From positions 312,283-376,282 of the forward strand of contig JBAYUK010000001.1 of assembly GCA_041675145.1 (NCBI GenBank): DNA of 64,000 nucleotides. Direction: 5' to 3'. Positions 1-64,000 of the stretch are shown here, one piece after another (the first letter of the stretch is position 1; every line of letters starts with the position of its first letter). This DNA comes from Patescibacteria group bacterium (GTDB taxonomy: Bacteria; Patescibacteriota; JACPGU01). The translations under genes were made by a program, and so were the position numbers. The notes beneath the pieces were generated by a model. The model was not told the origin of the DNA, ran no database searches, and worked only from the letters and a program-made list of their open reading frames with translations.

Positions 1-867
1 CAGTCCCTCAATACCGTCTATCAGCTCGACACGACGTTCTAGGCCACTGTCCACGACCGCCAACTGGCGGCCTGGAGAGGGCAGGAGTGTGCGACCAGTC
101 TCCAAGGCATTGGTCGAAACTACTACCTTGGGTAGGCCATACGACCGGTAGGCTCGGTTCTTCTCCGAGCGTTCGAGCTGCCCGTGAAACGGGATCAGCT
201 CGGCTGGGGTGCCGGATAGCTGGGAGATTGTTTCTTCAATCTCCTTTTTGCCCGGCTGAAAAACCAGGACATCGAACCCCTCGGCAACCAACGTTTTTAT
301 GTCGGCCACGAGGTCTTGGCCAGCAGCCCGATCCACGATCGGAAATTGCCGACCCGGCACCTTGAATACCGGAGCATTGCCCCGCTTGCGCGAGAGCTCG
401 GCCGAATCCAAGGTGGCCGACAAGACAATGATTTTCCTAAAAGGAGAATCACCGACCTGGAGGTGTTTCCACGCCCAGGCTTCAAGAGTGGACTGATTCG
501 TATTCCACTCATGAAGCTCGTCGATGACGAGAACCTCGAACCGGTTATGACCGGCGAGTTCCCGCACCAAGGCAAGCCCGTCAGTACAGAAAAGGATCTG
601 CGAATCCGGGCTGTCGCAGCGACTGCTCGCCGTGCGATACCCCACCTCGCACCCCAACTGCACCCCGGCCAATTCGGCGACGTATTCTGACGTGCCGACG
701 ACCGTTTCTACCAGAGGCTCAGTGACGAGCACTCGGTAGCCGAGCTCACGGTACCACTGGGGCACCATGGTGGACTTGCCGGAGCCGGTCTCGGCTTCGA
801 CAATAATGTAGGGAGCGTCACTCCCTAAGATATCGGCCTTAAAGGCCTCGATAGGGAGCGCTTCCAT
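1..867 (-). CDS. ATP-dependent DEAH-box helicase (HrpA/HrpB-like), N-terminal part. The C-terminus lies beyond the window start.
   Basis: Minus-strand translation from the ATG at 865-867 gives MEALPIEAFKADIL...ETGSGKSTMVP (Walker A) ...VIDELHEW (DExH box) ...VLSATLD...FHGQLERSEKNRAY. It is not in the ORF track because there is no stop inside the window. A GGAGGA RBS lies upstream. Confidence 0.7.
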   Translation of the reverse strand, partial: MEALPIEAFKADILGSDAPYIIVEAETGSGKSTMVPQWYRELGYRVLVTEPLVETVVGTSEYVAELAGVQLGCEVGYRTASSRCDSPDSQILFCTDGLALVRELAGHNRFEVLVIDELHEWNTNQSTLEAWAWKHLQVGDSPFRKIIVLSATLDSAELSRKRGNAPVFKVPGRQFPIVDRAAGQDLVADIKTLVAEGFDVLVFQPGKKEIEETISQLSGTPAELIPFHGQLERSEKNRAYRSYGLPKVVVSTNALETGRTLLPSPGRQLAVVDSGLERRVELIDGIEGL

Positions 868-1106
868 ACTTCCTCCATATCCTGCTTGTCGCTAGAGCGA
901 ATTCAAGTCTTACGGAAAATCCTTCATTCTTGACCTTCTACAAACAAGAGCAAGAAAAAAGATTTGAGGTTTTGACTAGACCTCGAACTAGCATATACAA
1001 ACGGCAGGGTATATGAGCCTATAAGTTGAGAGTGGTGATTTTTATTCGGGAATCACCAAACCTTCTGGTTATTTGTATCGCGCCAAACCTGTATAGCGCT
1101 AGGTCC

Positions 1107-1262
1107 TTACCCTCTATCCTGCGACTCCAGCTCTTCTATGAGAGCCTTCAACGTCATCAGGACAAAGACCTGGAATTGGTCATCTGGCATTGGTCCGCTC
1201 TCACGAACTGCCTTCAAACGGTCGTCCAGGTTCTCAACTAAGGTCGAGAATATCGGATTCAT
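1107..1262 (-). CDS. small hypothetical protein (~51 aa)
   Basis: Minus-strand ORF MNPIFSTLVENLDDRLKAVRESGPMPDDQFQVFVLMTLKALIEELESQDRG with a GGAGGTGA RBS 5 nt upstream of the ATG. It lies in the GC-rich block. Confidence 0.35.
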   Translation of the reverse strand: MNPIFSTLVENLDDRLKAVRESGPMPDDQFQVFVLMTLKALIEELESQDRG

Positions 1263-1360
1263 ATATCACCTCCTTTCTGTACCTGTCTTTGTTGAGTAGA
1301 CAGATTGAGCGGAGGGATATATAGGAGTTGTTTTAAGAAGGTCTCATAACTTCTTTTGTC

Positions 1361-2317
1361 TTACTTGATGGCCGCCCGGATGGCCGCTAGTGCGGCCTCC
1401 TCATGCTCGGGATCAACATTCGCCTTTTGGGCGAACCCCGATGCCGAAGGCACGGCGGCCTTGACGACTGCCAAGAGGTCAAGCCCCTTGTCGGCCGTCC
1501 CGAAGGAAATCTGCCGCGTCTTGCGGCCAAGGCTTTTGTTAAAAGCCTCTCCTTCGAGCGCCACCACTCTGGCGCCTGAGCGATAGAGGGTCGACATGAG
1601 AGTGGTCATGTCAACCTGATGACCGATGGCGTTCACTCTCGTGATGCCGTCGCCAAGGTCTGACTTGGCGTCGAGGATTTCCTGGTGGTTAGCCAGGATC
1701 ACCTCGTATTCCTTGATCCATCCTTGGATCGTGGAGTCCGCCTCCTGGTTTTCTGCCAGGTGACGGGCCAGGTAAACCCGGCGGGTGTCATCCGCAATGG
1801 CGGACTTCACCGACTGGTTGACGAGAGCACCCAAGCCCTCGAAAACCATCCGGTCAGCGGCGTCTGCCGCTGACAATAGTTCGGAAGTGTGGCTGTCCAC
1901 TTCCATTCCAGCCGCCTCGAGGGCGCGCCGAAGAACTTCACCGGACGAGCCAGGGCCGCCTTCGGCGGTCTGGCTCTGGGGCTCAACAATGAGCCCTTCG
2001 AGGGTGCCGAGCACCCTCTCCCAGTCTTCGCGGTTGTGCTCATCGCACACCGCGACTACCTCGTGACCGGCCTCTTTGAGGCGGGCCACGAAGGCCACCG
2101 TCATGGACTCGTCGCGGTTATTCACTGCGAGGTCGACCAGAGCGACTTTTTGCCCTGGCGCCCAAGCAGCCGGATTAATCCGGTCAACCGTGAAGGCTTG
2201 GGCAAATTCCAGCCCAACCTCATTGGCGTTCCCGATCAGGCGCAGCAGAGCTGCGGAAGTCAGAACGCCGTCTACTGAGCCGGTGGCTACGATCTTGGTG
2301 ATTGCTTTGAAATTCAT
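1361..2317 (-). CDS. hypothetical protein (319 aa) with GC-rich codon usage. A VAVCDEHN motif gives a weak DHH-like hint.
   Basis: Track ORF 1361..2503, trimmed to the internal Met (MNFKAITKIV...) that carries an AGGAGAAAAC RBS. No confident family match by eye. Confidence 0.5.
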   Translation of the reverse strand: MNFKAITKIVATGSVDGVLTSAALLRLIGNANEVGLEFAQAFTVDRINPAAWAPGQKVALVDLAVNNRDESMTVAFVARLKEAGHEVVAVCDEHNREDWERVLGTLEGLIVEPQSQTAEGGPGSSGEVLRRALEAAGMEVDSHTSELLSAADAADRMVFEGLGALVNQSVKSAIADDTRRVYLARHLAENQEADSTIQGWIKEYEVILANHQEILDAKSDLGDGITRVNAIGHQVDMTTLMSTLYRSGARVVALEGEAFNKSLGRKTRQISFGTADKGLDLLAVVKAAVPSASGFAQKANVDPEHEEAALAAIRAAIK

Positions 2318-3086
2318 TGTTTTCTCCTGAGCTGTCGGTTTAACTCCCCTTGCGGGTGAGTACCGTTTGACCGCTCTGCAGTGGCGGTCAAATACACTCA
2401 GAAGAATCAAGTATCCGTGTCGCCTCTCATTTTCGAAGCGACACGGACTATTAGCTATTAATCGATGAATGAATAGTATCTTGATGTTTATTTGATGAAA
2501 CACAAAAACCTCCCGAAAGAGGAGATTGCATTCTTATAGATACTAATATCTATCTTATATTCTTTCACCATCCTCGAGCGCCCCGGTTCCTGTACCCGGA
2601 CATTGGATTGTGAAAAACTACGGTCATTTGGTTGTTAAGGATTCGCGTTTGTGTGAAACTGGACTTCTTTTGTGAAGACACCACTGGTAGTGAGTATGAG
2701 TAGTTGCAAGCTATCTCCTGATTATAGTTCACAACCAGTTGGCTTCTTCGCAATCCCCTGTGATGGGGAGAAGATATGGGAGCGGTTTATGTCATCTCTT
2801 TTGGTCCGTTACCTCCAAAAGGTTTGTAATGACGACGCGGGGAACGCCCTTTCGTAACTATCGGTATGGCGAGGGAATGGTCATTTGATTAGTCTCCTGA
2901 ACCTTTCAAAGTGACCTGTTTTTGATGTGCGTCTTTGTCTGTCGTATCTGTGTCTCATCCTTATGACACCATTATAGCATAAATAACTAAACTTGTCAAG
3001 CATAATTATCTATAATAAGCCAATATATGCCACTTTACAGGTTAAAAGTCCTTTGAGAAACACCTCTATTTATTGATAATTGGGCT

Positions 3087-3115
3087 TGTCAAACTACCAA
3101 AAAAGAGCATAATTT
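3087..3115 (+). promoter_or_regulatory. sigma70-like promoter for the TrmB-family gene
   Basis: TTGTCA, a 17-nt spacer, then ATAATT, ending 9 nt upstream of the ATG at 3124. The transcript would be near-leaderless. Confidence 0.4.
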
Positions 3116-3123
3116 AAGAAAAT

Positions 3124-3891
3124 ATGTATCAAAAACAGCTAGAACAATTAGGGCTTTCAGACAAAGAAGCAGTGGTCTATGAGGCACTAGCCAATCAAGG
3201 TATGTGCCAACCACCAGAACTCGTGAAACCAACGAAGCTGGGCCGCACTACGGTCTACGCAGTTTTGGAAGCACTGGTCAAAAAGGATCTGGTTGAGAAG
3301 AAGCAGGTTGCGGGTAAGGCTCATTTTGTAGTCACCCACCCGAGCAATCTCGAGGGTCTGATTGCGATCCAGGAAAAAGCCTTGGTTAATAAAAAAGAGA
3401 CCCTCCAGAGTCTCCTACCAAACCTCGTCTCCGCCTATATCCTCGTCTCAAACAAGCCCCATGTCAGATACTTTGAAGGGTCAGAGGGAGTTCAGGCAGT
3501 ACTGACCGACTCACTCACCGCCCAAAGCGAGATACTCGAATACGCTGATCCTGAGGCTGTGATGACCTATATCAAAAAGGAAAATGCCGCGTATGTGAAA
3601 CAACGCGACAAGCGTAAGATTAAAAAGAAAATCATCGTCATCGACAGCCCCTTTGCGAGAAACTTATTCAAAGACTACTACCAAAAAGTCACCGATACGA
3701 AATACATCGATCACGAAAAATTCCCTTTCTACGCGGTCATGATGATCTATGATAACAAGATTTCCTACCTCACCCTAACTAATAAAGCGCGGCTCGGGAT
3801 CATTATCGAGGACGAGCAAATCTATAAAATGCACCGTTCCCTATTCGAATTTACTTGGGAGAAGGCACAGACCTTCGGAACAAAAAAATAA
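3124..3891 (+). CDS. TrmB-family (sugar-specific) winged-HTH transcriptional regulator
   Basis: N-terminal LGLSDKEAVVYEALANQG...PPELVKPTKLGRTTVYAVLEALVKKDLVEKK wHTH and a C-terminal TrmB-like effector domain. Confidence 0.65.
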   Translation: MYQKQLEQLGLSDKEAVVYEALANQGMCQPPELVKPTKLGRTTVYAVLEALVKKDLVEKKQVAGKAHFVVTHPSNLEGLIAIQEKALVNKKETLQSLLPNLVSAYILVSNKPHVRYFEGSEGVQAVLTDSLTAQSEILEYADPEAVMTYIKKENAAYVKQRDKRKIKKKIIVIDSPFARNLFKDYYQKVTDTKYIDHEKFPFYAVMMIYDNKISYLTLTNKARLGIIIEDEQIYKMHRSLFEFTWEKAQTFGTKK

Positions 3892-3903
3892 AGCCGTTTG
3901 GCT

Positions 3904-4875
3904 TTATTTTTTATCCATCATCTTGTGAGCCGCTTCGATAATGTCGTCGGTGTCGATGTGGTATTTTTTGATTAATTTTTCAGGATCGCCGGATTCGCCA
4001 AATTTATCCCGGACTGCGACCAACGAAATTGGGACGGGGCAATGTTGCGCGGTGTATTCGGCAATTGCCGAGCCCAATCCTCCTGCCATTTGGTGGTCTT
4101 CGGTTACAATAAAGCGTTTACATTTCTTGGCATATACTTCGATTATCTTGCCGTCCAATGGCTTGATAGTATGCATGTTGATCACCGCGGCTCGTATGCC
4201 GTGTTTCTTTAGTTCCTTTGCGGCCAATAAGGCTCGGTAGACTGCTTCACCGTGAGCAAAGATAGCGATATCTCGTCCTTCTTGTAAGACCTGAGCACGA
4301 CCCACCTGAAACGGCGTCTTCTCGGTAGTAATAGAGGGGACATCACTTCGTCCAAAACGGATATATACTGGACCCAGTATCTTCGCTGCTGCACGTACGC
4401 ATTTTCTCGCTTGCCAGTAGTCAGCAGGTGCTAGTACCGTCACGCCGGGTAAGGTACGCATGATAGCAATATCTTCTAGTGCTTGGTGCGTTGCCCCGTC
4501 GCCACCGGTAGTAATACCCGCGTGACTGGCGACAATTTTCACATTGGCACGGTTGTATGCCACTGATACCCGGATCTGCGAGAGCGCTTGGTTGGGCGTA
4601 AAGACCGCAAAAGACGAGGTGAATGGAGTAAATCCTTCCAGCGCCAAACCGGCTGCAGCAGAAATCATGGTGGCTTCGGCAACACCCATCTCAAAGAAAC
4701 GAGTAGGGTACTTACGACGAAACTCGCTCACCTTGAGCGACTCAGCCAGATCCGCATCGAGCACGACAATCTTTTTATTTTTCTTGGCCAACTCCAACAG
4801 CTCGTCCCCGTACCCGGCGCGACATGACTTCTTCTCAGGACCAGTAAATAGTGTGGTGTCTAGGTAAAGATTCAT
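3904..4875 (-). CDS. tkt: transketolase, C-terminal (pyrimidine-binding) subunit
   Basis: 323 aa with FEMGVAEATMISAAAGLALEGFTPF...NRANVKIVASHAGITTGGDGATHQALEDIAIMRTLPG. Typical split-transketolase C-terminal subunit. Confidence 0.85.
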   Translation of the reverse strand: MNLYLDTTLFTGPEKKSCRAGYGDELLELAKKNKKIVVLDADLAESLKVSEFRRKYPTRFFEMGVAEATMISAAAGLALEGFTPFTSSFAVFTPNQALSQIRVSVAYNRANVKIVASHAGITTGGDGATHQALEDIAIMRTLPGVTVLAPADYWQARKCVRAAAKILGPVYIRFGRSDVPSITTEKTPFQVGRAQVLQEGRDIAIFAHGEAVYRALLAAKELKKHGIRAAVINMHTIKPLDGKIIEVYAKKCKRFIVTEDHQMAGGLGSAIAEYTAQHCPVPISLVAVRDKFGESGDPEKLIKKYHIDTDDIIEAAHKMMDKK

Positions 4876-4876
4876 A

Positions 4877-5695
4877 TTATTTCAAAAAAGAAAGTGCTCG
4901 TGTATATTCGTCGTTATTGGGTGCCTTTCCGTGATAATGATAATTATTCTCAATAAATGGTACTCCCTTCCCCATAACGGTAGTGCACAGTACGAGTGTA
5001 GGCTTAGAAGACCGGGTTTGCGCCTTCTCAAAAACGGTAAGTAGACGAGAGACAGAGTTACCGTCTACCATCAGTACCCGCCAACCAAGCGTTTCGTAGC
5101 GAGTTGCAATATCCCCGAGGTTACTTACTTCTTCAGTGGTGCCACTAATCTGCATGTGGTTACGGTCTAATATAAAGACGAGGCTGGAGAGCGCATGTTT
5201 CCCCGCTGCAGCAACCGCCTCCCAGGTAGAACCCTCTTCGTGCTCGCCGTCTGAGGTCATACAAAATACCCGTGACTTTGATTTGGTTAGGCGGAGAGCC
5301 AGTGCCTTACCGACCGCCACTCCCACACCTTGTCCCAGAGGTCCGGTTGAGGTTTCAATTGCGTCCCAAAAACTATGACTGGGGTGACCCTGAAGCGGTG
5401 AGCCAAGCTTCCTCAGAGTTACTTTTTTATCTCCCAAGTACCCAGCCTTTATCAGGCATGCGTAGTAGATAGGGCAAATATGTCCACAGGATAATATAAA
5501 TCGATCCATCTGAGCACGCTTGGCGTGTAATCGAGAGTGACGCAGGACCCCACCGAAGAAAAGAACAGAAAAAATATCTGCCGTTCCCAGAGACGACCCC
5601 CAGTGACCAGAGCCTGAGGCATAGAGCATCTCCGTTACCATCAGGCGCAGGTCTTTGGCGGTTTGTTCAAGTTGCTGTGTATGTGTGTGTTGCAT
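4877..5695 (-). CDS. tkt: transketolase, N-terminal (TPP-binding) subunit
   Basis: 272 aa with SGSGHWGSSLGTADIFSVLFF...GHPSHS...GPLGQGVGVAVGKALA...SDGEHEEGSTWEA. It is immediately upstream of the C-terminal subunit gene. Confidence 0.85.
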   Translation of the reverse strand: MQHTHTQQLEQTAKDLRLMVTEMLYASGSGHWGSSLGTADIFSVLFFGGVLRHSRLHAKRAQMDRFILSCGHICPIYYACLIKAGYLGDKKVTLRKLGSPLQGHPSHSFWDAIETSTGPLGQGVGVAVGKALALRLTKSKSRVFCMTSDGEHEEGSTWEAVAAAGKHALSSLVFILDRNHMQISGTTEEVSNLGDIATRYETLGWRVLMVDGNSVSRLLTVFEKAQTRSSKPTLVLCTTVMGKGVPFIENNYHYHGKAPNNDEYTRALSFLK

Positions 5696-6334
5696 CTATA
5701 CGCGAGATAAGTCTTCAAATGATTTTTTTGGGTCAGCGGCTTTCAGTATCGCACCACCTATAACTGCAGCGTCAGCCCCAGCATCCTTCACGGCGTGGAT
5801 GGTATTATGCGTAACGCCTCCGTCCACTTCAATAACAAGGTTCGGGAATTCACGTTTTAGTACACGTACTTTATCCAGCGCCTCAGGGATTAATTCTTGT
5901 CCACCAAATCCCGGGATAACTGTCATGACTAGTACGCCGTCAATCTGAGTGATATACGGGTGCAGTTTTTCAACACCTGTTCCAGGGTTAATACCGAGAT
6001 AGACCGCAATGCCCCTATGTTTGTAACGCTCAATAGCTACTGCAACATTATCTGACTCAATGTGAACTACAACCCGAGTAATTTCTAACCGCACAATTTC
6101 CGGCATTACCGCAACAGGGTCCACTACCATCAGGTGCGCTTCGTAGATACCACTTTTTGGTAAACTCACAATATCCGCCAGCTGAATGGTGGTGTTTTCT
6201 ACGAACTGTCCATCCATAATGTCTATTTGAACTTCGTCGGTCAGAGAAAGGGCGAGTTGTAGCTTGCTCTCAAACTCTGCACTGGAAAACGCTAAAATAG
6301 CAGGAATACTATGCATAGAGTCATCATAAAACAT
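5696..6334 (-). CDS. rpe: ribulose-phosphate 3-epimerase
   Basis: DIMDGQFVENTTI...HLMVVDP...MTVIPGFGGQELIPEALDKV...VDGGV. The start may instead be the internal Met at about 6316. Confidence 0.85.
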   Translation of the reverse strand: MFYDDSMHSIPAILAFSSAEFESKLQLALSLTDEVQIDIMDGQFVENTTIQLADIVSLPKSGIYEAHLMVVDPVAVMPEIVRLEITRVVVHIESDNVAVAIERYKHRGIAVYLGINPGTGVEKLHPYITQIDGVLVMTVIPGFGGQELIPEALDKVRVLKREFPNLVIEVDGGVTHNTIHAVKDAGADAAVIGGAILKAADPKKSFEDLSRV

Positions 6335-6427
6335 CGCTGTTAAAAGGGGAAGGTTCTTTTATATGCTCGTTTCTGCTATACTATTTTCCACACCAACACA
6401 CATCCCATCTCACAAAAAGGAGCGGTC

Positions 6428-6973
6428 ATGGAAGATCTACCCGCATATTGGAAGAAGTCTGATGTTACGGCAATTGCCAAAGCTCGTGACTACACCGATC
6501 TTTTCCTGATTGCGCAGCGCGTCCAAAAGCGCATGCCAAATCTCCCCCTTACACAGGTCTGTGGACCTATTAGTACTGGGGGACAGGGAAGTATCGAAAA
6601 AAACATGGCTCAGCTTGACTGGGCAATTCTGCGACTGAAAGAAATCGAAGAAAAAGAAAACATTCCTTCTTGTGTCTTTGATCAGCGACATTTCGAGAAG
6701 CCAATTAGCACAATCCTCAAAAAACGACGCGAAACTGGACAGGTAACTGGGTATGACTGGGACATTCTGCGCCGCTTTTACGAACCACTGTTTGAAATGG
6801 GCCGAGTTCAGACCCTGGTATTTTTACCCAAATGGCGCTCATCTAAAGGAGCCAACTGGGAACATGAATACGGGGTTCGTAAGGGATGGAAACTGCTCTA
6901 TCTGCCCAACAACTGGCCAATCTCTATCAAATCGATGCGAGCGCTTGAGGGATGTACCCAATCCCGCCTGTAG
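6428..6973 (+). CDS. hypothetical protein (181 aa)
   Basis: ORF with a GGAGCGG RBS-like stretch. A CGPISTGG motif is faintly nucleoside-2-deoxyribosyltransferase-like. Confidence 0.45.
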   Translation: MEDLPAYWKKSDVTAIAKARDYTDLFLIAQRVQKRMPNLPLTQVCGPISTGGQGSIEKNMAQLDWAILRLKEIEEKENIPSCVFDQRHFEKPISTILKKRRETGQVTGYDWDILRRFYEPLFEMGRVQTLVFLPKWRSSKGANWEHEYGVRKGWKLLYLPNNWPISIKSMRALEGCTQSRL

Positions 6974-7021
6974 CACGCATTTTCTAGGAATCAAAAAGGG
7001 CGCCACCGGCGCCCTTTTTTC

Positions 7022-7450
7022 TCACCTTTTTTCTAGTTTTTTAATACGTCGTTTATGGCGCGTCTCACCTGAGAACGGGATATCCAGGAACGCTTTCACA
7101 TACTTCTTAGCCGTATGTTCGTTAATAAAGCGAGATCCAAGACAGAGCACATTAGCATCGTTTTCGCTTCTCCCCATTACTACTTCATGCTCCATAGCTC
7201 CCACAACGGCGCGTACATTACTGTACCGATTCGCCATCATACACATACCAGACCCTGTACCACAAAAGAGAAACCCTTTATCCTTTTTCCCGATCTTTTT
7301 AGCTAGTTTACGCGCAAAATCAGGATAGTCGTCAGTTGGTACCTCAGAGTCTGCCCCTAAATCTACATATTCAAGGTGCAAAAAGTCTAGGAACTGAGAA
7401 ATCACTTCCTTGAGCTTGAACCCAGCATGGTCGGCAGCTAAATAAATCAT
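7022..7450 (-). CDS. rpiB: ribose-5-phosphate isomerase B
   Basis: MIYLAADHAGFKLKE...FLFCGTGSGMCMMANRY...LCLGSRFI is the RpiB/LacAB signature. Confidence 0.85.
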   Translation of the reverse strand: MIYLAADHAGFKLKEVISQFLDFLHLEYVDLGADSEVPTDDYPDFARKLAKKIGKKDKGFLFCGTGSGMCMMANRYSNVRAVVGAMEHEVVMGRSENDANVLCLGSRFINEHTAKKYVKAFLDIPFSGETRHKRRIKKLEKR

Positions 7451-7505
7451 AATAAGATTCTACCACTTTAGTCTAAAAAACACAACCTTTTTATCTAAAA
7501 ATAGC

Positions 7506-8078
7506 CTATTTTTGAGGTATTTCAGGGAAGTACAGGGAGCGGTATACCCCCTCTGATCTGGTCACTCGAGCCACGAATTGCTCTGTTTCCTTGAATTTTA
7601 CCGCATAATCCCCTTCGGCCAGCCACTGATCTACCGTTCCTGGCCCCGCGTTATATGCAGCCAAAACCTTATCTTGCTCCTGGTACTTGGCAGATAAGAG
7701 GCTTAAATAGTAGCACCCGTACGCGATATTTGTCCCTGTTTGCCTCAAAACTTGAGGATCAAAGCTACTGTGCCCCATCTTACCAGCCAGATACTTCCCT
7801 GTTTCAGGCACAATCTGCATCAGCCCCAGGGCATTTGCCCCTGAGTGAGCTGCCGGATTAAAGCGACTTTCCTCGTAAATGACTGCCGAAACAAATGAAG
7901 GATCGAGGTTATATTCCTCATAACAGCGGAAAATATCTCCGGCATTGGTCAGCGGGTACCTCATATGCAAATACCGATCATACACGCCGTGCACTCCGGC
8001 AATGCCGGTTATCCCCAGAACTAGAAGCACTACTATCCCTACCACCAGATCAAAGTAAAAACTGCCCTGCCTTTTCAT
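7506..8078 (-). CDS. membrane-anchored lytic transglycosylase (SLT domain)
   Basis: N-terminal TM, then EESRFNPAAHSGANALGLMQIVPETG...AYNAGPG, the family-1 lytic transglycosylase motifs. Confidence 0.75.
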   Translation of the reverse strand: MKRQGSFYFDLVVGIVVLLVLGITGIAGVHGVYDRYLHMRYPLTNAGDIFRCYEEYNLDPSFVSAVIYEESRFNPAAHSGANALGLMQIVPETGKYLAGKMGHSSFDPQVLRQTGTNIAYGCYYLSLLSAKYQEQDKVLAAYNAGPGTVDQWLAEGDYAVKFKETEQFVARVTRSEGVYRSLYFPEIPQK

Positions 8079-8179
8079 GCCTCAATCATATCATCTGTCG
8101 ACCAGCCTGCAATATATCTTTTTTCTCGATATGATATAATAGATTCAATAGATATGGAGAGGCTTAAACGAGTACTACC

Positions 8180-9643
8180 ATGTATGACCTTTCTTCATTT
8201 TTTGCTCTCTCTCCTCGAACACTCACCCCAGATGAGCAGGCTTTGATCGAAAAAGCCTACCACTTTGGAAAAACCGCTCATGAAGGACAGTTCCGTTTTA
8301 GCGGAGAACCTTACTTCGCCCATGTCTATGCGGCAGCCACCACGCTTCTCAAACTCAATCTCGACGCCGAGACTATCGCCGCTGGATTTTTACATGATGT
8401 TCCGGAAGACACCGCCATTACTCTTGAAGAGATAGAAAAAAAGTTTGGTTCTGAAATTGCCTTTCTCGTTAAAGGCGTGACTAAACTTACCCAGGTACGC
8501 TACCGCCACACCCAAGAAGGACAGATGGAAAATCTGCGTAAAACGTTTCTCGCTATGGCGCAGGACATCCGCGTGGTTCTCATTAAGTTGGCCGACCGGT
8601 TGCACAACATGCAGACTCTCTCTGCAGTACCCAAAGACAAGCAACTGCGCATTGCGCGCGAAACACTGGAAGTGTACGCACCCATTGCGCACCGCCTCGG
8701 GATTGGAGAAATTAAAGGAGAGCTCGAAGACCTAGCCTTTGCCTATGTGTATCCCAAGGAATACGAGAAGCTGCTTACTGAATCTACTCCCTACTATACC
8801 GGTATCAAACAGTACATTGAGCGCATTAAGCCGGAACTAGTAACTGCGCTTAAACAAGAAGGAATTACCCCGCTCTCACTGGACGCCAGAGCTAAGCACC
8901 TCTATTCACTACATAAGAAACTCTTAAAAGAAGGAAAGAATATCGACTCCATCTACGATATTACCGCACTTCGTATTATCGTTGCCTCAATTGACGAGTG
9001 CTATAAAACCCTGGGGCTCATCCACAAGCTCTTCCGTCCACTGCCGGGGCGCATCAAAGACTACATTGCTCTACCAAAACCAAACGGATACCAGAGTTTA
9101 CACACTACCGTTTTCTGTTATGACGGAAAAATTGTAGAAATTCAAATTCGTACTATGCAAATGCACCAGGAAGCAGAAAATGGAATTGCTGCTCACTGGG
9201 CATATGCCGAACATGGTAAGCCCAAGAAGGGCTTTGCTATGAGCCACCATAAATTCAACTGGGTCAAGCAACTTCGCGAATGGCAAAACATGGAACTAGG
9301 AAGCTCTGAGTTTATGGAGTCATTAAAAATAGACTTCTTCAAGAACCGCATCTTCGTTTTTACTCCAACTGGTGATGTTATTGACTTACCAGAGGGAGCA
9401 ACACCAATCGACTTTGCCTACCAGATCCACTCTGATGTGGGAGACCACGCTTCGGGTGCGATGGTGAATAAAAAGATTGCTCAAATCAACACGCCACTGC
9501 AGAACGGAGATATTGTTGAAATCTTAACGCAAAAAAACAAAGAGCCAAATCGTCAGTGGCTTGGCTTTGTGAAAACCTCAGGCGCACGAAGCAAAATTAG
9601 ATCTAAACTAAAAAAGCACGGGTTCTCACTTTTTAAGAAATAG
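8180..9643 (+). CDS. relA: bifunctional (p)ppGpp synthetase/hydrolase (RelA/SpoT homolog, Rsh)
   Basis: HD domain (HDVPEDT), synthetase motifs (SLHTTV, IQIRT) and a TGS domain (IFVFTPTGDVIDLPEGATPIDFAYQIHSDVG). An extended -10 TGATATAAT lies at about 8130. Confidence 0.85.
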   Translation: MYDLSSFFALSPRTLTPDEQALIEKAYHFGKTAHEGQFRFSGEPYFAHVYAAATTLLKLNLDAETIAAGFLHDVPEDTAITLEEIEKKFGSEIAFLVKGVTKLTQVRYRHTQEGQMENLRKTFLAMAQDIRVVLIKLADRLHNMQTLSAVPKDKQLRIARETLEVYAPIAHRLGIGEIKGELEDLAFAYVYPKEYEKLLTESTPYYTGIKQYIERIKPELVTALKQEGITPLSLDARAKHLYSLHKKLLKEGKNIDSIYDITALRIIVASIDECYKTLGLIHKLFRPLPGRIKDYIALPKPNGYQSLHTTVFCYDGKIVEIQIRTMQMHQEAENGIAAHWAYAEHGKPKKGFAMSHHKFNWVKQLREWQNMELGSSEFMESLKIDFFKNRIFVFTPTGDVIDLPEGATPIDFAYQIHSDVGDHASGAMVNKKIAQINTPLQNGDIVEILTQKNKEPNRQWLGFVKTSGARSKIRSKLKKHGFSLFKK

Positions 9644-11728
9644 TTTCTCTATTGTTTCTTTCGTGGTTGGGTTAAGAGAAGACGCTGGTACTGCAGGTTT
9701 TGGAATAAGACTCATAACCTTTGTGGTAAGCGGTAGACCAAAGACCTTTTGCGCCACTACTCCTAGGAGAACTAGTGAAACAGACATCAGAACCAGTGGC
9801 TGGGTAGCAACTGGTTTTTGTGGCTCCTGGGGAATTGGTTTTTCAAAATGCGGCGTGGATGATTGTGCTGCTGTACGCTTGTCTACTACATAAGTAGCAC
9901 TTCCCAAAGCCTCGTCGTCATATGCCAGCTCACCCCTTGCCTCGCCCATGATCACCGGCACATACGAGCTAATGCGTGCCTCCTCTACAACTACGCTACT
10001 TTTTTGCGGCAGAATAGTTGGTGTACTGCCCTTCGGCACCACTACCGGCACACTGGTTTTCGGCACAGAAGGAGCAGTAACTACGTTCGCAGCAGAAGTT
10101 GCCTTGGTTATTGGTTTACTTGTTTCTGCTACCAAAACACTGGTATGTTCCCATTTCCAGGCGCCGTCTTGCAGTACATAGCGCGCACCTTCAAGAGCGT
10201 TCGTGTAAGTTACGCTTGCAGCGCTGTGTTTAGCAGGGTCAAAGAGCGTAATGCTATCCCCTGCATTATTAAGGGATATCTTCGTGTCCTCAGAAAAGAA
10301 TGTGATACGCTCACCCGCGTGGATAATACGATCTGCTTTTATTTCGTAGATCTTCCCTCCACTATCTACCAGTGACCAGTTTTTTAAGTTCGTATCACTC
10401 CCGGTGTTTTCCACTTCAATATATTCGTCGGTTCCATCGGCCCCTTTCGGGTTGGGCAATAGAGAAGATACCCGAATACTGTTTGAAAACTGTGGAGTAC
10501 TAGCCGGGCTAGTCTGTGTTACCACACTACTTGAAGAGCTTGATGAATTCGTGGTAGTGGCATTTGTACTCGTGGTGGTAGTGCTACCGCCTCCGCCACC
10601 AGCCGACTCAACTACCACGGGTACAGGAGCAGTGTTTTTTAATCCGTGACTTACCGGAAAATCCACCACCCACTGTCCGGTACCATCGAGATTCCTCGAG
10701 ATACTTACATCTGTTGTAGTTGCACTGTAGTCGAGCTGATCCTGAACTACCCCATTTGGATTCTTAAGTACCACACTATCTCCCGTGTTATTGAGAATAA
10801 GGCCAGTATCTTTTTTGTAGAGCACCAAGTACCCACCCGCTCCAATGGTGGTTGTGGTAGGGATAGTGTAGGCAGTAGAGCCACCACTCTCGATATCGTC
10901 AAGAGTCCACCCGGATATATCTACCGTTCCAGTATCTGCGTTATATAACTCAACCCACTCGTCGTTGGTATCTGCCGCCAAGTCACCGTCCCAGTCGGTT
11001 ACCGTTCCCGGTGCCGGCATAATCTCGTTTATAAAAATATTGGTATTGTATGTGACCGGCACTGGTGTAACAGGAGCAAGTGCCCCTGGAGGCAATTCAG
11101 AAGCAGTTGTGGTATTTTGTGGTTCTGGTACTACCCGCAGGTCAAAATCACTCACATTACTGTCTGTATCTTCACCATTCCCATGGGTAGCATCTGCTAT
11201 GCCTGGTTTGCGCTCTATACTCTGGCTAGCGGGTGGATTGCTGCCAAATGCGTTGCCTTCAACAAATACATTGGTAGCGAGTCCCCAGGCTACTGAGTCA
11301 ACAATAACTCCGGTATCTGCCGCACCATCGCGCAAGGCTACTCCATTATCTGCAGCCAGCGTTCCCGCAGTTGTTGCGTCAGGCACAACCGTAATACCAG
11401 TAAAACTACTATTTGCCCATAAAAAATACCCGTATGCTGGGATTACGTCACTAGTACCAAAACTTTTCAGTGTAGTGTCACTGCTTCCTCCCGCAGTTCG
11501 CTTCACTAATCGAAACTGATTAAGGGAAACCGCACTGCTCGTGGGATTGTACAACTCCACGAAGTCGTCAGTAGTTGCGGTGCCTGCTATCTGTACCTCC
11601 GAGATAACAAGGTGCGTGGCAGTTGCCGCATGAACTGGAAGAATGTAACAAGGAAGAGACAGAAGAGTCAGGCACAAAGTAAATATAGATAATCCTATGT
11701 TTTTTATTTTTTTATTCATACCAAACAC
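9626..11728 (-). CDS. secreted/surface protein with three lamin-tail domains (LTD) and Ser/Thr-rich linkers
   Basis: Signal peptide MFGMNKKIKNIGLSIFTLCLTLLSLP...HAATA. LTD signatures are HLVISEV...DFVELYNPT, IFINEIMPAPG...EWVELYNAD and LLPNPKGADGTDEYIEVENTG. Poly-S/T runs and a C-terminal hydrophobic segment are present. Confidence 0.7.
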   Translation of the reverse strand: MFGMNKKIKNIGLSIFTLCLTLLSLPCYILPVHAATATHLVISEVQIAGTATTDDFVELYNPTSSAVSLNQFRLVKRTAGGSSDTTLKSFGTSDVIPAYGYFLWANSSFTGITVVPDATTAGTLAADNGVALRDGAADTGVIVDSVAWGLATNVFVEGNAFGSNPPASQSIERKPGIADATHGNGEDTDSNVSDFDLRVVPEPQNTTTASELPPGALAPVTPVPVTYNTNIFINEIMPAPGTVTDWDGDLAADTNDEWVELYNADTGTVDISGWTLDDIESGGSTAYTIPTTTTIGAGGYLVLYKKDTGLILNNTGDSVVLKNPNGVVQDQLDYSATTTDVSISRNLDGTGQWVVDFPVSHGLKNTAPVPVVVESAGGGGGSTTTTSTNATTTNSSSSSSSVVTQTSPASTPQFSNSIRVSSLLPNPKGADGTDEYIEVENTGSDTNLKNWSLVDSGGKIYEIKADRIIHAGERITFFSEDTKISLNNAGDSITLFDPAKHSAASVTYTNALEGARYVLQDGAWKWEHTSVLVAETSKPITKATSAANVVTAPSVPKTSVPVVVPKGSTPTILPQKSSVVVEEARISSYVPVIMGEARGELAYDDEALGSATYVVDKRTAAQSSTPHFEKPIPQEPQKPVATQPLVLMSVSLVLLGVVAQKVFGLPLTTKVMSLIPKPAVPASSLNPTTKETIEKLFLKK

Positions 11729-11730
11729 TA

Positions 11731-11949
11731 CTATAATAACCTGAGTAAGTCTTCTGCAGTGAGACGCGCGTATCGCAAGATACTTTTAAGTGTACCAACC
11801 CTCATATCTCTACTATGGTACGGAACAGTGACGACCATATCCTCCTTTGTGAAAACTCTGTGACTGCCTCTTTGACGAACAAATAAAAAACCGGCTCTTT
11901 CAAGAGCTCGGATTAGTTCTTTTGGCTTTAGTACTGGAATCTGTGACAT
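11731..11949 (-). CDS. hicA: HicA-family mRNA interferase toxin
   Basis: 72 aa MSQIPVLKPKELIRALERAGFLFVRQRGSHRVF is a classic HicA. Confidence 0.8.
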   Translation of the reverse strand: MSQIPVLKPKELIRALERAGFLFVRQRGSHRVFTKEDMVVTVPYHSRDMRVGTLKSILRYARLTAEDLLRLL

Positions 11950-11955
11950 TTAGTA

Positions 11956-12243
11956 CTATACTTCAACACTGACCGGAGCAACTATTACACGTGAAGTATA
12001 AGGGATGTTATTTTTATTTTCTTTCGAAACTTCAATATACAGTTCCGCTGCCTCTCGGATATTATCAGATGCCTCTTCAAACGTGTCTCCTTCAGAGACA
12101 CAACCAGGCAACGCAGGTACCGTAACCGTATACCCGCCTTCAGGCGCCTCTTCAAAGACAGCAGCGTATTGATGCACAGTAGTCATAAGGAGTTTCTTGC
12201 TCATGAGTATATTATGCCAATAAAAGTGCGAACGGTCAAACAC
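11956..12243 (-). CDS. hicB: HicB-family antitoxin
   Basis: YTVTVPALPGCVSEGDTFEEASDNIREAAELYIE is the HicB/UPF0150 fold. The true start is probably the internal Met at about 12186-12204. It overlaps the upstream acyltransferase stop. Confidence 0.65.
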   Translation of the reverse strand: MFDRSHFYWHNILMSKKLLMTTVHQYAAVFEEAPEGGYTVTVPALPGCVSEGDTFEEASDNIREAAELYIEVSKENKNNIPYTSRVIVAPVSVEV

Positions 12244-13414
12244 TCACCTTGCGTTTCAAGAACCACTTTTCTATATACCGATACGATAGATACGCCATAC
12301 CAAACGAAAGCGCAAAAGAGAGAATAATAACAACAATAAAGTGCGGAATAGACTCGTAGGTGAGTTCAACTCCTAGCTTGAAGAGAGTAGCAATCACTAG
12401 TGACATAGCAATCATATGGTAGGCGTAAAACCCGTAGGAGATAGTGCCAAGGAATGAAAACAACTTCAGTTCCTTGGCCTTAAAAAATGATTGTATCGAT
12501 TCATTCTGCTCAAAAATAATAAGCGCGAAGAGTATGGCAAGCACTAATGGCACAAATACAGCCGAGAGGTTGCGTACCAGTACATTCTCAACTGAGACAT
12601 ACGTTAGGTAGTGGCGCCCAATAATAACCGTGGCGGTAAGAAGATAGAGCAGCGCAACCCCCGGTTTGGGAATACGATGTAATAATGCAATAACTCCTTT
12701 TTTATAGTACAGCGCCCAGGCCAGCAAGCACCCAATTGCAAGATCCGACATTACTGAGAAGGTGGAAACTCCCAACACCTCTGGACTACCAGCGTAGTGC
12801 AACCGGTACAGGCAGGACAGAGTAATCACGAGACCCAGTGAGTATGGTATATACGTTCTCGGCAAGAAAGATACCACCCATGGCCACACTAAGTAGAACT
12901 GCTCTTCAACCGAGATAGACCAGAGGACATCGAGTGTTCTGCCTGAAGTACCGTGAAAGGCCAAGGTAAAGTTACCTAGGAACACGAGAAAACTTGGGAG
13001 CGATGGTAGGTGAGGTAAAACCGGATACGGTAAACCAAAACTACCCAGTAAAAAATGGAGGATAGGAGGAAGAATAAAGAACCCTGTTATAAGGGTAATA
13101 AAATACACTGGCCAGATACGCAAGATCCGTCGCTTATAAAACTTCCAGAGGTTAATCTTCCCAAAATGATCCTGTTCGGTAAATAACAAGTAGCTAATAA
13201 GAAAACCTGAGAGCACAAAAAAGAACGAGACACCAATATCTCCGTTAATTAACACGTACTTTTTAATCTTCAAGTATAACGCGTTATTTTCCTCGTATCC
13301 TAAGAACAAGGCCGCGTGAGAGACAAAAACCACAAGGAACGCAAAAAAACGCAACCCGTCGAGGTTGGCGAAAAATACTTTTGGATGTTTTTGTGAAGAA
13401 AGCACAGCTGACAT
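12236..13414 (-). CDS. acyltransferase 3 family integral membrane O-acyltransferase
   Basis: Track ORF 12236..13519 trimmed to MSAVLSS... The N-terminus FFANLDGLRFFAFLVVFVSHA is the Acyl_transf_3 signature, followed by about 10 TM segments. Confidence 0.75.
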   Translation of the reverse strand: MSAVLSSQKHPKVFFANLDGLRFFAFLVVFVSHAALFLGYEENNALYLKIKKYVLINGDIGVSFFFVLSGFLISYLLFTEQDHFGKINLWKFYKRRILRIWPVYFITLITGFFILPPILHFLLGSFGLPYPVLPHLPSLPSFLVFLGNFTLAFHGTSGRTLDVLWSISVEEQFYLVWPWVVSFLPRTYIPYSLGLVITLSCLYRLHYAGSPEVLGVSTFSVMSDLAIGCLLAWALYYKKGVIALLHRIPKPGVALLYLLTATVIIGRHYLTYVSVENVLVRNLSAVFVPLVLAILFALIIFEQNESIQSFFKAKELKLFSFLGTISYGFYAYHMIAMSLVIATLFKLGVELTYESIPHFIVVIILSFALSFGMAYLSYRYIEKWFLKRKVSV

Positions 13415-13604
13415 GTACCTATCATACCCAGAATGTACACGTAATGACAATAAACATATATACAGACTTATATTTATATATCCATTTGTAGCATCACTAC
13501 TCACAACATATATTGACACAACTATTCGCAGTATGTATAATATAGCTATTCAGCTCTACCTGCTCTTTTCACGTCCAAACATCAAAACACCCTAGGAGGC
13601 TTCA

Positions 13605-14498
13605 ATGCGAGAGTTCTTTAAACGTCACACCACTATCTTGAAAGTCATTTCGGTAGTAGGAACGATCCTGGGAGTAAGCTGTGTAGTTATCCTTGAGATA
13701 GCCCGCAAAGATCACCCCCTAACCATTGCGCTGCACAGCATGCAGAAGAGAGAAAGAGACATAACCATCCACAATATCTCTTCTGCATATAACGTGGTTT
13801 TTCTCAAAGACAACACTCTACTCAAACAACCACTCTCAGTCGGTGGCAAATCAGGCTTTATCGTCTGTGACCTCAGAATCAACCACATGCCATACCTGCA
13901 GTCCTGGATAACAACGAGCAAAAGTCCTGGATATGAAGATGTCACTCCTGATTTTGAGCTCACCATCAAGCTCAACCGTTGGTGCTGGGATCTTGAAAGG
14001 ACCATAACCGCAAACGAAAGGATCTTTAAGACCAAGGACTCCACCACTACAGGCTCTACCAGCATTACACATGCAGGTAGCGTCAGTGGATCAGTTGAAG
14101 TTAAGGAGCACAACGGATCGTTAGAGCCAAAACCATGCATCGAGCCAAGTATCAACCAAAAGTTTGACCGGGCTGAAAGCTATATAGATAAAGAACACTG
14201 GAGGAAAAAGCTTAAAGCTCGGTTCAAAGACCAAATAGATGAGGACGACGAGTTCACTTTCCCTTTTCACGAAACTCCAGCCACTACTGGGCTAAAGTAC
14301 ACCCTCGAAGGGTATGCTAATTGCGAATCAGAAAACAGCGAAGACGGCTATGGTAGTGGATACCTATTCAAAAACAAGGAAGACGACCTCGTAATTGACT
14401 TGGCTGAAAAAGAACGACTATTCGTTAGAGGGTGGTGCGCTAAAAAGCTAAAAGAAATTACCCAAGACCCCACTCTCTTCCCACAGACCTGTAAATAG
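13605..14498 (+). CDS. hypothetical membrane-anchored protein (297 aa)
   Basis: N-terminal TM (ILKVISVVGTILGVSCVVILEI) and an acidic C-terminal region. No family recognised. Confidence 0.45.
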   Translation: MREFFKRHTTILKVISVVGTILGVSCVVILEIARKDHPLTIALHSMQKRERDITIHNISSAYNVVFLKDNTLLKQPLSVGGKSGFIVCDLRINHMPYLQSWITTSKSPGYEDVTPDFELTIKLNRWCWDLERTITANERIFKTKDSTTTGSTSITHAGSVSGSVEVKEHNGSLEPKPCIEPSINQKFDRAESYIDKEHWRKKLKARFKDQIDEDDEFTFPFHETPATTGLKYTLEGYANCESENSEDGYGSGYLFKNKEDDLVIDLAEKERLFVRGWCAKKLKEITQDPTLFPQTCK

Positions 14499-14646
14499 AG
14501 CAGGCGTAACCAAGCAGTTAGAATAGCGATCCGTAAGGGTCGCTATTTTTGACTTTACTTAGCGATTATTATATAATAATCGCAGTTCTTAATTGAACAT
14601 TCACATTCGGCTAAATACACACACCAACGCCACTAAGGAGGCATAC

Positions 14647-15999
14647 ATGAGTACAGCAGTTGTCGCTGCAAATCAAAGAAACACCTGGGGGAGAGTCGAA
14701 GAGACCCTCCAGACCAACAACGCCCAGTCGGTCGAAGCTTTGAAACATAAGCTCGTAAAGCTTGCGGCAGAAAAAAGCGCCCTCGAAAAAAAGTTTGACG
14801 AAAAAAACCAGCAAACAGGGAGTATGTTCTTCGGATTTATTGTGAGGCCAGGACTCCTCCCAAGCTCTGTGATGTCGTTGACGCGCGAACAAAACGCGGA
14901 AATCAAACAGATCCAAGAAGAACTGACTGGACTGGATCTGCAGATCACAGAACTGAAAAAAGACATTGAGAAGCTGGAGTTCAACCCAGACCACTGGCGC
15001 GAGAAGCTTCTGGCCTATGGCATCCTCCCTTGGGCGATCGTGAAACAGAACTTCTATGAGCACTTGTGCAAAAAACACAAGATGGTGACTTTTCGCCACC
15101 TCGCCATGGACGGCACAACACACTGCCTGCCCGGACACGAAAGACCTGGGAGCAAGGAAGAAGGTCAAGCTGACAATATGTTCAATTTGACAATCTTTAT
15201 CCTCTTATCCGCAGTCGCGACAGCTGGAGTCTTCCTGCTGAGTTCCTCGCCAAACCCAATTGCAAGCTCACTCCTGTGGGTGGCGCTAACTGCGTTTGCC
15301 ACGTGGGCAGTGTGCGATTCCTCAAAACCGGGACCACGGGAAGTGCTCGTAACATCTTCCATTCTCCTCGTGATAAATGCGTTCGTCTCCACTGCACCCG
15401 CATTGATTTTGAGCAGTGGATTCCTGGCTGCGATAGGCACGACTCTTGGCGGCTTTACCGCCCTCGCACTAGTCTGGTTCTTTGGCAGCATCTTCATAGT
15501 TATCGGCCTCGCCGATAACAGTCAAACGCTACAAACACTCACGAACCATATGGCCCGAAAACTTGCTTTTTTGCACACGCGAGATAAAAAAAGCCAAGCA
15601 GCCTTCTTCTTTCCAAATGGGCGAGACGACCAATACGGGTACGAAATTAAAGTTCAGTTCCCAGAGGTCCCAGACCAATTCGTTGAAACTCTCAACCAGG
15701 CTATACAGACACAGTTTCCTCGGTTCGTGACTGCGGTTCCTGAAGCAATCACGATCGACAAAGACGATAAGGTCCGAGTTATCAACCGTTTGTTTGGAGA
15801 CTTGCTGGACGCCAAGAAAAAAGAAACTCTGGCGAGGAGAGAAGCAGCCAAACGACATATGGTCGACCTCATTGCCGATCCCATCCATGGACTCGAACTC
15901 CCTGATGGCTACATCGCCATTCTGTTCCAGCATGGAGTGTTTGCCTCTGAGCAGGAGCTGATGGAAGAAGCAAAAAACTACGACAACTCAGAAGACTGA
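14647..15999 (+). CDS. hypothetical membrane protein with an N-terminal coiled coil and four TM segments
   Basis: AAGGAGG RBS 6 nt before the ATG at 14647 (MSTAVVAANQ...). Coiled-coil stretches, then TM segments. Confidence 0.5.
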   Translation: MSTAVVAANQRNTWGRVEETLQTNNAQSVEALKHKLVKLAAEKSALEKKFDEKNQQTGSMFFGFIVRPGLLPSSVMSLTREQNAEIKQIQEELTGLDLQITELKKDIEKLEFNPDHWREKLLAYGILPWAIVKQNFYEHLCKKHKMVTFRHLAMDGTTHCLPGHERPGSKEEGQADNMFNLTIFILLSAVATAGVFLLSSSPNPIASSLLWVALTAFATWAVCDSSKPGPREVLVTSSILLVINAFVSTAPALILSSGFLAAIGTTLGGFTALALVWFFGSIFIVIGLADNSQTLQTLTNHMARKLAFLHTRDKKSQAAFFFPNGRDDQYGYEIKVQFPEVPDQFVETLNQAIQTQFPRFVTAVPEAITIDKDDKVRVINRLFGDLLDAKKKETLARREAAKRHMVDLIADPIHGLELPDGYIAILFQHGVFASEQELMEEAKNYDNSED

Positions 16000-16019
16000 G
16001 TGTTCCCCTTACCTACGAA

Positions 16020-16058
16020 AAGCCCCGCGACCACAAGGTCCGGGGCTCCTTTTTTTAT
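16020..16058. terminator. bidirectional rho-independent terminator
   Basis: AGCCCCG, a 13-nt loop, CGGGGCT, then TTTTTTTAT. It sits between convergent genes. Confidence 0.7.
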
Positions 16059-16069
16059 ACATCTATATA

Positions 16070-17341
16070 CTACCTACTATTTTCAGCGTCCATCTGGTTG
16101 AGTACATCCATAATATCATCAGTTAAGTTCTGGTTACTCTGCCAGATAACCCCATGGTCTAAAATCACCCTACCATCGGTATAGAGCACTTTCTTTTTTT
16201 CAGGAATAGTCTCATCTGGAATTTCCCGGTGTTGACGACGCTCTGACCCATAATACGGCTGAGTAATTACCCCACCCTGAACGCGGGTGCGTCGTTCCTG
16301 TGGTTCACGGTCTTGGGCACGGCCAAGGTGAATGAGTCCACCCTGATGGGTACTTTCTTCGTCCCCCCTAAAATGCGCTGCTTGGCGAATGGGAAGCTCT
16401 TCGTTGTCTCGCACGCCGACTGCTTTTTGGAACTGTTCAGGAATTTCGGCGTTAGGGTTGTATGAGAACTTATTACTCGACTCCTCTACTTTTACTTCCA
16501 TTTCAGCCCGACCCTCATCTCCTCCGGCAGCGTATTCCCACTGCTGTTGCTGAATCTCTAGAATCGTTGAAGCAATAAAGGTGGGGTGTTGCACATCTTC
16601 AAATGAGAAGTTTTCTTTTTCACCCGCCGTTTCAATAAAGACAGTTCCAATGTCTAGTAAGGTGTTGATGAGTCCCTTTACTTTCGAGGTTACATCTTGA
16701 ATCTGCTGGAAATTAGTTTCAGAGATTTTGCGACCAAAAAGAATAATCTGCTCAATATCTAGTATCTGGCGGTTAGTGATGACAAAGATATCTAAATAGT
16801 AGTCCAGCCACGAGGCGTACAAGTAGGCAACTAGTGAAAGACAATACATGCCAGAGAAAATAGTAAGGGCTCCACGTCCAAGGTGATCTGAGATATTACC
16901 ACCCAGCGCCTCATGCGCGGCGCGGTTAGAAATAATATCTAAGAGCAAGAAACTACCGAGTGCTACGGTAAAACCAATTGCAAGGGTAGCAATAACAATA
17001 AAGACATACCAGTTGCGCTTAAAAAATTCGATATGACGAGCCGTTTGGCGCGTAGGCTGGATAGTGTGGCGAGCGATGAGAAAAAGTACAAAACCAATTA
17101 CGGCAATAACGCCAACTGCAAAGACGCCCCAAATCAGGCCACGATACGCTGCAAACTCGTGCAAAATGTCTGAGAACTCTTTGCCACTCATCGAGACATT
17201 AGCTACCAGCACAATTGCCATAAATACCACCGCCAAAATAAAGGCGATAACAATATGAGGTAAGTACACCAGCCAGTGGCGGCGCAAAATCATAATGATC
17301 TTTTCATTTTCGTGAAGGTGGAGTACTACCGACTGGGTCAT
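16070..17341 (-). CDS. YdbT-like membrane protein with bacterial PH (bPH_2) domain(s) and an acidic low-complexity C-terminus
   Basis: N-terminus ...IIMILRRHWLVYLPHIVIAFILAVV..., a two-TM hairpin, then PH-like repeats. Family assignment is from pattern only. Confidence 0.5.
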   Translation of the reverse strand: MTQSVVLHLHENEKIIMILRRHWLVYLPHIVIAFILAVVFMAIVLVANVSMSGKEFSDILHEFAAYRGLIWGVFAVGVIAVIGFVLFLIARHTIQPTRQTARHIEFFKRNWYVFIVIATLAIGFTVALGSFLLLDIISNRAAHEALGGNISDHLGRGALTIFSGMYCLSLVAYLYASWLDYYLDIFVITNRQILDIEQIILFGRKISETNFQQIQDVTSKVKGLINTLLDIGTVFIETAGEKENFSFEDVQHPTFIASTILEIQQQQWEYAAGGDEGRAEMEVKVEESSNKFSYNPNAEIPEQFQKAVGVRDNEELPIRQAAHFRGDEESTHQGGLIHLGRAQDREPQERRTRVQGGVITQPYYGSERRQHREIPDETIPEKKKVLYTDGRVILDHGVIWQSNQNLTDDIMDVLNQMDAENSR

Positions 17342-17643
17342 TTGACACCTCCTTTAGGGGTAGTTGTTTTTGCCTGAAACTGCGTATTCTGATCTGAAAC
17401 ATGAATTAATTTGTCGATATAAAAGTGAGCGGAATCATCCCAGGTGTAGCGTCCAATACCAATCAAGGTAAAGGCAATGATACCCAACATCGCAATCACA
17501 AAACAGAGTGTTACTAAAATACTCATACCAGCTAAAGCCCGGTACTGACCAAAAAGCCACACTCGGTACATGGCATAGCCCATCACCGCCACATAGGCGA
17601 TAAGGAACAAAGCATAGATAAGTAGAAGGATGCTTCCAAACAT
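17338..17643 (-). CDS. small 3-TM membrane protein (YdbS-like partner), translationally coupled to the downstream gene
   Basis: 101 aa, hydrophobic. Its stop overlaps the start of the YdbT-like gene. Confidence 0.45.
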   Translation of the reverse strand: MFGSILLLIYALFLIAYVAVMGYAMYRVWLFGQYRALAGMSILVTLCFVIAMLGIIAFTLIGIGRYTWDDSAHFYIDKLIHVSDQNTQFQAKTTTPKGGVK

Positions 17644-17704
17644 GGCAATAAAAATAACTAAATTATGGCTTTATATTCCTAATTTTACATCTTTTTATCA
17701 ATAT

Positions 17705-17733
17705 TGACAAGAGTGGTCATTTTACCTATAATT
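17705..17733 (+). promoter_or_regulatory. perfect-consensus sigma70 promoter (TTGACA, 17-nt spacer, TATAAT)
   Basis: ttgacaagagtggtcattttacctataat. It is followed by a roughly 200-nt leader before the GTG at 17943. Confidence 0.6.
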
Positions 17734-17942
17734 ATCACTATCGCTCGTTGACAAAAAGCGCTTGAATGCTCCAACCCTGGACACATTCAGCCACCCATTT
17801 CTTTGACCCCCATTTCCCCAAGACTATAGAAAGGACGGTATAAGCGCATGAAACAAATTGCCGCATATGCGGACTCGAGCTGAGGATGCCTAACCTCAGT
17901 TCGTGAACAAATCCCGTTAATCCAGAAAAAAGAGGCACATAC

Positions 17943-18560
17943 GTGACACACTCAACAGATACGAAAACTGCACAAGCCAAATTAGACATCCTCCGGGCTG
18001 TTCTATCTCAACCTGCAAGTTTTCAGCCAAAGAGCGATCAGTATGCCGAGGCCGTCGGCTATCTCTTGCACTCACCTGCAGAAATCCTGACAGCCTTAAA
18101 CGGCAAACTTCCTCAGGTCGCAATTGGCTTACGCCCTGTCCTTGGTATCCATTGGCACAAAGGATACCACGACATCAAGCCCGCTCAGCGCAAGGCTCTC
18201 ACCTACACAGAACTGTGGTGCCCTTGCCCCTACAACTGGGAAAAGGACGATAAGAAAGAAGATCGCCCCCCTGTCAGCCGCGGCTGGATCGTGACAGTCA
18301 GTGAAGATGTCACCGTCGAGAACCGAGACCTCATCATCAACCAAGGCGGTAGAACTCATCGCTTCCCTGATGTTATTCAAAAAGGCTACGAACTCGGCCT
18401 TTTCCTGACACCAGGATACCAAGGCAATCTCCTGACCAGCGGCGACCCAGTTCCTCAACGGTTCTTTGCCCCACTCAACGACAAGGAACTTCGCTTCGAA
18501 ATCAGCTCTATGAAAAAAATCATGGAGCAACAGTTAGCTGAAGCGAAGGGGAAACGTTGA
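17943..18560 (+). CDS. hypothetical protein (205 aa, GTG start), GC-rich
   Basis: AAGAGG RBS 8 nt upstream. About 55% GC against a 43% background. No recognisable domain. Confidence 0.5.
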   Translation: MTHSTDTKTAQAKLDILRAVLSQPASFQPKSDQYAEAVGYLLHSPAEILTALNGKLPQVAIGLRPVLGIHWHKGYHDIKPAQRKALTYTELWCPCPYNWEKDDKKEDRPPVSRGWIVTVSEDVTVENRDLIINQGGRTHRFPDVIQKGYELGLFLTPGYQGNLLTSGDPVPQRFFAPLNDKELRFEISSMKKIMEQQLAEAKGKR

Positions 18561-19000
18561 TGCCGGGCATCCAGCGTCAATCTAAATCCCCAGACCCTGA
18601 AGTACGAGCGGCACTTGCCGCTTACCTTCGAGGCGATGGTCCTTACCCCGTCCTGACAGAGGCTCCTGCTCAAGCAGAAAGTCCGCCGAAAAAGAAACCA
18701 AACGGCCGGGAATGGCATCCGGAAATCATTCAGCTTCCCAGCGGAGCACTCCATGATTGCCCCGTACGAGCAATTCTGGAACCTGCTGTGTTGCCGATCC
18801 TGGAAGAAGCCGAGATTCCCATCAACACCCATGTGGACATGAAGGAACGATGGGTTCATGGGGTGCGCGTCGCATACGACGAAGTCATCCTGTACATCCG
18901 AGCACCTGGTCCGTCATGGAGAAAGACAAAACAACTCCTTAAAGAAGCGGGCTTTGACCCCAACTCCTGCCTCAAACGGCGTGTTTTGTCACTTCACTAA
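18560..19000 (+). CDS. hypothetical protein (~146 aa), GC-rich, translationally coupled (TGATG) to the upstream gene
   Basis: MPGIQRQSKSPDPEVRAALAAYLRGDGPYPVL... with no recognisable domain. Confidence 0.5.
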   Translation: MPGIQRQSKSPDPEVRAALAAYLRGDGPYPVLTEAPAQAESPPKKKPNGREWHPEIIQLPSGALHDCPVRAILEPAVLPILEEAEIPINTHVDMKERWVHGVRVAYDEVILYIRAPGPSWRKTKQLLKEAGFDPNSCLKRRVLSLH

Positions 19001-19043
19001 ACAACTACCCTTTGGAGGAAAGGGTTACGAACAACAAAAAAAC

Positions 19044-19072
19044 AACGGCGTCCGAAAGGACGCCGTTTTTCT
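19044..19072. terminator. bidirectional rho-independent terminator
   Basis: AACGGCGTCC, GAAA loop, GGACGCCGTT, then TTTTCT. Confidence 0.75.
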
Positions 19073-19096
19073 ATACCTTCTTTTCTTCTATTTTTT

Positions 19097-20122
19097 TTAT
19101 ACCTGCTTGCGACCAAAGTATTCGTAGGCTTTGGCTGTTGCCTTGCGCCCCCTGGGTGTTCTCTCTAGAAACCCGATCTGAAGCAAGTATGGCTCATACA
19201 TATCTTCAATGGTTTCTACATCCTCTGCTGTAGCTGCCGCTAGTGTTTCCAGTCCCACTGGTCCTCCTTTGAATTTATCTATCAAGGTAAGAAGTATTTT
19301 TTTGTCTCCCTTATCAAGTCCGAGTGAATCAATGTCCAGCATAGTAAGAGCCTCATCTACTACAGTAGCAGTTATCACTCCATCATGCCTTACATCAGCA
19401 AAGTCTCGTACGCGACGCAAAAGACGGTTTGCAATTCGGGGCGTAAAACGGGCTCTTGTTGCAAGCGATGCAGTAGCATCATCTAAAATTTTTGAGTTGA
19501 GAAGTTGCGCCGAACGATTCACGATCTGAGAAATTTCATCTTTTGTATAGAAGTCGAGATTGAAGATAGTACCGAACCGGTCTCGCAACGGCGAGCTCAT
19601 CATACCTACCTTTGTAGTAGCACCAATAATGGTAAAGGGTTGCAGTTCAATACGCATAGATCTGGCACCAGGTCCTTTTCCTATCATAATATCTATTGCA
19701 CGATCTTCCATGGCAGGATACAAGATCTCCTCCACTACTTTATTCAGACGATGAATCTCGTCAATAAAAAGCACATCGCCTGCTTCAAGACTGGTTAACA
19801 TTGAAGCCAGGTCTCCTGCTCGCTGTAAGGCAGGACCGGAAGTCACCTTAGTCTGACGACCAAGTTCGTTTCCAATAACAAAAGCCAGAGTTGTCTTTCC
19901 GATACCAGGCGGGCCATAGAGCAAGGCATGCTCAAGAGCTTCTCCTCTTTTTTTAGCCGCATCAATAAAGATCTGGAGGGACTCTTTAATCTTCCCCTGA
20001 CCTATATACTCAGAAAGTAACTGAGGGCGAAGGCTCGTATCTACCTTGTCGTCCATAGTTCTTACTGGTGAGACAAAGCGTTCCACATCTCCATCAAATT
20101 GTTCGTCTTGTTCTTCTGTCAT
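19097..20122 (-). CDS. ruvB: Holliday junction branch-migration ATPase RuvB
   Basis: [22 protein letters not shown]...LFIDEIHRL...IGATTKVG...[11 protein letters not shown] is the RuvB AAA+ signature. Confidence 0.9.
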
Positions 20123-20215
20123 ACAAGTATTATACGGGAAGTTTACTAAATAGAAAGTGTGAGTATATTCATAATACTAAGTTACTTAGTGCTGATGTTA
20201 TTCTTTTGTTATATA

Positions 20216-20244
20216 TTGACTTATATATCTTTTAATGCTATAAA
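20216..20244 (+). promoter_or_regulatory. sigma70-like promoter (TTGACT, 17-nt spacer, TATAAA) for the SPFH gene
   Basis: Read directly from the sequence. It is followed by a perfect 8-bp inverted repeat at 20253-20272. Confidence 0.45.
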
Positions 20245-20252
20245 TAGTATCT

Positions 20253-20272
20253 GTGCTCAATATGTTGAGCAC
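20253..20272. promoter_or_regulatory. perfect inverted repeat GTGCTCAA-tatg-TTGAGCAC (candidate operator or 5'UTR hairpin)
   Basis: A 20-nt palindrome immediately downstream of the predicted -10. Confidence 0.4.
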
Positions 20273-20387
20273 CTGACCTTTCCCAGCTTAAACATCAAAA
20301 AGATAAGGAGAACTCATGAGGTAGCCTCACTGCAACTGTCGGTACACCACCCCATTTCAAATCTTCAACAGGAAGAAAGGATACCGT

Positions 20388-22415
20388 ATGAACTTCGACC
20401 TCCAAAACATTGCCTTGATTGTGATGGGCATTATCGGACTTCTGGCTCTTATTGCCATTGTCCGTGAAATGCTGGTCTATATCGGGCCAACAGAGGTTGG
20501 CTTGCTGACCAAAAACTTCGGACGCAAGAATCGCGGCGAAAACCCTATCGCCTTCAACGGCGAAGCCGGATACCAAGCAAAGCTCCTGATGCCCGGACTG
20601 CGCTTTGTGCTGTGGCCCATTTTCAGAGCCAAAAGATGTCCATGGGTGCAGATTCCAGCAGACGAGAAGGGCGTGGTCATCTCCCAGATCGGAGAACCAC
20701 TCCCCAACGGAACCCGCTCGGGCATCTATAAGCCGGCGTTTGGTCAGTTTACTGACCTGGAAGCATTCATTAATGGTGGTGGACAAAAAGGCGTGCAACG
20801 CCCTGTTCTCCCACCCGGCACTGTGCTCCCCCTTCACCCCATTGCCTTCCTAGTTGTCACCGGAGAAAAGGTCTTCGGAATTCCCACTGACCCAAACTTG
20901 GAGTCCAGACTAGAGAAAACAAGCGTGGGTTGCGAGGCTTTTGGTCTTCGTAGCAGTCAGCTCAAGGTTGACACCATTTCCTCAGTCAGAAGACAGGAAG
21001 ACAATGCTCCGGTGGACTGTATCGGGGTTGTCACCGCTCTTGACGGCGAGCCTCTTGGAACCGGCGACCTTTTCAGCCGCCTGGGAGGATTTTCCGACAT
21101 CGAAGCCTTACTCCATAAAGGAACTGGGGAACCAGACAAAATCGACAACAAAGAACTGGTTCATGCCATGATGGGCAACTCCAACGCGAAACACAACTCG
21201 TACCAAGACTTCCAGGCGTTTCTCGACAGCAAAGGTAAACGCGGACTGCAATACGATGTGCTCCTGCCAGGAGCGTATCTACTCAACCCAATCCTAGTGA
21301 GCCTCGAGGTCATCCCAATGACTGTGGTCAAGCAAGGAGAGGTGGCGGTGGTTACGGCATACGCCGGACTGCCACCCAAAGATGAGTCTGGTGAGAAGTT
21401 TAAGCACGGGTGGCTAGTTCGCCCTGGCTGCCGCGGCATTTGGATTGAGCCACTGCGCACCGGAAAATATGCGCTCAACTCCCACTGCTACTCAGTGGAG
21501 AAGGTTCCCACCGCCATCATCACCCTGAACTGGTCGGATCGCGTCAGCACAGCCCACAACTTCGACGAGAAACTGAGTCCGATTAATGTGAAGAGCAAAG
21601 AAGGCTTTGTTTTCACATTAGACCTTCAAGTGCAGATCCACATCCCAGACGCTGAGGCTCCTGGCGTCATCTCGCGCGTGGGCAGTGTCGCCAACTTGGT
21701 CGGTGAAGTACTCCAACCAGTTGTCGGAAACTACTTTCGCAACAAACTACAAGAAAAGTCGGCAGTTAAGTTCATCGAGGAACGAACCACGATCCAGGAG
21801 GAAGCGAAAAAATATGTCGAAGGTGAACTCTCCAAGTATGGCGTTCAACTGGTAGGCATCTTCGTTCAAGATGTCACCTTCCCGGAAGACTTAGTTTCAG
21901 TTCTGAAAAACCGAGAAATCGCCAACCAGCAAGTGAAAACTGAAGAGCAAAAGAAGCTAGCTGAGGATGCTCGCGCAAAGACTTTGGCAGCCAAGGGAAC
22001 AGCGGAAGCTCAAGAATCGTTATCCAGCTCCCTAGTCGGCATCCAGGTAGCCGAGAATCGCGCTAGCGCGCGCAAAAAACAAGGTGAAGGTGAAGCTGCC
22101 TATATCGAGTCCGTAGGCAAGGCCGAAGGATCAAGGGCTGAAGCACTTGGCAAGGGTCTGAAAGCCCAGTCCGAAATTCTTGGGCCTGAAAGCACGCTCA
22201 GGCTCAATGTTATCCAGGCAATGTCGGAAAAGGGCATCTCTCCCACTCCTCACATCCTGGTTATCGGAGGAAACAGCGGCACCGGCAACGGAACCCTGGA
22301 CGCCGTTCTGGCTTCCATGCTGGGCACCATACAGACCACGCCAACCACATCAGTTGCCACCAGCACTTCACAAAAAAGCCCGGTTTCAACCGAGCCGCCT
22401 CAAGCCGAGGCATAG
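20388..22415 (+). CDS. SPFH/band-7 domain protein, flotillin-like (YqiK/FloT family), 675 aa
   Basis: N-terminal TM, SPFH-like core and a C-terminal Ala/Glu/Lys-rich coiled coil (KTEEQKKLAEDARAKTLAAKGTAEAQE...). GC-rich (about 55-60%). Confidence 0.7.
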   Translation: MNFDLQNIALIVMGIIGLLALIAIVREMLVYIGPTEVGLLTKNFGRKNRGENPIAFNGEAGYQAKLLMPGLRFVLWPIFRAKRCPWVQIPADEKGVVISQIGEPLPNGTRSGIYKPAFGQFTDLEAFINGGGQKGVQRPVLPPGTVLPLHPIAFLVVTGEKVFGIPTDPNLESRLEKTSVGCEAFGLRSSQLKVDTISSVRRQEDNAPVDCIGVVTALDGEPLGTGDLFSRLGGFSDIEALLHKGTGEPDKIDNKELVHAMMGNSNAKHNSYQDFQAFLDSKGKRGLQYDVLLPGAYLLNPILVSLEVIPMTVVKQGEVAVVTAYAGLPPKDESGEKFKHGWLVRPGCRGIWIEPLRTGKYALNSHCYSVEKVPTAIITLNWSDRVSTAHNFDEKLSPINVKSKEGFVFTLDLQVQIHIPDAEAPGVISRVGSVANLVGEVLQPVVGNYFRNKLQEKSAVKFIEERTTIQEEAKKYVEGELSKYGVQLVGIFVQDVTFPEDLVSVLKNREIANQQVKTEEQKKLAEDARAKTLAAKGTAEAQESLSSSLVGIQVAENRASARKKQGEGEAAYIESVGKAEGSRAEALGKGLKAQSEILGPESTLRLNVIQAMSEKGISPTPHILVIGGNSGTGNGTLDAVLASMLGTIQTTPTTSVATSTSQKSPVSTEPPQAEA

Positions 22416-22437
22416 CACATAGCTTCACACGTACGAC

Positions 22438-22476
22438 GCCACCCTGCGCATATGCAACGGGTGGCTTTTTTTATAC
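22438..22476 (+). terminator. rho-independent terminator
   Basis: GCCACCC, loop, GGGTGGC, then TTTTTTTA. Confidence 0.7.
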
Positions 22477-22487
22477 AACACATAGAA

Positions 22488-22518
22488 AAAAACCGGGGCA
22501 ATACCCCGGCTTCCTAGA
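22488..22518 (-). terminator. rho-independent terminator for ychF (minus strand)
   Basis: The reverse complement is CCGGGGTATTGCCCCGG followed by TTTTTTT. Confidence 0.65.
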
Positions 22519-22528
22519 TCTTTTCGTA

Positions 22529-23605
22529 TTATCCGTGCTTAAAGAGCACCACATCTCCATCCTGGAAAACATAGGGTTTTCCTTCCATACGAGCCCAGCC
22601 TTTTTCTCGAGCTTTGGGAAAGCCTCCGGCCTCAATGAATTTGTCATAACTCACCACTTCTGCTGCGATAAACTTCTTTTCAAAGTCGGTGTGAATCACT
22701 CCTGCTGCTTGCGGTGCGAGTGTTCCTCGTTTAATAGTCCAGGCACGCGCTTCTTGAGGACCTACTGTTAAGTACGAAATGAGATCGAGAATTGTATATC
22801 CTCGAGCTATGACCTGCTGGAGTGGTGTCATCTGTTCAGAGGCACCAATAGCCGTCAGGTATTCGGTGCGATCTTCCTCACTCATCTGAGCTAGCTCTTT
22901 TTCTAGTGCTACACAGATCTTCACACTTCCCTCTGGCACGCCAAGCTGCGTAGGAGTCATGCTTAGTTGGTCCTCTGAGACATTGGCGATGTAGAACATT
23001 GGCTTCATAGTAATGAGCTGGGTTTCTTTGAGTAACTCTTGTTCTTTCTCATCGAGTTCAATATTGCCATGTAGATACTTTTCTTCTTCAAGAATACCTT
23101 TCATTCTTTCAAGAAGTGCTACGCGTTCCTGTGCCTCTTTCTTACCCGAGCGAGCTTCTTTTTCGTTGCGGTCAATGGCTTTAGTGACCTGTTCAAGATC
23201 AGATAAGATAAGTTCAAGAGTTATGACTCGGATATCGTCTATAGGGGAAACTTTTCCTGCTACATGGATAATATTACCGTCCTCAAAACAACGAACTACC
23301 ATCGCAATAGCGTCTACTTCTTTAATGTGAGCCAGAAACTTATTCCCTAGTCCTTCTCCTTTAGAGGCTCCTGCTACCAGTCCTGCGATATCCACAAACT
23401 TGATTGAAGCAGGAATAATCTTTTGACTGTTCTCTACCTTTGCCAGTTCAGTCAAACGATTATCTGGCACCTCGACAATACCCACATTGGGTTCAATAGT
23501 GGTAAAGGGATAGTTACTCGCTTCCGCTACGGCGTTTTTGACGAGTGCGTTAAATAATGAGGACTTTCCCACGTTAGGAAGTCCTACGATTCCAATTTGT
23601 AGCAT
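22529..23605 (-). CDS. ychF: ribosome-binding ATPase YchF
   Basis: [21 protein letters not shown]...[12 protein letters not shown]...FVDIAGLV... with a C-terminal TGS domain. Confidence 0.9.
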
Positions 23606-23616
23606 ATAAAGAATAA

Positions 23617-24129
23617 TTAATGAGAAATAGTTGAAAACAAGAAGGCAGCACCTACTATTAGCGTGCCCATACTAGCACCAAAGGAAATTACCTTTATTAC
23701 AAACGACAATAGTAGAGCCCAACGAAAACGAATTTTACCCATACCTGCAAAGAATAGTGTGCCGATAGAGAAAATAAGCAGAGCACTGAGCAGTATCAAG
23801 AGAGGCTGTAAGCCAATAAAGTATCTATTAGCAATATATATCGACAACACAGGAAATAGCGGTGCGGTAAAAAGAGCACTTATACATGTAGCCCATAACA
23901 AACGAGGTTTATAAATTTCTTTAAACGCTTTCGGGATCACATTCACGAGTATCCACATAACAACAAGCTCCGCCAGTGTACCGCCAACAAGAAAAGATAC
24001 GGCAACAATAGGATCCCCATGAAACAATGCAAAGACATCGTATCCAAGGGCCACTAGAAGCAGCAAAGAGTTAGCAATTACAGTACGAGAAATAACCATA
24101 GTAGTGTAGACAAGAGATAATAGCACCAT
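23617..24129 (-). CDS. hypothetical polytopic membrane protein (170 aa)
   Basis: Five hydrophobic segments. No family recognised. Confidence 0.45.
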   Translation of the reverse strand: MVLLSLVYTTMVISRTVIANSLLLLVALGYDVFALFHGDPIVAVSFLVGGTLAELVVMWILVNVIPKAFKEIYKPRLLWATCISALFTAPLFPVLSIYIANRYFIGLQPLLILLSALLIFSIGTLFFAGMGKIRFRWALLLSFVIKVISFGASMGTLIVGAAFLFSTISH

Positions 24130-24216
24130 TTTATCAGAATTTTAAGCAAAATAATAGCCTACTCATCTCCTACTAGGAGACTTTCGGCTTATCTTGAATT
24201 CGAGCATGAAACAATC

Positions 24217-24822
24217 TTATGCATACCCCACAAGATGAATCTGGAGGAGACGTACGGCGAGCCGCTCTTTCACACTTCCACAGCTTGCAATCTGGTCTGT
24301 TTTTTGCAAGATCAGGTGGCGCACATGCGGATAGCGTCTCAGTGGCAGCGCAAACGAAATCAGGTTCAGCTGAGCTAAGTTCTCAGCACAGCCAGCCATT
24401 CCTTCAAAAACTACCTGTTCGCTAACACCCCTCACTTTACGCAAAAGAGCCCAATGTTGATAGGTGCTTGCGTTCACACGCATACCCTCAACGCATTTTT
24501 GCGCAAAGGGCCAATACGCCTGAGCAGCTGCCGTGCAGTGCAAAGCTCTCCACCTATCAAAGGACTGTTCTTTTTGAGGCTTTTCTTCCTCCATTAGAAT
24601 GTTGCAATAACTTTCGGGAAATGCAACAAGAGCAGTGATCTCCCAGAGATTCTTGTGTTGTAGCCACGGGATGAGCCTTGTGGCTATGAAAGGCTCCAAG
24701 CGTGCATGACTGGCCGCAATTTGTTTTGCCAATCTTTCTTGATCCAAATCTTGGACAGGAATCCTGGTGATATTAAAGAGGTTAGTTCCCTTCTTCTGTT
24801 GATACGGGGTGAAATAGAGCAT
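24217..24822 (-). CDS. hypothetical protein (201 aa)
   Basis: ORF with roughly 50% GC. No recognised motifs. Confidence 0.4.
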   Translation of the reverse strand: MLYFTPYQQKKGTNLFNITRIPVQDLDQERLAKQIAASHARLEPFIATRLIPWLQHKNLWEITALVAFPESYCNILMEEEKPQKEQSFDRWRALHCTAAAQAYWPFAQKCVEGMRVNASTYQHWALLRKVRGVSEQVVFEGMAGCAENLAQLNLISFALPLRRYPHVRHLILQKTDQIASCGSVKERLAVRLLQIHLVGYA

Positions 24823-24954
24823 AAAGCCCTCCTTTGTTTTTTAAACTGCAATGGTTCTGCTTATAATCTTACCAGAAAAAAGACAAAATAATAGCCGAAG
24901 AGTGGATGTCCTCTTCGGCATTCGAGTTTCTTGGGAAAGTTTTGCGACCTAGGG

Positions 24955-25302
24955 TCATTCGTTCTGTCCTTTATTTTCTTGTTGCAAGATGGGTTTCCAT
25001 CCGGCATAAGAAAGCGCTTTTTCAACGGAAGCCCAGTCTTCACTTGGATCAACGAAGTAGCTGACCCAGATTTGTATTCCGATCCTGTGGTTGATGGGAT
25101 CTACCCTCGGGTCAATCAGGTTACGGGTGACTTTTGCAAATAAGCTTGTGGGTAAAAACCCAGACTTATTTTCAAAGTCTCCAATACAGATCTCCATCTC
25201 CTTAGGCGGAATAAAATCCAGGGGGATAGTGTTTGTAAAAAAGCGATCCTTTTCGCCGTTTTGTTGGCATCTGAGGTTGAGCATCATCGTTCTTTGTTTC
25301 AT
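24955..25302 (-). CDS. hypothetical protein (115 aa)
   Basis: ORF downstream of the response-regulator gene on the same strand. Confidence 0.35.
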   Translation of the reverse strand: MKQRTMMLNLRCQQNGEKDRFFTNTIPLDFIPPKEMEICIGDFENKSGFLPTSLFAKVTRNLIDPRVDPINHRIGIQIWVSYFVDPSEDWASVEKALSYAGWKPILQQENKGQNE

Positions 25303-25366
25303 CGGGACTTCTCCTTAAACTTTTTTCTGTCGTATCACGGCGGTGTAGAGCTCCTCCTGGGGAGTG

Positions 25367-25794
25367 TTAGACGAGGCCCTGTTCGACGAGCCTAGAGAGA
25401 ACGAACCTGAGGTCACCGCTTCGCTTGCTCACATCGAACTCGAGCTTGAAGTTGGGGTCATTCCAGCCCGGAGAGGTTCTCCTTACTTCATACTGAAACT
25501 CAGCGAAGCCGCTTTGAGAGTTCATCAGAACAACTCCCTCGAACCCTGCTTCGCGCAGCGCCTTCCAGACATCTAGTCCGGAATACTCCTGGTCGAGGTC
25601 AGAATCCATCAGAATCAGCCCTGGGTTAAGCTCCTTAGTGAGTCGGATCGCGTCTTCTTGGGTGGCGGGCATCTCGTCGTGGAGCGTGAAACCCATTTCT
25701 TCTAATCCAGAAGAAAAGCGGAATTGATTAATGACGAGCTGTGGCCTGTCTTCAACAGCCAAGATAAGTCTACTGTTTGGGTTGGGAAGGGTCA
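25367..25794 (-). CDS. single-domain response regulator (CheY-like receiver domain only)
   Basis: Trimmed to MTLPNPNSRLILAVEDRPQLV...LILMDSDL...GLDVWKALREAGF..., the REC-domain D-D-K pattern. No output domain. No histidine kinase nearby. Confidence 0.6.
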
Positions 25795-25978
25795 TTTTCA
25801 AGCCTTTCGTCCACTTAGGACATTTTTTTGACCACAAGTGGCCTGTATATATTATACTATGCTATGAATACTATGTACATATATTTATAGTAAAAACCCT
25901 GTGTAATAAATATATAATGTAAATTTATGCATATTTGTGGTACAATACCAAGAGAAACACACAAACAGGGAGGCACTC

Positions 25979-26492
25979 TTTGGATACGGGACAACTCACA
26001 TTACTTCGCGTTGTGGTTGAACAGCCCACAACAGGAAACATCATCTCTTTAGATAGCACCAAGTTATCACTGAGCATCCGTGTTGTAAAGGAATGGGTAG
26101 ATCAGGCGGAAGCTGCTGCCGCACGCGCTGGGCAAGACCTTACCACCTCCTTTAAGCTCCACCTCCAAGAGGCGTGCAAAGACAGAAAGGAGTCTGTTGA
26201 TTTCCTTAGCCAACACCTCTTGAAGAGACCAAACAATACTCCCCCAAGACCATCTCTGAGCAGTGTAAAGTCAGTGCAACACAAAGAAGATGGCACGAGA
26301 CACACCGAGCTTACAAATAGAGATACGGTGGTTGAATGGCGCTCTCCTGAGCCACGCATTGTTGAAGAAAAAACCATTGCGATTAGCCTTGAGGAAATGG
26401 CTCTTCTTCATGAAACAGAAACACACGCACAAACCGTAAACCTCAGACCCCATACGGTCATATCTATCCTCAATCTCATTGCCAGTCCTTAA
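25979..26492 (+). CDS. hypothetical protein (~171 aa, TTG start)
   Basis: An extended -10 TGgTACAAT at about 25937-25947, then a GGGAGG RBS and a TTG start 6 nt downstream. The annotated ATG at 25935 sits inside the -10 and is unlikely to be the start. Confidence 0.4.
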
Positions 26493-26493
26493 C

Positions 26494-26525
26494 GAGACAG
26501 GTCTCTGTCTCGTCTCTTTTCACCC
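26494..26525 (+). terminator. rho-independent terminator
   Basis: GAGACAG-gtct-CTGTCTC followed by GTCTCTTTTC. Confidence 0.6.
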
Positions 26526-26727
26526 CACAATTCGTGGGGTACTTCTTTGCCCAAAACAAAATATATCCATATCTTGTATAGCAGGGGGTTCTTATAGTTC
26601 TACATGTTGATTACATGAATCTACATCTTGTACCCTATTGACTTTTTTACGGCACTTTGCTACCATATATTGTAGATAGGTTGAAGAGTGCAATACGCAC
26701 TTTTACATTTTACAGGAGGTGCTTCTT

Positions 26728-27108
26728 ATGCCAAGAACACCAACAACCCCTCCCGCTAGACGGGCTTCGTCCAATCGACCGAGAAAAGTCGATTACCGGC
26801 TTCGCAATGCCATTGCGGAGAACAACATCGTGGCAGTACGCGCTGCAATCAAGGCAGGAGCCGACCCAAATCGGCGCATGGATCTTGACTTTCAGACGCC
26901 AACCCACACTGCCGCTTCACTGGATCTACGCGACATTATGATCTGCTTGATCGCTAATGGCGCTGATCCGTACCAACAGGACAAGAGTGAATTTACTCCG
27001 TATCAGCTCGGAAATAACAAAACGAAACAAGTTATTTACGACTACTACGGACAATGCGAAACTCCTCCTATTCCCCCAGGGGCTCCCCTCGCCCTCACTG
27101 GCTCTTAA
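26728..27108 (+). CDS. small ankyrin-repeat protein (~126 aa)
   Basis: AGGAGG RBS. Two or three ANK repeats: LRNAIAENNIVAVRAAIKAGADPN and TPTHTAASLDLRDIMICLIANGADPY. Confidence 0.6.
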   Translation: MPRTPTTPPARRASSNRPRKVDYRLRNAIAENNIVAVRAAIKAGADPNRRMDLDFQTPTHTAASLDLRDIMICLIANGADPYQQDKSEFTPYQLGNNKTKQVIYDYYGQCETPPIPPGAPLALTGS

Positions 27109-27194
27109 CCGAGTCGAAAAGGCCTGTCTTCGGATAGGCCCTTTTCATATCTAAACACACTACCAATCGTGTGTTTTTTGTTTATACTTACACT

Positions 27195-27617
27195 ATGAAA
27201 CTCTTAATTAAAAAACTTCACCCTGATGCTACTATCCCTAGCTTTGCATATACCCACGATGCTGGTATGGATCTTTATGCCACTGAAGCAGTAACGCTTT
27301 CCCCTTCTGAAAAAAAGATTATCCCGACAGGCATCTCCGTTGCTCTTCCTGAGGGTTATGTCCTTCTTATTTGGGATAAGTCCGGAATTGGCATCAAACA
27401 TGGAATTAAAACCCTAGGGGGCGTAATCGATGCTGGGTTTCGCGGTGAAATTATGATCGGTATGGTTAACCTCTCAAGCGAACCATATACCTTTGAAAAA
27501 GGGCATAAAGTTGCGCAAGCGGTCATTCAAAAAATCGAACAGCCTGAGATAGAAATCGTAGAAGAACTCCCAGAATCTGACCGTGGTGAAGGCATTTTTG
27601 GCAGTAGCGGCAAGTAG
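27195..27617 (+). CDS. dut: dUTP diphosphatase
   Basis: MKLLIKKLHPDATIP...DAGMDLYA...GVIDAGFRGEIMIGMVNLS carries the dUTPase motifs. Confidence 0.85.
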   Translation: MKLLIKKLHPDATIPSFAYTHDAGMDLYATEAVTLSPSEKKIIPTGISVALPEGYVLLIWDKSGIGIKHGIKTLGGVIDAGFRGEIMIGMVNLSSEPYTFEKGHKVAQAVIQKIEQPEIEIVEELPESDRGEGIFGSSGK

Positions 27618-27676
27618 CACATAGCTTGCGAATCGTCTAATTTACGTCTATAATACGTCTATATTAATGAGACGAT

Positions 27677-28705
27677 ATGTTTGACCCACACTACACTATT
27701 ACACCGAAGCTACTCGCTAATATTAAGAAAATTACGGTTCTTATCGAGAAGCTTAACAGTGAGGTATACCCCACTGTTGTTTTGGCAGAATTAAAGAGAA
27801 ATGCTTTTTCTCTTTCTTCGTACTCTTCAACTAGCATTGAAGGAAACCCCCTACCCCTATCTGAGGTGAAAATAATACTTAAGAATAATCCAAAGATAAT
27901 TCGGGACAGCGAAAGAGAAGTAATTAACTACAATAACGCCCTAAAAGAGCTGGATATGGTAGTTCGTGAAAGAAAGGGCACTCTCAATTTGGCCACTATT
28001 CTTAATACTCAGAAGATAGTAACCAATAAATTAATAGGCCCGGAGAATAGCGGTAAACTCAGAACTACTCAGGTATATGTAAAGAATCCTAAGCTTAGAA
28101 AAATTATATATATGGCGCCACAGGCGCAAGACATACGTCACCTACTAGATGACCTCATACAGTTCGTTAACTCAAGCAAGGATATAATTGACCCACTTAT
28201 TTTGGCCGGTATATTTCACAAACAATTCGTTATTGTCCATCCATTTACTGATGGCAATGGAAGAACAGCTCGCCTTATAACTAAGCTCGTGCTCGCTAGT
28301 ATGGGGCTTAATACCTTTAGTCTCTTTAGTTTTGAGAACTACTACAATCAACACATTGAAAAGTATTTTAATACCGTTGGAGTTGTAGGCCACTACTATG
28401 ACGAAAAAGATACAATAGACTTCACTCCCTGGTTAGAATACTTTACTGACGGCATCATAGACGAGCTACTAAGAGTACGTGCTATCCTTAAAAAACAAAA
28501 AAAATCTTCTGAAACAGTTCTTAAACCGCACCACGAAACTATTTTGTACCACATCACAAAACATGGGTTTATTACTGACCGTGAGTACGCTCGTATCACT
28601 TCCCGCGCTAAGCCCACTCGCCACCTCGACTTCAAAAAGCTCATTAACCTCGGTCTTATACAAAAGAAAGGGAACGGGAGAGCAACCATCTATATTGTAC
28701 GATAA
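27677..28705 (+). CDS. fic: Fic-family protein (adenylyltransferase/AMPylase type) with an N-terminal inhibitory motif and a C-terminal wHTH
   Basis: The Fic motif HPFTDGNGRTARL is present. The inhibitory helix motif STSIEGN fits (S/T)xxxE(G/N). Confidence 0.85.
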   Translation: MFDPHYTITPKLLANIKKITVLIEKLNSEVYPTVVLAELKRNAFSLSSYSSTSIEGNPLPLSEVKIILKNNPKIIRDSEREVINYNNALKELDMVVRERKGTLNLATILNTQKIVTNKLIGPENSGKLRTTQVYVKNPKLRKIIYMAPQAQDIRHLLDDLIQFVNSSKDIIDPLILAGIFHKQFVIVHPFTDGNGRTARLITKLVLASMGLNTFSLFSFENYYNQHIEKYFNTVGVVGHYYDEKDTIDFTPWLEYFTDGIIDELLRVRAILKKQKKSSETVLKPHHETILYHITKHGFITDREYARITSRAKPTRHLDFKKLINLGLIQKKGNGRATIYIVR

Positions 28706-28753
28706 AAAAGAAATATAGATTAATGGGATGAATATCGCGTATAGTATCTCTAT

Positions 28754-29407
28754 ATGACAGACCTTTTTATATCCCAACCTGACTTTCTTGTAACCTTTGT
28801 GGTCTTTGTACTAAGTATTACCCTGCATGAGGCAGCTCATGCATGGGCTACTACTCGTTTTGGTGACACAGATGCTAAAGAATCTGGGAGACTTACTCTC
28901 AACCCCATCGCTCACTTTGAAGCAACCGGGATTATCACCTTTCTGCTGCTCGGTTTTGGCTGGGGCAAACCGGTACCTACTAGCGGTAACCTTTCCAAAC
29001 TAGATACCGTAAAGGTTGCCCTTATTGGTCCGGTAACTCATTTAGTGCTCGCCTTCTTCTTTGGAATCCTAACGGCTGTTAATATCCTCCTCATTAATCG
29101 TGGTATCTATACCTTTACTGCATATTCCTGGATTTTCTCACTTGGCTTTTCTCTCAATATTACTTTGATGTGTGTAAACCTCATCCCTCTCCCACCACTA
29201 GATGCTTCCCATATCCTGGAGATGCTCCTACCTAAAGAGAAAGCGCAAACTTTTTTCCGTTTTGCGCCCTACGCCCTACTTGCTTTGTTGCTATTCCAAG
29301 TAGTAACGGGTAACTTATTTCTACTCACCCCCTTCTTTACATTTGTATATACTGTTGGTAATTCCCTACTTCATGGTATACTTGCTTTATTCAGCATCGG
29401 TTTCTAG
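28754..29407 (+). CDS. site-2 protease family (M50-like) membrane metalloprotease
   Basis: HEAAHA (HExxH) lies in the first TM, and LDASH is downstream. Polytopic membrane protein. Confidence 0.7.
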
Positions 29408-29422
29408 AAAAACAAACACAAC

Positions 29423-30346
29423 ATGGAAATAACTTTTTTGTACTGGGCAATAGTCATTGGCGCCGGCGTGGCGTTCTTTTTCGTGTACCGTAAAAAAGAA
29501 CCCGGGAGCGGCCTGAAGACTGAAGGGTTCATGAAAGACCTAACCGCCCTGGCCCGTGAAGGCAAACTCGATCCTGTTATAGGACGAACACAAGAAATAG
29601 AGCGATCTATCCAGATCCTCACGCGGCGCTCTAAGAACAATCCGATTCTTATCGGTGAAGCCGGAGTCGGTAAAACCGCTATAGTAGAGGGTCTTGCCCA
29701 GCGTATAATAGCAGGTGAAGTTCCTGAAGAGATTATTGGTAAACGAGTCCTCTCGGTAGATATTACCGCGATGCTCTCGGGCACCAAATACCGTGGAGAG
29801 TTTGAAGACCGCATGAATCACTTACTTACAACCGTACAGGAAGCAAACCGCGGGATTATTCTATTTATCGATGAGATTCACCAGTTAGTTGCAGCCGGTG
29901 CCTCTGAAGGAGCTATAAAAGCCGAGGACATTATCAAACCAGCTCTCTCTCGTGGAGACTTACAGCTTATCGGAGCCACTACTCCTCCTGAGTACAATAC
30001 CTATATCAAGCATGATGTTACGCTAGAGCGTCGTTTTCAGCCCGTGATTGTAGGAGAGCCAAATAAAGCAGATACTCTCGCAATCCTTAAAGGTATCGCT
30101 CCAAAGTACGAGTCGTATCATAATGTTATTTTAGAAAAAGGCGTCCTTGAGACAATTGTTGTAAAATGTGCTACACTACTCTCAAATCGTCGGTTTCCGG
30201 ACAAGGCGATCGACATTCTAGACGAGGCGTGTGCCCGTGTAAAGCTTGCTACTATTGGAGAGAAGAGTACCAAGACCAAGCCACGCGTCACCAAATCCGA
30301 TGTATTGGCAGTTATTTCTTACTATCGCAATATCAAAAAAATATAA
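29423..30346 (+). CDS. membrane-anchored single AAA+ module homologous to ClpB/ClpC NBD1, with no N-domain, M-domain or NBD2
   Basis: N-terminal TM, then [47 protein letters not shown] (Walker A), [10 protein letters not shown] (Walker B) and RRFQPV sensor. The ORF ends right after the D1 small subdomain. Confidence 0.7.
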
Positions 30347-30359
30347 CTAAACTAATGTT

Positions 30360-30977
30360 ATGGCAAAAAAGACTCTCACCAGAACCAAAACCCGTGTCAC
30401 CACCAAGACTCTTACCTTGGTTGCATTGGGTTTTGTAGCAGCAGCGGCACTTTACGGTGTTGTTGTGACTCAAAAAAAAGGAATAGTAAGTATCAGGTAT
30501 CCGCAACCGTACACCACCCCTATTACCAAGCCGTATACAAACCCATATACGAGCCCATACACCCCACCGACACCAAAGCCCGTCCTTCCTGACCTCACCT
30601 TCATGAATTCAACCGTTACTATGCTCGGAGCTGGTGGTGGACTGTATCCATTCCTGGGAGTCCTCATTAAAAACGATACCGAGATTATTAAGCCACAGGG
30701 CAGATCTATGCCGGCCTTTATGATATATGTATACATCAACAACAGCCGTTCCCCACTCACTCTCAGCAGCACATCATCAAAGCGCGCTACCACCGAGACT
30801 GAACTCTTAAATAAGATTAATCTCTCAGACTATATTGGTCAAACCATTAAGGTGAAATTCGTAATTGACCCAGGCAACTATGTATCAGAATCAAATGAGA
30901 GAAACAACACCATGGAACAGACTATTACTGTTCCTAAGACTAGCAACTTCCAGTTTACTGGAACCAAAGTCTACTAG
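30360..30977 (+). CDS. membrane-anchored protein with PY-rich repeats and a CARDB-like domain
   Basis: N-terminal TM, then PYTTPITKPYTNPYTSPYTPP repeats and a C-terminal ESNERNN motif typical of CARDB. Confidence 0.5.
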   Translation: MAKKTLTRTKTRVTTKTLTLVALGFVAAAALYGVVVTQKKGIVSIRYPQPYTTPITKPYTNPYTSPYTPPTPKPVLPDLTFMNSTVTMLGAGGGLYPFLGVLIKNDTEIIKPQGRSMPAFMIYVYINNSRSPLTLSSTSSKRATTETELLNKINLSDYIGQTIKVKFVIDPGNYVSESNERNNTMEQTITVPKTSNFQFTGTKVY

Positions 30978-32707
30978 TTTCCAAGTCTTGTAAGGAGATC
31001 AGAAGCGGGAGTAAAATCCCGCTTTTGCTGTAAAGCAGATAATAAACACTCACGAGCCTTGGCATTGTCTTTAAGGTCAATGTAGGCTTGAGCCTCTTTG
31101 TACAATATATACGGGCTTGTAGGGTCAAGTAGGTGTGCTATTTCAAAGTCAGCAATCGCCAAAGATGCCATTCCTGCTTTTACTTTTACATCCGCTCGGA
31201 TGGTATAGTTTTCGGTGTAGTGAGGGTTGAGTTGTACTGCACGATCTGCAGCCACAAGCGCCCCTGTAAAGTCTCCCAGATCAGCACTGCGCGTTGCAAG
31301 TGACCCATAGTACACATCCCTGTAAGGGAAAACAGCAATCGCTTGCTCGATCTTTCCAAAAGACAAGAGCAGATCGGCTACATATACTCGGGTGGTAAGC
31401 ATTACCGAACCAAGAGACAAAAGCACACCAACTAGCAACAAGGATGCTGGGACACGCCGCGGTACTGCCCGGACCTTAGTATTACCTATCCCTATGGCTA
31501 CTATCATCCAAAACAGAAGGAGAGTAGCGCTTGTTGGAAAGCTAAATAAGTGATTTACGACATACATCACAATAACAGAAGTAACAAGAATAGAAACCCG
31601 AGAATCTACTCCTTTTGTAAACTGTTGCCGTATACACACAACCAGGAAGATAAGGTACAGAGCAAGGCCCAGCAGACCACTACCAAAGGCAATCTCTAAA
31701 ATATCCGAGTGGGCACGATCAAACCTAAAGGCCCATTCAATATGGTCATTAATCCTCCTCGGCCTAAACTCTGGAAAGACATAGAGCAGGGTATCTGGCC
31801 CATACCCTAGTACTGGGCGGTGTAGTATGGCATCTGCGGTACCTGACCAAGCCAGGAGACGCAATGAAGTAGTTCCTTGCAAAGTCTGTTCAGTTGTCAG
31901 CTCAGAAAAGTTATGCGAGTTGAAGCGACTTGAGATTGCCGGTACCTTGTATATAAATAAAGTGATAGCAAGAATAAATACCGTTCCAGATAGCACCATC
32001 TTTTTCTTGTGATGGCGCAAAAAGTAGAATCCTGTCAGTAGAGCTGAAACTACCATAGCAATGATAGCGGCCCGAGAAAAGGTCGCTAACACTGCTACTA
32101 CGGACAATATAGAAATACCCATCCACATAAACCGCCACACCCCCTCTTTCTTTTCTGTTGCAAGGTAGATAGATACCGGTATAGTAACAGAAACCCAAGC
32201 AGCTAAAAAATCTGGCTGGCCAAATGTACCATACAGCCTTTGAGAGAAGAGATAGTGGTAGGCGCCCTGCATTCCAATACTTATCACGCTCGTGACAAGT
32301 GCAGTAAGGGCAATAACCTTTAGAAGAATGGTGTTGTACTCAGGGTCGCGGTGAGCACTATCCACCCAGATAAGAGACAGGAGAAACATTAAAGTAAGCT
32401 CGAGCACTCCACCAGAGAAACGGAAGTAGTTTCCAAGCAGACTCGTAAGTGGATGCACGGAGAATAGTAGGGCAATCCACTGGGATAGGAGAAATACAAA
32501 AGCCGCAGTCAAAGCACCTGACCGCGGCAGATAAAATGTTCTCGTTTTGATAAGTTCAATACAGGTAAGAAACAATACTCCTGAAGAGATACTATAGAAT
32601 AGATAGGCTTTTGGTATCTCAAACCAATCGTAGGAGATCGGCAAAACCCAGACCGGCAACAGAAAGACCAGTAGCAGAATAAGCCAGGTACGAAGCTTCC
32701 CTATCAT
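30974..32707 (-). CDS. O-antigen ligase / O-antigen polymerase family membrane protein with C-terminal TPR repeats
   Basis: About 10 TM segments with a Wzy_C-like loop, and a C-terminal TPR-like region (AIADFEIAHLLDPTSPYILYKEAQAYIDLKDNAKA). Confidence 0.65.
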   Translation of the reverse strand: MIGKLRTWLILLLVFLLPVWVLPISYDWFEIPKAYLFYSISSGVLFLTCIELIKTRTFYLPRSGALTAAFVFLLSQWIALLFSVHPLTSLLGNYFRFSGGVLELTLMFLLSLIWVDSAHRDPEYNTILLKVIALTALVTSVISIGMQGAYHYLFSQRLYGTFGQPDFLAAWVSVTIPVSIYLATEKKEGVWRFMWMGISILSVVAVLATFSRAAIIAMVVSALLTGFYFLRHHKKKMVLSGTVFILAITLFIYKVPAISSRFNSHNFSELTTEQTLQGTTSLRLLAWSGTADAILHRPVLGYGPDTLLYVFPEFRPRRINDHIEWAFRFDRAHSDILEIAFGSGLLGLALYLIFLVVCIRQQFTKGVDSRVSILVTSVIVMYVVNHLFSFPTSATLLLFWMIVAIGIGNTKVRAVPRRVPASLLLVGVLLSLGSVMLTTRVYVADLLLSFGKIEQAIAVFPYRDVYYGSLATRSADLGDFTGALVAADRAVQLNPHYTENYTIRADVKVKAGMASLAIADFEIAHLLDPTSPYILYKEAQAYIDLKDNAKARECLLSALQQKRDFTPASDLLTRLGN

Positions 32708-32880
32708 TATTCACCCTTCTGATATTCATGAAATCCGATCACAGCAAACATAAGACCAACGAGACACCACATAATTCCCTGGCGTAAGCTCGTTGCAAAG
32801 CCTAAGAATCCATTCATAAGAAAGAGCATACCAATTATCCAATACCAAAGTGGGGTGAGTGAATCAGGGATCTTTACCAT
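32707..32880 (-). CDS. small 2-TM membrane protein (~57 aa)
   Basis: MVKIPDSLTPLWYWIIGMLFLMNGFLGFATSLRQGIMWCLVGLMFAVIGF. Its stop overlaps the ligase start (TAATG). This is the track ORF trimmed past the upstream gene. Confidence 0.3.
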   Translation of the reverse strand: MVKIPDSLTPLWYWIIGMLFLMNGFLGFATSLRQGIMWCLVGLMFAVIGFHEYQKGE

Positions 32881-32903
32881 ATATGTTTGTTTATGAGTAA
32901 CTA

Positions 32904-34043
32904 TTATGCGTATTGAACCAGTTTCTTGTGCCATACATTCGACAACGTACCCAGCGCGGCACAGACTACAATACAGTAGGCAATCCACCCTATTACCGGG
33001 ATAAGAGCTAGAATAAAGAGTAGCACCATGCCAATAAAGGCAGTGCGCCACGAAATCGCAACCTTCTTATCTTTTCGTAGCTTCTGGATAACTACTGATC
33101 CGAGAAATACTGCCGCAAAGAGATTCGCAAACATCATCATAAGGATATATGTGAGGAGCAGAATCACTGCAATCGGCATTCCGATCATAGTCACCATAAG
33201 GATTGCCACCACAATCGGCGTCACAACGGCCACCAAGAACCCGCGACCCGCTGACTGCCAAAAGTTCTTCTGAGTAGTTTCAACTATCTCAAGTGACTTC
33301 TTTGGCATGAATGAAACGAGCACAATAGCAGTTACGGCAAATGCAAGGAGCTTCATGAGGGTAAGAAGAGACAGTGAAGCAACAACATTACCCGCCCTGT
33401 TATGAGTACGAGACACAGGGTTCTGAGTAGTAGTACCCTTAATAACTGCCCCCTGAGAAATTATAATCGGGCTCGTAGAACTATACGTTAGGTTGCCGGC
33501 TATCACCGCACTTGAACCGATTGTAATACTCTCTGCGTTAATCTGGGTGTTTCCTGTCACCATACCGTTAATGACAACATTGCCACCATCTACGGTAAGC
33601 GTTCCTTTTACAGGAGCATCCAGTGTTACCTCTCCACCAGCAAGGCGAGCATCTCCTCCGATATCTGCTGTCGAGATCACATGAATGGTGCCACCCGCGA
33701 GAAGAGCGTCTCCGGTGACAGGACCAGAAACAGTGACATTGCCACCAGCGGCGCGAAGATCGTCGCCGATTATTGCTCCGATTGTAACCGTACCTCCAGC
33801 TGCCATCACATCCTGGCTCACGTTTCCTGAGATAAATAGATTACCGCCAGCCGCTACGAAGTCGCCAACGATATCACCTAAGCTAGCAATATTACTACCC
33901 GCTACGTACACATCATTAACAATCTTTTCTTCCGTCTTAATAGCGACCGTGTCGCCCCCTCGAACATCAGCAGCTAAGATAGCCGTTGGAAGTGCGAGCA
34001 TTACGATCAAGGACGTAAGACTTACGAGGTACTTTTTTTGCAT
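32904..34043 (-). CDS. secreted beta-helical repeat protein (bactofilin/DUF4097-like repeats) with a C-terminal 4-TM anchor
   Basis: Signal peptide, then about 18-residue repeats AAGGNVTVSGPVTGDALLAGG..., then a hydrophobic C-terminal domain. Confidence 0.5.
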   Translation of the reverse strand: MQKKYLVSLTSLIVMLALPTAILAADVRGGDTVAIKTEEKIVNDVYVAGSNIASLGDIVGDFVAAGGNLFISGNVSQDVMAAGGTVTIGAIIGDDLRAAGGNVTVSGPVTGDALLAGGTIHVISTADIGGDARLAGGEVTLDAPVKGTLTVDGGNVVINGMVTGNTQINAESITIGSSAVIAGNLTYSSTSPIIISQGAVIKGTTTQNPVSRTHNRAGNVVASLSLLTLMKLLAFAVTAIVLVSFMPKKSLEIVETTQKNFWQSAGRGFLVAVVTPIVVAILMVTMIGMPIAVILLLTYILMMMFANLFAAVFLGSVVIQKLRKDKKVAISWRTAFIGMVLLFILALIPVIGWIAYCIVVCAALGTLSNVWHKKLVQYA

Positions 34044-34113
34044 AGGAAATATTACGAGTATGTATTAACTGTATTGTATACAGCTACGCTCGATATAGCA
34101 AGTAAAAGGCTTG

Positions 34114-34797
34114 TTATTTTTTGTGTGGAACGAGGATATCGTCTACGACCTGTCCGTCAGCAATCTTTACGATTCTGTGAGTCATTTGCGCATACTCAGA
34201 TTCGTGAGTGACCATAACTATCGTTTGTCCCTCCTGATTGAGCTGCAAGAGTGCCTCCATCACATCCAGCGAGCGCTCGGAGTCTAAACTTGCTGTCGGC
34301 TCGTCAGCAAATAAAATCTTTGGCTTGTTTACAATCGCCCGCGCTATCGAGACGCGTTGCTTTTCTCCTCCCGACAACTGCGAAGGCAGGTTGTTTTTTC
34401 TTTGGTCTAGCCCAAGCTTTGCCAGAGCCTGTAATGCTTTGCTATATGCTTCTTTTTTGCTCATCCCGAGCATAAGCAAGGGTACTGCCACATTTTCGAT
34501 GGCCGTTAACTCAGGAAGCAGGGCGTGGTCCTGGAAAATAAAACCAAGGTAGTTTAGGCGAAAGTTGATCCGCTCATCGTCAGAGAGAGTTTCGACATTA
34601 ATGTCGTCGATAATAATTTTTCCGCTTGTAAACTGATCAAGTAGCGACAACTGATAGAGCAGTGTTGATTTACCCGCCCCTGATGGCCCGATAATAGACA
34701 CAAATTCTCCGGTCTTAATGACAAGGTTAATACCTTTCAGCACCGTAATCGGCACTCCTTCTGTAAATGTTTTGACTATATTATGTGCTTCAATCAT
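34114..34797 (-). CDS. ABC transporter ATP-binding protein (MacB/LolD/FtsE-type)
   Basis: GPSGAGKSTLL, LSGGEKQRVSIARA and ILFADEPTASLD. Confidence 0.85.
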   Translation of the reverse strand: MIEAHNIVKTFTEGVPITVLKGINLVIKTGEFVSIIGPSGAGKSTLLYQLSLLDQFTSGKIIIDDINVETLSDDERINFRLNYLGFIFQDHALLPELTAIENVAVPLLMLGMSKKEAYSKALQALAKLGLDQRKNNLPSQLSGGEKQRVSIARAIVNKPKILFADEPTASLDSERSLDVMEALLQLNQEGQTIVMVTHESEYAQMTHRIVKIADGQVVDDILVPHKK

Positions 34798-34801
34798 ATA
34801 G

Positions 34802-36085
34802 TTACCGTCCTAGAATTGAATCGAGGGTATTCTTTTTAATAATGTTCCTGGCAGGAATATACCCTGCAATAATGGTGGTTATCATAATCAGTAACACTCG
34901 AATCCCTGTCTCCAGTGGCTCGGCCACCAAGATACCGTCAGAAAACGGGAAATCGATTGGATGTACATCAAAAAACGGCTTGAGGAAGAAGTACAAAAGC
35001 CCTAACCCAATGAGAGTACCTACCGTAGCATAAAAAAGAGAAATTAAAATATATGAAAACTCTATGGCGGCCGGACGGATACCAATTCCTTTTAAGATTC
35101 CAATATAGCGCTTACGAGTGACTGCATTAATGAAAATAACAATAAAAATCGTAATTGAGGCAACGGCCAAGCCAATTAACCCGATCATAGAGCCCAGTGC
35201 CGAGAATGTCTGGGTAATTTGCTTAAAGAAGCTTCCCTGTGACTCTTCCCAGGTCTGAACCAGCGCCCATTGTGAGACTCCTGACTTAACGAGATCTGCC
35301 TTCACTTTCTCAGGCGTTACACCAGGGCGAATTTTCACCGCAATCTCATCGGCATTCGCCTCGTCCCGACCGATAAGGCGCACGAGCTCACGACTGGTCA
35401 TAAATATTCTGCGATCAACGGTGTCTATCTTACTGCCAAGTACTCCCTTTACCGTCACTTCATGGGTCACATCACCTATTTTAAGTAACACTCGAGATCC
35501 CACTTGTACACCATCGACCGTACCGGTACCTGCAAAGTCACCTTGAGAATACTGAGAAAGCAGTGACTTTCCAATTAATATACTGTCCGTATCTTTCTCA
35601 GTTAAATACTCACCAAACTTCAATAGATGAGACAGCCCGGTGACTGCATCCTCTTTCTCAGGGTCAATACCTGCCACCTGCGCTCCGGCTTCGTCGGCTA
35701 AGATGTCAGGCTTACGGGTTTTCTTGTAGTCGCTTTGGATCTTTCCCCCTACTAAATAACGAGGGGTATACGAAACGACATCAGGGAGCGTCTCAATAAT
35801 TGAAGTAATTTGTTGAGTCTTTTCGATATGTACCTTCTCGGTTCTGGAAGCAATTAAGATGTCTGCTGAGTATTGGGCGCGATACGCGTTACTTGACCCC
35901 ACAATCAAACCCACTAAAATACCGTTAATTACTACGAGGTTGAGAAACGTGAGAGTCATAATAAAGACAATCAGCCCTGTCGTCCAGAAGCTAGTTCTGC
36001 GCAGTTGCCGTGATGCCAAAAAGTACCCCAGGGAAAGTGTGGTACTAAGGGTACTGGTGTTCTTGTATGCCTTATCTGATTTCAT
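34802..36085 (-). CDS. ABC transporter permease (FtsX/MacB-type) with a large periplasmic domain
   Basis: N-terminal TM, a roughly 250-aa extracytoplasmic domain and three C-terminal TM segments. Adjacent to the ATPase. Confidence 0.8.
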   Translation of the reverse strand: MKSDKAYKNTSTLSTTLSLGYFLASRQLRRTSFWTTGLIVFIMTLTFLNLVVINGILVGLIVGSSNAYRAQYSADILIASRTEKVHIEKTQQITSIIETLPDVVSYTPRYLVGGKIQSDYKKTRKPDILADEAGAQVAGIDPEKEDAVTGLSHLLKFGEYLTEKDTDSILIGKSLLSQYSQGDFAGTGTVDGVQVGSRVLLKIGDVTHEVTVKGVLGSKIDTVDRRIFMTSRELVRLIGRDEANADEIAVKIRPGVTPEKVKADLVKSGVSQWALVQTWEESQGSFFKQITQTFSALGSMIGLIGLAVASITIFIVIFINAVTRKRYIGILKGIGIRPAAIEFSYILISLFYATVGTLIGLGLLYFFLKPFFDVHPIDFPFSDGILVAEPLETGIRVLLIMITTIIAGYIPARNIIKKNTLDSILGR

Positions 36086-36212
36086 TACGACAGTATAGCA
36101 GAACTAGCTGGTTTTTTCCTAGTATGTAAGAAACACTACACTAGCGGTCTTGTTTTACAACCCCTTGGCGTGATGTATACTGGATAGTATTATACAGAAC
36201 AAACCTTCTCCT

Positions 36213-36662
36213 ATGAAACCATACATCCCCGCTCTTGGTATTGCCGGTATTGTTCTTGTTGCCTTTACTACCTGGCATTTCATAAATCCTGAAACAGATG
36301 ACTTAACGCCAGATCCTGTACCAGCCCCTACTCAGACCAATGTGCAGCCAGAAGAAAAACCAGCACAAACCAATACAGCTACCATAGACACCAGCTCACA
36401 GCCACAGATTCCAACGAGCACACAAAAGACCTATACTATGGCAACTGTCTCTCAACACAACACAGCTACTGACTGCTGGATGGTTATTGACGGCGCAGTA
36501 TACGACCCGACTTCTTTTATCCCGCAACATCCAGGCGGAGACCAAATTGTGCTCGGTTGTGGCAAGGATGCTACGAGTTTAGTAACGGGACAACGAAAGC
36601 ACATGAAGCCCCAGGCTCAGGCTATCTTTGATGCATATAAAATAGGGACACTTGCTCAATAA
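36213..36662 (+). CDS. membrane-anchored cytochrome b5-like heme-binding domain protein
   Basis: N-terminal TM and a Pro/Thr/Gln linker. The C-terminal cyt-b5 motif reads DCWMVIDGAVYDPTSFIPQHPGGDQIV. Confidence 0.65.
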   Translation: MKPYIPALGIAGIVLVAFTTWHFINPETDDLTPDPVPAPTQTNVQPEEKPAQTNTATIDTSSQPQIPTSTQKTYTMATVSQHNTATDCWMVIDGAVYDPTSFIPQHPGGDQIVLGCGKDATSLVTGQRKHMKPQAQAIFDAYKIGTLAQ

Positions 36663-36663
36663 C

Positions 36664-37968
36664 ATGAACCTTCGCCCACTCTTCTACGCACTACTGATAG
36701 CAAACCTAGGTACAACCCTCTTCTTGTGGTGGACACATTCTTCGTTCTTTATGACAAGTGGCAACACTGGCCAGATTTTAATTGGCCTTGGACGACTCAT
36801 GGGACTACTGGCTGAGCTGGGAATCCTTGTTCAACTCGTCTTGATTGGACGCATTAGAGTAGTCGAACAAGAGTATGGCTTTGATATGTTAAACCGCCTA
36901 CACCGAGTACTCGGCTTCTACCTGCTTGCAGCACTCATTACCCACCCACTTTTCTTGGTTACAGGATACAGTATCGTAAACCACACTGCTTTTGCCCCGC
37001 AACTCGTAACTTTTTTTACGAGCTGGGAAGACGTATTTGCTGCCTTTCTTGGTCTTTGTGTACTCCTTATTGCAATCAGCACTTCAGTAGCTATTGTTCG
37101 ACGCAAGCTCCGGTATGAGACCTGGTACTTTATACACTTCTTAATCTACCTAGCCATTGCACTGTTCTTCAGTCACCAAGTAAAGAGCGGTGATCTTACT
37201 ACCGGGTCTGCCATGTACTACTGGTACGCAGTCAACTTCACTATCTTCGGTCTTGTTCTTGTCTACCGGTTTATGCGTCCACTCTATCTGCTCTGGGTTC
37301 ACCGTTTTGAAGTTGAGCGTATCGTACAGGAAAGTGCGGTAGTCACTTCTGTATATATTACGGGACGCAACCTTGCTCGTTTTATAATTCAGCCTGGACA
37401 GTTTGCTCACATTAGCTTTTTAGCTCGAGATACATGGTACACTCATCCATTTTCTTTTTCTCAGGTTAATAACGGCAAGAACCTTCGTCTCTCTATTAAG
37501 GCTCTGGGAGACTTCACCGCACAAATAGCACGTATTACGCCCGGCACTCCGGTACTGATCGACGGGCCGTTTGGTGTCTTTACGCAGAAAAAAAATGTGA
37601 CCGGTAAATACCTCTTTATTGCCGGAGGTATTGGCATTACACCAATTCGCGCCCTTGCAGAATCACTGTCCTTAAAGAACGCAGACCAAAGACTCTTATA
37701 TAGCATTCGCAACATGGACGAGCTCGTCTTTGAAGAAGAACTTAAGCAGCTCAACATACCCACAAGCATCATAACCTCACAGTCTCATGAGAACGGATAT
37801 GAACATGGACATATTGATACAGAAAAAATCCAGCGTCTCGCGCCGGACTTTATAACACGAGATATCTATGTCTGTGGTCCACCTACTATGATTGAGACGG
37901 TTTGCACAGCTCTTGCTACCCTAGGAGTACCCAAAAACCAGATTCACTACGAGCGATTTAGTTACTAG
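36664..37968 (+). CDS. NOX/ferric-reductase family flavocytochrome (FRD TM domain + FAD-binding + NAD(P)-binding)
   Basis: Bis-His TM helices with 13-residue spacing (HFLIYLAIALFFSH). HPFSF is the FAD motif. GGIGITP and a CGP motif mark the NAD(P) domain. Start taken at the ATG right after the cyt-b5 stop. Confidence 0.75.
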   Translation: MNLRPLFYALLIANLGTTLFLWWTHSSFFMTSGNTGQILIGLGRLMGLLAELGILVQLVLIGRIRVVEQEYGFDMLNRLHRVLGFYLLAALITHPLFLVTGYSIVNHTAFAPQLVTFFTSWEDVFAAFLGLCVLLIAISTSVAIVRRKLRYETWYFIHFLIYLAIALFFSHQVKSGDLTTGSAMYYWYAVNFTIFGLVLVYRFMRPLYLLWVHRFEVERIVQESAVVTSVYITGRNLARFIIQPGQFAHISFLARDTWYTHPFSFSQVNNGKNLRLSIKALGDFTAQIARITPGTPVLIDGPFGVFTQKKNVTGKYLFIAGGIGITPIRALAESLSLKNADQRLLYSIRNMDELVFEEELKQLNIPTSIITSQSHENGYEHGHIDTEKIQRLAPDFITRDIYVCGPPTMIETVCTALATLGVPKNQIHYERFSY

Positions 37969-38305
37969 TCTTCTCGTTTTTTTTACGCTTTGATCGCATA
38001 CTCACTTCATATGACTCCTCGAGTAGTTCGAGGATTTTTTCATGCTCCTGGATAGTCTTGCCTGAAACCAACCAATAACTCATAGCATACGGTTTGCCGC
38101 CGTGTCCTTGGTATGTAAAAGGGGTGCTTTTCATCTTTTCGTATCGTTCCCTGTTTGTACTATCTACCTTCAAGTACAGCTGGCTATCGACTATGATTCC
38201 GCAGATTACCCCACGCAGATACACCCCATATCCACCAAACATGGCTTTAGTTGTGATCTCTGGATGAAGCGCCTGAATAGCTATAACAAACTTCCCTACA
38301 GCCAT
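37958..38305 (-). CDS. TfoX N-terminal domain-containing protein
   Basis: KAMFGGYGVYLRGVICGIIVDSQLYLKVD...YAMSYWLV follows the TfoX_N pattern. Confidence 0.5.
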   Translation of the reverse strand: MAVGKFVIAIQALHPEITTKAMFGGYGVYLRGVICGIIVDSQLYLKVDSTNRERYEKMKSTPFTYQGHGGKPYAMSYWLVSGKTIQEHEKILELLEESYEVSMRSKRKKNEKTSN

Positions 38306-38853
38306 AAGAGCATTATTCCTGCCATCACCGTCATGAGTAAGTCTTCGAGGAGCGTAACGGTGGTCATGGGTACATTAATCTTAGTACCCAGACAGGCGCA
38401 GCGGAACGGTTTTTTAGATTGGAGAGCAAGCAACACCCCGACACTAGAGATACCCATCACGAGAAATGTCACCCAGTCGGTTACTCGTGGCATTAAGTGA
38501 AAAAGGTAGTTTACTCCTAGCCATAGTTCAATGAAGGGATAAAAGAACCCATAGCCGGATACTTTTTTAGCAACTACATCGTACGTTGCGTACGCTTGGG
38601 CAAACCCCTTCAGGTCGAGTAACTTAAATACCGAGAAGGTGACAAAAAATACCCCCATGAAAATACGAAAAACGATTAACGCGTCCCATAGGCCGGTAAC
38701 GGCTGACCATATAAGCGTTATGAGTACCACTCCGCCGAGAATGGCAAGGAGCGGGGTAATACTTGGTTTTGCTTTCATCATCTGTTCGTGTTCAAACTTA
38801 TTCATTTCTTCCATGGTATATATATTACTAGTATTAATGTGCAAAGAAAGCAA
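38296..38853 (-). CDS. DoxX/MauE-like polytopic membrane protein
   Basis: Four TM segments and a C-terminal Cys pair (RCACLG). Overlaps both flanking genes, consistent with an operon. Family call is tentative. Confidence 0.4.
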   Translation of the reverse strand: MLSLHINTSNIYTMEEMNKFEHEQMMKAKPSITPLLAILGGVVLITLIWSAVTGLWDALIVFRIFMGVFFVTFSVFKLLDLKGFAQAYATYDVVAKKVSGYGFFYPFIELWLGVNYLFHLMPRVTDWVTFLVMGISSVGVLLALQSKKPFRCACLGTKINVPMTTVTLLEDLLMTVMAGIMLLWL

Positions 38854-41080
38854 GGTAGCCTAATGCAAGATACGACAAAATAACAACTGCACCCAAAAGC
38901 CCTCCCCAGGTCATAAACTTCTTCCTTCCAGCAATCCTGATCCACCAGTATAACTGACCTACAACTACTAATGTTGCTACAGTGAAGAGTAGATATATAG
39001 GCAGAGTGTGTCTGAGTAACGGATTAACTAGTACAAAGTGAAAAATAGCCGACATCCAGGCAAAGTAGGCTACTCGGTGTATGAGCTTCCAGCGCGGGTA
39101 GGTAAGCTTTGCGACCATCCAATCAGATGAGGTAAGTGCCATTATCATAAAGCCCGTTAATGCTAAGGAGCCGAATACGACCGGGTTCTTAAGTGGATTC
39201 AGTGACCAGTAGACTGTTGCGAAATCCCACCCATACATCAATGCGTAGACAGATAATGCATGTAGGGTAATAAAAAGCACCCCTACTACTCCTGTATAGC
39301 GACGCACTCGCCAGTGGTCAGCCAGTGCTGGGATGAACTTGAACACAATACTCATCAGCAATGCCGCCCCAATCATGGTGGCGCCAGTTAAGGCGAATGA
39401 ACGGATAAGGGAGGACGCAAGGTTTCCCGGTACTAGATAAAAGAACTGGAGACAAAACTGCACTGCCCAAAACAAGATACCAGCACCAAGAACTGTTAAA
39501 ATAAGTTTTGTGTAGCGTACTGGTGGAGCAGGTAGGTTACTTGGACTGTTATTAACTTCCCCATCCTCTATGCCCACCTCAATACTATCCCCTACTATTC
39601 GTACTGTATATATTTTTTGAGAATATTTGGCAGGCCCTGTAACTACTTTACCGTCTGTGATACTGAACTTTGATCCATGCCACGGACAGGTAATAGTTTT
39701 ACCGTCAAAATCTCCGTCACACAACGGTCCACCCATATGTGAACAGGCATTATCCATAGCCACATATATATTGTCTACTGTGAATAAGGCGAGCTTTTTA
39801 TCTCCTACCGTGATACACCTCTTATTTTCCTTAGTGAACTCAGATACCTTAGCCACTGCCACCCAATGTGTTCCTTTACTACTCGTACTAGAGTTCATAG
39901 TAGTTGTGTTATGTGAAATTGAAATATTATTTCTTTGAGGGTTCAAGATACTAGATACTTTACTGTTCTTGCCTGCTATTAAATAAGCAATGGTCTTGCC
40001 TGCAAGAGCGCTAAAGACGAGCCCCTGACCACCAAAACCAGTAATAACGTGTACATTAGGCACATGAGGATGAGTAAAAACATAGGGCACCTCATCAGGA
40101 GTAACATACAAGCTACCAGACCAAAAATTGGTAATAGCAGTATACCCAGGCACGTGGGCATCTAAATACGGGGTTAGTGTAGTGTAGGCATCCTGGGACT
40201 TGATCTTATCGTACGAAATATCTGCCCCGCCCAGGATCAAGGTATGGGGATTTATCATTCTGAAATAAAAGTATGGGTGATCTACATCCCAGTACTGCTC
40301 AGCACCGATCGGCTGTGTATGGTACTGTGCTGCCAGCACATATGTGAGACGCGGGACAACCAGACTTGAAAGCTCTGGAAACAACGTATCGTCTGGCTTA
40401 CCAGTTGCTACCACTATATGCTTTGCCACTACCTTCCCTTTAGCTGTTCTGACTTCATTACCAGCAACAGATACTACCCCGGACTCTTCAAAGAGTAACA
40501 CACCTTTCTTAGCTAGAAGACTCGCTAGTGCGGATATAAACTTACGAGGATGAAATCTACCCTCTTTGTCATACCGGATAGCTGAGGCAAAAACATCCCC
40601 GTTCTTACCTTCAACCAAAGAAGTGTTCTTATCTACGGTACGCACAAGATCCCACTCCTTCAAGAGACCAGGGTCCTTTTTAGTATATGAGATCCAGTAG
40701 GACTGGTTAGACAGAAAGTCGCAGCGTATTTTGTTATCCGCTATTATCTTAAAGAGTTCTTTCTGAGCCCCATACAGTTCGAGAGCAAGATCAGTAACAA
40801 ACTTCTCTCCATGAAGCTTCTTTAAAGCAATAAGAGAGGTATCTAGTGGACGGGTCAAAAATCCAGTGGTTGCCCCCGTATCTCCGTTGGCAAGAAGGCC
40901 TTTTTCCAGCAATACCACCGAGAACCCTGACTCAACTAAATACCAGGCGCTCATAAGGCCCACTATACCGCCACCGATCACTACCACATCAGCAGCAACC
41001 TCTTTCTTAAGTGGTCTATAGATGAGATCATCCGGTTCGTCCTCATACCAGACCGGAAGAGTATTGATGTCTTGTTGCAT
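38834..41080 (-). CDS. three-domain fusion: FAD-dependent oxidoreductase (DAO-like) + Rieske [2Fe-2S] + C-terminal 6-TM ferric-reductase-like heme domain
   Basis: VVVIGGGIVGLMSAWYL is the FAD Rossmann fold. CSHMGGPL...CPWHGSKF is the Rieske CxH...CxxH. The C-terminal 6 TM carry His pairs (LIHRVAYFAWMSAIFH). Confidence 0.7.
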   Translation of the reverse strand: MQQDINTLPVWYEDEPDDLIYRPLKKEVAADVVVIGGGIVGLMSAWYLVESGFSVVLLEKGLLANGDTGATTGFLTRPLDTSLIALKKLHGEKFVTDLALELYGAQKELFKIIADNKIRCDFLSNQSYWISYTKKDPGLLKEWDLVRTVDKNTSLVEGKNGDVFASAIRYDKEGRFHPRKFISALASLLAKKGVLLFEESGVVSVAGNEVRTAKGKVVAKHIVVATGKPDDTLFPELSSLVVPRLTYVLAAQYHTQPIGAEQYWDVDHPYFYFRMINPHTLILGGADISYDKIKSQDAYTTLTPYLDAHVPGYTAITNFWSGSLYVTPDEVPYVFTHPHVPNVHVITGFGGQGLVFSALAGKTIAYLIAGKNSKVSSILNPQRNNISISHNTTTMNSSTSSKGTHWVAVAKVSEFTKENKRCITVGDKKLALFTVDNIYVAMDNACSHMGGPLCDGDFDGKTITCPWHGSKFSITDGKVVTGPAKYSQKIYTVRIVGDSIEVGIEDGEVNNSPSNLPAPPVRYTKLILTVLGAGILFWAVQFCLQFFYLVPGNLASSLIRSFALTGATMIGAALLMSIVFKFIPALADHWRVRRYTGVVGVLFITLHALSVYALMYGWDFATVYWSLNPLKNPVVFGSLALTGFMIMALTSSDWMVAKLTYPRWKLIHRVAYFAWMSAIFHFVLVNPLLRHTLPIYLLFTVATLVVVGQLYWWIRIAGRKKFMTWGGLLGAVVILSYLALGYLAFFAH

Positions 41081-41107
41081 ACATATATTGTATCACAAAT
41101 AAAAGAG

Positions 41108-41140
41108 CGGCTCCGTAGAGCCGCTCTAGTTCATTGTCTT
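41108..41140 (-). terminator. rho-independent terminator downstream of the purC/purE fusion
   Basis: AGAGCGGCTC-cgta-GAGCCGCTCT. The minus strand carries a TTTTATTT tail. Confidence 0.65.
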
Positions 41141-41153
41141 GAAAAGCCAATGT

Positions 41154-42518
41154 TCACAATAATGTGAAGTTGGACTGAGTTTGTTCTTGAATCTGCCGTG
41201 CATAGGCATAGGCCACAGGGTTAGACCGTCCCAGGATTTGTAGCGCATGAAGCATCGCATTGCCTGGATCCAAAATGGTCGATGCTGGAGTCATGCTGGG
41301 GGTTCTAAGAGATGACCACACATCCTCCGGCCTTTTTTCCCAGCCATTGGGCACTGAGATAACAGGAACAGAGCAGTTAGCAGAGAGGGTTGGTCCAGCG
41401 CCGTTTGATCTTCCAATAAAGGCGATGACAACCGTCTCTGGATTCCGTTGAAGAATCTTGTTCAGTCCAAAAGTGCCGTGGACAGGAGACTTATGCATGG
41501 ATTTGGTCAACACTGCCATCTCTACCCAATCCGTTCTTTCGCAGTACGGATTTGTAGTTAGACGCTCAAATGCCAAACCCAGATCGTCAATGTTATCCTT
41601 TTCGCTTCCGGTCCAAATAAGGACATGCGACTTTGGAATGCGCCAAGACTTCACTTCATCAAGCGTCCAGCGATACAGCTCGAGCATTTCATCCAGTGCT
41701 CCGCCTTCGCGGTAGAACTGTTTGTCTCGATACTTCCCTTCTGAATCGGTCACTCGCCAGTTGTCGGCCGTGACTTCATCAGCAAGAAGGAGCCTTCCAT
41801 CTTCAGTGACCCCGAATTCAAGCTTGAAGTCGGCCTTATTAAAACCACGCAGTTGCCACGCGCGTTCAAAGATGAAGAAGATGAGCCTCGTCCAGTAGTC
41901 GATCTCACACCAGTGCTCTGCTGCATGTTTGGGCAACCAGTTATTTCTCAGGTCGGCTGGAATTTTCTTTTTCAGATACCAGGGTTGCTTGGGCTCGAAG
42001 ATTTCCATACTCTCAAGCATGATACTGGAGTGATCCAGCTGCCAGAAAGGTAAATCTCCAACATGCCCAGTGCTCCAGTGAGGCACAATGAGAGGGTCGT
42101 CACAAGGCAGGTCGATCTCTCCCCACTTCTTGCCGGTGGTTTTCAAAAAGAACTCCACGAGAAGCTGGGGGAACGCCTGACCTTTTTCCAGATGCGGCAT
42201 GCGCTGCAAGTAGCTGCCATGCGCGCTGCGCCGAGCAACCACTTCGAGCTCAATCATGTCTACCTTCTTCATCACCATCTCGTTGGGGTTATCCCCTGGT
42301 CGAAGGTAGGCGGTCGGAACCCCGGCGGCATTAAGCAATTCGAAAATTGCAATAGAAGCCTGACAGGCAAGGGCTCCTTTTCCCTTCAGAGCATCTTTCT
42401 TCGCTCCATCACCTGCAGTGATAGCGTCTTTGAAGCGCAACAGCACTTCACCGTTTCCGATATCGAAGACCTGTTTGGTCTTGCCCTCGGTGAGTAATTG
42501 TTCAGGTCCAAGTTTCAT
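41154..42518 (-). CDS. purC/purE: bifunctional SAICAR synthetase + AIR carboxylase (PurC-PurE fusion, eukaryotic PAICS-like)
   Basis: The N-terminal LTEGKTKQVFDIGNGEVLLRFKDAITAGDG... is SAICAR synthetase. The C-terminal VIAFIGRSNGAGPTLSANCSVPVISVP is a PurE-type AIR carboxylase. Confidence 0.75.
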   Translation of the reverse strand: MKLGPEQLLTEGKTKQVFDIGNGEVLLRFKDAITAGDGAKKDALKGKGALACQASIAIFELLNAAGVPTAYLRPGDNPNEMVMKKVDMIELEVVARRSAHGSYLQRMPHLEKGQAFPQLLVEFFLKTTGKKWGEIDLPCDDPLIVPHWSTGHVGDLPFWQLDHSSIMLESMEIFEPKQPWYLKKKIPADLRNNWLPKHAAEHWCEIDYWTRLIFFIFERAWQLRGFNKADFKLEFGVTEDGRLLLADEVTADNWRVTDSEGKYRDKQFYREGGALDEMLELYRWTLDEVKSWRIPKSHVLIWTGSEKDNIDDLGLAFERLTTNPYCERTDWVEMAVLTKSMHKSPVHGTFGLNKILQRNPETVVIAFIGRSNGAGPTLSANCSVPVISVPNGWEKRPEDVWSSLRTPSMTPASTILDPGNAMLHALQILGRSNPVAYAYARQIQEQTQSNFTLL

Positions 42519-42599
42519 GGGGCGTGTAGCCTCCTTCTGTGTAGTAGCGCTACGCGCTCCATCTCCATTCTAACAAAAAATGGCTCTATGATCAACAAA

Positions 42600-42630
42600 A
42601 AACCACCCTTGAGATTGTGGGTGGTTTTTT
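42600..42630. terminator. bidirectional rho-independent terminator
   Basis: AAAAAACCACCC, loop, GGGTGG, then TTTTTTCT. Confidence 0.7.
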
Positions 42631-42651
42631 CTGTTCTATTCTTAATGTGTT

Positions 42652-43425
42652 TTAGGTACGAATACCCTTCCCTTTATTGAGCAGTACTACACAGAGAATT
42701 CCCAGTGCTAAAGAAAAAGCAATCAAGATACCAAGACTTACTAACACTGGCACTGAAGAAAAACCGTAAAATCCGTAACGGAATCCGTCGATCATATATA
42801 CGATCGGGTTAAACTTTGAAACAACCTGCCAAACACCAGGTAGAGCCGAAATAGGGTAAAACACTCCTCCGAGATAGGTCAGTGGAGTGAGAACGAAAGT
42901 CGGAAAGATTCCTACATCATCAATCTTTTTCGCAAAAATTCCATTAAGAAGTCCACCAAACGAAAACGTGATAGCGGTTAATACCATAAAGATCAGAACT
43001 AGTCCTAGATGTGCGATCTGTGGATGGGTAAAGAAGATAGAGATCAAAAATACGATGAGACCCACTAAGATTCCACGCAGTATACCTCCCATACCAAAGC
43101 CAGCCACAATCACCCAGTTCGGGGTAGGAGAAACCAAAATCTCATCTATGTTGCGTTGCCACTTGGTAAAAAAGAATGAACTCACGGTATTGGTAAATGC
43201 CGAGGTAATAATCGCCATCATAACCAGTCCCGGAACGAGAAAGGCCATATACGAAACGCCATTAATTGCTGCTACCTGGCGCCCAACGAAACCACCAAAA
43301 ACTACAAAGTACAAGCTCTGCGTAATGACTGGAGGAACCAGTGTCTGGGTCCAGATACGCAAGAACCGACGTGTTTCTTTGCGTGTCAGGGTTGAGAGTG
43401 AAATAAGTGTTTTATTCGTAGTCAT
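42652..43425 (-). CDS. ABC-2 type transporter permease
   Basis: 257 aa, 6 TM, with the ABC-2 family pattern. Immediately downstream of the ATPase gene. Confidence 0.75.
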   Translation of the reverse strand: MTTNKTLISLSTLTRKETRRFLRIWTQTLVPPVITQSLYFVVFGGFVGRQVAAINGVSYMAFLVPGLVMMAIITSAFTNTVSSFFFTKWQRNIDEILVSPTPNWVIVAGFGMGGILRGILVGLIVFLISIFFTHPQIAHLGLVLIFMVLTAITFSFGGLLNGIFAKKIDDVGIFPTFVLTPLTYLGGVFYPISALPGVWQVVSKFNPIVYMIDGFRYGFYGFSSVPVLVSLGILIAFSLALGILCVVLLNKGKGIRT

Positions 43426-43430
43426 AGTCC

Positions 43431-44336
43431 TTATTTTTTAACAAGATCTAAAAAGAGTCCTTCTAGTCGGTTACCCTTTGGTCGCATCGAGACCGTTACA
43501 ATACCCGCTTCGTGTAAGGCACTAGTAAGATCAGTAACGCTCTGGCCTTTCGGTAGTCCTACTTCAAGCGTGTCGTGGTCAATGATAGTAATATCGAAGC
43601 CTGAAACGTTTTCTGCGCCAGCAGTCTTACTCACTGTTACGGTATAGTACTCTTTCTCAAGTACTGATAGTAGGTTCTTCACTGAGTCGTTACGAATTAC
43701 CTCTCCTTTATGCATAATAGCGGCGTTACGACAGAGTTGTTCTACCTCCTCTAAGTAGTGAGTGGTAAGTAGTATGGTGGTTCCGGCTGCGTTAATACGC
43801 TTTAAGTATTCCCACATACCGTGCCGTAACTCCACATCTACTCCAGCAGTAGGCTCATCGAGAATCAAAAGCTTAGGGTCGTGCATGAGGGCGCGGGCAA
43901 TCATCAGGCGTCGCTTCATACCACCAGATAAGGTCTGTGACTTTTCGTTTCTCTTCTCCCAGAGACCGAGGTTTTTTAAGACCTCCTCAGAGCGAGGCAA
44001 AGCAACATCTGCCGGCACGCCGTAGTACCCCGCCTGGTCAAGCAAAATATCTTGTACTTTTTGAAAAATATTAAAGTTAAACTCCTGCGGCACGACACCA
44101 ATCATAGCTTTTGCCGCCGAGAAATCCTGATCTATATCTATACCAAAGACTTTCACCGTTCCGGCGCTTTTATTCACTAAACTGGTTACAATACCAATAA
44201 TAGTAGTCTTCCCAGCACCGTTAGCACCCAGTAACGCAAAAAAGTCACCACTTTCTATGGTGAGGTCAATTCCTTTGAGTGCTTCTACTCCATTGGAATA
44301 TATTTTCTTAAGTCCCTTAATTTCCAGTGCGTTCAT
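43431..44336 (-). CDS. ABC transporter ATP-binding protein (ABC-2/DrrA-like exporter ATPase)
   Basis: GANGAGKTT, LSGGMKRRL and LILDEPTAGVD. Confidence 0.85.
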   Translation of the reverse strand: MNALEIKGLKKIYSNGVEALKGIDLTIESGDFFALLGANGAGKTTIIGIVTSLVNKSAGTVKVFGIDIDQDFSAAKAMIGVVPQEFNFNIFQKVQDILLDQAGYYGVPADVALPRSEEVLKNLGLWEKRNEKSQTLSGGMKRRLMIARALMHDPKLLILDEPTAGVDVELRHGMWEYLKRINAAGTTILLTTHYLEEVEQLCRNAAIMHKGEVIRNDSVKNLLSVLEKEYYTVTVSKTAGAENVSGFDITIIDHDTLEVGLPKGQSVTDLTSALHEAGIVTVSMRPKGNRLEGLFLDLVKK

Positions 44337-44357
44337 ATCAGGTAAGTATACCAGAGA

Positions 44358-45209
44358 TTAGCTGTTCTTGGAAGATGTTCTCACTTTTCTGATAAACTGG
44401 CGAGTCTTTTTTACTACAGAGCTCTTCATAACCTTGGAAACAAAACGAGTTCTCAAACTTGCCTGACCAAAATCCCAACCAAGCCGATCCATCAGCTCAC
44501 GAATTTCTAAGTACCAAATTTCGTACCCGAAGCCACTGGGATGGAACATGTCCGCAGCGTAAAACTTTTTTACATTCGGTATAAACGGATCGTCTTTAAT
44601 ATCTCGGTAGAGATCTACGTATTCAACCTGAGGAAATTCTAAAATCACAATACGATACGCTTCTCGCATAATAAGCGTACGGTACTCCATCAGCACTTTC
44701 AGATACCATGGCCAAAACGGTGCAGCACCCGCATTCCCACAATGGAGCACAATCACATGGCTACAAACACTAGTTGCTTTTTTAAGCAGCGAACGCAAAT
44801 GCTTTTTCGTATCTGCGAGCAGTACTGGATGGACGATATCATTACCACCAATCTGAATCACCATAAGATCAATACTACGAAACTCTCTCGGGTCAAAGCG
44901 TTGAGACAACTCACCCAGCTTCTGTCCGACAACACCTCGGTTGATAATAGTAGCATCTGGAAAATCCGTGCCAAAACGACCGGCAATACTGTCGCGGTTA
45001 TCTATAGCTCCTGTTCCAGCTGTAGTACTATCTCCAACAAACAAAAACCGATGCTTTCCGCCACGTATAATCCGCTCATATGGAACGGTGCGAAAAGCCA
45101 TCTTTCTTCCAATGCAAATAAAATAGATCCAACGCAATATATCCCAGGCAACGCCGAGCAATAACAATCCTAAACTCAGTTGTAGTACGGTTACAACAAG
45201 CAGTGTCAT
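44358..45209 (-). CDS. membrane-anchored SGNH/GDSL hydrolase
   Basis: Trimmed to MTLLVV... N-terminal TM, then FVGDSTTAG (GDS block), GGNDI and DMFHPS (DxxH). Confidence 0.6.
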   Translation of the reverse strand: MTLLVVTVLQLSLGLLLLGVAWDILRWIYFICIGRKMAFRTVPYERIIRGGKHRFLFVGDSTTAGTGAIDNRDSIAGRFGTDFPDATIINRGVVGQKLGELSQRFDPREFRSIDLMVIQIGGNDIVHPVLLADTKKHLRSLLKKATSVCSHVIVLHCGNAGAAPFWPWYLKVLMEYRTLIMREAYRIVILEFPQVEYVDLYRDIKDDPFIPNVKKFYAADMFHPSGFGYEIWYLEIRELMDRLGWDFGQASLRTRFVSKVMKSSVVKKTRQFIRKVRTSSKNS

Positions 45210-45302
45210 GTGTGTTTGTGTGTATCTGACTAGATTACTCCTAGTATACCAAAAATAGATAGAAAATAGTATAATCATCGAACCACATCGTAGGAGGAAT
45301 AC

Positions 45303-45770
45303 GTGCACCAAAAACCCATACCTTCTATCATGGAGGTAATTGAAGAGGTAGGGAGAAGCATTAATCTCTCGCCCACTACCACTTTTTTTCTCTACCTGTT
45401 TCTTAAAAAACTCGAAATGAATCCAGAACTGGCTCATGGAACCATGATCCAAGTAAACGTCGATCCCATTGTTGAAGAAAAGTTCCACACCATGGACGAG
45501 ACATTAGGGAAAGCAACCAACAGTAAATACCGAGCTTTTCTGGCAAACATGCTTCCACTTATGAGGTTGGTAGCTGATTTTAGCCTGGGTCTTCATCACC
45601 TTGAGCACTGCAATGGTCACAGCGACTATTTATGTGCCTTGCTTGACCTCATTCCCGACCAGCCAACACTGTTTAGGCTTCTTCTCATGTACATCTTAGA
45701 GGATGCTAATAATATGGAAAGTGAAGTCCCGGACTTCTCCCAAATTCCTTTTTCCTATGCGGACGAGTAA
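45303..45770 (+). CDS. hypothetical protein (155 aa, GTG start)
   Basis: AGGAGG RBS 6 nt upstream of the GTG. No domain recognised. Confidence 0.4.
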   Translation: MHQKPIPSIMEVIEEVGRSINLSPTTTFFLYLFLKKLEMNPELAHGTMIQVNVDPIVEEKFHTMDETLGKATNSKYRAFLANMLPLMRLVADFSLGLHHLEHCNGHSDYLCALLDLIPDQPTLFRLLLMYILEDANNMESEVPDFSQIPFSYADE

Positions 45771-45790
45771 TACACGACTGAACAACAAAG

Positions 45791-45825
45791 CGCCCCAACC
45801 AAATGGTCGGGGCGTTATTTTGTTT
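45791..45825. terminator. bidirectional rho-independent terminator
   Basis: GCGCCCC, loop, GGGGCG, then TTATTTTGTTT. Confidence 0.7.
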
Positions 45826-45842
45826 CGAGGTATGTAAGGAGA

Positions 45843-47333
45843 TTAAACCTTGAGATCTCGTGCTGGCGGAGAGAGCTCTCTATCAGCATAGGTCTCTTTG
45901 AGATTTTCTCGAACTTCTGCCGCGAACAGCCGAGCCTGGTTAGGGGCTCGCCCAATCATGGTTTTAGGATCGAGAAAGTTTTGAATTTTGTCATGGACTG
46001 GGGCAAGCATAGGCTCGTCCATCATCCGACCAAGCATGTCGTAAGACTCGGCGCCACTCTTGCGGAAACTTTCAACTGAGGCTACGCTATGCACGCGTAG
46101 TAAATCATGGATCACTTGACGATCCGCTCCGTGACTTTCCACCATCTCATTAATGATTGAAACGGTTGCAAGGAAAGGCAGGAACTTATTGAGGTGTGTT
46201 TCAATGCGTGCTGGAAAAACTCTCAGCCCGTCGAACACATTGTGCGCAACAAGACAGGTCGCATCGGCGTAAAGACCAGCTTCGGAAAGCGTAATGCGAC
46301 CCGCTGCTGAGTCATCTAAAGTTCGCTCAAGTCCCTGACTTGCATGCGTTTGCAAAGCACAGTTTGATAACCCTATCAGCATCCTATCCAGAGCATTGCC
46401 CCGTTCTGAGCGCATTGGGTTCTGTTTGAAAGCTTGCGCACTGCTGCCGATCTGATCAACACCAAAAGGCTCATGGATTTGATCCAACATTGCCAGAATC
46501 CGGACATCAAAGAACATCTTTGAAGCAGAAGAACCCAGCTTAGCAAGAGCCAAAACGAAGTCAGCATCGTATTGGCGTGAATAGGTTTGACCTGTTATGG
46601 ACAAAATCTTTCCATTAAAGTCAAAGTCGTTGGCAACTTGTTGCTCTAATAGCAGAACAAGACTTTCATCCCCTCTGCAGAGCTGCATGAGTGATTGCTG
46701 AGTGCCGGTGGCATCTTTAATGCCACGGAAAGGAAGCTCATTGCGCACTCGACGGATATCTAAGTATGCGTGGTTTAAATCCTCCAACCACATAGCAATC
46801 CGCTTGCCAAGGGTTGTGGGCTGTGCCATTTGAAGATGGGTAAACCCAGCACAAATCAAATCTGCATGTTCCTCGGCCAAAAAGGTCATCTTATACATAA
46901 CCCTTGCAAGACGCAACAACACCAAATCCAAAGCCTCGCGCATAGTAATTAGTTTTGCGTTATCTGTGATGTCGCAACTCGTAAGAGCCAGATGAATAAA
47001 CCGGGCTAGCTCCTCCAGGCCGTGCTCTCTGCAAATGTCCTGGAAAGCGTGAACATGAGCCATGACATCATGGCGATTCTTGCGTTCGTACTCAGCTGCC
47101 AGATCAATGTTAATAAGAGGGATCAACCCGTACATCTTCTCCAGCTGGCCCTCGGGTATTTTAATAAGACCCATGCCCTTCATGTGTTTTAGAATGGTGT
47201 ACCAGAGCATTCTCCATGTGGTGAACTGCTTGAAGTCTGAAAACACTTTCTGCATTTCTTCAGATGTGTAGCGGCTCGCAAGAGGGTGTTTCCATTCTTT
47301 TGATGGAAGTCTGAAAGATGGCTGTGTTGTCAC
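45843..47333 (-). CDS. purB: adenylosuccinate lyase
   Basis: 496 aa of the fumarase/ASL superfamily, with the PurB N-terminus RYTSEEMQKVFSD and conserved lyase motifs. Confidence 0.8.
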   Translation of the reverse strand: MTTQPSFRLPSKEWKHPLASRYTSEEMQKVFSDFKQFTTWRMLWYTILKHMKGMGLIKIPEGQLEKMYGLIPLINIDLAAEYERKNRHDVMAHVHAFQDICREHGLEELARFIHLALTSCDITDNAKLITMREALDLVLLRLARVMYKMTFLAEEHADLICAGFTHLQMAQPTTLGKRIAMWLEDLNHAYLDIRRVRNELPFRGIKDATGTQQSLMQLCRGDESLVLLLEQQVANDFDFNGKILSITGQTYSRQYDADFVLALAKLGSSASKMFFDVRILAMLDQIHEPFGVDQIGSSAQAFKQNPMRSERGNALDRMLIGLSNCALQTHASQGLERTLDDSAAGRITLSEAGLYADATCLVAHNVFDGLRVFPARIETHLNKFLPFLATVSIINEMVESHGADRQVIHDLLRVHSVASVESFRKSGAESYDMLGRMMDEPMLAPVHDKIQNFLDPKTMIGRAPNQARLFAAEVRENLKETYADRELSPPARDLKV

Positions 47334-47466
47334 TCTACGTTCCTACCTTTTTCTTGAATTTTTTAGGTGCAGTGCCTTATGGACACAGCGCACTAGAAAC
47401 TAATATACCAAAAAACGGCTCTAAATACAAGAAAAACGCCTTTCGGCGCTTATCTTGATATAAAAA

Positions 47467-47538
47467 TGCTCTCGGCAGGAATCGAACCTACATCACCAGC
47501 TCCGCAAGCTAGCGTCCTATCCGTTGAACGACGAGAGC
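47467..47538 (-). tRNA. tRNA-Arg (anticodon GCG)
   Basis: Hand-folded cloverleaf. The acceptor is GCUCUCG/CGAGAGC, D-arm GUUC-AACGGAUA-GGAC, anticodon arm CUAGC-UUGCGGA-GCUGG and T-arm GUAGG-UUCGAUU-CCUGC, with discriminator A. A terminator hairpin follows at about 47437-47456. Confidence 0.7.
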
Positions 47539-47543
47539 ACACT

Positions 47544-48017
47544 TTATTTCCGCAACCAATTAGCCAAACTTTCTGAAAAGTCAGTCACTTTTCCTTCTAC
47601 CAAAAGGATATCTACCGGGAAAAGTCGGGTTACTTGCTGAGCGTCCTGAGTACCGAGTGGAATTGCTATCTGAGTTGCAATCTTACTTTTTGGCACTAAG
47701 TAAAGCGTATGGTTTCCCTGCCCTATCCAGTAGCCATTATACTGATCAAAGCTGTGAAATCTACCATCCACCATGACACCACTGGCCGTCACTCCGATAT
47801 TAACTGGCTTTTTATCTGTCGTAAGGTATGAATAAAGAGCTAGCGGCAATAGAGCAAACACCAGTGCCATGAGCCACTGCGTGGTATATATAGCATATCC
47901 AATGACTGCTACGAGGATAATAAATACAAGGGCTATGTTGGTTGTGTTAAAAGAACGAGTCTGGAACCCTTCGGTTTGCCAGGCTAAGAGAATTTTTTCA
48001 CTGTTTGTTTGTGCCAT
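47544..48017 (-). CDS. hypothetical membrane protein
   Basis: ORF with two TM segments. Start taken at MAQTNSEK. Confidence 0.4.
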   Translation of the reverse strand: MAQTNSEKILLAWQTEGFQTRSFNTTNIALVFIILVAVIGYAIYTTQWLMALVFALLPLALYSYLTTDKKPVNIGVTASGVMVDGRFHSFDQYNGYWIGQGNHTLYLVPKSKIATQIAIPLGTQDAQQVTRLFPVDILLVEGKVTDFSESLANWLRK

Positions 48018-48080
48018 ATGTTTTTTATTTTGTGCACAGTATACCACAAGAAAAATGAATCATGAAGTATGAATCGATCC

Positions 48081-49889
48081 TTACTTACCCATCGACAATT
48101 TGCGACGATACTCCGCCTCGTCCAAGATTACTTTTCGAATACGGATATTCTTTGGGGTAATCTCAACCAACTCATCATCGGCGATATATTCCAATGCATC
48201 CTCCAGGTTCATTTCCTTTGGCGCATTCACGTGCTCTGCTACTCCAGATCCTGCCGAACGAACGTTGCTAAGCTGCTTAGTCTTACATACATTGATCGAG
48301 AGGTCGTTACTGCGGATATGTTGCCCTACCACCTGTCCTTTATATATTGAAACAGCAGGTCCAAAGAAAAGTGTTCCACGGTCTTGCACCTGGAGAAGGC
48401 CGTACGAGTTGGTCTGACCTGTTTCGTGTGCAACTAGTGAACCGTTGTCTCGTGGCTGGATCTTATAGTTTGCCTCACGGTAGCTATCAAAGAGGGTGTT
48501 CATAATACCAAGACCACGGGTATCTACGAGAAACTCTGAACGGTACCCTATCAGACCCTGAGTTGGGACAAGAAATACCAGCTGGGTAATGCCGTTGTCT
48601 GTTTTCATTTCTTCCATCTGGCCACCTCTGGCTCCCAGCTTCTGGATCACTGCTCCAGAGTAATCGTCCGGTACATCAATAAATGCTTTTTCAAACGGAG
48701 CCATGGTCTTACCATTTTCCTCACGAGTAATTACCTGAGGACGAGATACTTGAAGTTCATATCCTTCACGGCGCAGTCGCTCAATAAGAATCGCTAAGTG
48801 AAGCTCACCACGACCCGAAACAACCCAGTTGTTTTCAGTTCCGTCCTGGACGCGTAGCGCCATGTCGTTTTCTAGTTCCTTCATAAGGCGCTCACGAATC
48901 TGACGACTGGTAGTAAACTGTCCTTCGCGACCAGCGAAGGGTGAGTCGTTAACCATAAAGGTCATTTTAACGGTTGGTTCATCAATTTTAAGTACGGGAA
49001 GTGCTACAGGATTCTCAACGTCGGCTAGGGTTTCACCAATATTAGCTTCTGGAATTCCGGCAATAGCGACAATATCTCCCGCGATAGCTGACGTTATGTC
49101 TGTTCGCTCAAGCCCGGTAAAGCACATAAGCGCGGTGATACGGTATTTTTTCATAGCCCCTTCACGGTTGATCAACATCACTTCCTGGGCAGCGGCAATC
49201 TTTCCGTTATGAATACGCCCTGTTACAATACGACCCTTGAAGTTGTCGGCAGCAATGGTAGTAACCAAGAACTGCAACGGCTTTTCAGGATCACCCTTTG
49301 GCTCTGGGATATATTTTACAATTGCATCAAAGATTGGCGTAATATCCGTCATCTTCGAAAGATCTGACTCTTCACCCGCCAACCCAAGCTTGGTTGCCGC
49401 ATAGAGTACTGGGAAATCCAAAGTCGCATCGTCAGCGCCGAGCTCTACGAAAAGGTCAAAGGTCTGGTTTAAAGCCCAGTCAGACCGAGCATCTGGCTTG
49501 TCTATCTTATTTACGATCACAATAATGCGCTGCTTCATCTCAAGCGCTTTTTTGAGCACGAAACGAGTCTGTGGCATTGGCCCTTCTTTTGCATCTACTA
49601 CCAACAAACATCCGCTTGCCATAGAAAGCACACGCTCTACTTCACCACCAAAGTCAGCGTGACCTGGGGTGTCGATAATATTGATTTTAATATCTCCGTA
49701 CTGCACAGAAGCATTTTTTGAAAAGATAGTAATACCGCGTTCTTTTTCAAGATCGTTACTATCCATGATCAGGTCGCGCGCCTCTGCATCTTTATTGAGC
49801 TTTGTCTGAGTCTGGCGCAGGAGCGCATCAACCAAGGTAGTCTTACCGTGGTCAACGTGGGCAATGATGGCAATATTTCGAATTTGCAT
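48081..49889 (-). CDS. typA: translational GTPase TypA/BipA
   Basis: [22 protein letters not shown]...[14 protein letters not shown]...NKIDKP, with the EF-G-like domain order. Confidence 0.9.
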
Positions 49890-50014
49890 AAAAATTCTTT
49901 AGGGCTAAAAAAATACATGCGAGAAACGACATGTATCATGTCTGAACAAATGATAATACCTAGATTGTATCAGGATAGACCCTAATCGTCAACCGTTTTG
50001 ACCGCGGTAGTTCT

Positions 50015-51292
50015 TTAGAGAATGCTCAAAAAAGGCACATGCATGTCCACCTGGTCTTCACGACCTCCTTTTTTCTTATCAAAATTTACGCCCTCGTCTT
50101 GGCGGGCTTTCGCGCGTGCCCCCATGCCAGAAGCCAAAAAGACACTATGAGTACCGTATTTGGCCGCAATCTTATCTACTGCCATAAACGCCTGGCTCTT
50201 TTGAGTGCGAATAGTATGGAGCCCAAAGACATCTAGCTGCTCTCTTCCTTCAGAAACCAGTCCGGTTAAGGTTATGCCCGTGGTTCGATAATACTGGTAA
50301 CGATTAAATAGTTTCCGTAATTTTGGCTCTATAACACCCATTATCTCGCCAGGAACATGAGTTGGATACGGCAAAGTAAGCTCTGCCCCGACATAGTCGA
50401 AATCCTTGGTTTTGAGAAAAAAAGAAACATGGGTAGCCAGCAACTGGTAGCGCCGAGCTTTCACGCAGGCGTGCTCGATGTTGCGAGAGAGGTACGAAAT
50501 AAGTTCATCAACATTACTGCAGTTAGGGTGAAAGGTGCGACTTACACCAATTGACTTGTAGCTGTCTTTCGTTGCGGTACTGACCGGAAGAAGCGAGAAG
50601 CCATGTAACTCGTACCACATCATACGATACGGTTTGGCTAGACTGTTATGTACCCATTCCTCACTCATACCAGCAAAAGCAGCTGCGGTTACTATACCCT
50701 GGCTTTTAAACCGTTTTCCCATGCGACTGCCTATACCCCAGAGTTTTTCAATTGGGGTTTTTTCAAGATAGGTCATATAATCATCGGGATATATTACCGT
50801 CATCCCATATGGTTTAGCCCACTTACTGGCCACCTTTGCCAAACACTTACTGGGAGCAAGTCCGACTGAGACCGAAATATCTAGCTCAGATAAAATGGTT
50901 TGTTGAATAGTTACTGCAATCTCCTCGACTGTCATGCGATTAGCCTTTTCTGTCCCGGTAAGATCCGCGAAGCACTCATCTATACTGTATTCCTCCACAG
51001 TTGGGGTGAACCTCCTGACAATTTCAAACATCTGGCGAGCAAAACTCGCATACGCTCGGTAGTTACCGGGTTTTACGATGGCCTGCGGAAGCATTCTCTT
51101 TAGTTGAGAAATCGGCATACCTCGGGTTACTCCGGCTGCCTTTGCCTCATAGGAAAGAGCAGAGACAATTCCCCGTTCCTGTCCGGTTACTACAATCTTC
51201 CCCTTCAGTGTTGGGTCGAGTGCCATCTCGCAACCCACAAAAAAAGCGTCCCCATCAAGGTGAAGGATGTATGGCTTACTCGGTTTTGTCAT
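50015..51292 (-). CDS. dinB: DNA polymerase IV (Y-family)
   Basis: Trimmed to MTKPSKPYILHLDGDAFFVGCE... A SIDECF motif is also present. A GC-rich inverted repeat lies upstream (see findings). Confidence 0.8.
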   Translation of the reverse strand: MTKPSKPYILHLDGDAFFVGCEMALDPTLKGKIVVTGQERGIVSALSYEAKAAGVTRGMPISQLKRMLPQAIVKPGNYRAYASFARQMFEIVRRFTPTVEEYSIDECFADLTGTEKANRMTVEEIAVTIQQTILSELDISVSVGLAPSKCLAKVASKWAKPYGMTVIYPDDYMTYLEKTPIEKLWGIGSRMGKRFKSQGIVTAAAFAGMSEEWVHNSLAKPYRMMWYELHGFSLLPVSTATKDSYKSIGVSRTFHPNCSNVDELISYLSRNIEHACVKARRYQLLATHVSFFLKTKDFDYVGAELTLPYPTHVPGEIMGVIEPKLRKLFNRYQYYRTTGITLTGLVSEGREQLDVFGLHTIRTQKSQAFMAVDKIAAKYGTHSVFLASGMGARAKARQDEGVNFDKKKGGREDQVDMHVPFLSIL

Positions 51293-51396
51293 TGAGGCAA
51301 TATACATACACTCATCATGCGCGCACCACCACCTCGCGCGCAACCTTGCATAAAAACAAGAATCCTCGCATACCAAAAACTTGCACCAAATAACCA

Positions 51397-51687
51397 TTAC
51401 AATACTTTGGGATTTTTATTTTTTATGTTTTCCCATGACTTTTTCTGTTCCTGGATGTAAAGATTAACATCACCATACATGCCACGCGCTATCCCAGCAT
51501 ACGCACTTATATCTGCTTTTTTGTGATTACACTGAACAGGACGAACCATCATGCAGCTCGTCGAAGGTACTTGCACCACCTCAGTAGCAGTACTTTTTAC
51601 AACACCAAGACTGTGCCATACCTTCTTCAAAGTAAGCGTTTTATTTCTTTCTCGATATTGGGTTCTCCATATATACAACCAAGTCAT
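51397..51687 (-). CDS. hypothetical small protein (96 aa), doubtful
   Basis: ORF in the dinB upstream region. No RBS and no motif. Confidence 0.25.
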   Translation of the reverse strand: MTWLYIWRTQYRERNKTLTLKKVWHSLGVVKSTATEVVQVPSTSCMMVRPVQCNHKKADISAYAGIARGMYGDVNLYIQEQKKSWENIKNKNPKVL

Positions 51688-51774
51688 AAAATTAGAATAC
51701 AGAGCGTAACACTATCTTACAAGGAGTATAGGGTTAATATACGAGAAATCATAGCTAAACTTGACAAACACCAA

Positions 51775-51805
51775 AAGAAGCGTATTGCTACGCTTCTTTT
51801 GGGTT
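51775..51805. terminator. bidirectional rho-independent terminator
   Basis: AGAAGCGTA-ttgc-TACGCTTCT followed by TTTGG. Confidence 0.6.
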
Positions 51806-51821
51806 CGAGTCTAATTAAAAA

Positions 51822-52121
51822 TTAGAAACGACGTGGTCCGCGGTCTGAACGCTCTTCACGAGGACGAGCAGGAGTAACTCGGATCATACGACCATCGAGT
51901 TCTTTTTCATTCCACATATCAATTGCAGCCTTCGCCGCTTCTGGAGTTGCCATAGTTACGAAACCAAAACCTTTTGAACGACCAGAGTCGCGATCGGTAA
52001 TGATAATTGCTTCTACAACTTCACCAGCCTGCTCAAAAGCAGCTTTCAAACTCTCTGAAGTGGTCGCATACGCGATACCAGCAACATACAATTTGTTTGC
52101 TTCTGCAGCAGCATTGTTCAT
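51822..52121 (-). CDS. RRM-type RNA-binding protein (Rbp/glycine-rich RNA-binding-protein-like)
   Basis: RNP2 is KLYVAGI and RNP1 is KGFGFVTM. The tail is R/G/D/E-rich. GC-rich. Confidence 0.75.
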   Translation of the reverse strand: MNNAAAEANKLYVAGIAYATTSESLKAAFEQAGEVVEAIIITDRDSGRSKGFGFVTMATPEAAKAAIDMWNEKELDGRMIRVTPARPREERSDRGPRRF

Positions 52122-52529
52122 AGTGTCTTCCATGATATACCTTTGCTATTTTACCTATATTTCGCGTGAACCGACCTTCGTTCTTTATCAAAACAAATTA
52201 TCTTCACACTTGACCACTAGTATAGCACAGAAAGCCCGGAATTACAAGGATTAAATTGCCAACCCACCTAAAATGCGCTAAGATAGGACGACACCAAGAC
52301 ACAAGACCTCACAAAAAGGAGAATTGCTCTTGAACAACCCACCCCTCCCCGTAATCCGAGGTCTGCGCCTCGCGATTCTCACCGTCCAGGCTATTATGAT
52401 GACTGCGCTTACGCTCAATCAGTATCCAGCCATCAGTATCCCACCCTTCACCCAAAACATCGTTTTGGGCATCGTTGTGCTGTGGTCAAAAGCCGAACAC
52501 TGGCTTGAAGTCACAGAAAGGAAAAGCAG

Positions 52530-53003
52530 TTGAGCACAGAACTCAAACCCCTCATCATCATCCGTCCCTATGCGCACCTGGTAAAAGCCATGCGTGAGAT
52601 TCTGTATGAAATTGGGTACGAGATCAAAGACGACAAGGCAGTTATTGATCGCAAAGCAACTCTTGAAGATGTCAAAGACGACCTCAAGAAAGTCAACAGC
52701 AAGACCTGCCCACTGTTTCTGGTTCCGTTCCAACACATCCAGGACAGGGAAGGAAAAACCCTCAACGGGTTTATTGTCATTCAGGACCTTTTGGCTCAAT
52801 CAGGAGGACTATTTACCCAGATCCCCAAAGATGTCCACTTTCTCATGACGATTGCCACCGCCAACAAGGCCACCTACGATCGACATAAAGAAACTCACAA
52901 AGAACTCTTCGGGAAAACAAAAATCCTTGAACTCCACGAAGACCTGGTTCTTACTACTCCGTACGAAGCTCAGGAAGCCATCCGGAAGTTCTTAAACACC
53001 TAA
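52530..53003 (+). CDS. hypothetical protein (157 aa, TTG start)
   Basis: ORF with an AAAGGA RBS. No domain recognised. Confidence 0.4.
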   Translation: MSTELKPLIIIRPYAHLVKAMREILYEIGYEIKDDKAVIDRKATLEDVKDDLKKVNSKTCPLFLVPFQHIQDREGKTLNGFIVIQDLLAQSGGLFTQIPKDVHFLMTIATANKATYDRHKETHKELFGKTKILELHEDLVLTTPYEAQEAIRKFLNT

Positions 53004-53022
53004 ACATCCACAGCACATGCTA

Positions 53023-53062
53023 AGCCCGCCCTCGATTTAATCGTACAGGCGGGTCTTTTTTT
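53023..53062. terminator. bidirectional rho-independent terminator
   Basis: CCCGCC, loop, GGCGGG, then TCTTTTTTT. Confidence 0.7.
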
Positions 53063-53071
53063 AGAAAAAAT

Positions 53072-53689
53072 CTACTTACTTGTTATAGTTGTGTATTTCT
53101 CTTCTACCACTTCCCAGTTAATAACCTTCCACCAGGCATCTACATATTCCGGGCGACGGTTCTGAACTTTAAGATAGTAGGCGTGCTCCCAGATATCACA
53201 GACTAGAATCGGAGTAAGGTTTTGTGTTATTGGACAGTCCTGCAACGGAAGATTAACAATTTCCAACTTTGCATCAGAAGTTACCACAAGCCATGTCCAG
53301 CCAGAACCAAAGAGTGTCGCAGCCATAGTGTTGAATTGCTCTTGAAACGCTTCGAACGAACCCCACTGTTGGGTAATGTTCTCCAACACAGCGCCAGTAG
53401 GTACATTGCCTTCCTGCCCAGGTCTCATAGTTTCAAAGTAGAGGTTATGATTCCACACACCACCACCGTGATTACGTACGGCCGTTCGGATATCTTCCGG
53501 CACCTCATGAAGCTTTGTGAGCAAGTCATCAAGGCTCCAACTCTCAAGCGCTGGGTGTTTGGCAAGAGCTTCATTGAGCTTGTTTACATAGGTCTGATGA
53601 TGTTTGCTGTGATGAATCTCAACAGTCTTCGCGTCGATGTATGGCTCCAGCGCGTCGTACGCGTATGGTAGGGTCATTAATGTATGCAT
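53072..53689 (-). CDS. sodA: Fe/Mn superoxide dismutase
   Basis: LPYAYDALEPYIDAKTVEIHHSKHHQTYV...DIWEHAYYL. All four metal ligands are present. Confidence 0.9.
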   Translation of the reverse strand: MHTLMTLPYAYDALEPYIDAKTVEIHHSKHHQTYVNKLNEALAKHPALESWSLDDLLTKLHEVPEDIRTAVRNHGGGVWNHNLYFETMRPGQEGNVPTGAVLENITQQWGSFEAFQEQFNTMAATLFGSGWTWLVVTSDAKLEIVNLPLQDCPITQNLTPILVCDIWEHAYYLKVQNRRPEYVDAWWKVINWEVVEEKYTTITSK

Positions 53690-53698
53690 AGTAAGAAT

Positions 53699-54118
53699 TT
53701 ATTTAATAGATACGAGAATCGCTCCAGCTAACACTAATAAACCTCCCAGCCCTGTCTTCCAGGTAATCCCTTCAGCTAAGAATAGAGCAGCAAACACCAA
53801 CGCAAACACAACACTGGTACGGTCGATAACCGTTACCACTCCGACCGGTCCAGCTTTAAGCGCAATAAAGTAAAAAAACCACGAGATGGCACCTGCAATA
53901 CCTGATGCCGCAATCCAGCCGAGCGCATGGTTATCTATTTGTGATATGAGCTTCCATTTAGACAAGGCAGTTGCTACAACTAAGAAGAAAGCCATCATCA
54001 CAGCCACGCGCACTGTCGTCGCAATTGTCGGGTCAACATCTTTGAGTCCTAACTTACCAAAGATAGCCACCAATGCGGCAAAAAAAGCAGAGAGAATTGC
54101 GTAAAGAATATAGAGCAT
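53699..54118 (-). CDS. small EamA/DMT-superfamily transporter (4 TM)
   Basis: About 140 aa with the EamA half-transporter pattern (GKLGLKDVDP..., IALKAGPVGVVTVI). Confidence 0.55.
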   Translation of the reverse strand: MLYILYAILSAFFAALVAIFGKLGLKDVDPTIATTVRVAVMMAFFLVVATALSKWKLISQIDNHALGWIAASGIAGAISWFFYFIALKAGPVGVVTVIDRTSVVFALVFAALFLAEGITWKTGLGGLLVLAGAILVSIK

Positions 54119-54119
54119 G

Positions 54120-54641
54120 CTATTTTCTGTAAGAGATAAGAATGACGAGCACAATAGCTACGGAAGTAGTGAGACTCATAAGCGGGAGAGTAATATACCC
54201 AAACTCCCAGACATAGCGCTGTGCACAGGTAACGGTTGCTGCCCCACAGTTACCTAGTGGCGTTCCACCGTACTGGATATATGAATGGTACACGCCAATC
54301 AACAGTGCAAACCCAGAAAGGTAGAGCGCGTACATAGGTGCATAAACCCGGTCTCGGCTCAGGAGCCCGAGCCCCAACACAACTACTGATGGATAGAGAA
54401 AAATTCTCTGCCACCAACACAAGCTACATGGGTCAAAACCAACTACATTTGAGTAGATTAAGCTACCAATAGTAGCACTGACAGCAATGACAAAAGCAAT
54501 TTTTGGACCATGGAACTTTAGCCACTTCTTACCGGGAATACTTACTCCCGCGAAACGATACAGAATAAAATCCACTACCATCAGAAGAATAAAGATCTGA
54601 AGCAATATAGTACCAATGGCGAATAGTGTAGATATGGTCAT
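54120..54641 (-). CDS. dsbB: disulfide bond formation protein B (DsbB/BdbC-type)
   Basis: Four TM, with a CSLCWWQR Cys pair in the first loop and a second Cys pair (NCGAATVTC) in the second loop. Confidence 0.7.
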   Translation of the reverse strand: MTISTLFAIGTILLQIFILLMVVDFILYRFAGVSIPGKKWLKFHGPKIAFVIAVSATIGSLIYSNVVGFDPCSLCWWQRIFLYPSVVVLGLGLLSRDRVYAPMYALYLSGFALLIGVYHSYIQYGGTPLGNCGAATVTCAQRYVWEFGYITLPLMSLTTSVAIVLVILISYRK

Positions 54642-54650
54642 AGTTGTTTT

Positions 54651-55037
54651 TTACTGTGGTAAGACACAACCCGTCTTCGTAGCTAATGTTTCAAACGGCA
54701 CTTCTCCGACCTCACGGGTATCATCGGCAAAAATCCAAGTCGGGTACCCCTCTATCTTCTTGTCTTTACAGACAGGGAGCTGACCTTTGCCATCTTGAGT
54801 AGAACACTCCACATACTTAATTTTTTTCATAGAGTTACCAAACTGTGCTTTTACTTTCTGGCAATGAGGACACCAAAAAGCACCGTAAAAGGTCGCTCCC
54901 TTTTCAGACAAACACGCCGCAAACTGATCATACTTACCAGGCGCGTTACCGGCTTTGACTAAAAAGAATGCGAAGATTCCAATTGCAATAAGCCCGACTG
55001 AACCGATTCCTAAAAAAAGTTTTACTGAGCTATCCAT
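54651..55037 (-). CDS. membrane-anchored thioredoxin-fold thiol:disulfide oxidoreductase (DsbA/BdbD-like)
   Basis: Trimmed to MDSSVKLF... TM anchor, then FWCPHCQ (a CxxC active site). Confidence 0.6.
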   Translation of the reverse strand: MDSSVKLFLGIGSVGLIAIGIFAFFLVKAGNAPGKYDQFAACLSEKGATFYGAFWCPHCQKVKAQFGNSMKKIKYVECSTQDGKGQLPVCKDKKIEGYPTWIFADDTREVGEVPFETLATKTGCVLPQ

Positions 55038-55041
55038 AGTA

Positions 55042-55320
55042 TTATTTTTTATTTCTAAGAGATTGTATTTCACCCTTCCAGCGCCAGGCTGGTTTTTCTC
55101 CGGTATAGTATGCAATGACACACAGCACGACAGTAGCGGGGACAATAAGAAGAAAAAAGCGTACAAGAGTCTCTGGTACAGTATGCACTTTACTATCCAC
55201 ATCAAATGCAACCAGCACTACAAACACTACATAACCAAGAGTACACGCCCATCCCTGCCACGTAACTGGATACCATCCAAGTCCGTATGTCTTTGCTTTA
55301 TACCACAGTCTTTTTTGCAT
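55042..55320 (-). CDS. small 2-TM membrane protein (92 aa)
   Basis: ORF in the same operon orientation. Confidence 0.3.
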   Translation of the reverse strand: MQKRLWYKAKTYGLGWYPVTWQGWACTLGYVVFVVLVAFDVDSKVHTVPETLVRFFLLIVPATVVLCVIAYYTGEKPAWRWKGEIQSLRNKK

Positions 55321-55894
55321 GAAGATAGTATACCACGGCCGTTGCTATTATTGGTGACACTACGGTATATAAACCAAGCGGGATAGTTGTCGCAATCAAC
55401 CAAATCCCCCACCACTGCACTGCTTCTCCTTTTTCCTGTGCAAACTTCAAATGCGTATAGCGATAGATAAACCCACAAAGCCAGACGATACACCCTAAAA
55501 GATCTACATATCCAAGCGGTGGATAATAGGGGGTGTTGGCCACTATCACGATAGGTAGTGCAACGAGCGCACCAACAATTCCTCTGAGCAAGTACGACTT
55601 CACATAGAGTTGTATTCCTTCTCTTCCCGCCTCTTCTCGTTCTTTCTCTCGATACCGGAATGCAATGATGTGCTGAGCCCCCAATACGAACATCAGCACA
55701 AACAGTATCATGGGCCGTATAGTTTGGTGATGAAATATAAAGACATTCAACACCGCAATCGCCATCGGATACAGTCCCCACCCAAGACGAGCCAAATAAG
55801 CGTCTTTTTCACGAGCCGACTCTAGAAACAAAACAGTCGCTAGCAGCGCACCTACTATAACCGATACAATACATGCATTAATGAGAGTTATCAT
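55298..55894 (-). CDS. polytopic membrane protein (ICMT/DUF1295-like fold suspected)
   Basis: 198 aa, about 5 TM. Family assignment is weak. Confidence 0.4.
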   Translation of the reverse strand: MITLINACIVSVIVGALLATVLFLESAREKDAYLARLGWGLYPMAIAVLNVFIFHHQTIRPMILFVLMFVLGAQHIIAFRYREKEREEAGREGIQLYVKSYLLRGIVGALVALPIVIVANTPYYPPLGYVDLLGCIVWLCGFIYRYTHLKFAQEKGEAVQWWGIWLIATTIPLGLYTVVSPIIATAVVYYLHAKKTVV

Positions 55895-56000
55895 ATTCCT
55901 CCTTATGGAGACATAGTACGCTCTCGCTACTATCCTGTCAAAGTAGATTTTACCCTTTACAAATAAAGAGCAAAGGCGTAGAGTAGAAATTCTCCCTATT

Positions 56001-56738
56001 TTGGGCTCTTACTCGTTATCTTCATATATGTATTTAGATCGTATCCAGCAAATCTACAAAGCACTCACTAAAACCACCCTCCCTGGGAGATCGGCGCAGC
56101 TCATTATGGCACCGCGCTACCCCTGGCAGGAACAGGCAGAGAATATAGATATTACTGAGCTCACTGCAGCAGGCGTCATGGTACTGCTCTATCCAAAAAA
56201 CAATGTACCCCATATCGCGTTTACTGTCCGTGCGGAGAATATCGGGACACACAGTGGCGAAGTATCTCTCCCTGGAGGCAAGACCGAATCTGAAGATCAA
56301 AAGCTTGCCGATACAGCTCTGCGAGAAACCAGCGAAGAGCTCGGGATTAACCCGCAGGATATCACTATTATCGGGGCACTGACTCCCGTGCCTACTCTAG
56401 TGAGCCACTTCTTTGTTCACCCCTTTGTTGGAGCTATGAAAACTACACCTACCTTTACACCGAATACGAATGAAGTAGCACAGGTACTAGAAATTCCGTT
56501 GGATGTACTACAAAAGACTACTGTGGAACACATGTCTGTTTCACTATCTATTAACGGGGAAGCACAAGAGATGATTGCTCCCTACTTTGAGTTTGAAGGA
56601 AACAAAATCTGGGGCATTACTGCCATGATCGTAAATGAGTTTTTGGCAACTACTCGCGCTAACCAGGAAGATGTAGAGAACTCTACAATGGAAAAGCTCC
56701 ATTCAGATGACCGTACGTACCATATGGTACAGGTATAG
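56001..56738 (+). CDS. NUDIX hydrolase (CoA-pyrophosphatase-like)
   Basis: The Nudix box reads GGKTESEDQKLADTALRETSEELG. Confidence 0.75.
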   Translation: MGSYSLSSYMYLDRIQQIYKALTKTTLPGRSAQLIMAPRYPWQEQAENIDITELTAAGVMVLLYPKNNVPHIAFTVRAENIGTHSGEVSLPGGKTESEDQKLADTALRETSEELGINPQDITIIGALTPVPTLVSHFFVHPFVGAMKTTPTFTPNTNEVAQVLEIPLDVLQKTTVEHMSVSLSINGEAQEMIAPYFEFEGNKIWGITAMIVNEFLATTRANQEDVENSTMEKLHSDDRTYHMVQV

Positions 56739-56825
56739 GAGCAACTGTTACTCGCTTTAGATCTTCTTCTATAGTAAAATATTAGCTGTATTGAGTACTT
56801 AGTAAACTAAGTACTCGTTTTTCCT

Positions 56826-56898
56826 GGGCGATTAGCTCACTTGGTAGAGCGCTTCCTTGACGTGGAAGAGGTAAGAAGTTCGAATCTTCTATCGCCCA
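56826..56898 (+). tRNA. tRNA-Val (anticodon GAC)
   Basis: Cloverleaf GGGCGAU/AUCGCCC, D GCUC/GAGC, anticodon arm CUUCC-UUGACGU-GGAAG and T-arm AGAAG-UUCGAAU-CUUCU, with discriminator A. Confidence 0.85.
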
Positions 56899-58448
56899 TT
56901 AAAGGCACCTAAATCGAATACTGGATGTTTCCGGAGTCGTGGTGCACAAAGATAGTCCAATGGTTCATTCAGGACCACACGGGCTATTTTTTTGTCCTTA
57001 ATCTCAATTCTCTTGAAAAACGTTTGTACGAGCATGTTCTTGAGCTCTGGCTGGGCCTTTTTGTATGTATAGTGACAATCTGTCGCTAATGATGTAGCGA
57101 TTTCTATGGTTCTAATAGCGGTACGAATCCTATTTTCCACCTTACCGAGCTCCTCTAGTAGCCTAGTTTCTTCAAGACCAAGCTCTACTTTGATCTTGTC
57201 ATACAGTTCAATGTCACTTGGCAACATGTGGTCTTGGCCTATAAGTTGCAGTACCAGGTTCTTTTTTTGGAGTTTAATATTGTCGATCTTCTTTGTGATG
57301 TCCTTTCGCGCATTTTCGTAGGTTGCTTGCTCGTTCGCGAATAGATCTCGCACTCTCGCTTTAATTTTGGTAGTAACCTCATCTGGCAAGTGAATCTTTT
57401 TGATGATTCCTTCGAGTTCAGTTGAAATATCGCTCTCATGGACAAATGATTGAGAGCAAGCCACCCTTTCATTCTTTTGAGCTTTCATGCAGCGCAGGTA
57501 GAGTATTACACGCTTACTGCTCGTCTTGTGCTCCTCAAGTGTCTGTCGACTTCCACATACCCCGCACCAACTCACGCCTTTTAACACAGAGAAGAGCCGG
57601 CGGTGTCTAGCACCACCGCTAGATCTTACATCAAGCAAAGCCTGGACCTTGTCGAAAACGTGCTGATTCAAGAAGAGCTCGTGTGTGCCCTCTGGATTCA
57701 CGAATCCACTCCACTCGATTATGCCAACGTAGAGTTTATTGCGGAGTATTTTTTCGACGTGACTGGCGTGTAGTTTGCCTTTCTCATTTCTGTTAGAACG
57801 AACCTTAAAACCCTCTTCCTGAAGGGTAGCTGTAAGAGACTTGATCGAATAGCTGCCGCTTGCATACAGCTCAAACGCTCTTATGACCCATTTTGCCTCT
57901 TCCCAGTTCACTTCAAGCCATGTGCGTGCTTTGTGGACCGACAGTCGTTCCTGGACATTTTTATAACCGTACGGTGCTTGCCCAGGCCATTGTCCTCCTC
58001 TTGCTTTCTGCAAGAGCCCAGCTTTTACCTTAGAACCACTTTGGCGCGAAAAAAACTCAGCTACAGTTGAAAGTACACCCTCAAGCATTTGCCCTCCGGG
58101 TGTATCGTCAATTCCTTCGGTGGCCGAACAAATCTTAATATCGTTTTGCTCAAGCTCCATTTTGGTAATAGCAAAATCCATGCGATTACGTGCAAAACGG
58201 CTGATATCGTAACAAACCACTGCCTTTACGTTTTTATCAGTGCGGCAACGCTCTAAAAGCATTTGAAACTGAGGCCTCTTGGTTGTCCGGGCACTTTCAC
58301 CCTCGTCAGCGTATACGTCTTTTTCCGGGCTCACATGGTAACCGTTTTCGTAGGCAAACTTAAAACATTCTTCTCGTTGCGTTGGGATAGAAAGCTGTTT
58401 TTCGGCTTGTCGATCAGTTGATACTCGTAGGTATATAAGGGCTGTCAT
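56889..58448 (-). CDS. large serine recombinase (resolvase-type catalytic domain + recombinase domain + zinc ribbon + coiled coil)
   Basis: MTALIYLRVSTDRQ is the catalytic Ser motif. 519 aa. Its stop overlaps the tRNA-Val 3' end. Confidence 0.85.
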   Translation of the reverse strand: MTALIYLRVSTDRQAEKQLSIPTQREECFKFAYENGYHVSPEKDVYADEGESARTTKRPQFQMLLERCRTDKNVKAVVCYDISRFARNRMDFAITKMELEQNDIKICSATEGIDDTPGGQMLEGVLSTVAEFFSRQSGSKVKAGLLQKARGGQWPGQAPYGYKNVQERLSVHKARTWLEVNWEEAKWVIRAFELYASGSYSIKSLTATLQEEGFKVRSNRNEKGKLHASHVEKILRNKLYVGIIEWSGFVNPEGTHELFLNQHVFDKVQALLDVRSSGGARHRRLFSVLKGVSWCGVCGSRQTLEEHKTSSKRVILYLRCMKAQKNERVACSQSFVHESDISTELEGIIKKIHLPDEVTTKIKARVRDLFANEQATYENARKDITKKIDNIKLQKKNLVLQLIGQDHMLPSDIELYDKIKVELGLEETRLLEELGKVENRIRTAIRTIEIATSLATDCHYTYKKAQPELKNMLVQTFFKRIEIKDKKIARVVLNEPLDYLCAPRLRKHPVFDLGAFNGR

Positions 58449-58499
58449 AAAATCTCCTATTCATTTTTTACTCATTATAATTTGGGTAGACATTCTTTG

Positions 58500-59054
58500 C
58501 TATAGCGTATAGTCCGTTTTTATTCCTTGCTCTTTTGCTCTTTGCTCTGCTACTACCATGTCAGCACGGAGACGTGCTAGAGCAACATAGTGTTCGTGCT
58601 GTTTCTCTGGTGGTAGGAACTCTATCATTGATTTAAAGTCATCGGGAGTAAACCGTACGGGCGGTTCTGTTTTGACAGGATTTTTTGAATCCCACCCCTC
58701 AAAGTACCTGAGCCACAGCTCGACATCTGATGCCTTGCCGTGCTTAATACATTGCTCCGTAAGAGCGTGGAGAATGTCAGGCTTGAACTCCATAATTCTG
58801 AACACCTGCTCTCTGTGTAGGTTGTCTCGAAAATCATCGCGTTGTTTCCATCTACTGAGGTGGCTTGGTGTCAGATTGTGTTTCTTGGCAAATGCCTCCG
58901 CAGTTGCTACCCCGGCAGTGTGTTTCTCTATTTGTGACAAGAGCGACCATGCGAAGAAGTCCGCATACACATCTTTCTTGTAAGGACCGGTCGATCGCGG
59001 TTTCTTTGCCGTACTGATTTTTTGAGAATTAACGTTTTGATCGTCTTTTTTCAT
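58500..59054 (-). CDS. phage-associated HTH-containing protein (terminase-small-subunit-like?)
   Basis: 184 aa. The central HTH-like stretch reads KKHNLTPSHLSRWKQRDDF. Confidence 0.4.
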   Translation of the reverse strand: MKKDDQNVNSQKISTAKKPRSTGPYKKDVYADFFAWSLLSQIEKHTAGVATAEAFAKKHNLTPSHLSRWKQRDDFRDNLHREQVFRIMEFKPDILHALTEQCIKHGKASDVELWLRYFEGWDSKNPVKTEPPVRFTPDDFKSMIEFLPPEKQHEHYVALARLRADMVVAEQRAKEQGIKTDYTL

Positions 59055-59101
59055 AATAAATTGGCTTAAATATAATTCTTATTGATTTACTGAAATGTTA
59101 A

Positions 59102-59344
59102 TTAGTCGGGCTTGTCATAGAGCCTTGTTTTAATGAGCCGCATTTGCACTAAAAGCTTCTGTGGCTCAAGACGTAACTTACCCTCTTTGTAGCGCTGTAT
59201 CGTGCCCTCAAGCGAATCAGAGTGCAAAAATACGAATATTGCCCGTGGTCCGCCTGAACGTTCAATTTTGATCATCTGTTGGTCCAGCGACATCAGGGCT
59301 GCTGCCAACCACATGTCGCTTGTCTGAAAGTTTTGTTTCATCAT
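59102..59344 (-). CDS. DUF5659-like small phage protein
   Basis: MMKQNFQTSDMWLAAALMSLDQQMIKIERSGGPRAIFVFLHSDSLEGTIQRYKEGKL follows the DUF5659 pattern (TSDLYLAxxL...FxF). Confidence 0.45.
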   Translation of the reverse strand: MMKQNFQTSDMWLAAALMSLDQQMIKIERSGGPRAIFVFLHSDSLEGTIQRYKEGKLRLEPQKLLVQMRLIKTRLYDKPD

Positions 59345-59532
59345 ACTTGGGTTTATTAATAGGCGATTTATTGGTAGCGGATTCGACTGCTTGGTCAAGC
59401 TGCTGCTGAGTGTCCCGAGCAACGAGCACGCAAAAACGAGCGATTTGGTCTATCGCCTGAGCTATTCCTTCCTCAAATTGTGGCTCAGTGTGCTGCTCGT
59501 TGGTTTTCATACACATAAAAATAATTTTGCCC

Positions 59533-59572
59533 GCATTTCCAATTGTGGAATTATGCGGGCAAAATCAAATGT
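59533..59572 (-). terminator. strong rho-independent terminator (12-bp perfect stem)
   Basis: TTTTGCCCGCAT, a 16-nt loop, then ATGCGGGCAAAA. The minus strand has a TTATTTTTAT tail. Confidence 0.65.
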
Positions 59573-59598
59573 GTATGAAAGTCTGGACCAAAGTCTGG

Positions 59599-60597
59599 TT
59601 ACTTTTTCTTGCGTTCACGAGGTTTTCTCTTGCGAGTACTCGTGCTATTCAAGTTACGCTTGTTCTCTTTTTGGCATTCTTTGCTGCAAGTTACCTGCTC
59701 TCTACCGCCCTTTTTAGGAGAAAAAGTGGAGTTGCATATAATACAAAGCTTACGCCCCAAGCGGACATTGTATTTTTTGTAGATATCATCCCAAGAGGGA
59801 GTTTTCTTGTTTACTCCCTGGAGTAGCCATAGGAGTATCTTGGAAGTTTCGTAAAAGTCGCTTGTAAACTTCGAAGCCCCCGACGCTCCCTCTTTTGTCT
59901 TTAAGGGAAAGTATCGGCTTAGGAGTGGTCTCCAGTAGAGTATTGGGTCAATCTTGAACCCTGATTCAGCAAACCATACGGCCATGTTTTCCAGTTCCTT
60001 GGGAGACAGGTTGTGTTTTTGTAGTATCTTACTGGCAACTGAACGTAAGTTGTCTTTTTCCCAGCGTGCCGTAAAATCGGTAACTTTTACATTCTCATCT
60101 TCAAGAAGGAAAGGATTTGCGACAGCCGTTTTACTGACGGAAGTAATCATTTCTTCGTGGGCCGTCAGGATGCTATTGATAACAGAGAAAGCTTCGTGAT
60201 ACCTAGCAATCTGGGTTAGGAGAGTGGTTTTACTATTCGTCAAAAAGCGCTCTATCACTTCCATATCCTCATCTACAATCTTGATAGTTCTGTTTTGTTG
60301 GACCAAAGCAAGAGAAAATATCTGTAAGGGCGTATAAAAGGCCATGGAGTGTGCGGAGGCCTCAGACGCTACTTCGTATCGTTTCAGCCACCCCGCAACG
60401 CCGTAGGCGATCTGAGAGCCTGCGGGTGCCACGATCTGAATGGCTGGCGTGAGCAAGCCCTGTTGTTGGTAAAAAGCAAGCTCCCGCCTGCTTGTAGTTA
60501 TGCCACGATCACTGACATGACGAATAAACATATTTACGTTCAGGAGGTCCTTTTCTCGAAAGGGAGCCGATAAATTGTATGGTTTTTCATTCTTCAT
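59599..60597 (-). CDS. hypothetical protein (332 aa) with a C-terminal CxxC...CxxC zinc ribbon and a basic tail
   Basis: CIICNSTF...CSKECQ, then the basic tail KRNLNSTSTRKRKPRERKKK. Confidence 0.45.
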   Translation of the reverse strand: MKNEKPYNLSAPFREKDLLNVNMFIRHVSDRGITTSRRELAFYQQQGLLTPAIQIVAPAGSQIAYGVAGWLKRYEVASEASAHSMAFYTPLQIFSLALVQQNRTIKIVDEDMEVIERFLTNSKTTLLTQIARYHEAFSVINSILTAHEEMITSVSKTAVANPFLLEDENVKVTDFTARWEKDNLRSVASKILQKHNLSPKELENMAVWFAESGFKIDPILYWRPLLSRYFPLKTKEGASGASKFTSDFYETSKILLWLLQGVNKKTPSWDDIYKKYNVRLGRKLCIICNSTFSPKKGGREQVTCSKECQKENKRNLNSTSTRKRKPRERKKK

Positions 60598-60639
60598 TTA
60601 TTTCTATTTTATCAAAAAACCCGCCATATCTACATGCTT

Positions 60640-60674
60640 TTGTGGCTTTGCAGATATTTTACGAAATGGTATAA
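60640..60674 (+). promoter_or_regulatory. sigma70 promoter with extended -10 (TTGCAG, 17-nt spacer, TGgTATAAT)
   Basis: Read directly from the sequence. It drives a long structured leader. Confidence 0.5.
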
Positions 60675-60689
60675 TTAAAATTACAAAAA

Positions 60690-60866
60690 GCTTGCCTAAC
60701 CCTCATCTCTTGGTGAGGTATGGTGAATAAATCCGGATATAGGGGAGAGAACTCTCCGTTTAAGGTGTTACCTATATCCGGTCTATGCTCGAAAGGGCAT
60801 AGGATAGTCGCAAGACTGTCGCATCTTAGCGGGGAGCTTTTTGCGTTTTAATACTAAATTATCACT
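60690..60866 (+). ncRNA. structured 5' leader (candidate cis-regulatory RNA) upstream of the thermonuclease gene
   Basis: Nested hairpins: CCTCA-N8-TGAGG, then CCGGATATAGG[GGAGAG-aa-CTCTCC]...CCTATATCCGG, then CTATGCTC-GAAA-GGGCATAG. No known riboswitch class recognised. Confidence 0.35.
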
Positions 60867-61847
60867 ATGCTTTTTGGCCTTTTTACACTCCTGTTTCTCG
60901 CTTCGTTCGTTCTGTTGATCGTTGGGCTTATCAACCCAAAGCCAGTCAGTAAGCTTTTTCGCAAAGAGTTCAGTCGTAAAACAATCGCTGGTTACTTCAG
61001 TGCGGCGGTGCTGGTTTTCTTTATCCTGAGCGGCGCTTCTGCTGGCCCTGTGCCAAAGAAAGCTGATCCACAGCAAGCAACTCAAGAAACAACTGAGCGG
61101 CCCGCCGCACAAGACGCCACTAGTCCTGACAACAATGAGGGCGTTGAGCCTGCTACGACCGCTGTGACAGCCAAAGAACAGCCGGACGCAAGTCAGCCTC
61201 TCTACGATGTCACTTCAGTCACTGACGGTGACACAATCAAAGTAAATATTGCCGGCAAGGTTGAATCAATTCGTCTGATTGGTCTTGATACCCCGGAGGT
61301 GGTCGATCCACGTAAACCAGTGCAATGCTTCGGCCAGGAAGCTTCAAAGCGTGCCAAGGACATCCTGACGGGCAAGAAGGTACGCCTGGAGGCTGACGCA
61401 GTGTCCGGTGAGCGAGACAAGTATAATCGCTTGCTCCGCTATGTGTGGCTTGAAGACGGCACATTGTTCAACAAACAGATGATTGCTGACGGTTACGCTT
61501 CTGAGTACACCTACCAGAGCCAGGTGTACAAGTATCAATCAGAGTTTAAAGAAGCCGAGAAACAGGCGCGCGATGGCCAGAAAGGGCTTTGGAATCCTAG
61601 TACGTGCAACGGCGACGCAACAAAGCCTGCTGTGACACCTGTGCCTGCGGTTACGCCTGCTCCTGCAGCTCAATCACCAACGCCAAAGCCTGCTCCTGCT
61701 CCAGCACCATCAGGATCAGTCGTTAAGAAGAGCAAGAGCAGTATCTGTCACGCTCCAGGCACGAAGTATTACGACCAAACGACCAACTTCACGCCATACA
61801 ATACTGTGGACGAGTGTCTGAACAGTGGCGGTAGGTTACCAAAATAG
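60867..61847 (+). CDS. membrane-anchored/secreted thermonuclease (staphylococcal nuclease, SNase fold) with a Pro/Ala-rich linker and a Cys-containing C-terminal domain
   Basis: DGDTIKV...IRLIGLDTPE...RYVWL...ADGYA are SNase motifs. About 58% GC. Confidence 0.8.
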   Translation: MLFGLFTLLFLASFVLLIVGLINPKPVSKLFRKEFSRKTIAGYFSAAVLVFFILSGASAGPVPKKADPQQATQETTERPAAQDATSPDNNEGVEPATTAVTAKEQPDASQPLYDVTSVTDGDTIKVNIAGKVESIRLIGLDTPEVVDPRKPVQCFGQEASKRAKDILTGKKVRLEADAVSGERDKYNRLLRYVWLEDGTLFNKQMIADGYASEYTYQSQVYKYQSEFKEAEKQARDGQKGLWNPSTCNGDATKPAVTPVPAVTPAPAAQSPTPKPAPAPAPSGSVVKKSKSSICHAPGTKYYDQTTNFTPYNTVDECLNSGGRLPK

Positions 61848-61872
61848 TAGATTACTAAATAATTTGAAGCAT

Positions 61873-62262
61873 ATGAAAAACAAAATGATCATCGCGGGAT
61901 TGGCAGTTGTGGCCGTGGCACTTATTGGCTTGGGCATTTACCTCAATCGCCCCGTCGCCAAGGTGGAGCGTCTTGAGCAAGCAGCCATCGACCTCAAAGA
62001 GAGCTCGGGCTACAACGCTTGTGTCGGTAAGGTGAATGAGAAAATCCAAAAACGAACTGAGTTTATAAAACTCAAGGTTCAAGAAGCCGGCTACACAGAC
62101 AGCATGAACTGTCTGGAAAATCCTAGCGAGCCGGCGTGTAAAGACACCGCCCGCTACAACGCGGAGGTCAAGGCAAGTAATGATTTTATGCCATTGGCAG
62201 ATCAAATCACCCCGTTGTCGCTAATCGATTGCATGGAATTACTCAACAAAGCCACTAAATAG
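61873..62262 (+). CDS. hypothetical membrane-anchored protein with four Cys
   Basis: MKNKMIIAGLAVVAVALIGLGIYL..., with the Cys scattered over the C-terminal half. Confidence 0.4.
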   Translation: MKNKMIIAGLAVVAVALIGLGIYLNRPVAKVERLEQAAIDLKESSGYNACVGKVNEKIQKRTEFIKLKVQEAGYTDSMNCLENPSEPACKDTARYNAEVKASNDFMPLADQITPLSLIDCMELLNKATK

Positions 62263-62267
62263 TAGGT

Positions 62268-62296
62268 TGACATACGCAACCCTATTGATACAATAG
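62268..62296 (+). promoter_or_regulatory. sigma70 promoter (TTGACA, 16-nt spacer, TACAAT) overlapped by the inverted repeat CCCTATT-gatac-AATAGGG
   Basis: Read directly from the sequence. The ATG is 6 nt after the -10, so the transcript is near-leaderless. Confidence 0.5.
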
Positions 62297-62300
62297 GGAC

Positions 62301-62855
62301 ATGTCAGATCGCCCAAAAGAGAAGCGACAATTTGAATGGCACCTCAGGGTAAACACGAGCAGTACGGGTACTGCAAACTTGTCGTTGTTTTTCCCAGAGG
62401 GGGCAACCAAAAAAGAAAAAGAAGCAGCCTTAGCTGCTGGTCTAGACGAAGCGACACAGCACATGTTGAGCCAAGGATACATATTGCCTAGTGATCGCTT
62501 TATGTCATCAGGAGATGTTGCTCTCAAGTACGGCAAAAGCAGGCAATACTGGGAGAAATTGCTTGTTGAAGGAAAAATACCTTATATGGAGACAAGCGCA
62601 GGGAAAATCACCACTGATTTATGGGTGCGGGGCTACTTGGATAATCGATCAGAAGTTGACGTGTATGTACAAAAAAGCAACCTGGCAGTAAAAAGAATCC
62701 TGGACGAATTGAAAAAACATACTACCGAGCTAAAGTTGTCGACCGATATCAGATGTCCTAACTGTGAAGAGGATGGGATGTCTTGCTATATCAACCGAGA
62801 CCATTTTGATGGTATGTGTAGCTCTTGTAAGTTTAAGTTGCGCAGAACTAAATAA
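62301..62855 (+). CDS. hypothetical protein (184 aa) with a C-terminal zinc ribbon
   Basis: The C-terminus reads CPNCEE...CSSC. Confidence 0.45.
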   Translation: MSDRPKEKRQFEWHLRVNTSSTGTANLSLFFPEGATKKEKEAALAAGLDEATQHMLSQGYILPSDRFMSSGDVALKYGKSRQYWEKLLVEGKIPYMETSAGKITTDLWVRGYLDNRSEVDVYVQKSNLAVKRILDELKKHTTELKLSTDIRCPNCEEDGMSCYINRDHFDGMCSSCKFKLRRTK

Positions 62856-62864
62856 CACCACCCA

Positions 62865-64000
62865 TGAGAATAGATAATGCAAAACTAAAAAGCGGAGAGG
62901 ACCTCCAGTTTGGAGATTTCAATGTTTTTGTTGGCGGTAATGGCGTAGGAAAAACAACTATCGTATCAGAGGTATTTGATAAGATATCTGCTGCAAATGG
63001 TAGTAAATATTTGTGGATCGACCAACTATCGCATTCAGCGAATGATGTGACTGCTGATCTTAAGCTACTCAAGAAGTCTCTTGCTCACCAAAGAGAAGGG
63101 GCAAGCCTTTTTTATCTTTCTAGTGCTACTAAAGGCATAGGTGGAAATATAGACCTGGACGGATCGCTTAGGTTCTCTGAGGGCGAAGTAGCGCAGATGG
63201 AGTCAGTAACTGATGCTAGTATTTTTAATACACCGAAATACAGAAGGCCATTTATTACTTTTTCAAGTTGTGAAAGTCGATTAACCTTTCCAGATGGGGC
63301 TGGCTTGACTGGCTTAGACCAGCCTCCTTCCGACGCTCTGAACGTTCTTTTTCGAGATGGTGGCCTCATGGAGGACATTAGCGATCACATCCATAGGCGC
63401 TTTGGTTATTATTTAGTGCTAATAGATCACACCTTCACGGCGTTAAAGGTGGGTATATCCCATACGAAACCACCAGATTTTGACAGAAATGCCCGTGATA
63501 AGCAGAGCGCATCAGACAAAGTAAGGAAGTGGGAGGAGGAACATCTTATCCCAATTACTAAAGCTGGGCATGGAATCAGAAGTATGGTCAAGCTGCTCAC
63601 GGCACTTTTGGAACCAGTAAATCAGATTATAATAATTGATGAACCTGAGCTCCATCTTTACCCCTCTCAAAAGAGATGGTTCGGTTACCAGCTTGCATTG
63701 TTGGCTTCTACCCAAAATAAACAGATATTTTTAGTAACTCACGACGCATCAATTCTTCAGGGTATATTTGAAGGCAGTGCAAATACTCATCTTTTTCGGG
63801 TCAACAAAGACAACCATGGTGTAGGCACAGTACGTTCTTGTCAGCTACCGAAGCAGTCAATTTCTCACTCAAAAAATCAACATCAATATCTACAGGGTTT
63901 ATTTTATCAGCGCTGTGTCGTCGTGGAGGGCTCATCAGATCGTCTTTTCTATGAAACGCTGTTTAACGATTACCCTAAGGTTCAAGATAAGGACCTGGGG
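62865..64000 (+). CDS. OLD-family / GajA-like ABC-type ATPase with the start of a Toprim nuclease domain (partial, runs off the window)
   Basis: Manual translation gives FGDFNVFVGGNGVGKTTI (Walker A), IIIIDEPELHLYP (Walker B), FLVTHD (H-loop), then VVVEGSSDRLFYE (Toprim start). Confidence 0.7.

What the first reader, a model, noticed from the sequence alone, without database searches (positions are those of the whole stretch)
37958..41080. Unusual triple fusion: FAD oxidoreductase + Rieske [2Fe-2S] + ferric-reductase-like heme TM domain, in an operon with DoxX-like and TfoX_N-like genes
The 748-aa protein combines a DAO-type FAD Rossmann domain, a Rieske centre (CSHMGGP...CPWHG) and a C-terminal 6-TM domain with His pairs as in MsrQ/FRD. 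The stop-start overlaps of 20 and 10 nt put it in one operon with a DoxX/MauE-like thiol-oxidoreductase-associated membrane protein and a standalone TfoX N-domain protein. I am not aware of a described DAO + Rieske + FRD architecture. Together with the adjacent b5/NOX pair, it forms a candidate novel trans-membrane electron-transfer system.
Basis: partly seen in the sequence, partly recalled or inferred. Interest (0 to 1): 0.7.

Follow-up and report, generated by a model that had tools for sequence, protein, structure and literature searches.

The report
Flavin–Rieske–haem membrane electron conduit
A single 748-residue protein of an ultra-small (Patescibacteria) bacterium strings together a flavin dehydrogenase, an iron-sulfur domain and an MsrQ/STEAP-type haem membrane domain, apparently to carry electrons from the cell interior to the outside; the design is real, rare, undescribed, and shared by ultra-small bacteria and archaea thought to lack electron-transport chains.

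Summary
Window 38834-41080 (-) is one uninterrupted 748-aa ORF with DAO (FAD), Rieske [2Fe-2S] and a Ferric_reduct-type membrane domain. [quoted passage not shown]

The membrane domain is not a bis-haem NOX wire. It has seven helices and the MsrQ/STEAP signature: Arg-Arg where the inner haem ligand would be (the FMN-binding pair of E. coli MsrQ), one His in TM3 and two in TM5. That predicts one outer b haem plus an inner flavin pocket. The best fold matches are STEAP4 and STEAP1.

Helix 7 puts the C-terminus outside. There, a third of the orthologues carry or are followed by a DM13 domain.

The claimed partners are local only. MauE-like and TfoX_N genes occur in 0 of 72 other loci. The cyt-b5/NOX pair is a separate, very common CPR module. 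The "20-nt overlap" depends on choosing a TTG start.

Recurrent copper genes next to family members suggest a cupric-reductase or cupredoxin-reducing role. These include CopA/CsoR, CopC-CopD, cupredoxins and a CxC/Met-rich MauE subfamily fused to HMA/YHS. This role is inferred, not shown.

Verdict: a new variant of a known kind; interest about 0.6.

The parts
38834..41080 (-). 748-aa DAO-Rieske-FRD7 fusion gene
   Evidence: One ORF. The identical product is found in three assemblies. Orthologues with 35-43% identity cover 97-100% of its length.
39980..40990 (-). DAO-type FAD dehydrogenase/oxidase domain (residues 31-367), cytoplasmic
   Evidence: Pfam DAO, E 5e-49. The GxGxxG residues G36/G38/G41 are invariant. 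Foldseek matches glycine oxidase, L-amino acid deaminase and sarcosine oxidase with target-normalised TM-scores of 0.65-0.79. The best PDB sequence hit is Proteus L-amino acid deaminase, E 2.4e-11.
39608..39868 (-). Rieske [2Fe-2S] domain (residues 405-491), ferredoxin/NirD-like class
   Evidence: Pfam Rieske, E 1e-19. The best NCBIfam matches are the dioxygenase ferredoxins AndAb and HcaC and NirD, not PetC. C446, H448, C465 and H468 are invariant.
38840..39520 (-). Seven-helix MsrQ/STEAP-type ferric-reductase domain ('FRD7', residues 521-747)
41104..41127 (-). Intrinsic-terminator-like hairpin ending the upstream purC-purE gene
   Evidence: 10-bp stem with 7 GC pairs and a T tail.
41087..41095 (-). 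Extended -10-like TGATACAAT, 6 nt before the ATG (possible leaderless start)
   Evidence: Read directly from the sequence. The consensus scan did not list it because no -35 element is present. This is an inference only.
38296..38814 (-). MauE-like membrane protein (172 aa from the ATG), CxC- and Met-rich
   Evidence: Pfam MauE, E 3.4e-14. The closest homologues (45-57% identity) are HMA-MauE or MauE-YHS fusions. The CACLG motif and several Met residues are invariant. One homologue lies in a cluster with a P-type ATPase and a multicopper oxidase.
37958..38305 (-). Stand-alone TfoX_N-domain protein (115 aa); its start overlaps the MauE-like stop by 10 nt
   Evidence: Pfam TfoX_N, E 1.6e-22. It was not found near any other FRD7 gene.
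36213..37968 (+). Neighbouring, independent module: membrane-anchored cyt b5 (36213-36662) plus a 4-His NOX/FRE-type reductase (36664-37968). It is convergent and is not part of the fusion's system.
   Evidence: Pfam Cyt-b5; Ferric_reduct + FAD_binding_8 + NAD_binding_1. There are more than 1900 homologues. The b5-NOX pair is also found in a Vogelbacteria contig.

Best explanation
The gene encodes a one-polypeptide transmembrane electron conduit.

Proposed path:
1. A cytoplasmic DAO-type flavoenzyme oxidises a small substrate that is still unknown and reduces its FAD.
2. Electrons leave one at a time through the fused ferredoxin-class Rieske [2Fe-2S] domain.
3. They enter an MsrQ/STEAP-type membrane domain at a flavin-binding pocket on the inner face (R593/R594, S651, W664, H668).
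4. They pass to a single b haem held by H607 and H681 near the outer face.
5. They are handed to an acceptor outside the cell.

A seventh helix places the C-terminus outside. There, many orthologues carry a DM13 domain; this copy has none.

The most likely acceptor class is copper. It could be Cu(II) itself, as in STEAP metalloreductases, here possibly working with the co-transcribed CxC/Met-rich MauE-like membrane protein. In relatives it could be secreted cupredoxins.

What is shown: domain content, conserved ligands, fold, topology signals and distribution. What is inferred: cofactor occupancy, direction of flow, substrate and acceptor.
For: - **Domains and ligands:**
- **Independent links between the same domains:** split versions exist. 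L047 has DAO | FRD7 | DM13, and L035 has FRD7 | DM13 with a Rieske gene nearby. There are Rieske-FRD7 and FRD7-DM13 two-domain proteins. A second domain order, DAO-FRD(4 His)-Rieske, also exists.
- **MsrQ alignment:** R593/R594 align with R77/R78, H607 with H91, W664 with W147, H668 with H151 and H681 with H164. R77 and R78 are essential for FMN binding in MsrQ, H151 stabilises the flavin, and H91/H164 ligate the haem (PMC12525009). Replacement of the first TM3 His by Arg is the published YedZ/STEAP signature for a single, surface-proximal haem (PMC3591440). In wider family members H668 is often Gln, as in STEAP2-4.
- **Fold:** STEAP4, STEAP2 and STEAP1 rank above the NOX transmembrane domains.
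- **Topology:** there is no signal peptide, seven helices are predicted, and K+R count is 14 inside against 2 outside. DM13 follows helix 7 in 6 fused cases and 2 adjacent cases out of 23.
- **DAO analogy:** the best solved relative by sequence is Proteus L-amino acid deaminase, a flavoenzyme thought to pass electrons to a membrane cytochrome b or the electron-transport chain rather than to O2 (PMC5651824).
- **Copper neighbours:** CopA/HMA/HMA-DsbD_2/CsoR next to P0004. A CopC-CopD fusion 16 nt from the L018 gene. A type-1 cupredoxin lipoprotein 82 nt upstream of P0018. Secreted cupredoxins next to or near FRD7 in L028, L036, L032 and L012. The MauE subfamily is fused to HMA/YHS and sits in a multicopper-oxidase cluster.
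Against: - There is no experimental datum for any family member.
- The DAO substrate cannot be assigned. All NCBIfam equivalog scores are far below their cut-offs. ThiO's carboxylate-binding Arg302 aligns with Leu324.
- The inter-domain geometry is uncertain. The Rieske-to-pocket distance is therefore untested.
- Gene neighbourhoods are mostly not conserved. Copper genes lie within 8 kb in only about 9 of roughly 66 genomes, and no background rate was computed.
- Other neighbours point elsewhere: cytoplasmic MsrA/MsrB in 8 loci and a Trx-like gene in 10 DPANN loci.
- CPR organisms are generally thought unable to make haem (general knowledge, not tested here).
- Moving electrons outward dissipates membrane potential rather than building it, so the physiological benefit is unclear.
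Confidence: 0.62

Rival explanations
1. MsrQ-like role in envelope protein repair or oxidative-stress defence. The conduit would feed an extracytoplasmic reductase, as MsrQ feeds MsrP, or belong to an oxidant-defence regulon. Copper would not be involved.
For: The MsrQ cofactor residues are conserved. MsrA or MsrB genes lie within 5 kb in 8 of 63 loci, three of them directly adjacent on the same strand. A thioredoxin-fold gene is a divergent neighbour in 10 DPANN loci.
Against: The neighbouring MsrA/MsrB proteins have no signal peptide or anchor, so they could not receive electrons from an outer haem. No molybdoenzyme or other recurrent exported reductase turned up in the neighbour clustering. 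MsrP was not searched for with its own profile.
Confidence: 0.15
2. Oxygen-reducing NOX-like enzyme. The outer haem would reduce O2 to superoxide or scavenge O2, using a cytoplasmic substrate instead of NAD(P)H.
Against: The NOX-defining four His and the FNR-type dehydrogenase domain are absent. The signature is that of the single-haem STEAP/YedZ group. The genome already has a canonical 4-His NOX-like protein next door.
Confidence: 0.1
3. One reading: one integrated system made of the fusion, the MauE/DoxX-like protein, the TfoX_N protein and the adjacent cyt-b5/NOX pair.
For: The genes are physically adjacent, and the three minus-strand genes are tightly spaced. An exported cyt b5 could in principle accept electrons from any FRD haem. 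One Micrarchaeota locus (L060) has an exported b5 1.5 kb from a stand-alone FRD7.
Against: MauE-like and TfoX_N genes occur in 0 of 72 other loci, NOX-like in 0, and b5 in 1. The b5/NOX pair is on the other strand. It recurs on its own in other CPR bacteria, and the NOX-like protein alone has more than 1900 homologues.
Confidence: 0.08
4. Reverse flow. Electrons from an external donor (host surface, reduced metal, cupredoxin) would enter through the haem and Rieske centre to reduce a cytoplasmic substrate at the FAD.
For: No tool result argues for it. It is listed only because nothing found here fixes the direction, and because an episymbiont could draw on external reductants (general reasoning).
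Against: All characterised FRD proteins (NOX, FRE, STEAP, MsrQ) move electrons outward (PMC3591440, PMC12525009). Characterised DAO-family enzymes are substrate oxidisers.
Confidence: 0.04
5. Assembly or frameshift artefact joining separate genes.
For: No tool result supports it. The two inter-domain linkers are poorly modelled.
Against: The identical ORF is found in three assemblies. The same uninterrupted stop-to-stop ORF occurs in about 23 genomes from two domains of life.
Confidence: 0.01

Closest known systems
E. coli MsrQ (YedZ), the flavocytochrome b that feeds periplasmic MsrP
   Same: Homologous membrane core (hhalign probability 95.8%). It shares the Arg-Arg FMN pair, the Ser, the Trp-x3-His and the two haem His at the same spacing. 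The predicted inside-to-outside electron path is the same.
   Different: MsrQ is a stand-alone 211-aa protein reduced by a separate cytosolic flavin reductase, and it serves a molybdoenzyme. Here the donor (DAO + Rieske) is fused to the membrane core, a seventh transmembrane helix is added, and no MsrP-like partner was seen.
STEAP1-4 metalloreductases (human)
   Different: The STEAP donor is an F420-type NADPH oxidoreductase domain with no Fe-S cluster. STEAPs have six helices with the C-terminus inside, and they are eukaryotic. Sequence identity is only 12-17%.
NOX / bacterial FRE 'long forms' (SpNOX, csNOX5, and the window's own 434-aa neighbour)
   Same: Same superfamily and fold. They follow the same logic of a dehydrogenase fused to a haem membrane domain.
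   Different: NOX has four His (two haems) and a C-terminal FNR-type FAD/NAD(P)H domain. Both features were tested here and are absent from the 748-aa protein.
Soluble DAO-Rieske proteins (e.g. B. subtilis YhfW)
   Same: Same N-terminal two-domain order. These are the nearest non-membrane relatives (23-30% identity, E-values from about 1e-41 to about 1e-15).
   Different: They are about 510 aa with no membrane domain. YhfW's function is unknown; it is induced in competent cells (PMC7317962).
Proteus L-amino acid deaminase
   Same: Best solved sequence relative of the DAO domain (E 2.4e-11). It is a DAO-fold flavoenzyme believed to pass electrons to a membrane cytochrome b or the electron-transport chain instead of O2 (PMC5651824).
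   Different: It is a separate, Tat-anchored extracytoplasmic protein with no Rieske domain and no fused cytochrome.
Bacterial FRD modular extensions catalogued by Zhang et al. 2013 (model M4: FMN + Rieske)
   Same: Shows that Rieske domains had already been seen attached to bacterial FRD cores as electron-transfer modules.
   Different: No DAO donor, no DM13 domain and no seventh helix are listed there. CPR and DPANN genomes were not available in 2013.
Eukaryotic DM13/DOMON and CYBDOM cell-surface redox proteins
   Same: An extracellular DM13 ('electron transfer DM13', PF10517) is attached to a transmembrane b-haem module in orthologues.
   Different: In eukaryotes DM13 accompanies DOMON/cyt b561, not an FRD core. 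The window's own protein lacks DM13.

Membership tests
Ferric reductase domain (FRD) superfamily, Pfam PF01794 | Profile score above the curated cut-off | tested here: met
   38.1 bits against a cut-off of 28, E 1.8e-9, when the C-terminal 240 aa are scanned alone. The precomputed hit is present in 12 of 14 orthologues.
Ferric reductase domain (FRD) superfamily, Pfam PF01794 | FRD fold (six-helix core with His on helices 3 and 5) | tested here: met
YedZ/MsrQ-STEAP subgroup (single haem + flavin) | First canonical TM3 His replaced by a conserved Arg (Zhang et al. 2013) | tested here: met
   R593-R594 are invariant, 13-14 residues before H607.
YedZ/MsrQ-STEAP subgroup (single haem + flavin) | MsrQ flavin-pocket residues R77, R78, S135, W147, H151 and haem ligands H91, H164 | tested here: met
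   They align with R593, R594, S651, W664, H668 and with H607, H681. Their roles are taken from PMC12525009.
YedZ/MsrQ-STEAP subgroup (single haem + flavin) | Actual binding of one b haem and a flavin | not testable with these tools
   Requires spectroscopy of the purified protein.
MsrPQ system | Partner periplasmic molybdoenzyme MsrP encoded alongside | tested here: inconclusive
   No recurrent exported reductase was found among neighbours of 63 loci. No MsrP profile was run.
NADPH oxidase (NOX) / long-form FRE | Four haem-ligating His (two per helix) | tested here: not met
   Only three invariant His are present. The inner TM3 position is Arg.
NADPH oxidase (NOX) / long-form FRE | C-terminal FNR-type FAD_binding_8 / NAD_binding domain | tested here: not met
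   Absent from the 748-aa protein but present in the neighbouring 434-aa protein.
DAO family (PF01266) FAD-dependent oxidoreductases | Full-length profile match and GxGxxG dinucleotide motif | tested here: met
   E 5e-49, covering profile positions 1-353 of 353. G36, G38 and G41 are invariant.
Specific DAO enzymes (ThiO, DadA, AmaA, SoxB, MnmC ...) | Score above the NCBIfam equivalog cut-off | tested here: not met
   The best is AmaA at 77 bits against 600, then ThiO at 75 bits against 251. ThiO Arg302 aligns with Leu324.
Rieske [2Fe-2S] domain | CxH ... CxxH ligand set and profile match | tested here: met
   C446, H448, C465 and H468 are invariant. Pfam E 1e-19.
MauE/DoxX membrane proteins (second gene) | Pfam MauE above the cut-off | tested here: met
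   53.7 bits against a cut-off of 27. The subfamily has an invariant CACLG motif and N-terminal HMA or YHS domains in its homologues.
Conserved operon fusion + MauE + TfoX_N (+ b5/NOX) | Co-occurrence in related genomes | tested here: not met
   MauE in 0 of 72, TfoX_N in 0 of 72, NOX-like in 0 of 72 and b5 in 1 of 72 loci, within ±8 kb. The search used phmmer with single sequences, so very distant homologues could be missed.

The most novel reading that the evidence does not exclude
[quoted passage not shown] This would be a minimal, quinone-free, single-protein chain. It would let organisms regarded as lacking electron-transport chains move cytoplasmic reducing equivalents onto exported one-electron carriers (DM13, cupredoxin, cyt b5), and through them to copper, to orphan copper enzymes, or to the host surface. 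It would also give the first functional context for the enigmatic DM13 domain.
Probability: 0.3. Interest if true: 0.8.

Novelty: new variant of a known kind. Interest (0 to 1): 0.6.

Why it matters
CPR/Patescibacteria and DPANN make up a large share of microbial diversity and are described as lacking electron-transport chains (PMC7507113). This protein family is almost confined to these two groups. It wires a cytoplasmic flavoenzyme through an Fe-S centre to a transmembrane haem, so these cells do appear to have membrane redox hardware, and it has been overlooked because it is annotated only as 'FAD-dependent oxidoreductase'.

For the FRD/NOX/STEAP field, it adds a third kind of fused electron donor after the FNR-type domain in NOX and the F420-type domain in STEAP. 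It also provides a natural single-chain model containing all centres. The DM13-bearing orthologues offer a tractable way to find out what DM13 does. The copper-gene neighbours give a concrete, testable function.

Tried and rejected
- **PDB sequence search with the membrane domain:** found nothing even at E ≤ 10. Only profile and fold comparisons worked.
- **Fold search with the full-length model:** swamped by DAO-domain hits, so a separate membrane-domain model was made.
- **afdb50 library:** not available. I could not check whether the whole architecture exists in AlphaFold DB/UniProt.
- **Window partners in other loci:** a search of 72 related loci for MauE, TfoX_N, b5 and NOX-like genes gave no MauE, TfoX_N or NOX hits and one b5 hit. 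A conserved four- or five-gene system is rejected.
- **Neighbour clustering:** apart from DM13, it produced antisense-ORF artefacts, helicases and ABC ATPases, plus modest MsrA/MsrB and Trx-like signals. No exported reductase recurred.
- **Direct search for L001's copper proteins:** few extra loci were found. The copper link is a minority pattern.
- **Promoter scan:** nothing upstream of the gene. The extended -10 was read by eye.
- **Literature searches:** combining ferric reductase/STEAP/MsrQ/Rieske with CPR and DPANN taxa found no description of this architecture.
- **Bis-haem NOX reading and frameshift artefact:** both rejected on the evidence given above.

Full report
**1. What is in the sequence**

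Window 38834-41080 (-) is one 748-codon ORF. It is followed on the same strand by a MauE-like ORF and a TfoX_N ORF.

Pfam finds DAO at residues 31-367 (E 5e-49) and Rieske at 405-491 (E 1e-19). In the whole protein the membrane part stays below the reporting threshold. Scanned alone, the last 240 residues hit Ferric_reduct (PF01794) at 38.1 bits against a curated cut-off of 28. The second and third genes hit MauE (E 3.4e-14) and TfoX_N (E 1.6e-22).

The exact 748-aa product is on record from an NCBI Patescibacteria MAG (428-kb contig), an ENA assembly (377-kb contig) and a Logan assembly. The ORF is therefore not a one-off assembly product.

The upstream purC-purE gene ends in a strong hairpin with a T tail at 41127-41104. 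A TGATACAAT sequence sits 6 nt before the ATG. This suggests the gene has its own promoter and perhaps a leaderless transcript; that is an inference.

Gene callers start the MauE-like gene at ATG 38814, 19 nt after the stop of the fusion gene. The 10-nt MauE/TfoX_N overlap is real. No terminator-like site separates the three genes, so a local operon is plausible.

The cyt-b5 and NOX-like genes (36213-37968) lie on the other strand and converge on the TfoX_N gene, with an 11-nt overlap.

**2. The fusion is conserved, rare and taxonomically peculiar**

A search of 5.8 billion protein clusters returned 14 full-length relatives with 35-43% identity and 97-100% coverage. Five of them carry an additional C-terminal DM13 domain (PF10517). 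The much more common soluble DAO-Rieske proteins of about 510 aa follow at 23-30% identity.

An exhaustive HMMER search with the membrane domain alone found only 206 cluster representatives (E ≤ 1e-3) among 1.84 billion.

Scanning one genome per species (185,579 species) with the membrane-domain profile gave 73 loci. Almost all come from two groups. The first is Patescibacteria/CPR: Peribacteria, Saccharibacteria, Magasanikbacteria, Ryanbacteria, Microgenomates and Parcubacteria. The second is DPANN archaea: Woesearchaeota, Iainarchaeum/Diapherotrites, Aenigmatarchaeota and Micrarchaeota. A few TPA bins are labelled 'uncultured Gammaproteobacteria', but in a rough neighbour-joining tree they sit among Peribacteria and other Patescibacteria.

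I searched six-frame ORFs of all loci with HMMs built from the orthologue alignment.
- About 23 distinct genomes have the uninterrupted DAO-Rieske-FRD fusion. Four are archaeal (L052, L057, L058, L066).
- Many others have the membrane domain alone.
- Some have FRD-DM13 or Rieske-FRD two-domain proteins.
- Some have split arrangements. L047 has a divergent DAO gene, then FRD7, then DM13. L035 has FRD7, DM13, and a Rieske gene 1.3 kb away.
- P0017 and P0018 have a different order, DAO-FRD-Rieske, with a four-His FRD.

Repeated fusion of the same domain types in different orders and combinations is strong evidence that they work together.

**3. What kind of membrane domain it is**

In 15 orthologues the invariant residues of the membrane part are R593, R594, H607, T650, S651, D653, W664, K665, H668, R669, Y672 and H681.

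There is one His on helix 3 and two on helix 5, 13 residues apart. Arg-Arg occupies the position where NOX proteins have the inner helix-3 His. Zhang et al. (PMC3591440) define exactly this replacement as the signature of the YedZ/STEAP branch. They infer that only the surface-proximal haem is bound.

A profile comparison with E. coli MsrQ gives 95.8% probability. It aligns R593/R594 with R77/R78, H607 with H91, S651 with S135, W664 with W147, H668 with H151 and H681 with H164. In MsrQ, R77 and R78 are each essential for FMN binding, H151 stabilises the flavin, and H91/H164 ligate the haem (PMC12525009). In more distant members of the present family the H668 position is often Gln, as in STEAP2-4.

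The domain is therefore a member of the FRD superfamily of the MsrQ/STEAP type.

**4. Topology**

The protein has no signal peptide. Seven helices are predicted. Loops assigned to the inside carry 14 Lys+Arg and those assigned to the outside carry 2.

This places the DAO and Rieske domains in the cytoplasm, the Arg-Arg/His668 pocket at the inner face, the H607/H681 haem at the outer face and the C-terminus outside. The DM13 domain follows helix 7 in 6 fused and 2 adjacent cases out of about 23. This fits its known extracellular location in eukaryotes (Pfam description and Iyer et al. 2007, from my knowledge).

**5. The donor half**

The DAO domain is full length and has the GxGxxG motif. Its fold matches glycine oxidase, sarcosine oxidases, D-arginine dehydrogenase and L-amino acid deaminase. 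No NCBIfam equivalog comes near its cut-off.

The best solved relative by sequence is Proteus L-amino acid deaminase (E 2.4e-11). That enzyme is believed to hand electrons to a membrane cytochrome b or the respiratory chain rather than to O2 (PMC5651824), which makes it a useful functional analogy. ThiO's Arg302, which I recall as the carboxylate ligand, aligns with Leu324, so the substrate remains open.

The Rieske domain scores best against dioxygenase ferredoxins and NirD rather than against PetC. This places it with the ferredoxin-class Rieske domains. Their lower redox potential is general knowledge and was not tested here.

The full-length model is good within each domain but uncertain between domains: pTM 0.63, and both linkers have pLDDT below 50. 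I could not obtain coordinates. The step from the Rieske cluster to the inner pocket is therefore inferred.

**6. Neighbours**

Within ±8 kb of 72 other loci I found no MauE-like, no TfoX_N and no NOX-like gene, and a single exported cyt b5 (L060). The three homologue contigs I examined individually also lack them.

The NOX-like neighbour has all four His and an FNR-type domain. It has more than 1900 homologues, many from named CPR lineages. In a Vogelbacteria contig it again follows a cyt-b5 gene, with a shared stop/start. In another contig it sits near an Nramp gene. It is therefore an independent, common module that merely abuts the fusion operon here.

What does recur near family members, apart from DM13, is copper-related.
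- P0004 is convergent with a cluster of a CopA-type ATPase, a small HMA protein, an HMA-DsbD_2 protein and CsoR.
- The Saccharibacteria gene in L018 is 16 nt from a CopC-CopD fusion. CopC scores 66.9 bits; CopD is below its cut-off.
- P0018 is preceded, 82 nt upstream on the same strand, by a lipoprotein cupredoxin with a C-x2-H-x4-M site.
- Exported cupredoxins lie next to or near stand-alone FRD7 genes in L028, L036, L032 and L012.
- The closest homologues of the window's MauE-like protein (45-57% identity) carry an N-terminal HMA (GMTCxxC) or a YHS-type domain. The subfamily has an invariant CACLG motif and many invariant Met residues. One member sits between an AraC regulator and a multicopper oxidase, next to a P-type ATPase. 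The window copy has a Met/His-rich N-terminus (MEEMNKFEHEQMMK) instead of HMA.

This pattern covers about 9 of roughly 66 genomes, and I did not compute a background rate. I therefore treat copper as the leading hypothesis for the acceptor (about 0.35-0.4), not as a result.

Other hints point to oxidative-stress contexts. Cytoplasmic-type MsrA/MsrB genes occur in 8 of 63 loci, and a thioredoxin-fold gene is a divergent neighbour in 10 DPANN loci.

**7. Mechanism proposed**

A cytoplasmic substrate reduces FAD in the DAO domain. Single electrons then pass through the Rieske cluster to the flavin pocket of the membrane domain, and on to the outer b haem. They leave to an external acceptor, which could be Cu(II), a cupredoxin, DM13 in orthologues, or something else.

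The outward direction follows all characterised FRD proteins and the oxidative chemistry of DAO enzymes, but it is an inference. Such a path dissipates membrane potential rather than creating it. It therefore looks like a reductase service (metal handling, or supply of an exported redox protein) rather than respiration.

**8. Comparison with what is known, and novelty**

The parts are known. The FRD superfamily is known to be modular, with a Rieske+FMN extension already listed in 2013. Soluble DAO-Rieske proteins such as B. subtilis YhfW are widespread but uncharacterised.

What I found no description of:
- a DAO-Rieske donor fused to an MsrQ/STEAP-type core;
- the seventh helix with an external DM13 domain;
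- the near-restriction of this subfamily to CPR and DPANN.

Searches combining the relevant terms returned nothing relevant. The flavinylation survey of MsrQ-like systems does not mention DM13, CPR or Patescibacteria. A key paper on these lineages reports an ancestral absence of electron-transport chains and does not mention Rieske proteins. Public annotations read only 'FAD-dependent oxidoreductase' or 'DM13 domain-containing protein'.

I rate it a new variant of a known kind and of moderate-to-high interest (0.6). The architecture claim is solid. The function remains to be tested.

Noticed in passing
window 36213-37968 (+): A cyt-b5 protein with an N-terminal membrane anchor and a Pro/Thr/Gln-rich linker, so probably exported, is followed 1 nt later by a canonical 4-His NOX/FRE-type reductase (Ferric_reduct + FAD_binding_8 + NAD_binding_1). 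The same b5-NOX pair occurs in a Vogelbacteria contig (L086). The NOX-like protein has more than 1900 homologues, many in CPR lineages, and in L085 it lies near an Nramp gene. An NAD(P)H-to-exported-b5 chain in CPR may be worth its own study.
   Followed up: partly
L084 5001-7202 (P0018), and P0017: A second, independent arrangement of the same three domain types: DAO, then a four-His (bis-haem type) FRD, then a C-terminal Rieske domain. In L084 a lipoprotein type-1 cupredoxin gene lies 82 nt upstream on the same strand.
   Followed up: partly
window 38296-38814 (-); L081, L083: The MauE-like protein belongs to a subfamily with an invariant CACLG motif and many conserved Met residues. Its other members carry HMA or YHS metal-binding domains. 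In L081 the member sits with a P-type ATPase, an AraC regulator, DUF3347 and a multicopper oxidase. It looks like an undescribed copper-handling membrane protein.
   Followed up: partly
L018 8724-10682 (-): A CopC-CopD fusion protein, reminiscent of copper-uptake CopCD proteins such as B. subtilis YcnJ (from my knowledge), converges on the Saccharibacteria DAO-Rieske-FRD7 gene with a 16-nt gap.
   Followed up: partly
L009, L010, L015, L017, L035, L041, L047, L055; and 10 DPANN loci (L028, L036, L037, L039, L040, L042, L046, L049, L053, L056): Cytoplasmic-type MsrA or MsrB genes lie within 5 kb of FRD7 genes in 8 of 63 loci. A thioredoxin-fold (CNHC) gene is a divergent neighbour in 10 archaeal loci. 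This may indicate an oxidative-stress context. No background rate was computed.
   Followed up: partly
window 37958-38305 (-) and literature: A TfoX_N gene is translationally coupled downstream of the fusion operon. TfoX is the competence-regulator domain. Separately, B. subtilis YhfW, a soluble DAO-Rieske protein, is induced 52-fold in competent cells and is needed for full transformability (PMC7317962). This is probably coincidence, since TfoX_N is absent from all other loci.
   Followed up: no
window 41154-42518 (-): A single 454-aa protein combines SAICAR synthetase (PurC, matched in two stretches) with a PurE/AIR-carboxylase-like C-terminal half. It appears to be a PurC-PurE fusion with an insertion in PurC.
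   Followed up: no
window 60693-60820 (+): Rfam LOOT RNA (RF03000) at 79.6 bits against a gathering score of 46.4, full length. It lies just upstream of the ORF at 60867-61847.
   Followed up: no
L008, L009, L010, L021, L030, L041, L045: TPA metagenome bins titled 'uncultured Gammaproteobacteria bacterium' carry FRD7 genes that group with Peribacteria and other Patescibacteria in a rough tree. The record titles may be mislabelled.
   Followed up: no
L023, L028, L034, L036, L037, L039, L040, L042, L044, L046, L048, L049, L054 versus bacterial loci: In a neighbour-joining tree of the membrane domain, a block of Iainarchaeum/Diapherotrites sequences nests inside the bacterial clade. Triple fusions interleave with stand-alone forms. 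This suggests inter-domain transfer and repeated fusion and fission, but the tree is not robust.
   Followed up: partly
L017 5769-6320 (+): Immediately upstream of the Saccharibacteria fusion gene is a small protein with an N-terminal hydrophobic segment (probably membrane-anchored or exported). It matches DUF7282 (64 bits) and its role is unknown.
   Followed up: no

Follow-up and report, generated by a model that had tools for sequence, protein, structure and literature searches.

Results

purCE and purB lie apart on one strand of a CPR contig

The window, a 64,000-nt stretch of DNA from a Patescibacteria (CPR) bacterium, carries the purine biosynthesis genes purCE and purB, both on its minus strand (Table 1). 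The initial annotation had described a 454-aa fusion of SAICAR synthetase and PurE with purB about 3 kb off, and the Pfam and TIGR00928 matches placed both genes there; the ABC-2 exporter, the TM-anchored SGNH hydrolase and the hypothetical gene that it had located between them were all found as well. The two purine genes are not adjacent, purB being 3.3 kb from purCE. Neither ORF is interrupted by a frameshift or stop codon, and the NCBI, ENA and Logan records all give an identical purCE protein.

Table 1. Coordinates of purCE, purB and neighbouring features in the window.
Feature	Position	Strand	Description	Accession
purCE	41154..42518	(-)	454-aa predicted bifunctional SAICAR synthetase / class II AIR carboxylase, PAICS-type fusion	NCBI MFA7308827.1
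PurC (SAICAR synthetase) half	41649..42518	(-)	~aa 1-290	
PurE (class II AIR carboxylase) half	41178..41633	(-)	~aa 296-447	
Family-specific insertion in PurCE	42102..42140	(-)	~13 aa, ~aa 127-139, T-TGKKWGEIDLPC before DDP	
Private insertion in PurCE	42015..42071	(-)	~18 aa, ~aa 150-168; gap in all other family members	
Terminator-like hairpin after purCE	41104..41127	(-)	intrinsic type; 10 bp stem, 7 GC, T-rich tail; 27 nt past stop	
Sigma-70-like promoter match	42567..42595	(-)	TTGATC-17-TAGAAT with TG; 133-nt gap upstream of purCE	
Intervening block	42652..45488	(-)	YadH-like ABC-2 permease, ABC ATPase, membrane-anchored GDSL hydrolase	
ABC-2 permease	42652-43425	(-)	NF011648 at 352 bits (YadH-like)	
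ABC ATPase	43431-44336	(-)	between purCE and purB	
GDSL/SGNH hydrolase	44358-45488 (other gene calls: 44358-45209)	(-)	N-terminal hydrophobic segments	
Hypothetical ORF	~45303-45770	opposite to neighbours	146-155 aa	
Terminator-like hairpin after purB	45791..45814	(-)	intrinsic type; 10 bp stem, 8 GC, T-rich tail; 29 nt past stop	
purB	45843..47333	(-)	496-aa eukaryote-type adenylosuccinate lyase, highly divergent	NCBI MFA7308832.1
PurB catalytic/signature loop	46401..46448	(-)	aa 296-311, GSSAQAFKQNPMRSER	
tRNA-Arg(GCG)	47466..47539	(-)	directly upstream of purB	

Each of the two genes is followed by its own strong terminator-like hairpin. The sigma-70-like sequence upstream of purCE is a consensus match only, the regional count of such matches being not above shuffled expectation. 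Flanked by the purB terminator and this promoter-like site, the intervening block is probably unrelated to the purine genes, and of 80 related loci just 6 have an ABC neighbour, whose position varies. The gene order shared with the nearest sampled relative (L087) breaks off at the tRNA-Arg upstream of purB: BipA, one hypothetical gene and the tRNA-Arg (85% nt identity) are common to both, and beyond these the genes are unrelated. Pfam identified no further purine gene in the ~84 kb formed by the window and its 10-kb flanks on the source contig (377-428 kb), and none of purF, purD, purN, purT, purL, purM, purH, purA or the gua genes was found there; tblastn over the region with the PurH, PurM, PurD, PurT, PurP and GuaA proteins of relatives returned PurB as the sole match. 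The remainder of the de novo pathway is thus absent nearby, as the initial annotation had suspected.

PurCE has the PAICS domain order and retains both active sites

In purCE, Pfam SAICAR_synt (PF01259; E=1e-44, residues 9-128 plus ~200-257) is followed by AIRC/PurE (PF00731; E=3.4e-11, residues 332-447), so that the PurC-then-PurE order of the PAICS-type architecture is present in one polypeptide and the C-terminal domain does align to PurE. Among solved structures, the top sequence matches for both halves were animal PAICS (4JA0, 1.2e-51; 2H31, 1.6e-44). The AF2 model of PurCE (pLDDT 84, pTM 0.88) had human PAICS 6YB8_A as its best fold match (E=2.8e-31, TM 0.63/0.68, 461 columns). The PurC-half motifs GKTK, TAGD, E..V, FFLK, DDP, KLEFG, LLADEVTADNWR and DKQFYR align with the SAICAR synthetase active site of human PAICS. 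The residues of both human active sites are listed in PMC9376930, and those checked for the SAICAR synthetase site were G16-K19, T40-N43, E97, K131, D137, K191, E193, D207, D212-R215, K228 and R232 (human numbering). Across both sites, all PAICS active-site residues are kept in the PurCE alignment except for N43D and S213N, of which the former D also occurs in Bombyx and in the bacterial PurCE family and the latter N in S. pneumoniae PurC. PurCE is therefore predicted to have both SAICAR synthetase and AIR carboxylase activities.

Compared with animal PAICS (human 2H31/6YB8/7ALE; Bombyx mori 4JA0), which has the same domain order and active sites and is 36-38% identical over aligned columns, the protein carries an extra ~13-aa family insertion, an ~18-aa private loop and a C-terminal E.RL.N extension, and K replaces the S of PAICS at position 276 (human numbering). 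In an alignment of 120 homologues with the human and Bombyx PAICS fragments, every bacterial PurCE has the ~13-aa insertion and animal PAICS lacks it; the bacterial consensus of the insertion ahead of DDP is KT.GKKW....L.C, this protein reads FFLKTTGKKWGEIDLPCDDP, and W132 is invariant in A1. Within the AF2 model, the private insertion is the one internal region predicted with low confidence (pLDDT <50 at 151-157). Conservation is uneven, with 71 of 100 near-invariant family positions (71%) kept in the PurC half and 41 of 45 (91%) in the PurE half. The substrate-binding motif ADVIDNDSWR, as found in PAICS and otherwise invariant, has five changes and reads ADEVTADNWR; several of the PurC-half deviations are not random but head toward the stand-alone PurC consensus (LADE..DN.R).

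The PurE half carries class II signatures

The PurE-half motifs TGSEKD, SMHK and IGRSNGAGP match GS..D, SAHK and GRSNGLGP of PAICS. In the 70s loop, where class I PurE reads G-G-A-A-H-L-P-G and class II reads G-R-S-N-G-x-G-P, IGRSNGAGP aligns with human G330-R331-S332-N333-G334-L335. In the 40s loop, SMHK aligns with human S301-A302-H303-K304, so that the catalytic His is followed by Lys, and K rather than R at this position distinguishes class II from class I (PMC10484210). Searched alone against the PDB, the PurE half matched PAICS (4e-14) ahead of the Treponema denticola class II enzyme (2.8e-4) and class I enzymes (0.038). By fold, T. denticola PurE (TM 0.79, rmsd 2.3 Å) was likewise closer than class I enzymes (TM 0.62-0.68, rmsd 3.5-4.8 Å). 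This characterised bacterial AIR carboxylase (3RG8/3RGG) has the class II signatures in common with the window domain and is its best stand-alone structural match, but it is only ~22% identical and, at 159 aa, lacks the PurC part to which the window domain is joined. Judged by its motifs and by this ranking of PAICS over T. denticola over class I, which settles the class raised as a question in the initial annotation, the PurE half is a class II AIR carboxylase. No PurK or other ATP-grasp gene was seen in the window or the 10 kb on either side (~84 kb).

PurCE belongs to a large bacterial family

The initial annotation had called the fusion PAICS-like and rare in bacteria; the likeness holds, given that the best sequence and fold matches are animal PAICS, but the rarity does not, since a PurC-PurE fusion is present in at least 548 GTDB species representatives. 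The architecture is found in about 2,600 database proteins, and the carriers include Verrucomicrobiota, Xanthobacteraceae, Dependentiae and many CPR lineages. The family, labelled phosphoribosylaminoimidazole carboxylase / SAICAR synthase in databases and sampled from Chthoniobacterales, Pseudolabrys, Dependentiae and Parcubacteria MAGs, has the architecture, family insertion and class II motifs in common with the window protein at 40-47% full-length identity. In CPR and Dependentiae relatives, pur clusters occur in the orders PurCE-PurB-PurH-PurM (L036), PurH-PurB-PurCE (L056) and PurCE-PurB-PurH (L086), and further loci hold PurB-PurCE (L018), PurT-PurP-GuaA...PurCE (L013) or PurD and PurM nearby (L044). 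Because it lies beside purB, purH, purM, purD or purT in several carriers, bacterial PurCE is a normal de novo purine enzyme. Unlike in these clusters, purCE of the window is not adjacent to purB or purH; in other CPR relatives, however, purCE is solitary, and its isolation is therefore normal.

Within this family the window protein stands far out. It keeps 113 of the 147 positions that are ≥95% conserved, the lowest of 88 sequences (next lowest, 126), and its mean identity to the family is 44%, as against ~65% from member to member. No close orthologue was found among 5.8 billion clustered proteins. Sub-threshold NCBIfam scores are typical across the PurCE family.

PurB is a human-type lyase with an altered signature loop

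PurB, which NCBI names 'lyase family protein' (MFA7308832.1), has the Pfam domains Lyase_1 and ADSL_C, the latter at 32.5 against a cut-off of 32.7. It scored 294.7 bits (E=1e-87) with TIGR00928 purB, under the equivalog cut-off of 326.2 and below its clade mates (410-420); the next-best NCBIfam family reached at most 103 bits, and XcbD, nitrosuccinate lyase and CMLE were much weaker. Against human ADSL 5NX8 it scored 362 bits (E=2.5e-107, residues 13-474, ~45% identity), and the 496-aa start was favoured over a 446-aa call because the N-terminus aligns with human ADSL from residue 13. The architecture and catalytic motifs are those of human-type ADSL (5NX8, 2J91, 2VD6), whose bacterial clade mates come from Planctomycetota, Myxococcota and Alphaproteobacteria. 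From its sequence, PurB is thus a eukaryote-type (human-type) adenylosuccinate lyase, a type also common in bacteria, whereas the PurB beside PurCE in most CPR relatives is of the E. coli type (ASL_C).

Catalysis in ADSL involves the His of TH.Q and the Ser and Lys of the signature loop. The motifs RHDVMAHVH, GFTHLQ (GFTH.Q), TGTQ, the GSSA serine loop and K..NPMRSER are all kept in PurB. The loop itself reads SSAQAFKQNP and departs from the invariant S-S-A-M-[AP]-Y-K-R-N-P of the clade by M300Q, Y302F and R304Q, at positions where M occurs in all 119 relatives and Y and R in 118 each. Overall, 115 of 157 near-invariant positions are kept, while every other member keeps at least 140. PurCE and PurB are therefore the most divergent members of their respective families. 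Housekeeping genes in the window are less divergent, BipA being 70-81% identical to that of relatives.

Discussion

For this locus we have established which domains and families the proteins belong to, the class II signatures, the conservation of the active sites and the placement of relatives in pur clusters. We consider it reasonably probable (roughly 0.6) that the bacterial PAICS-type PurCE and the eukaryote-type PurB together carry out the conversion of AIR to AICAR, with the remaining pathway genes elsewhere in the genome. The class II PurE domain would convert AIR and CO2 directly to CAIR, without PurK or ATP; the PurC domain would form SAICAR from CAIR and aspartate at the expense of ATP; and PurB, transcribed separately, would split SAICAR into AICAR and fumarate and would also convert adenylosuccinate to AMP. 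PurCE and PurB would thereby cover three consecutive de novo purine steps, and the other pur genes, whose presence we infer, most likely lie scattered through the genome, as is common in CPR. Both genes, which belong to large bacterial families, would have been in the genome for long enough to take on the codon usage of the host; the two proteins appear to have evolved unusually fast in this lineage.

The divergence and isolation of the two genes, together with the PurB loop changes, would also be expected if the pathway were decaying under relaxed selection. Most de novo genes may have been lost, in line with the partial or salvage-coupled pathway raised in the initial annotation, PurB being kept for the IMP-to-AMP conversion (with PurA) in salvage, and PurCE being either a decaying leftover or an AIR-to-AICAR module fed with intermediates by a host or partner. 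We regard such a relict as unlikely, though it draws on real features of the locus: the lack of other pur genes in 84 kb, the extreme divergence of both proteins but not of the housekeeping genes, the lower conservation of the PurC half (71%) than of the PurE half (91%), and the catalytic-loop substitutions in PurB. To our knowledge, AIR can be had without the upstream enzymes only by AIR-riboside salvage, as in Salmonella, and this argues against a relict, as do the intact ORFs identical in three assemblies, the kept catalytic residues, PurC-half deviations that lean toward stand-alone PurC, the confident AF2 model, a terminator for each gene, and the frequency of solitary purCE among CPR relatives. 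The complete de novo purine module was reported in ~32% of 399 CPR MAGs (PMC11608272), which counts for a full pathway; its absence from roughly two thirds of such MAGs (PMC11608272, PMC8407418) favours gene loss. That the genome keeps exactly the three-step module AIR to CAIR to SAICAR to AICAR, and none of the de novo genes for the steps before or after it, seems improbable; if it were so, purine intermediates would be exchanged with a host or partner, AIR or its riboside being taken in and AICAR/ZMP given out. We know of no description of such metabolic complementation for CPR bacteria.

A change of function is a poor candidate too: the pair could be a PurB-like lyase and a PurC-like ligase acting on other substrates, for example another N-succinyl adduct. 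The lyase superfamily is a known source of new specificities, and the sub-cut-off score and bare NCBI name of PurB, its three substitutions at invariant loop positions and the five changes in the PurCE substrate-binding motif could be read in this way. Yet TIGR00928 is by far the best model for PurB (295 bits versus ≤103 bits), which is 45% identical to human ADSL over its full length; the altered PurC motif agrees with genuine stand-alone PurCs; and the conserved PurE half makes sense only as a supplier of CAIR to a SAICAR synthetase. The initial annotation had further raised transfer from a eukaryote or host. The best solved-structure matches of both proteins are indeed animal enzymes, and some top database matches of PurB are from insects and fish (44-48% identity). 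However, bacterial fusions match PurCE at 350-390 bits and PAICS at only 155-179 bits, and among the top 120 matches of PurCE there was no eukaryote name and none from UniRef or EukProt. PurB lies at a distance of 0.60 from animal and bacterial clade members alike (0.39 between those) and is not nested in eukaryotes, both enzyme types are widespread in bacteria, and the GC content and codon usage of both genes are typical of the window. A recent acquisition of PAICS and ADSL from a eukaryote is unsupported because PurCE has the bacterial-family insertion that PAICS lacks and codon usage is native; with the bacterial-fusion scores, these findings effectively refute it.

Textbook-style statements present class II PurE and PurCE as essentially eukaryotic. 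The same framing is given in PMC3261824 and PMC10484210. The correction that follows from this locus is that the PAICS-type fusion with a class II, PurK-independent AIR carboxylase is no eukaryotic peculiarity but a large bacterial family, which is found in many CPR lineages and sits inside purine gene clusters. This is relevant to proposals that antibacterials be aimed at PurK and class I PurE, and to where eukaryotic PAICS and ADSL originated. Both kinds of enzyme being widespread in bacteria, the find is ordinary save for the divergence of these two copies; divergent and isolated as they are, PurCE and PurB make a reasonable test case for whether nucleotide pathways in CPR bacteria are whole or fragmentary.

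PurCE is a PAICS-like fusion with a class II PurE domain

The ORF positions that the initial annotation gave for the two purine genes were confirmed (Table). Both PurCE (NCBI MFA7308827.1, annotated as 'phosphoribosylaminoimidazolesuccinocarboxamide synthase') and PurB (MFA7308832.1, annotated as 'lyase family protein') are encoded on a 428-kb contig of the same metagenome-assembled genome (MAG), and both sequences recur identically in one ENA and one Logan assembly. The NCBI contig measures 428,244 bp, the ENA record is contig k141_651027 of ERZ27247358, and the reads are SRR6484325. The best NCBIfam models were purC, purE, and purB, each scoring under its own equivalog cut-off. Among all PDB sequences, animal PAICS, the bifunctional PurC-PurE enzyme, matched full-length PurCE best and did so over both halves (Bombyx 4JA0, 1.2e-51; human 2H31, 1.6e-44), and no stand-alone PurE was found at E=1e-3 or better. 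PAICS was also the best match of the PurE half queried alone (4e-14), ahead of Treponema denticola class II PurE (2.8e-4) and then class I PurE (0.038).

The residues building both active sites of human PAICS (PMC9376930) were then carried over to PurCE by alignment. The SAICAR synthetase site is conserved, with human G16-K17-T18-K19 present as GKTK and T40-A41-G42, E97, V99, K131, the DDP motif, K191, E193, D207, D212, W214, R215, K228, and R232 retained; human N43 is replaced by D, as in Bombyx, and S213 by N. The AIR carboxylase site is likewise conserved, with G273-S274...D277 present as GSEKD, S301-x-H303-K304 as SMHK, and G330-R331-S332-N333-G334 as GRSNG. The 70s-loop motif of class I enzymes is GGAAHLPG, and its class II counterpart is GRSNG.GP. 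The class II state is further marked by His-Lys, not His-Arg (PMC10484210). An AlphaFold model of PurCE built from a 21-sequence alignment was confident (pLDDT 84, pTM 0.88), with residues 151-157 as the sole internal disorder, and its best full-length PDB fold match was human PAICS 6YB8 (E=2.8e-31). The C-terminal domain was fitted at TM 0.79 and rmsd 2.3 A by the PurE of T. denticola, a characterised bacterial class II enzyme, whereas class I enzymes fitted less well (TM 0.62-0.68). Therefore, the PDB sequence matches, the conserved active-site residues, the PurE-half ranking, and the fold matches demonstrated that 'PAICS-like' was a correct description, and the class of the PurE half, which had been left to be checked, is class II by its HK and GRSNG.GP motifs, its sequence ranking, and its fold.

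The fusion is widespread in bacteria

Among 5.8 billion clustered proteins, 2,588 matches to PurCE were found, and the best 120 of them were all PurC and AIRC fusions of 412-538 aa with 41-46% identity; those named among the best 120 came mainly from Verrucomicrobiota MAGs, alongside some Hyphomicrobiales and a single Paceibacterota MAG. With one genome taken per species, at least 548 GTDB species carry a confirmed PurCE relative. The GTDB matches listed include Verrucomicrobiota, Xanthobacteraceae (Pseudolabrys, Rhodoplanes), Dependentiae, Polyangiaceae, and Tepidisphaerales, and among CPR bacteria Saccharibacteria, Gracilibacteria, Paceibacterota, and Vogel-, Taylor-, Staskawicz-, and Giovannonibacteria. 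The earlier statement that this arrangement is rare in bacteria thus did not hold. All bacterial members, including the PurCE of the window, carry an insertion of ~13 aa before DDP (KT.GKKW....L.C) that animal PAICS lack. We found no literature specifically on bacterial PurCE fusions, and the usual framing of PAICS-type fusions and class II PurE (PMC3261824; PMC10484210) is contrary to their wide bacterial occurrence.

PurB is of the eukaryotic ADSL type

PurB was unexpectedly found to be a eukaryote-type lyase, aligning with human adenylosuccinate lyase (ADSL) over residues 13-474 (362 bits, E=2.5e-107, ~45% identity), whereas scores fell to ~105 bits for the B. subtilis/T. maritima type and ~54 bits for the E. 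coli type. Its length differs between annotations (496 aa in NCBI/JGI, 446 aa in ENA/Logan); since the alignment begins at residue 13, the 496-aa form has the correct start, and the 446-aa calls lack part of the N-terminus. Its best database matches were mixed, comprising animals (insects, fish) at 44-48% and Planctomycetota, Myxococcota, and Alphaproteobacteria at 43-45%. PurB is equally far from the animal and the bacterial groups (BLOSUM distances of 0.600 and 0.598; 0.39 between the groups), which makes it an outlier on a long branch of the entire clade, not one nested within the eukaryotes. Under crude labelling, no column separated eukaryotic from bacterial PurB at 85%. Unlike the PurB of the window, that found beside PurCE in most CPR relatives is E. 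coli-type (ASL_C); among the CPR relatives' loci, only that of L085 matches the window type, at 36% identity.

Genomic context of purCE and purB

Features of the window (positions are window positions)
Feature	Position	Strand	Remarks
Pentose-phosphate cluster, non-oxidative	3904-7328		Transketolase split into two genes (N- and C-terminal halves), ribulose-phosphate 3-epimerase, RpiB
Redox cluster	36213-41080		748-aa FAD oxidoreductase (DAO) + Rieske + multi-TM fusion immediately 3' of purCE, followed by MauE and TfoX_N; opposite strand: ferric-reductase/FAD/NAD protein, cytochrome b5 protein
Hairpin	41127-41104		3' of purCE stop; 10-bp GC-rich stem, T-rich tail
purCE	41154-42518	-	454 aa; Pfam SAICAR_synt (E=1e-44) and AIRC/PurE (E=3.4e-11, residues 332-447)
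-35/-10-like match			In 133-nt gap 5' of purCE; consensus scan
ABC-2 permease	42652-43425	-	Between purCE and purB
ABC ATPase	43431-44336	-	Between purCE and purB
GDSL/SGNH hydrolase	44358-45488	-	Between purCE and purB; hydrophobic segments at N-terminus
Hairpin	45814-45791		3' of purB stop; 10 bp, GC-rich, T-rich tail
purB	45843-47333	-	496 aa; Pfam Lyase_1 and ADSL_C
Hairpin	47451-47434		3' of tRNA-Arg; third hairpin with T-rich tail
tRNA-Arg(GCG)	47466-47539		85% nt identity to L087:4379-4450
SOD, DsbB, thioredoxin	53-55 kb		Beyond redox cluster
Probable integrated mobile element	56825-60597		tRNA-Val(GAC) (56825-56899) abutted by 519-aa large serine recombinase (56889-58448, -); four small/hypothetical ORFs
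LOOT RNA	60693-60820	+	Rfam RF03000, 79.6 bits (gathering score 46.4); directly upstream of SNase-domain ORF
SNase-domain ORF	60867-61847
OLD-family nuclease	~62864-64000	+	Continues past window (L003:11998-13656); AAA_15/AAA_21 and OLD-like TOPRIM

The hairpins after purB and purCE and the promoter-like match, all from consensus scans, suggest that purB, the GDSL-ABC block, and purCE are transcribed as three separate units. When 40900-47700 was scanned by Rfam E-value, the tRNA and three chance-level matches were returned and nothing else, so a riboswitch or leader upstream of purCE or purB was rejected. A functional link of PurCE to the exporter and hydrolase was also considered and judged to be chance, because no more than 6 of 80 loci have such an ABC ATPase within 10 kb of PurCE, its distance and strand varying among them, and because the terminator and promoter signals split the units in the window. 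One Staskawiczbacteria locus (L072:5572-8731) has homologues of the window pair, an ABC ATPase (35% identity) and an ABC-2 permease (29%), after PurCE on the same strand; given the same count, this is probably a coincidence. The GDSL hydrolase is called either as 376 aa (longest ORF) or, in ENA, as 283 aa with a 146-aa ORF on the opposite strand. The redox cluster is unusual for a CPR genome.

As the initial annotation had proposed, the other de novo purine genes are missing nearby: Pfam-annotated gene calls over the window and its two 10-kb flanks (~84 kb of the contig in all) yielded no further purine biosynthesis gene, and tblastn with PurH, PurM, PurD, PurT, PurP, and GuaA of the relatives' loci matched PurB alone. 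The pentose-phosphate cluster could supply ribose-5-phosphate/PRPP to nucleotide synthesis or salvage. In relatives, PurCE was found inside purine gene clusters, as PurCE-PurB-PurH-PurM (L036), PurH-PurB-PurCE (L056, Vogelbacteria), OMP decarboxylase-PurCE-PurB-PurH (L086, Taylorbacteria), PurB-PurCE (L018, Saccharibacteria), PurCE-PurB (L085), and PurT-PurP-PurP-x-GuaA-x-PurCE (L013, Dependentiae), or with PurD and PurM 2-4 kb away (L044). The two tandem PurP-like genes of the Dependentiae locus (DUF1246/DUF1297; L013:4935-7063), beside PurT and GuaA, are of the archaeal FAICAR synthetase type and give this bacterial purine cluster an archaeal-style step. purCE is solitary in five other CPR relatives (L012, L055, L058, L083, L084), so the absence of pur neighbours is common and tells little about the pathway. 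De novo purine synthesis to IMP was scored complete in 32% of 399 CPR MAGs (PMC11608272), and its frequent absence from CPR bacteria has been stressed (PMC8407418).

Divergence of the two proteins and their probable function

PurCE and PurB are each the most divergent member of their own family. Of 147 positions conserved to at least 95% across 87 bacterial members, PurCE retains 113 (next lowest, 126), and it averages 44% identity to the family, versus ~65% between members; the losses lie mostly in the PurC half (71% retained, versus 91% in the PurE half). PurB retains 115 of 157 near-invariant positions, versus at least 140 in all 119 relatives, and scores 295 bits on TIGR00928 versus 410-420 for its clade mates. 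Its catalytic signature loop carries M300Q, Y302F, and R304Q, whereas M, Y, and R stand there in 118-119 of the 119 relatives. The housekeeping genes of the window have not diverged to a similar degree: BipA, RuvB, YchF, and RelA/SpoT score far above their cut-offs, and BipA shares 81% identity with its nearest relative and ~70% with many Parcubacteria-type CPR bacteria.

We consider it probable, at about 0.6, that PurCE and PurB are functional enzymes for three consecutive de novo purine steps. The class II PurE domain would convert AIR and CO2 to CAIR without PurK or ATP, the PurC domain would form SAICAR from CAIR, Asp, and ATP, and PurB would release AICAR and fumarate from SAICAR and also convert adenylosuccinate to AMP, with the remaining purine genes dispersed elsewhere in the genome. 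The accelerated evolution of both proteins and their isolation from other pur genes would also suit a partial or relict pathway, the main rival, which we regard as unlikely. Against decay, the most changed PurCE motif, ADEVTADNWR in place of ADVIDNDSWR, resembles stand-alone PurCs (S. pneumoniae LADEFSPDNCRLW), which argues against random change. Moreover, sub-cut-off NCBIfam scores are common to the whole PurCE family (purC 76-98 bits and purE 55-65 bits in other members; 117 and 47.5 bits in the window PurCE), and the low scores of PurCE are therefore a family property rather than a sign of decay. That the two proteins have instead been neofunctionalised appears quite improbable.

Recent transfer from a eukaryote to the bacterium, which had been raised for the locus, is very improbable, as PurB is equidistant from animals and bacteria rather than nested in eukaryotes, and neither pur gene departs from the window in GC, GC3, or codon usage. 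With this ordinary composition and no integrase adjacent to the pur genes, a genomic-island signature was rejected. The 6-kb contig of the nearest sampled relative (L087) shares BipA, a ~160-aa hypothetical gene, and the tRNA-Arg(GCG) with the window, and synteny stops exactly at this tRNA, just before purB, L087 going on with AhpC and unrelated genes. This break is a weak sign of an island or transfer, because the contig is so short and L087, at 81% identity in BipA, is not a close relative. No donor lineage could be named from an NJ tree, in which PurCE forms a long branch at the base beside the outgroup, probably by long-branch attraction. Elsewhere, a recombinase related to that of the probable mobile element lies with a small ORF upstream of the PurCE of L036, and the OLD nuclease region, with a radical SAM/SPASM gene after it beyond the window edge, is possibly a defence locus.

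Collectively, the PurCE of the window adds a divergent member to an enzyme family already known and annotated in databases, and its PurB is a divergent member of a known ADSL clade. The wide bacterial distribution of PAICS-type fusions and class II PurE is worth knowing, yet already visible in automated annotations.

Follow-up and report, generated by a model that had tools for sequence, protein, structure and literature searches.

The window analysed here, a stretch of 64,000 nucleotides from a Patescibacteria group bacterium, appears to include most of an integrative element of 7.8 kb (56902 to about 64703) at the extreme 3' end of a tRNA-Val(GAC) gene. Comparison of the sequence with related loci indicates that the attachment site of the element, attP, lies within the open reading frame (ORF) of its large serine recombinase (LSR). 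The overall best explanation of the locus is probably a mobile island inserted by its own LSR, with attP in the LSR ORF. Serine integrases are key genome-engineering tools and, to our knowledge, tRNA genes were not expected among their natural targets.

The tRNA-Val(GAC) gene (56826-56898, plus strand; Rfam, 65.3 bits) is intact; ARAGORN calls it at 56825-56899 (+), and it folds into a perfect cloverleaf with an acceptor stem of 7 bp. It is the probable target of integration and supplies the B arm of attL. The LSR gene (56889-58448, minus strand) encodes 519 aa in what we take as the integrated, truncated form. Its product matches the Pfam domains Resolvase (PF00239, residues 3-154, 6e-30), Recombinase (PF07508, 2e-11) and Zn_ribbon_recom (PF13408, 2e-6), and PHROG family 95, annotated "integrase" (2e-92). 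The catalytic motif YLRVSTDRQ contains Ser10; in an alignment of 42 sequences Y6, R8, S10, Q14 and R58 are invariant, as are C295, C298, C320 and C331 of the zinc ribbon. Matches to PDB chains, covering single domains only, are to the TP901-1, phiC31 and A118 integrases (E 1e-15 to 4e-5). In the AF2 model of a homolog, P0012 (53% identical), two long helices (356-404 and 409-455) between zinc-ribbon strands form a coiled-coil insertion, which the LSR of the window would share. The architecture of resolvase domain, recombinase domain and zinc ribbon with coiled-coil insertion is that of phiC31, Bxb1, A118/LI, TP901-1 and SPbeta SprA. The identification of the gene as a large serine recombinase, made in the preliminary description from the letters and ORFs of the window, is thus borne out by its domains and catalytic residues.

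The LSR stop codon, TAG (56889-56891), falls within the 3' strand of the tRNA-Val acceptor stem, and the two genes overlap by 10 nt (Rfam coordinates) or 11 nt (ARAGORN coordinates), confirming the earlier observation that the integrase converges on the tRNA and overlaps it by 10 nt. The same description called this a classic attL arrangement, but it is classic for tyrosine and not for serine integrases, because tRNA targeting is typical of the former and close to unreported for the latter (PMC7192596 survey). That TIGER survey of 2168 genomes placed 14/297 islands with serine integrases at t(m)RNA genes, and it described such use as previously unreported and in need of experimental proof (Mageeney et al. 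2020, PMC7192596). Our element resembles those islands and looks like the same phenomenon, reported there as a statistic, without att anatomy, clade or mechanism. If the reading developed below is true, the rare serine-integrase/tRNA cases flagged as unproven in genome surveys would be explained.

The arrangement recurs among relatives with at least 34% identity to the LSR, where a convergent tRNA gene lies at the 3' end of the ORF in 12/17 GTDB loci and 15/24 metagenome loci. In all 26 tRNA-adjacent loci (two of them settled by eye), which represent 11 isoacceptors, the motif T[CTG]GAA starts 15 nt after the discriminator. Judged from these sequences, the association of recombinase and tRNA is not a matter of chance. 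The hosts of the clade are mainly CPR bacteria, and the element and its relatives would form one coherent clade, barely described so far, that is aimed at the 3' terminus of many tRNA genes. Actinobacterial relatives (L021-L037) stand at about 30% identity. Two of the relatives, L004 and L005, carry elements that are 94% identical next to host flanks that are 75% identical, a contrast that suggests mobility. The left edge of the 94% block was at one point taken as the end of the L004 element, which was wrong; attR and the tail described below are found at L004 354, and the element measures 11.2 kb.

The earlier proposal placed attL, and with it the left edge of an integrated element, at the junction of LSR and tRNA-Val, and expected the tRNA 3' end to recur as a direct repeat beyond position 64000. 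We found such a repeat by reading the sequence past the window end from the locus L002 (window-equivalent coordinates are L002 coordinates plus 52300). The attL core, CGCCCATTA (56893-56901, plus strand), is a 9-mer that consists of the last 5 nt of the acceptor stem, the discriminator A and TTA; it is repeated on the same strand at window-equivalent 64695-64703 (L002 12395-12403), as the putative attR core. The 9-mer is present exactly twice in the 20.5 kb of L002, where 0.15 occurrences are expected. Together with a detached piece of the LSR gene found next to it, this second copy supports the proposed left boundary. The element would run 703 nt beyond the window end, host DNA resuming at window-equivalent 64704, and without the element tRNA-Val would run directly into ACCTATAAAAACGG. 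The reconstructed junctions would read GTGACCACTTGCGCCCATTAAAGGCACCTAAATCG for attP of the excised circle and GAATCTTCTATCGCCCATTACCTATAAAAACGG for the empty attB. Because the shared core comprises the last acceptor-stem bases, the discriminator and 3 nt, the tRNA gene is left intact. The crossover is inferred to fall within the core, at about tRNA positions 70-72; since the inverted repeat around it is centred on a single base and not between two, the crossover dinucleotide is uncertain by 1 nt.

P4-like islands and the tyrosine islands of Islander/TIGER share with this element an integrase abutting the tRNA at attL, insertion at the tRNA 3' end, a preserved tRNA, a repeat at the far end and a small cargo. 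The serine enzyme family and its chemistry set ours apart, as does a repeat of 6-10 bp at the very terminus of the tRNA. In tyrosine islands the repeats are said, following Williams in 2002, to span tens of bases, starting at the anticodon loop or T-loop. With only 6-10 bp repeated at the tRNA terminus, no displaced tRNA fragment remains here. Searches of the window, L001, L002 and 20 related loci for longer copies of the tRNA 3' end, whether 21-29 nt with up to 3 mismatches or at least 11 nt without any, returned none; the actual core is shorter. A blind search for P/P' inverted repeats did not recover the known element ends, and the combination of a core of at least 7 nt with an open frame of at least 25 aa, found in 30/35 cases, was equally frequent in frame-shifted controls (30 and 24), so that it carries no information.

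The main feature of the locus, overlooked in the preliminary description, is the position of attP inside the LSR ORF. A detached C-terminal tail of the LSR, KWSLLEYINNLTETMPRNQIIAWENCYAQVAQQTHAMKAL, is encoded on the minus strand next to attR (window-equivalent 64574-64702, stop codon 64571-64573; L002 12271-12402; tblastn E 6e-6). When attL and attR are rejoined, LSR and tail form a single in-frame ORF of 559 aa, which in the excised circle would read ...PVFDLGAF-NGR-KWSLLEYI.... Integration would thus move the last 40 codons of the LSR to attR, at the far end of the element, and leave a 519-aa form stopping 10 nt into the antisense strand of tRNA-Val, the truncation following from the location of attP within the ORF. 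Rejoining was in frame in 4/4 loci tested and gave proteins of 546-559 aa, compared with 554-556 aa for native contiguous forms. Such uninterrupted ORFs with a conserved tail exist in relatives that are not tRNA-adjacent (L094, L095, L108, P0012, P0023 and P0082). By tblastn, 12 integrated loci, the present one among them, have the tail 4.5-11 kb upstream of the recombinase and on its strand; each attR adjoins 6-10 bp repeated from the tRNA 3' end, with a host terminator hairpin outside. In integrated relatives the ORF itself ends in variable antisense-tRNA sequence, from 3 to more than 50 aa. Among the open-access papers that we searched, none described a serine integrase gene that spans attP or a mechanism for a tRNA-targeting LSR.

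A parallel is found in the partitioned integrases of SSV1-type fuselloviruses, which also have attP within the integrase ORF, a tRNA target and a gene split on integration. Those enzymes are tyrosine recombinases of archaeal viruses and are split into substantial N- and C-terminal parts. In contrast, the present enzyme is a serine recombinase in Patescibacteria that gives up no more than about 40 aa at its C-terminus and retains every recognised domain. If our reading is true, the element would be a bacterial serine-family counterpart to the split fusellovirus integrase genes, possibly a regulatory one.

The arms of the att sites suggest how a tRNA gene could serve as target. The P' arm of attL (56902-56925, plus strand) lies within the 3' coding region of the LSR and contains the motif TCGAATAC (56914-56921), whose minus strand provides the codons V-F-D of PVFDL. 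The P arm motif, GTATTCTA, lies near attR at window-equivalent 64673-64680; the P-arm motif of this element reads TAGAATAC, with 1 mismatch to the family motif TCGAATAC. The attP arms constitute an inverted repeat, GTATTCGA / TCGAATAC, with a TCGA motif and a spacer of 35 nt, and the reconstructed attPs follow the layout seen in the native attP of L094. On the tRNA side, the T-loop TTCGAATC (56879-56886, plus strand) is, from the att alignment and the spacing, the putative zinc-ribbon-domain (ZD) motif of the B half-site. The motifs in the attP arms are inferred to be centred about 20 bp from the crossover, and the TCGA of the T-loop about 15 bp. In the att alignment the TCGA centre falls at column 57.5 in the P arm and at column 52.5 in the T-loop, which is 5.0 bp nearer the centre; the B arm alone shows this offset, the B' half of attB being without a TCGA motif. 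In known LSRs about 20 bp separate the ZD motif from the centre of attP, and in attB the motif is shifted 5 bp inward (PMC3783163).

The universally conserved T-loop would then supply the TCGA of attB, and the 5-bp offset would let the ZD tell attP from attB. The distance of the T-loop from the crossover is what an attB half-site needs, which suggests why tRNA targeting is possible; with the T-loop as B-arm motif, the spread of the clade over at least 11 tRNA isoacceptors would be explained as well. The element has in common with the large serine integrases of phages and ICEs a roughly 50-bp attP whose arms are inverted, a core identity that is short, and the 5-bp ZD shift. It differs from them in its distant sequence, its target at the tRNA 3' terminus with the T-loop as putative ZD motif, the location of attP inside the integrase ORF with truncation of the protein, and its mainly CPR hosts. 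If this is true, these would be integrases whose landing pads, the tRNA genes, are present in every genome.

We speculate that the 559- and 519-aa isoforms may bias the reaction toward integration or excision. In its complete form, with the clade using the T-loop as attB ZD motif and attP in its own ORF, the switch between 559 and 519 aa controlling directionality and a swap of the core retargeting the element, the proposal is tentative and, taken as a whole, rather doubtful. If the switch exists, it would provide a built-in directionality control that depends on the recombination state, and retargeting among tRNA genes would take only a change in the acceptor-stem core. Quite plausible, if somewhat short of probable, is that the split of the ORF is neutral: the overlap of attP with the 3' end of the gene would be accidental, the two forms would behave alike, and a separate directionality factor would act, as it does for other serine integrases. 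The ORF ends of integrated relatives, which vary from 3 to more than 50 aa, indicate that the exact C-terminus seems unimportant. The tail has a pLDDT below 50 in the AF2 model of a native full-length homolog, so that a structural role for it is unsupported; this low confidence fits a neutral split as well. Small conserved neighbours could be the directionality factors, among them a DUF5659 protein (59102-59422, minus strand; Pfam), homologs of which precede the recombinase by 0.65-2.3 kb in 7 loci, with one also in the contiguous-form locus L169. Against neutrality, the frame of the tail stays open with third-position-biased divergence for about 25 codons past the att half-site in 12 loci, and identities of 0.58, 0.61 and 0.39 at the three codon positions indicate coding constraint, which argues for selection on the joined protein.

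It is unlikely, though less so than the alternatives that follow, that the element is a grounded relic, integrated once and since deprived of excision. This would agree with the searches for its other states. Neither an empty site nor an excised circle was detected for this element: the attP junction had no match in a scan of IMG/VR, and an exact look-up of reconstructed full-length recombinases in a collection of 15 billion proteins gave none. No close host relative could supply the empty attB, the best homolog of the flanking NUDIX gene being 46% identical. For the homologous element L074 the search for an empty site followed Ddl orthologs: the element is present in L087 and L088, a tRNA is missing from L084, and the tRNA-Ala(CGC) of L085, though unoccupied, lacks synteny on its far side. 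Six contigs of one element population, compared in search of the junction, were all identical. A relic would also accord with the mismatch in the P-arm motif and with the result that no directionality factor family was recognised among the element proteins by Pfam, PADLOC or PHROGs. On the other hand, the LSR ORF is unbroken and its product has every invariant catalytic and zinc-binding residue, the attL and attR cores are identical, and the 40-codon tail is free of stop codons and frameshifts, which speaks against a relic.

The view that everything to the right of the LSR is foreign does not hold, as the element probably ends at about 64703. Nor does its composition set it apart from the core genome as had been claimed: the GC of element genes is 0.42-0.52 and that of flanking genes 0.42-0.47, and GC, GC3 and skews leave the boundary unmarked. 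To the right of 64703 there are genes for a 151-aa protein, a radical SAM/SPASM protein and a 195-aa protein, up to a strong terminator at window-equivalent 67351-67380. It is quite improbable that these genes make up a tandem second island or belong to the present one. Their GC is slightly higher (0.48-0.50), a 13-bp bidirectional terminator follows them, and the relatives L009 and L090 show tandem arrays at tRNAs; but core repeat, P arm and detached tail all put attR at 64695-64703, and out to window-equivalent 72855 there is no second recombinase or tRNA fragment.

A prophage at tRNA-Val, as implied by the earlier mention of phage-like genes right of the LSR, is very improbable. The integrase does match PHROG family 95 and the SNase described below matches some nuclease PHROGs, but PHROGs and Pfam revealed no virion structural or packaging genes among all element proteins, so that a 7.8-kb element stands without capsid, terminase, portal and tail genes, and among 2.9 million IMG/VR contigs no more than 2 distant relatives turned up. 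In related elements the cargo is restriction-modification or of other kinds, and one contiguous-form relative adjoins a TrwB/TraG coupling protein, both of which also weigh against a prophage. Least credible of all is that tRNA-Val is cargo of the element or adjacent by coincidence: phages and islands sometimes carry tRNA genes, but the geometry is the same to the nucleotide across 11 isoacceptors, the core repeat stops at the tRNA 3' terminus, the flank past the tRNA is host DNA (75% identity between L004 and L005, against 94% for the element), and a conserved Ddl gene adjoins tRNA-Ala in L074 and L085.

With a cargo of two nucleases, small proteins without assigned function and a LOOT RNA, the element seems to be a small cargo or defence island and not a prophage. 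The LSR is the only recombinase, and no tyrosine recombinase was found in the element. Small cargo-carrying elements adjoining tRNA genes are also known as tycheposons in Prochlorococcus, 27/937 of which encode a large serine recombinase (bioRxiv 10.1101/2020.12.28.424599); these differ in having mostly tyrosine recombinases, replication modules and cyanobacterial hosts, and no split ORF or T-loop logic is described for them.

On the minus strand, next to the LSR, lies a gene for a 184-aa protein without family match (58500-59054), a candidate, by its position alone, for a regulatory or directionality role; beyond the DUF5659 gene, a 332-aa protein without family match (59599-60597) is encoded by the first gene of the recombinase-side operon. 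The plus strand carries genes for a staphylococcal-nuclease (SNase) family nuclease with an N-terminal hydrophobic segment (60867-61847; Pfam 4e-26; PADLOC SNc+LTD 2e-47), homologs of which occur in the related elements L013 and L018, for two proteins with no assigned family, of 125 aa (61885-62262) and 184 aa (62301-62855), and for an OLD-family ATPase/TOPRIM nuclease of 552 aa (62864-64000, ending at window-equivalent 64522) with the Pfam domains AAA_15, AAA_21 and OLD-like_TOPRIM and a PADLOC match to Old (1.8e-21). Together these features offer a first picture of how small integrative cargo islands are built in Patescibacteria. The LOOT RNA (60693-60820, plus strand; Rfam RF03000, 79.6 bits against a gathering threshold of 46.4, over the full model length) occupies the intergenic space between the divergent genes, 46 nt ahead of the SNase gene; its position and orientation are kept in 6 further elements, which locates this orphan RNA on a mobile element.

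The tRNA-Val(GAC) gene was located by ARAGORN at 56825-56899 (+) and by Rfam at 56826-56898 (+, 65.3 bits), and its 73 nt fold into a perfect cloverleaf. On the opposite strand, a recombinase ORF of 519 aa (56889-58448, -) carries the Pfam domains Resolvase, Recombinase and Zn_ribbon_recom, the trio that defines large serine recombinases (LSRs); it matches the PHROG category "integrase" (2e-92), and the PDB chains that it matches are the TP901-1, phiC31 and A118 integrases. Its stop codon TAG (56889-56891, -) lies inside the 3' strand of the tRNA acceptor stem, so that the two genes overlap by 10-11 nt, bearing out the 10 nt given in the preliminary description. To the left of the tRNA sits a NUDIX (CoA pyrophosphatase) gene (56028-56738, +), whose homologs among 5.8 billion clusters reach at most 46% identity, the best of the named ones belonging to Bacteroidota; this points either to horizontal acquisition of the gene or to a host lineage that is very thinly sampled.

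We aligned 42 recombinase homologs (36-59% identity) and collected loci from GTDB species genomes (69) and JGI metagenomes (80). Among relatives of at least 34% identity, a convergent tRNA was present at the 3' end of the recombinase in 12 of the 17 loci from GTDB and 15 of the 24 from metagenomes. At these loci the recombinase ORF extends into the tRNA antisense strand, or right through it, by 11 to more than 150 nt. Eleven isoacceptors are targeted (Ala-UGC, Ala-GGC, Ala-CGC, Glu-CUC, Glu-UUC, Lys-UUU, Val-GAC, Val-CAC, Met, Leu-UAG and Arg-GCG). At 26/26 loci, the distance from the tRNA discriminator base to the start of the element motif T[CTG]GAA is exactly 15 nt, a count in which two script mis-scores were settled by eye (the discriminator of the window set one base off, and an earlier chance match in locus L010). 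As judged from these loci, the tRNA-convergent arrangement is a trait of the recombinase family, and actinobacterial relatives, at about 30% identity, also adjoin tRNA-Ser, tRNA-Leu or tRNA-Lys.

A long repeat of the tRNA 3' end was absent from the window and from the 8.9 kb of contig beyond it, base composition revealed no element boundary, and no close host relative was found for an empty-site comparison. The far junction was located through the recombinase itself. At three loci that are not tRNA-adjacent (L094, L095 and L108), the ORF runs past the conserved PxF(D/Q)L motif into a conserved C-terminal tail of about 40 aa (...SLLEYIKSLPQRMSKYQGVLWENCY...), which was also present in 4 of the 120 best protein homologs. 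Tblastn with this tail placed it on the recombinase strand, 4.5-11 kb upstream of that gene, in the following integrated loci: the contig of the window, L003, L004, L007, L009, L010, L017, L074, L091, L092, L099 and L107. On the contig of the window, the detached tail (NGRKWSLLEYINNLTETMPRNQIIAWENCYAQV..., -, E 6e-6) occupies 12274-12402 of L002, the contig record that runs past the window end, equivalent to window positions 64574-64702, in the intergenic space that follows the OLD nuclease gene.

At every locus, the tail fragment starts with 6-10 bp that repeat the tRNA 3' terminus, and on the outer side of each attR core copy there is a terminator-like hairpin, taken to be the original terminator of the tRNA. 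Here, the shared core CGCCCATTA is found on the same strand at attL (56893-56901) and attR (64695-64703), which gives an element of 7.8 kb; the direct repeat of the tRNA-Val 3' end that had been predicted beyond position 64000 is thus this 9-mer, present in exactly 2 copies in 20.5 kb, where chance would give 0.15. When the recombinase was joined at the attL core to the DNA past the attR core, a single in-frame ORF resulted at all four loci tried, of 559 aa (window), 546 aa (L074), 558 aa (L003) and 552 aa (L010), native contiguous recombinases being 554-556 aa long. Past the att half-site, tail identity at codon positions 1/2/3 is 0.58/0.61/0.39, and 46% of identical tail residues are encoded by differing codons; by these measures the tail is evolving as coding sequence. 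In the integrated state it lacks a start codon and has a stop codon 7 codons upstream. In the AF2 model of the full-length homolog P0012, the tail has a confidence below 50. We conclude, on sequence grounds, that the recombinase ORF contains attP and that the C-terminal tail is detached on integration. In seven acidobacterial relatives (L012, L014, L015, L020, L105, L110 and L111; 39-44% identity; those measured have ORFs of about 580-606 aa), no tRNA adjoins the recombinase 3' end; they may be contiguous copies, in the attP state, or users of another target. A protein of similar length, P0038 (603 aa), weakly matched the tail profile.

When the sites are aligned on the discriminator base, a single layout is common to eight reconstructed attPs and the native L094 attP: a left arm GTATTCGA (codons V-F-D), a 35-nt spacer holding the core, and a right arm TCGAATAC (codons (L)-E-Y). 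Together the two arms make up an inverted repeat of 8 bp (perfect in L009), whose symmetry centre lies on the complement of tRNA positions 70-72. The tRNA side of attL carries the T-loop sequence GATTCGAAC, whose TCGA has its centre at column 52.5; that of the P arm is at 57.5, so the T-loop copy is exactly 5 bp nearer the centre. In the Listeria phage integrase, bp 16-24 of the attP half-site contain the zinc-ribbon-domain (ZD) motif, which in attB sits 5 bp further in (PMC3783163); the distances measured here, about 20 bp for the P arm and about 15 bp for the T-loop, agree with this rule. From geometry and conservation, we infer that the T-loop would be the ZD motif of the B half-site, and that the attP arms, set in the integrase's own codons, may mimic it. 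The B' half consists of host terminator DNA; in the att alignment it has a T-rich tract only and lacks TCGA. The position of the crossover is fixed no more closely than to a few nucleotides.

The enzyme fits the sequence-level definition of LSRs and its att logic fits their rules, but the element differs from known LSR systems in its target, in the position of attP and in the resulting truncation. A survey of 2168 genomes reported t(m)RNA-gene use by 4.9% of serine integrases versus 44.5% of tyrosine integrases, describing the former as previously unreported and in need of experimental proof (PMC7192596), and the phrase "tRNA genes" is absent from the text of a large LSR discovery study. In the open-access literature, we found integrase genes partitioned by attP for archaeal tyrosine recombinases only, and none for a serine integrase; the SSV1-type partitioned integrase is the nearest functional analogy, but belongs to a different, non-serine enzyme family.

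From attL, the element encodes the recombinase, a 184-aa protein without assigned function, a DUF5659 protein that 7 related elements have in conserved form, a 332-aa protein without assigned function, LOOT RNA, an SNase-type nuclease with counterparts in L013 and L018, two further proteins without assigned function, an OLD-family ATPase/TOPRIM nuclease and the detached tail. No phage structural genes were found among its proteins with PHROGs, and only 2 distant relatives turned up in IMG/VR. Related elements differ in cargo, L074 for example having a Tsp45I-type restriction-modification pair, and one contiguous-form relative adjoins a TrwB/TraG coupling protein and RadC. Given the lack of phage structural genes, the varied cargo and the coupling-protein neighbour, the family looks like small integrative cargo or defence islands. 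After its recombinase, the contiguous-form L094 carries several distinctive ORFs (2167-3892 and 4459-5156), among them one of 323 aa, one of 254 aa with a C-terminal Cys-rich CxCGSGKKxxKC, and a small adjacent pair of 91 and 141 aa; that this pair is a toxin-antitoxin system is a guess, which if true would fit defence-type cargo.

LOOT RNA (RF03000; 60693-60820, +; Rfam, 79.6 bits), an orphan structured RNA from metagenomes, recurs in these serine-integrase elements (L035 6326-6443, L074 7613-7737, L019 7491-7624, L018 5890-6019, L011 7123-7244 and L007 6892-7010). Its place is always the same: it sits between divergently transcribed genes, on the other strand from the recombinase, and the first cargo ORF begins no more than 66 nt downstream of it (in L035 the called ORF overlaps the RNA by 4 nt). 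Which cargo gene follows varies between elements. It could be a leader or maintenance RNA.

Outside the element, just past attR, lie two genes of slightly raised GC (0.49-0.50), one for a radical SAM/SPASM protein and one encoding 195 aa (L002 13032-14886, window-equivalent 65332-67186), with a 13-bp bidirectional terminator after them (window-equivalent 67351-67380); they could belong to an older island or make up a small cluster of their own, perhaps with a role in peptide maturation. Window positions 1-2000 have a GC of about 0.55, against about 0.45 in the rest of the window; rRNA is ruled out as its source, since no Rfam family matched within 1-44000.

No excised circle or empty site of the window element was found by looking up the rejoined recombinase in the protein collection or by scanning IMG/VR for the attP junction. 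Between L004 and L005, the elements are 94% identical and the host flanks beyond the tRNA 75% identical, a contrast that indicates horizontal movement. Both are Saccharibacteria MAGs with elements at tRNA-Lys(UUU); the 94% identity extends over about 6.4 kb, a single stretch of about 0.9 kb being swapped, and the L004 element measures 11.2 kb, its distal cargo being variable. Partial tRNAs follow a recombinase in L009 (11150-11620; N-terminally truncated recombinase, the 3' 53 nt of the tRNA and a further 16-nt piece) and L090 (near 7557-7700; about 38 nt), in both cases with an intact copy of the same tRNA 100-270 nt further on, a pattern suggesting that a single tRNA hotspot took up one insertion after another or underwent decay.
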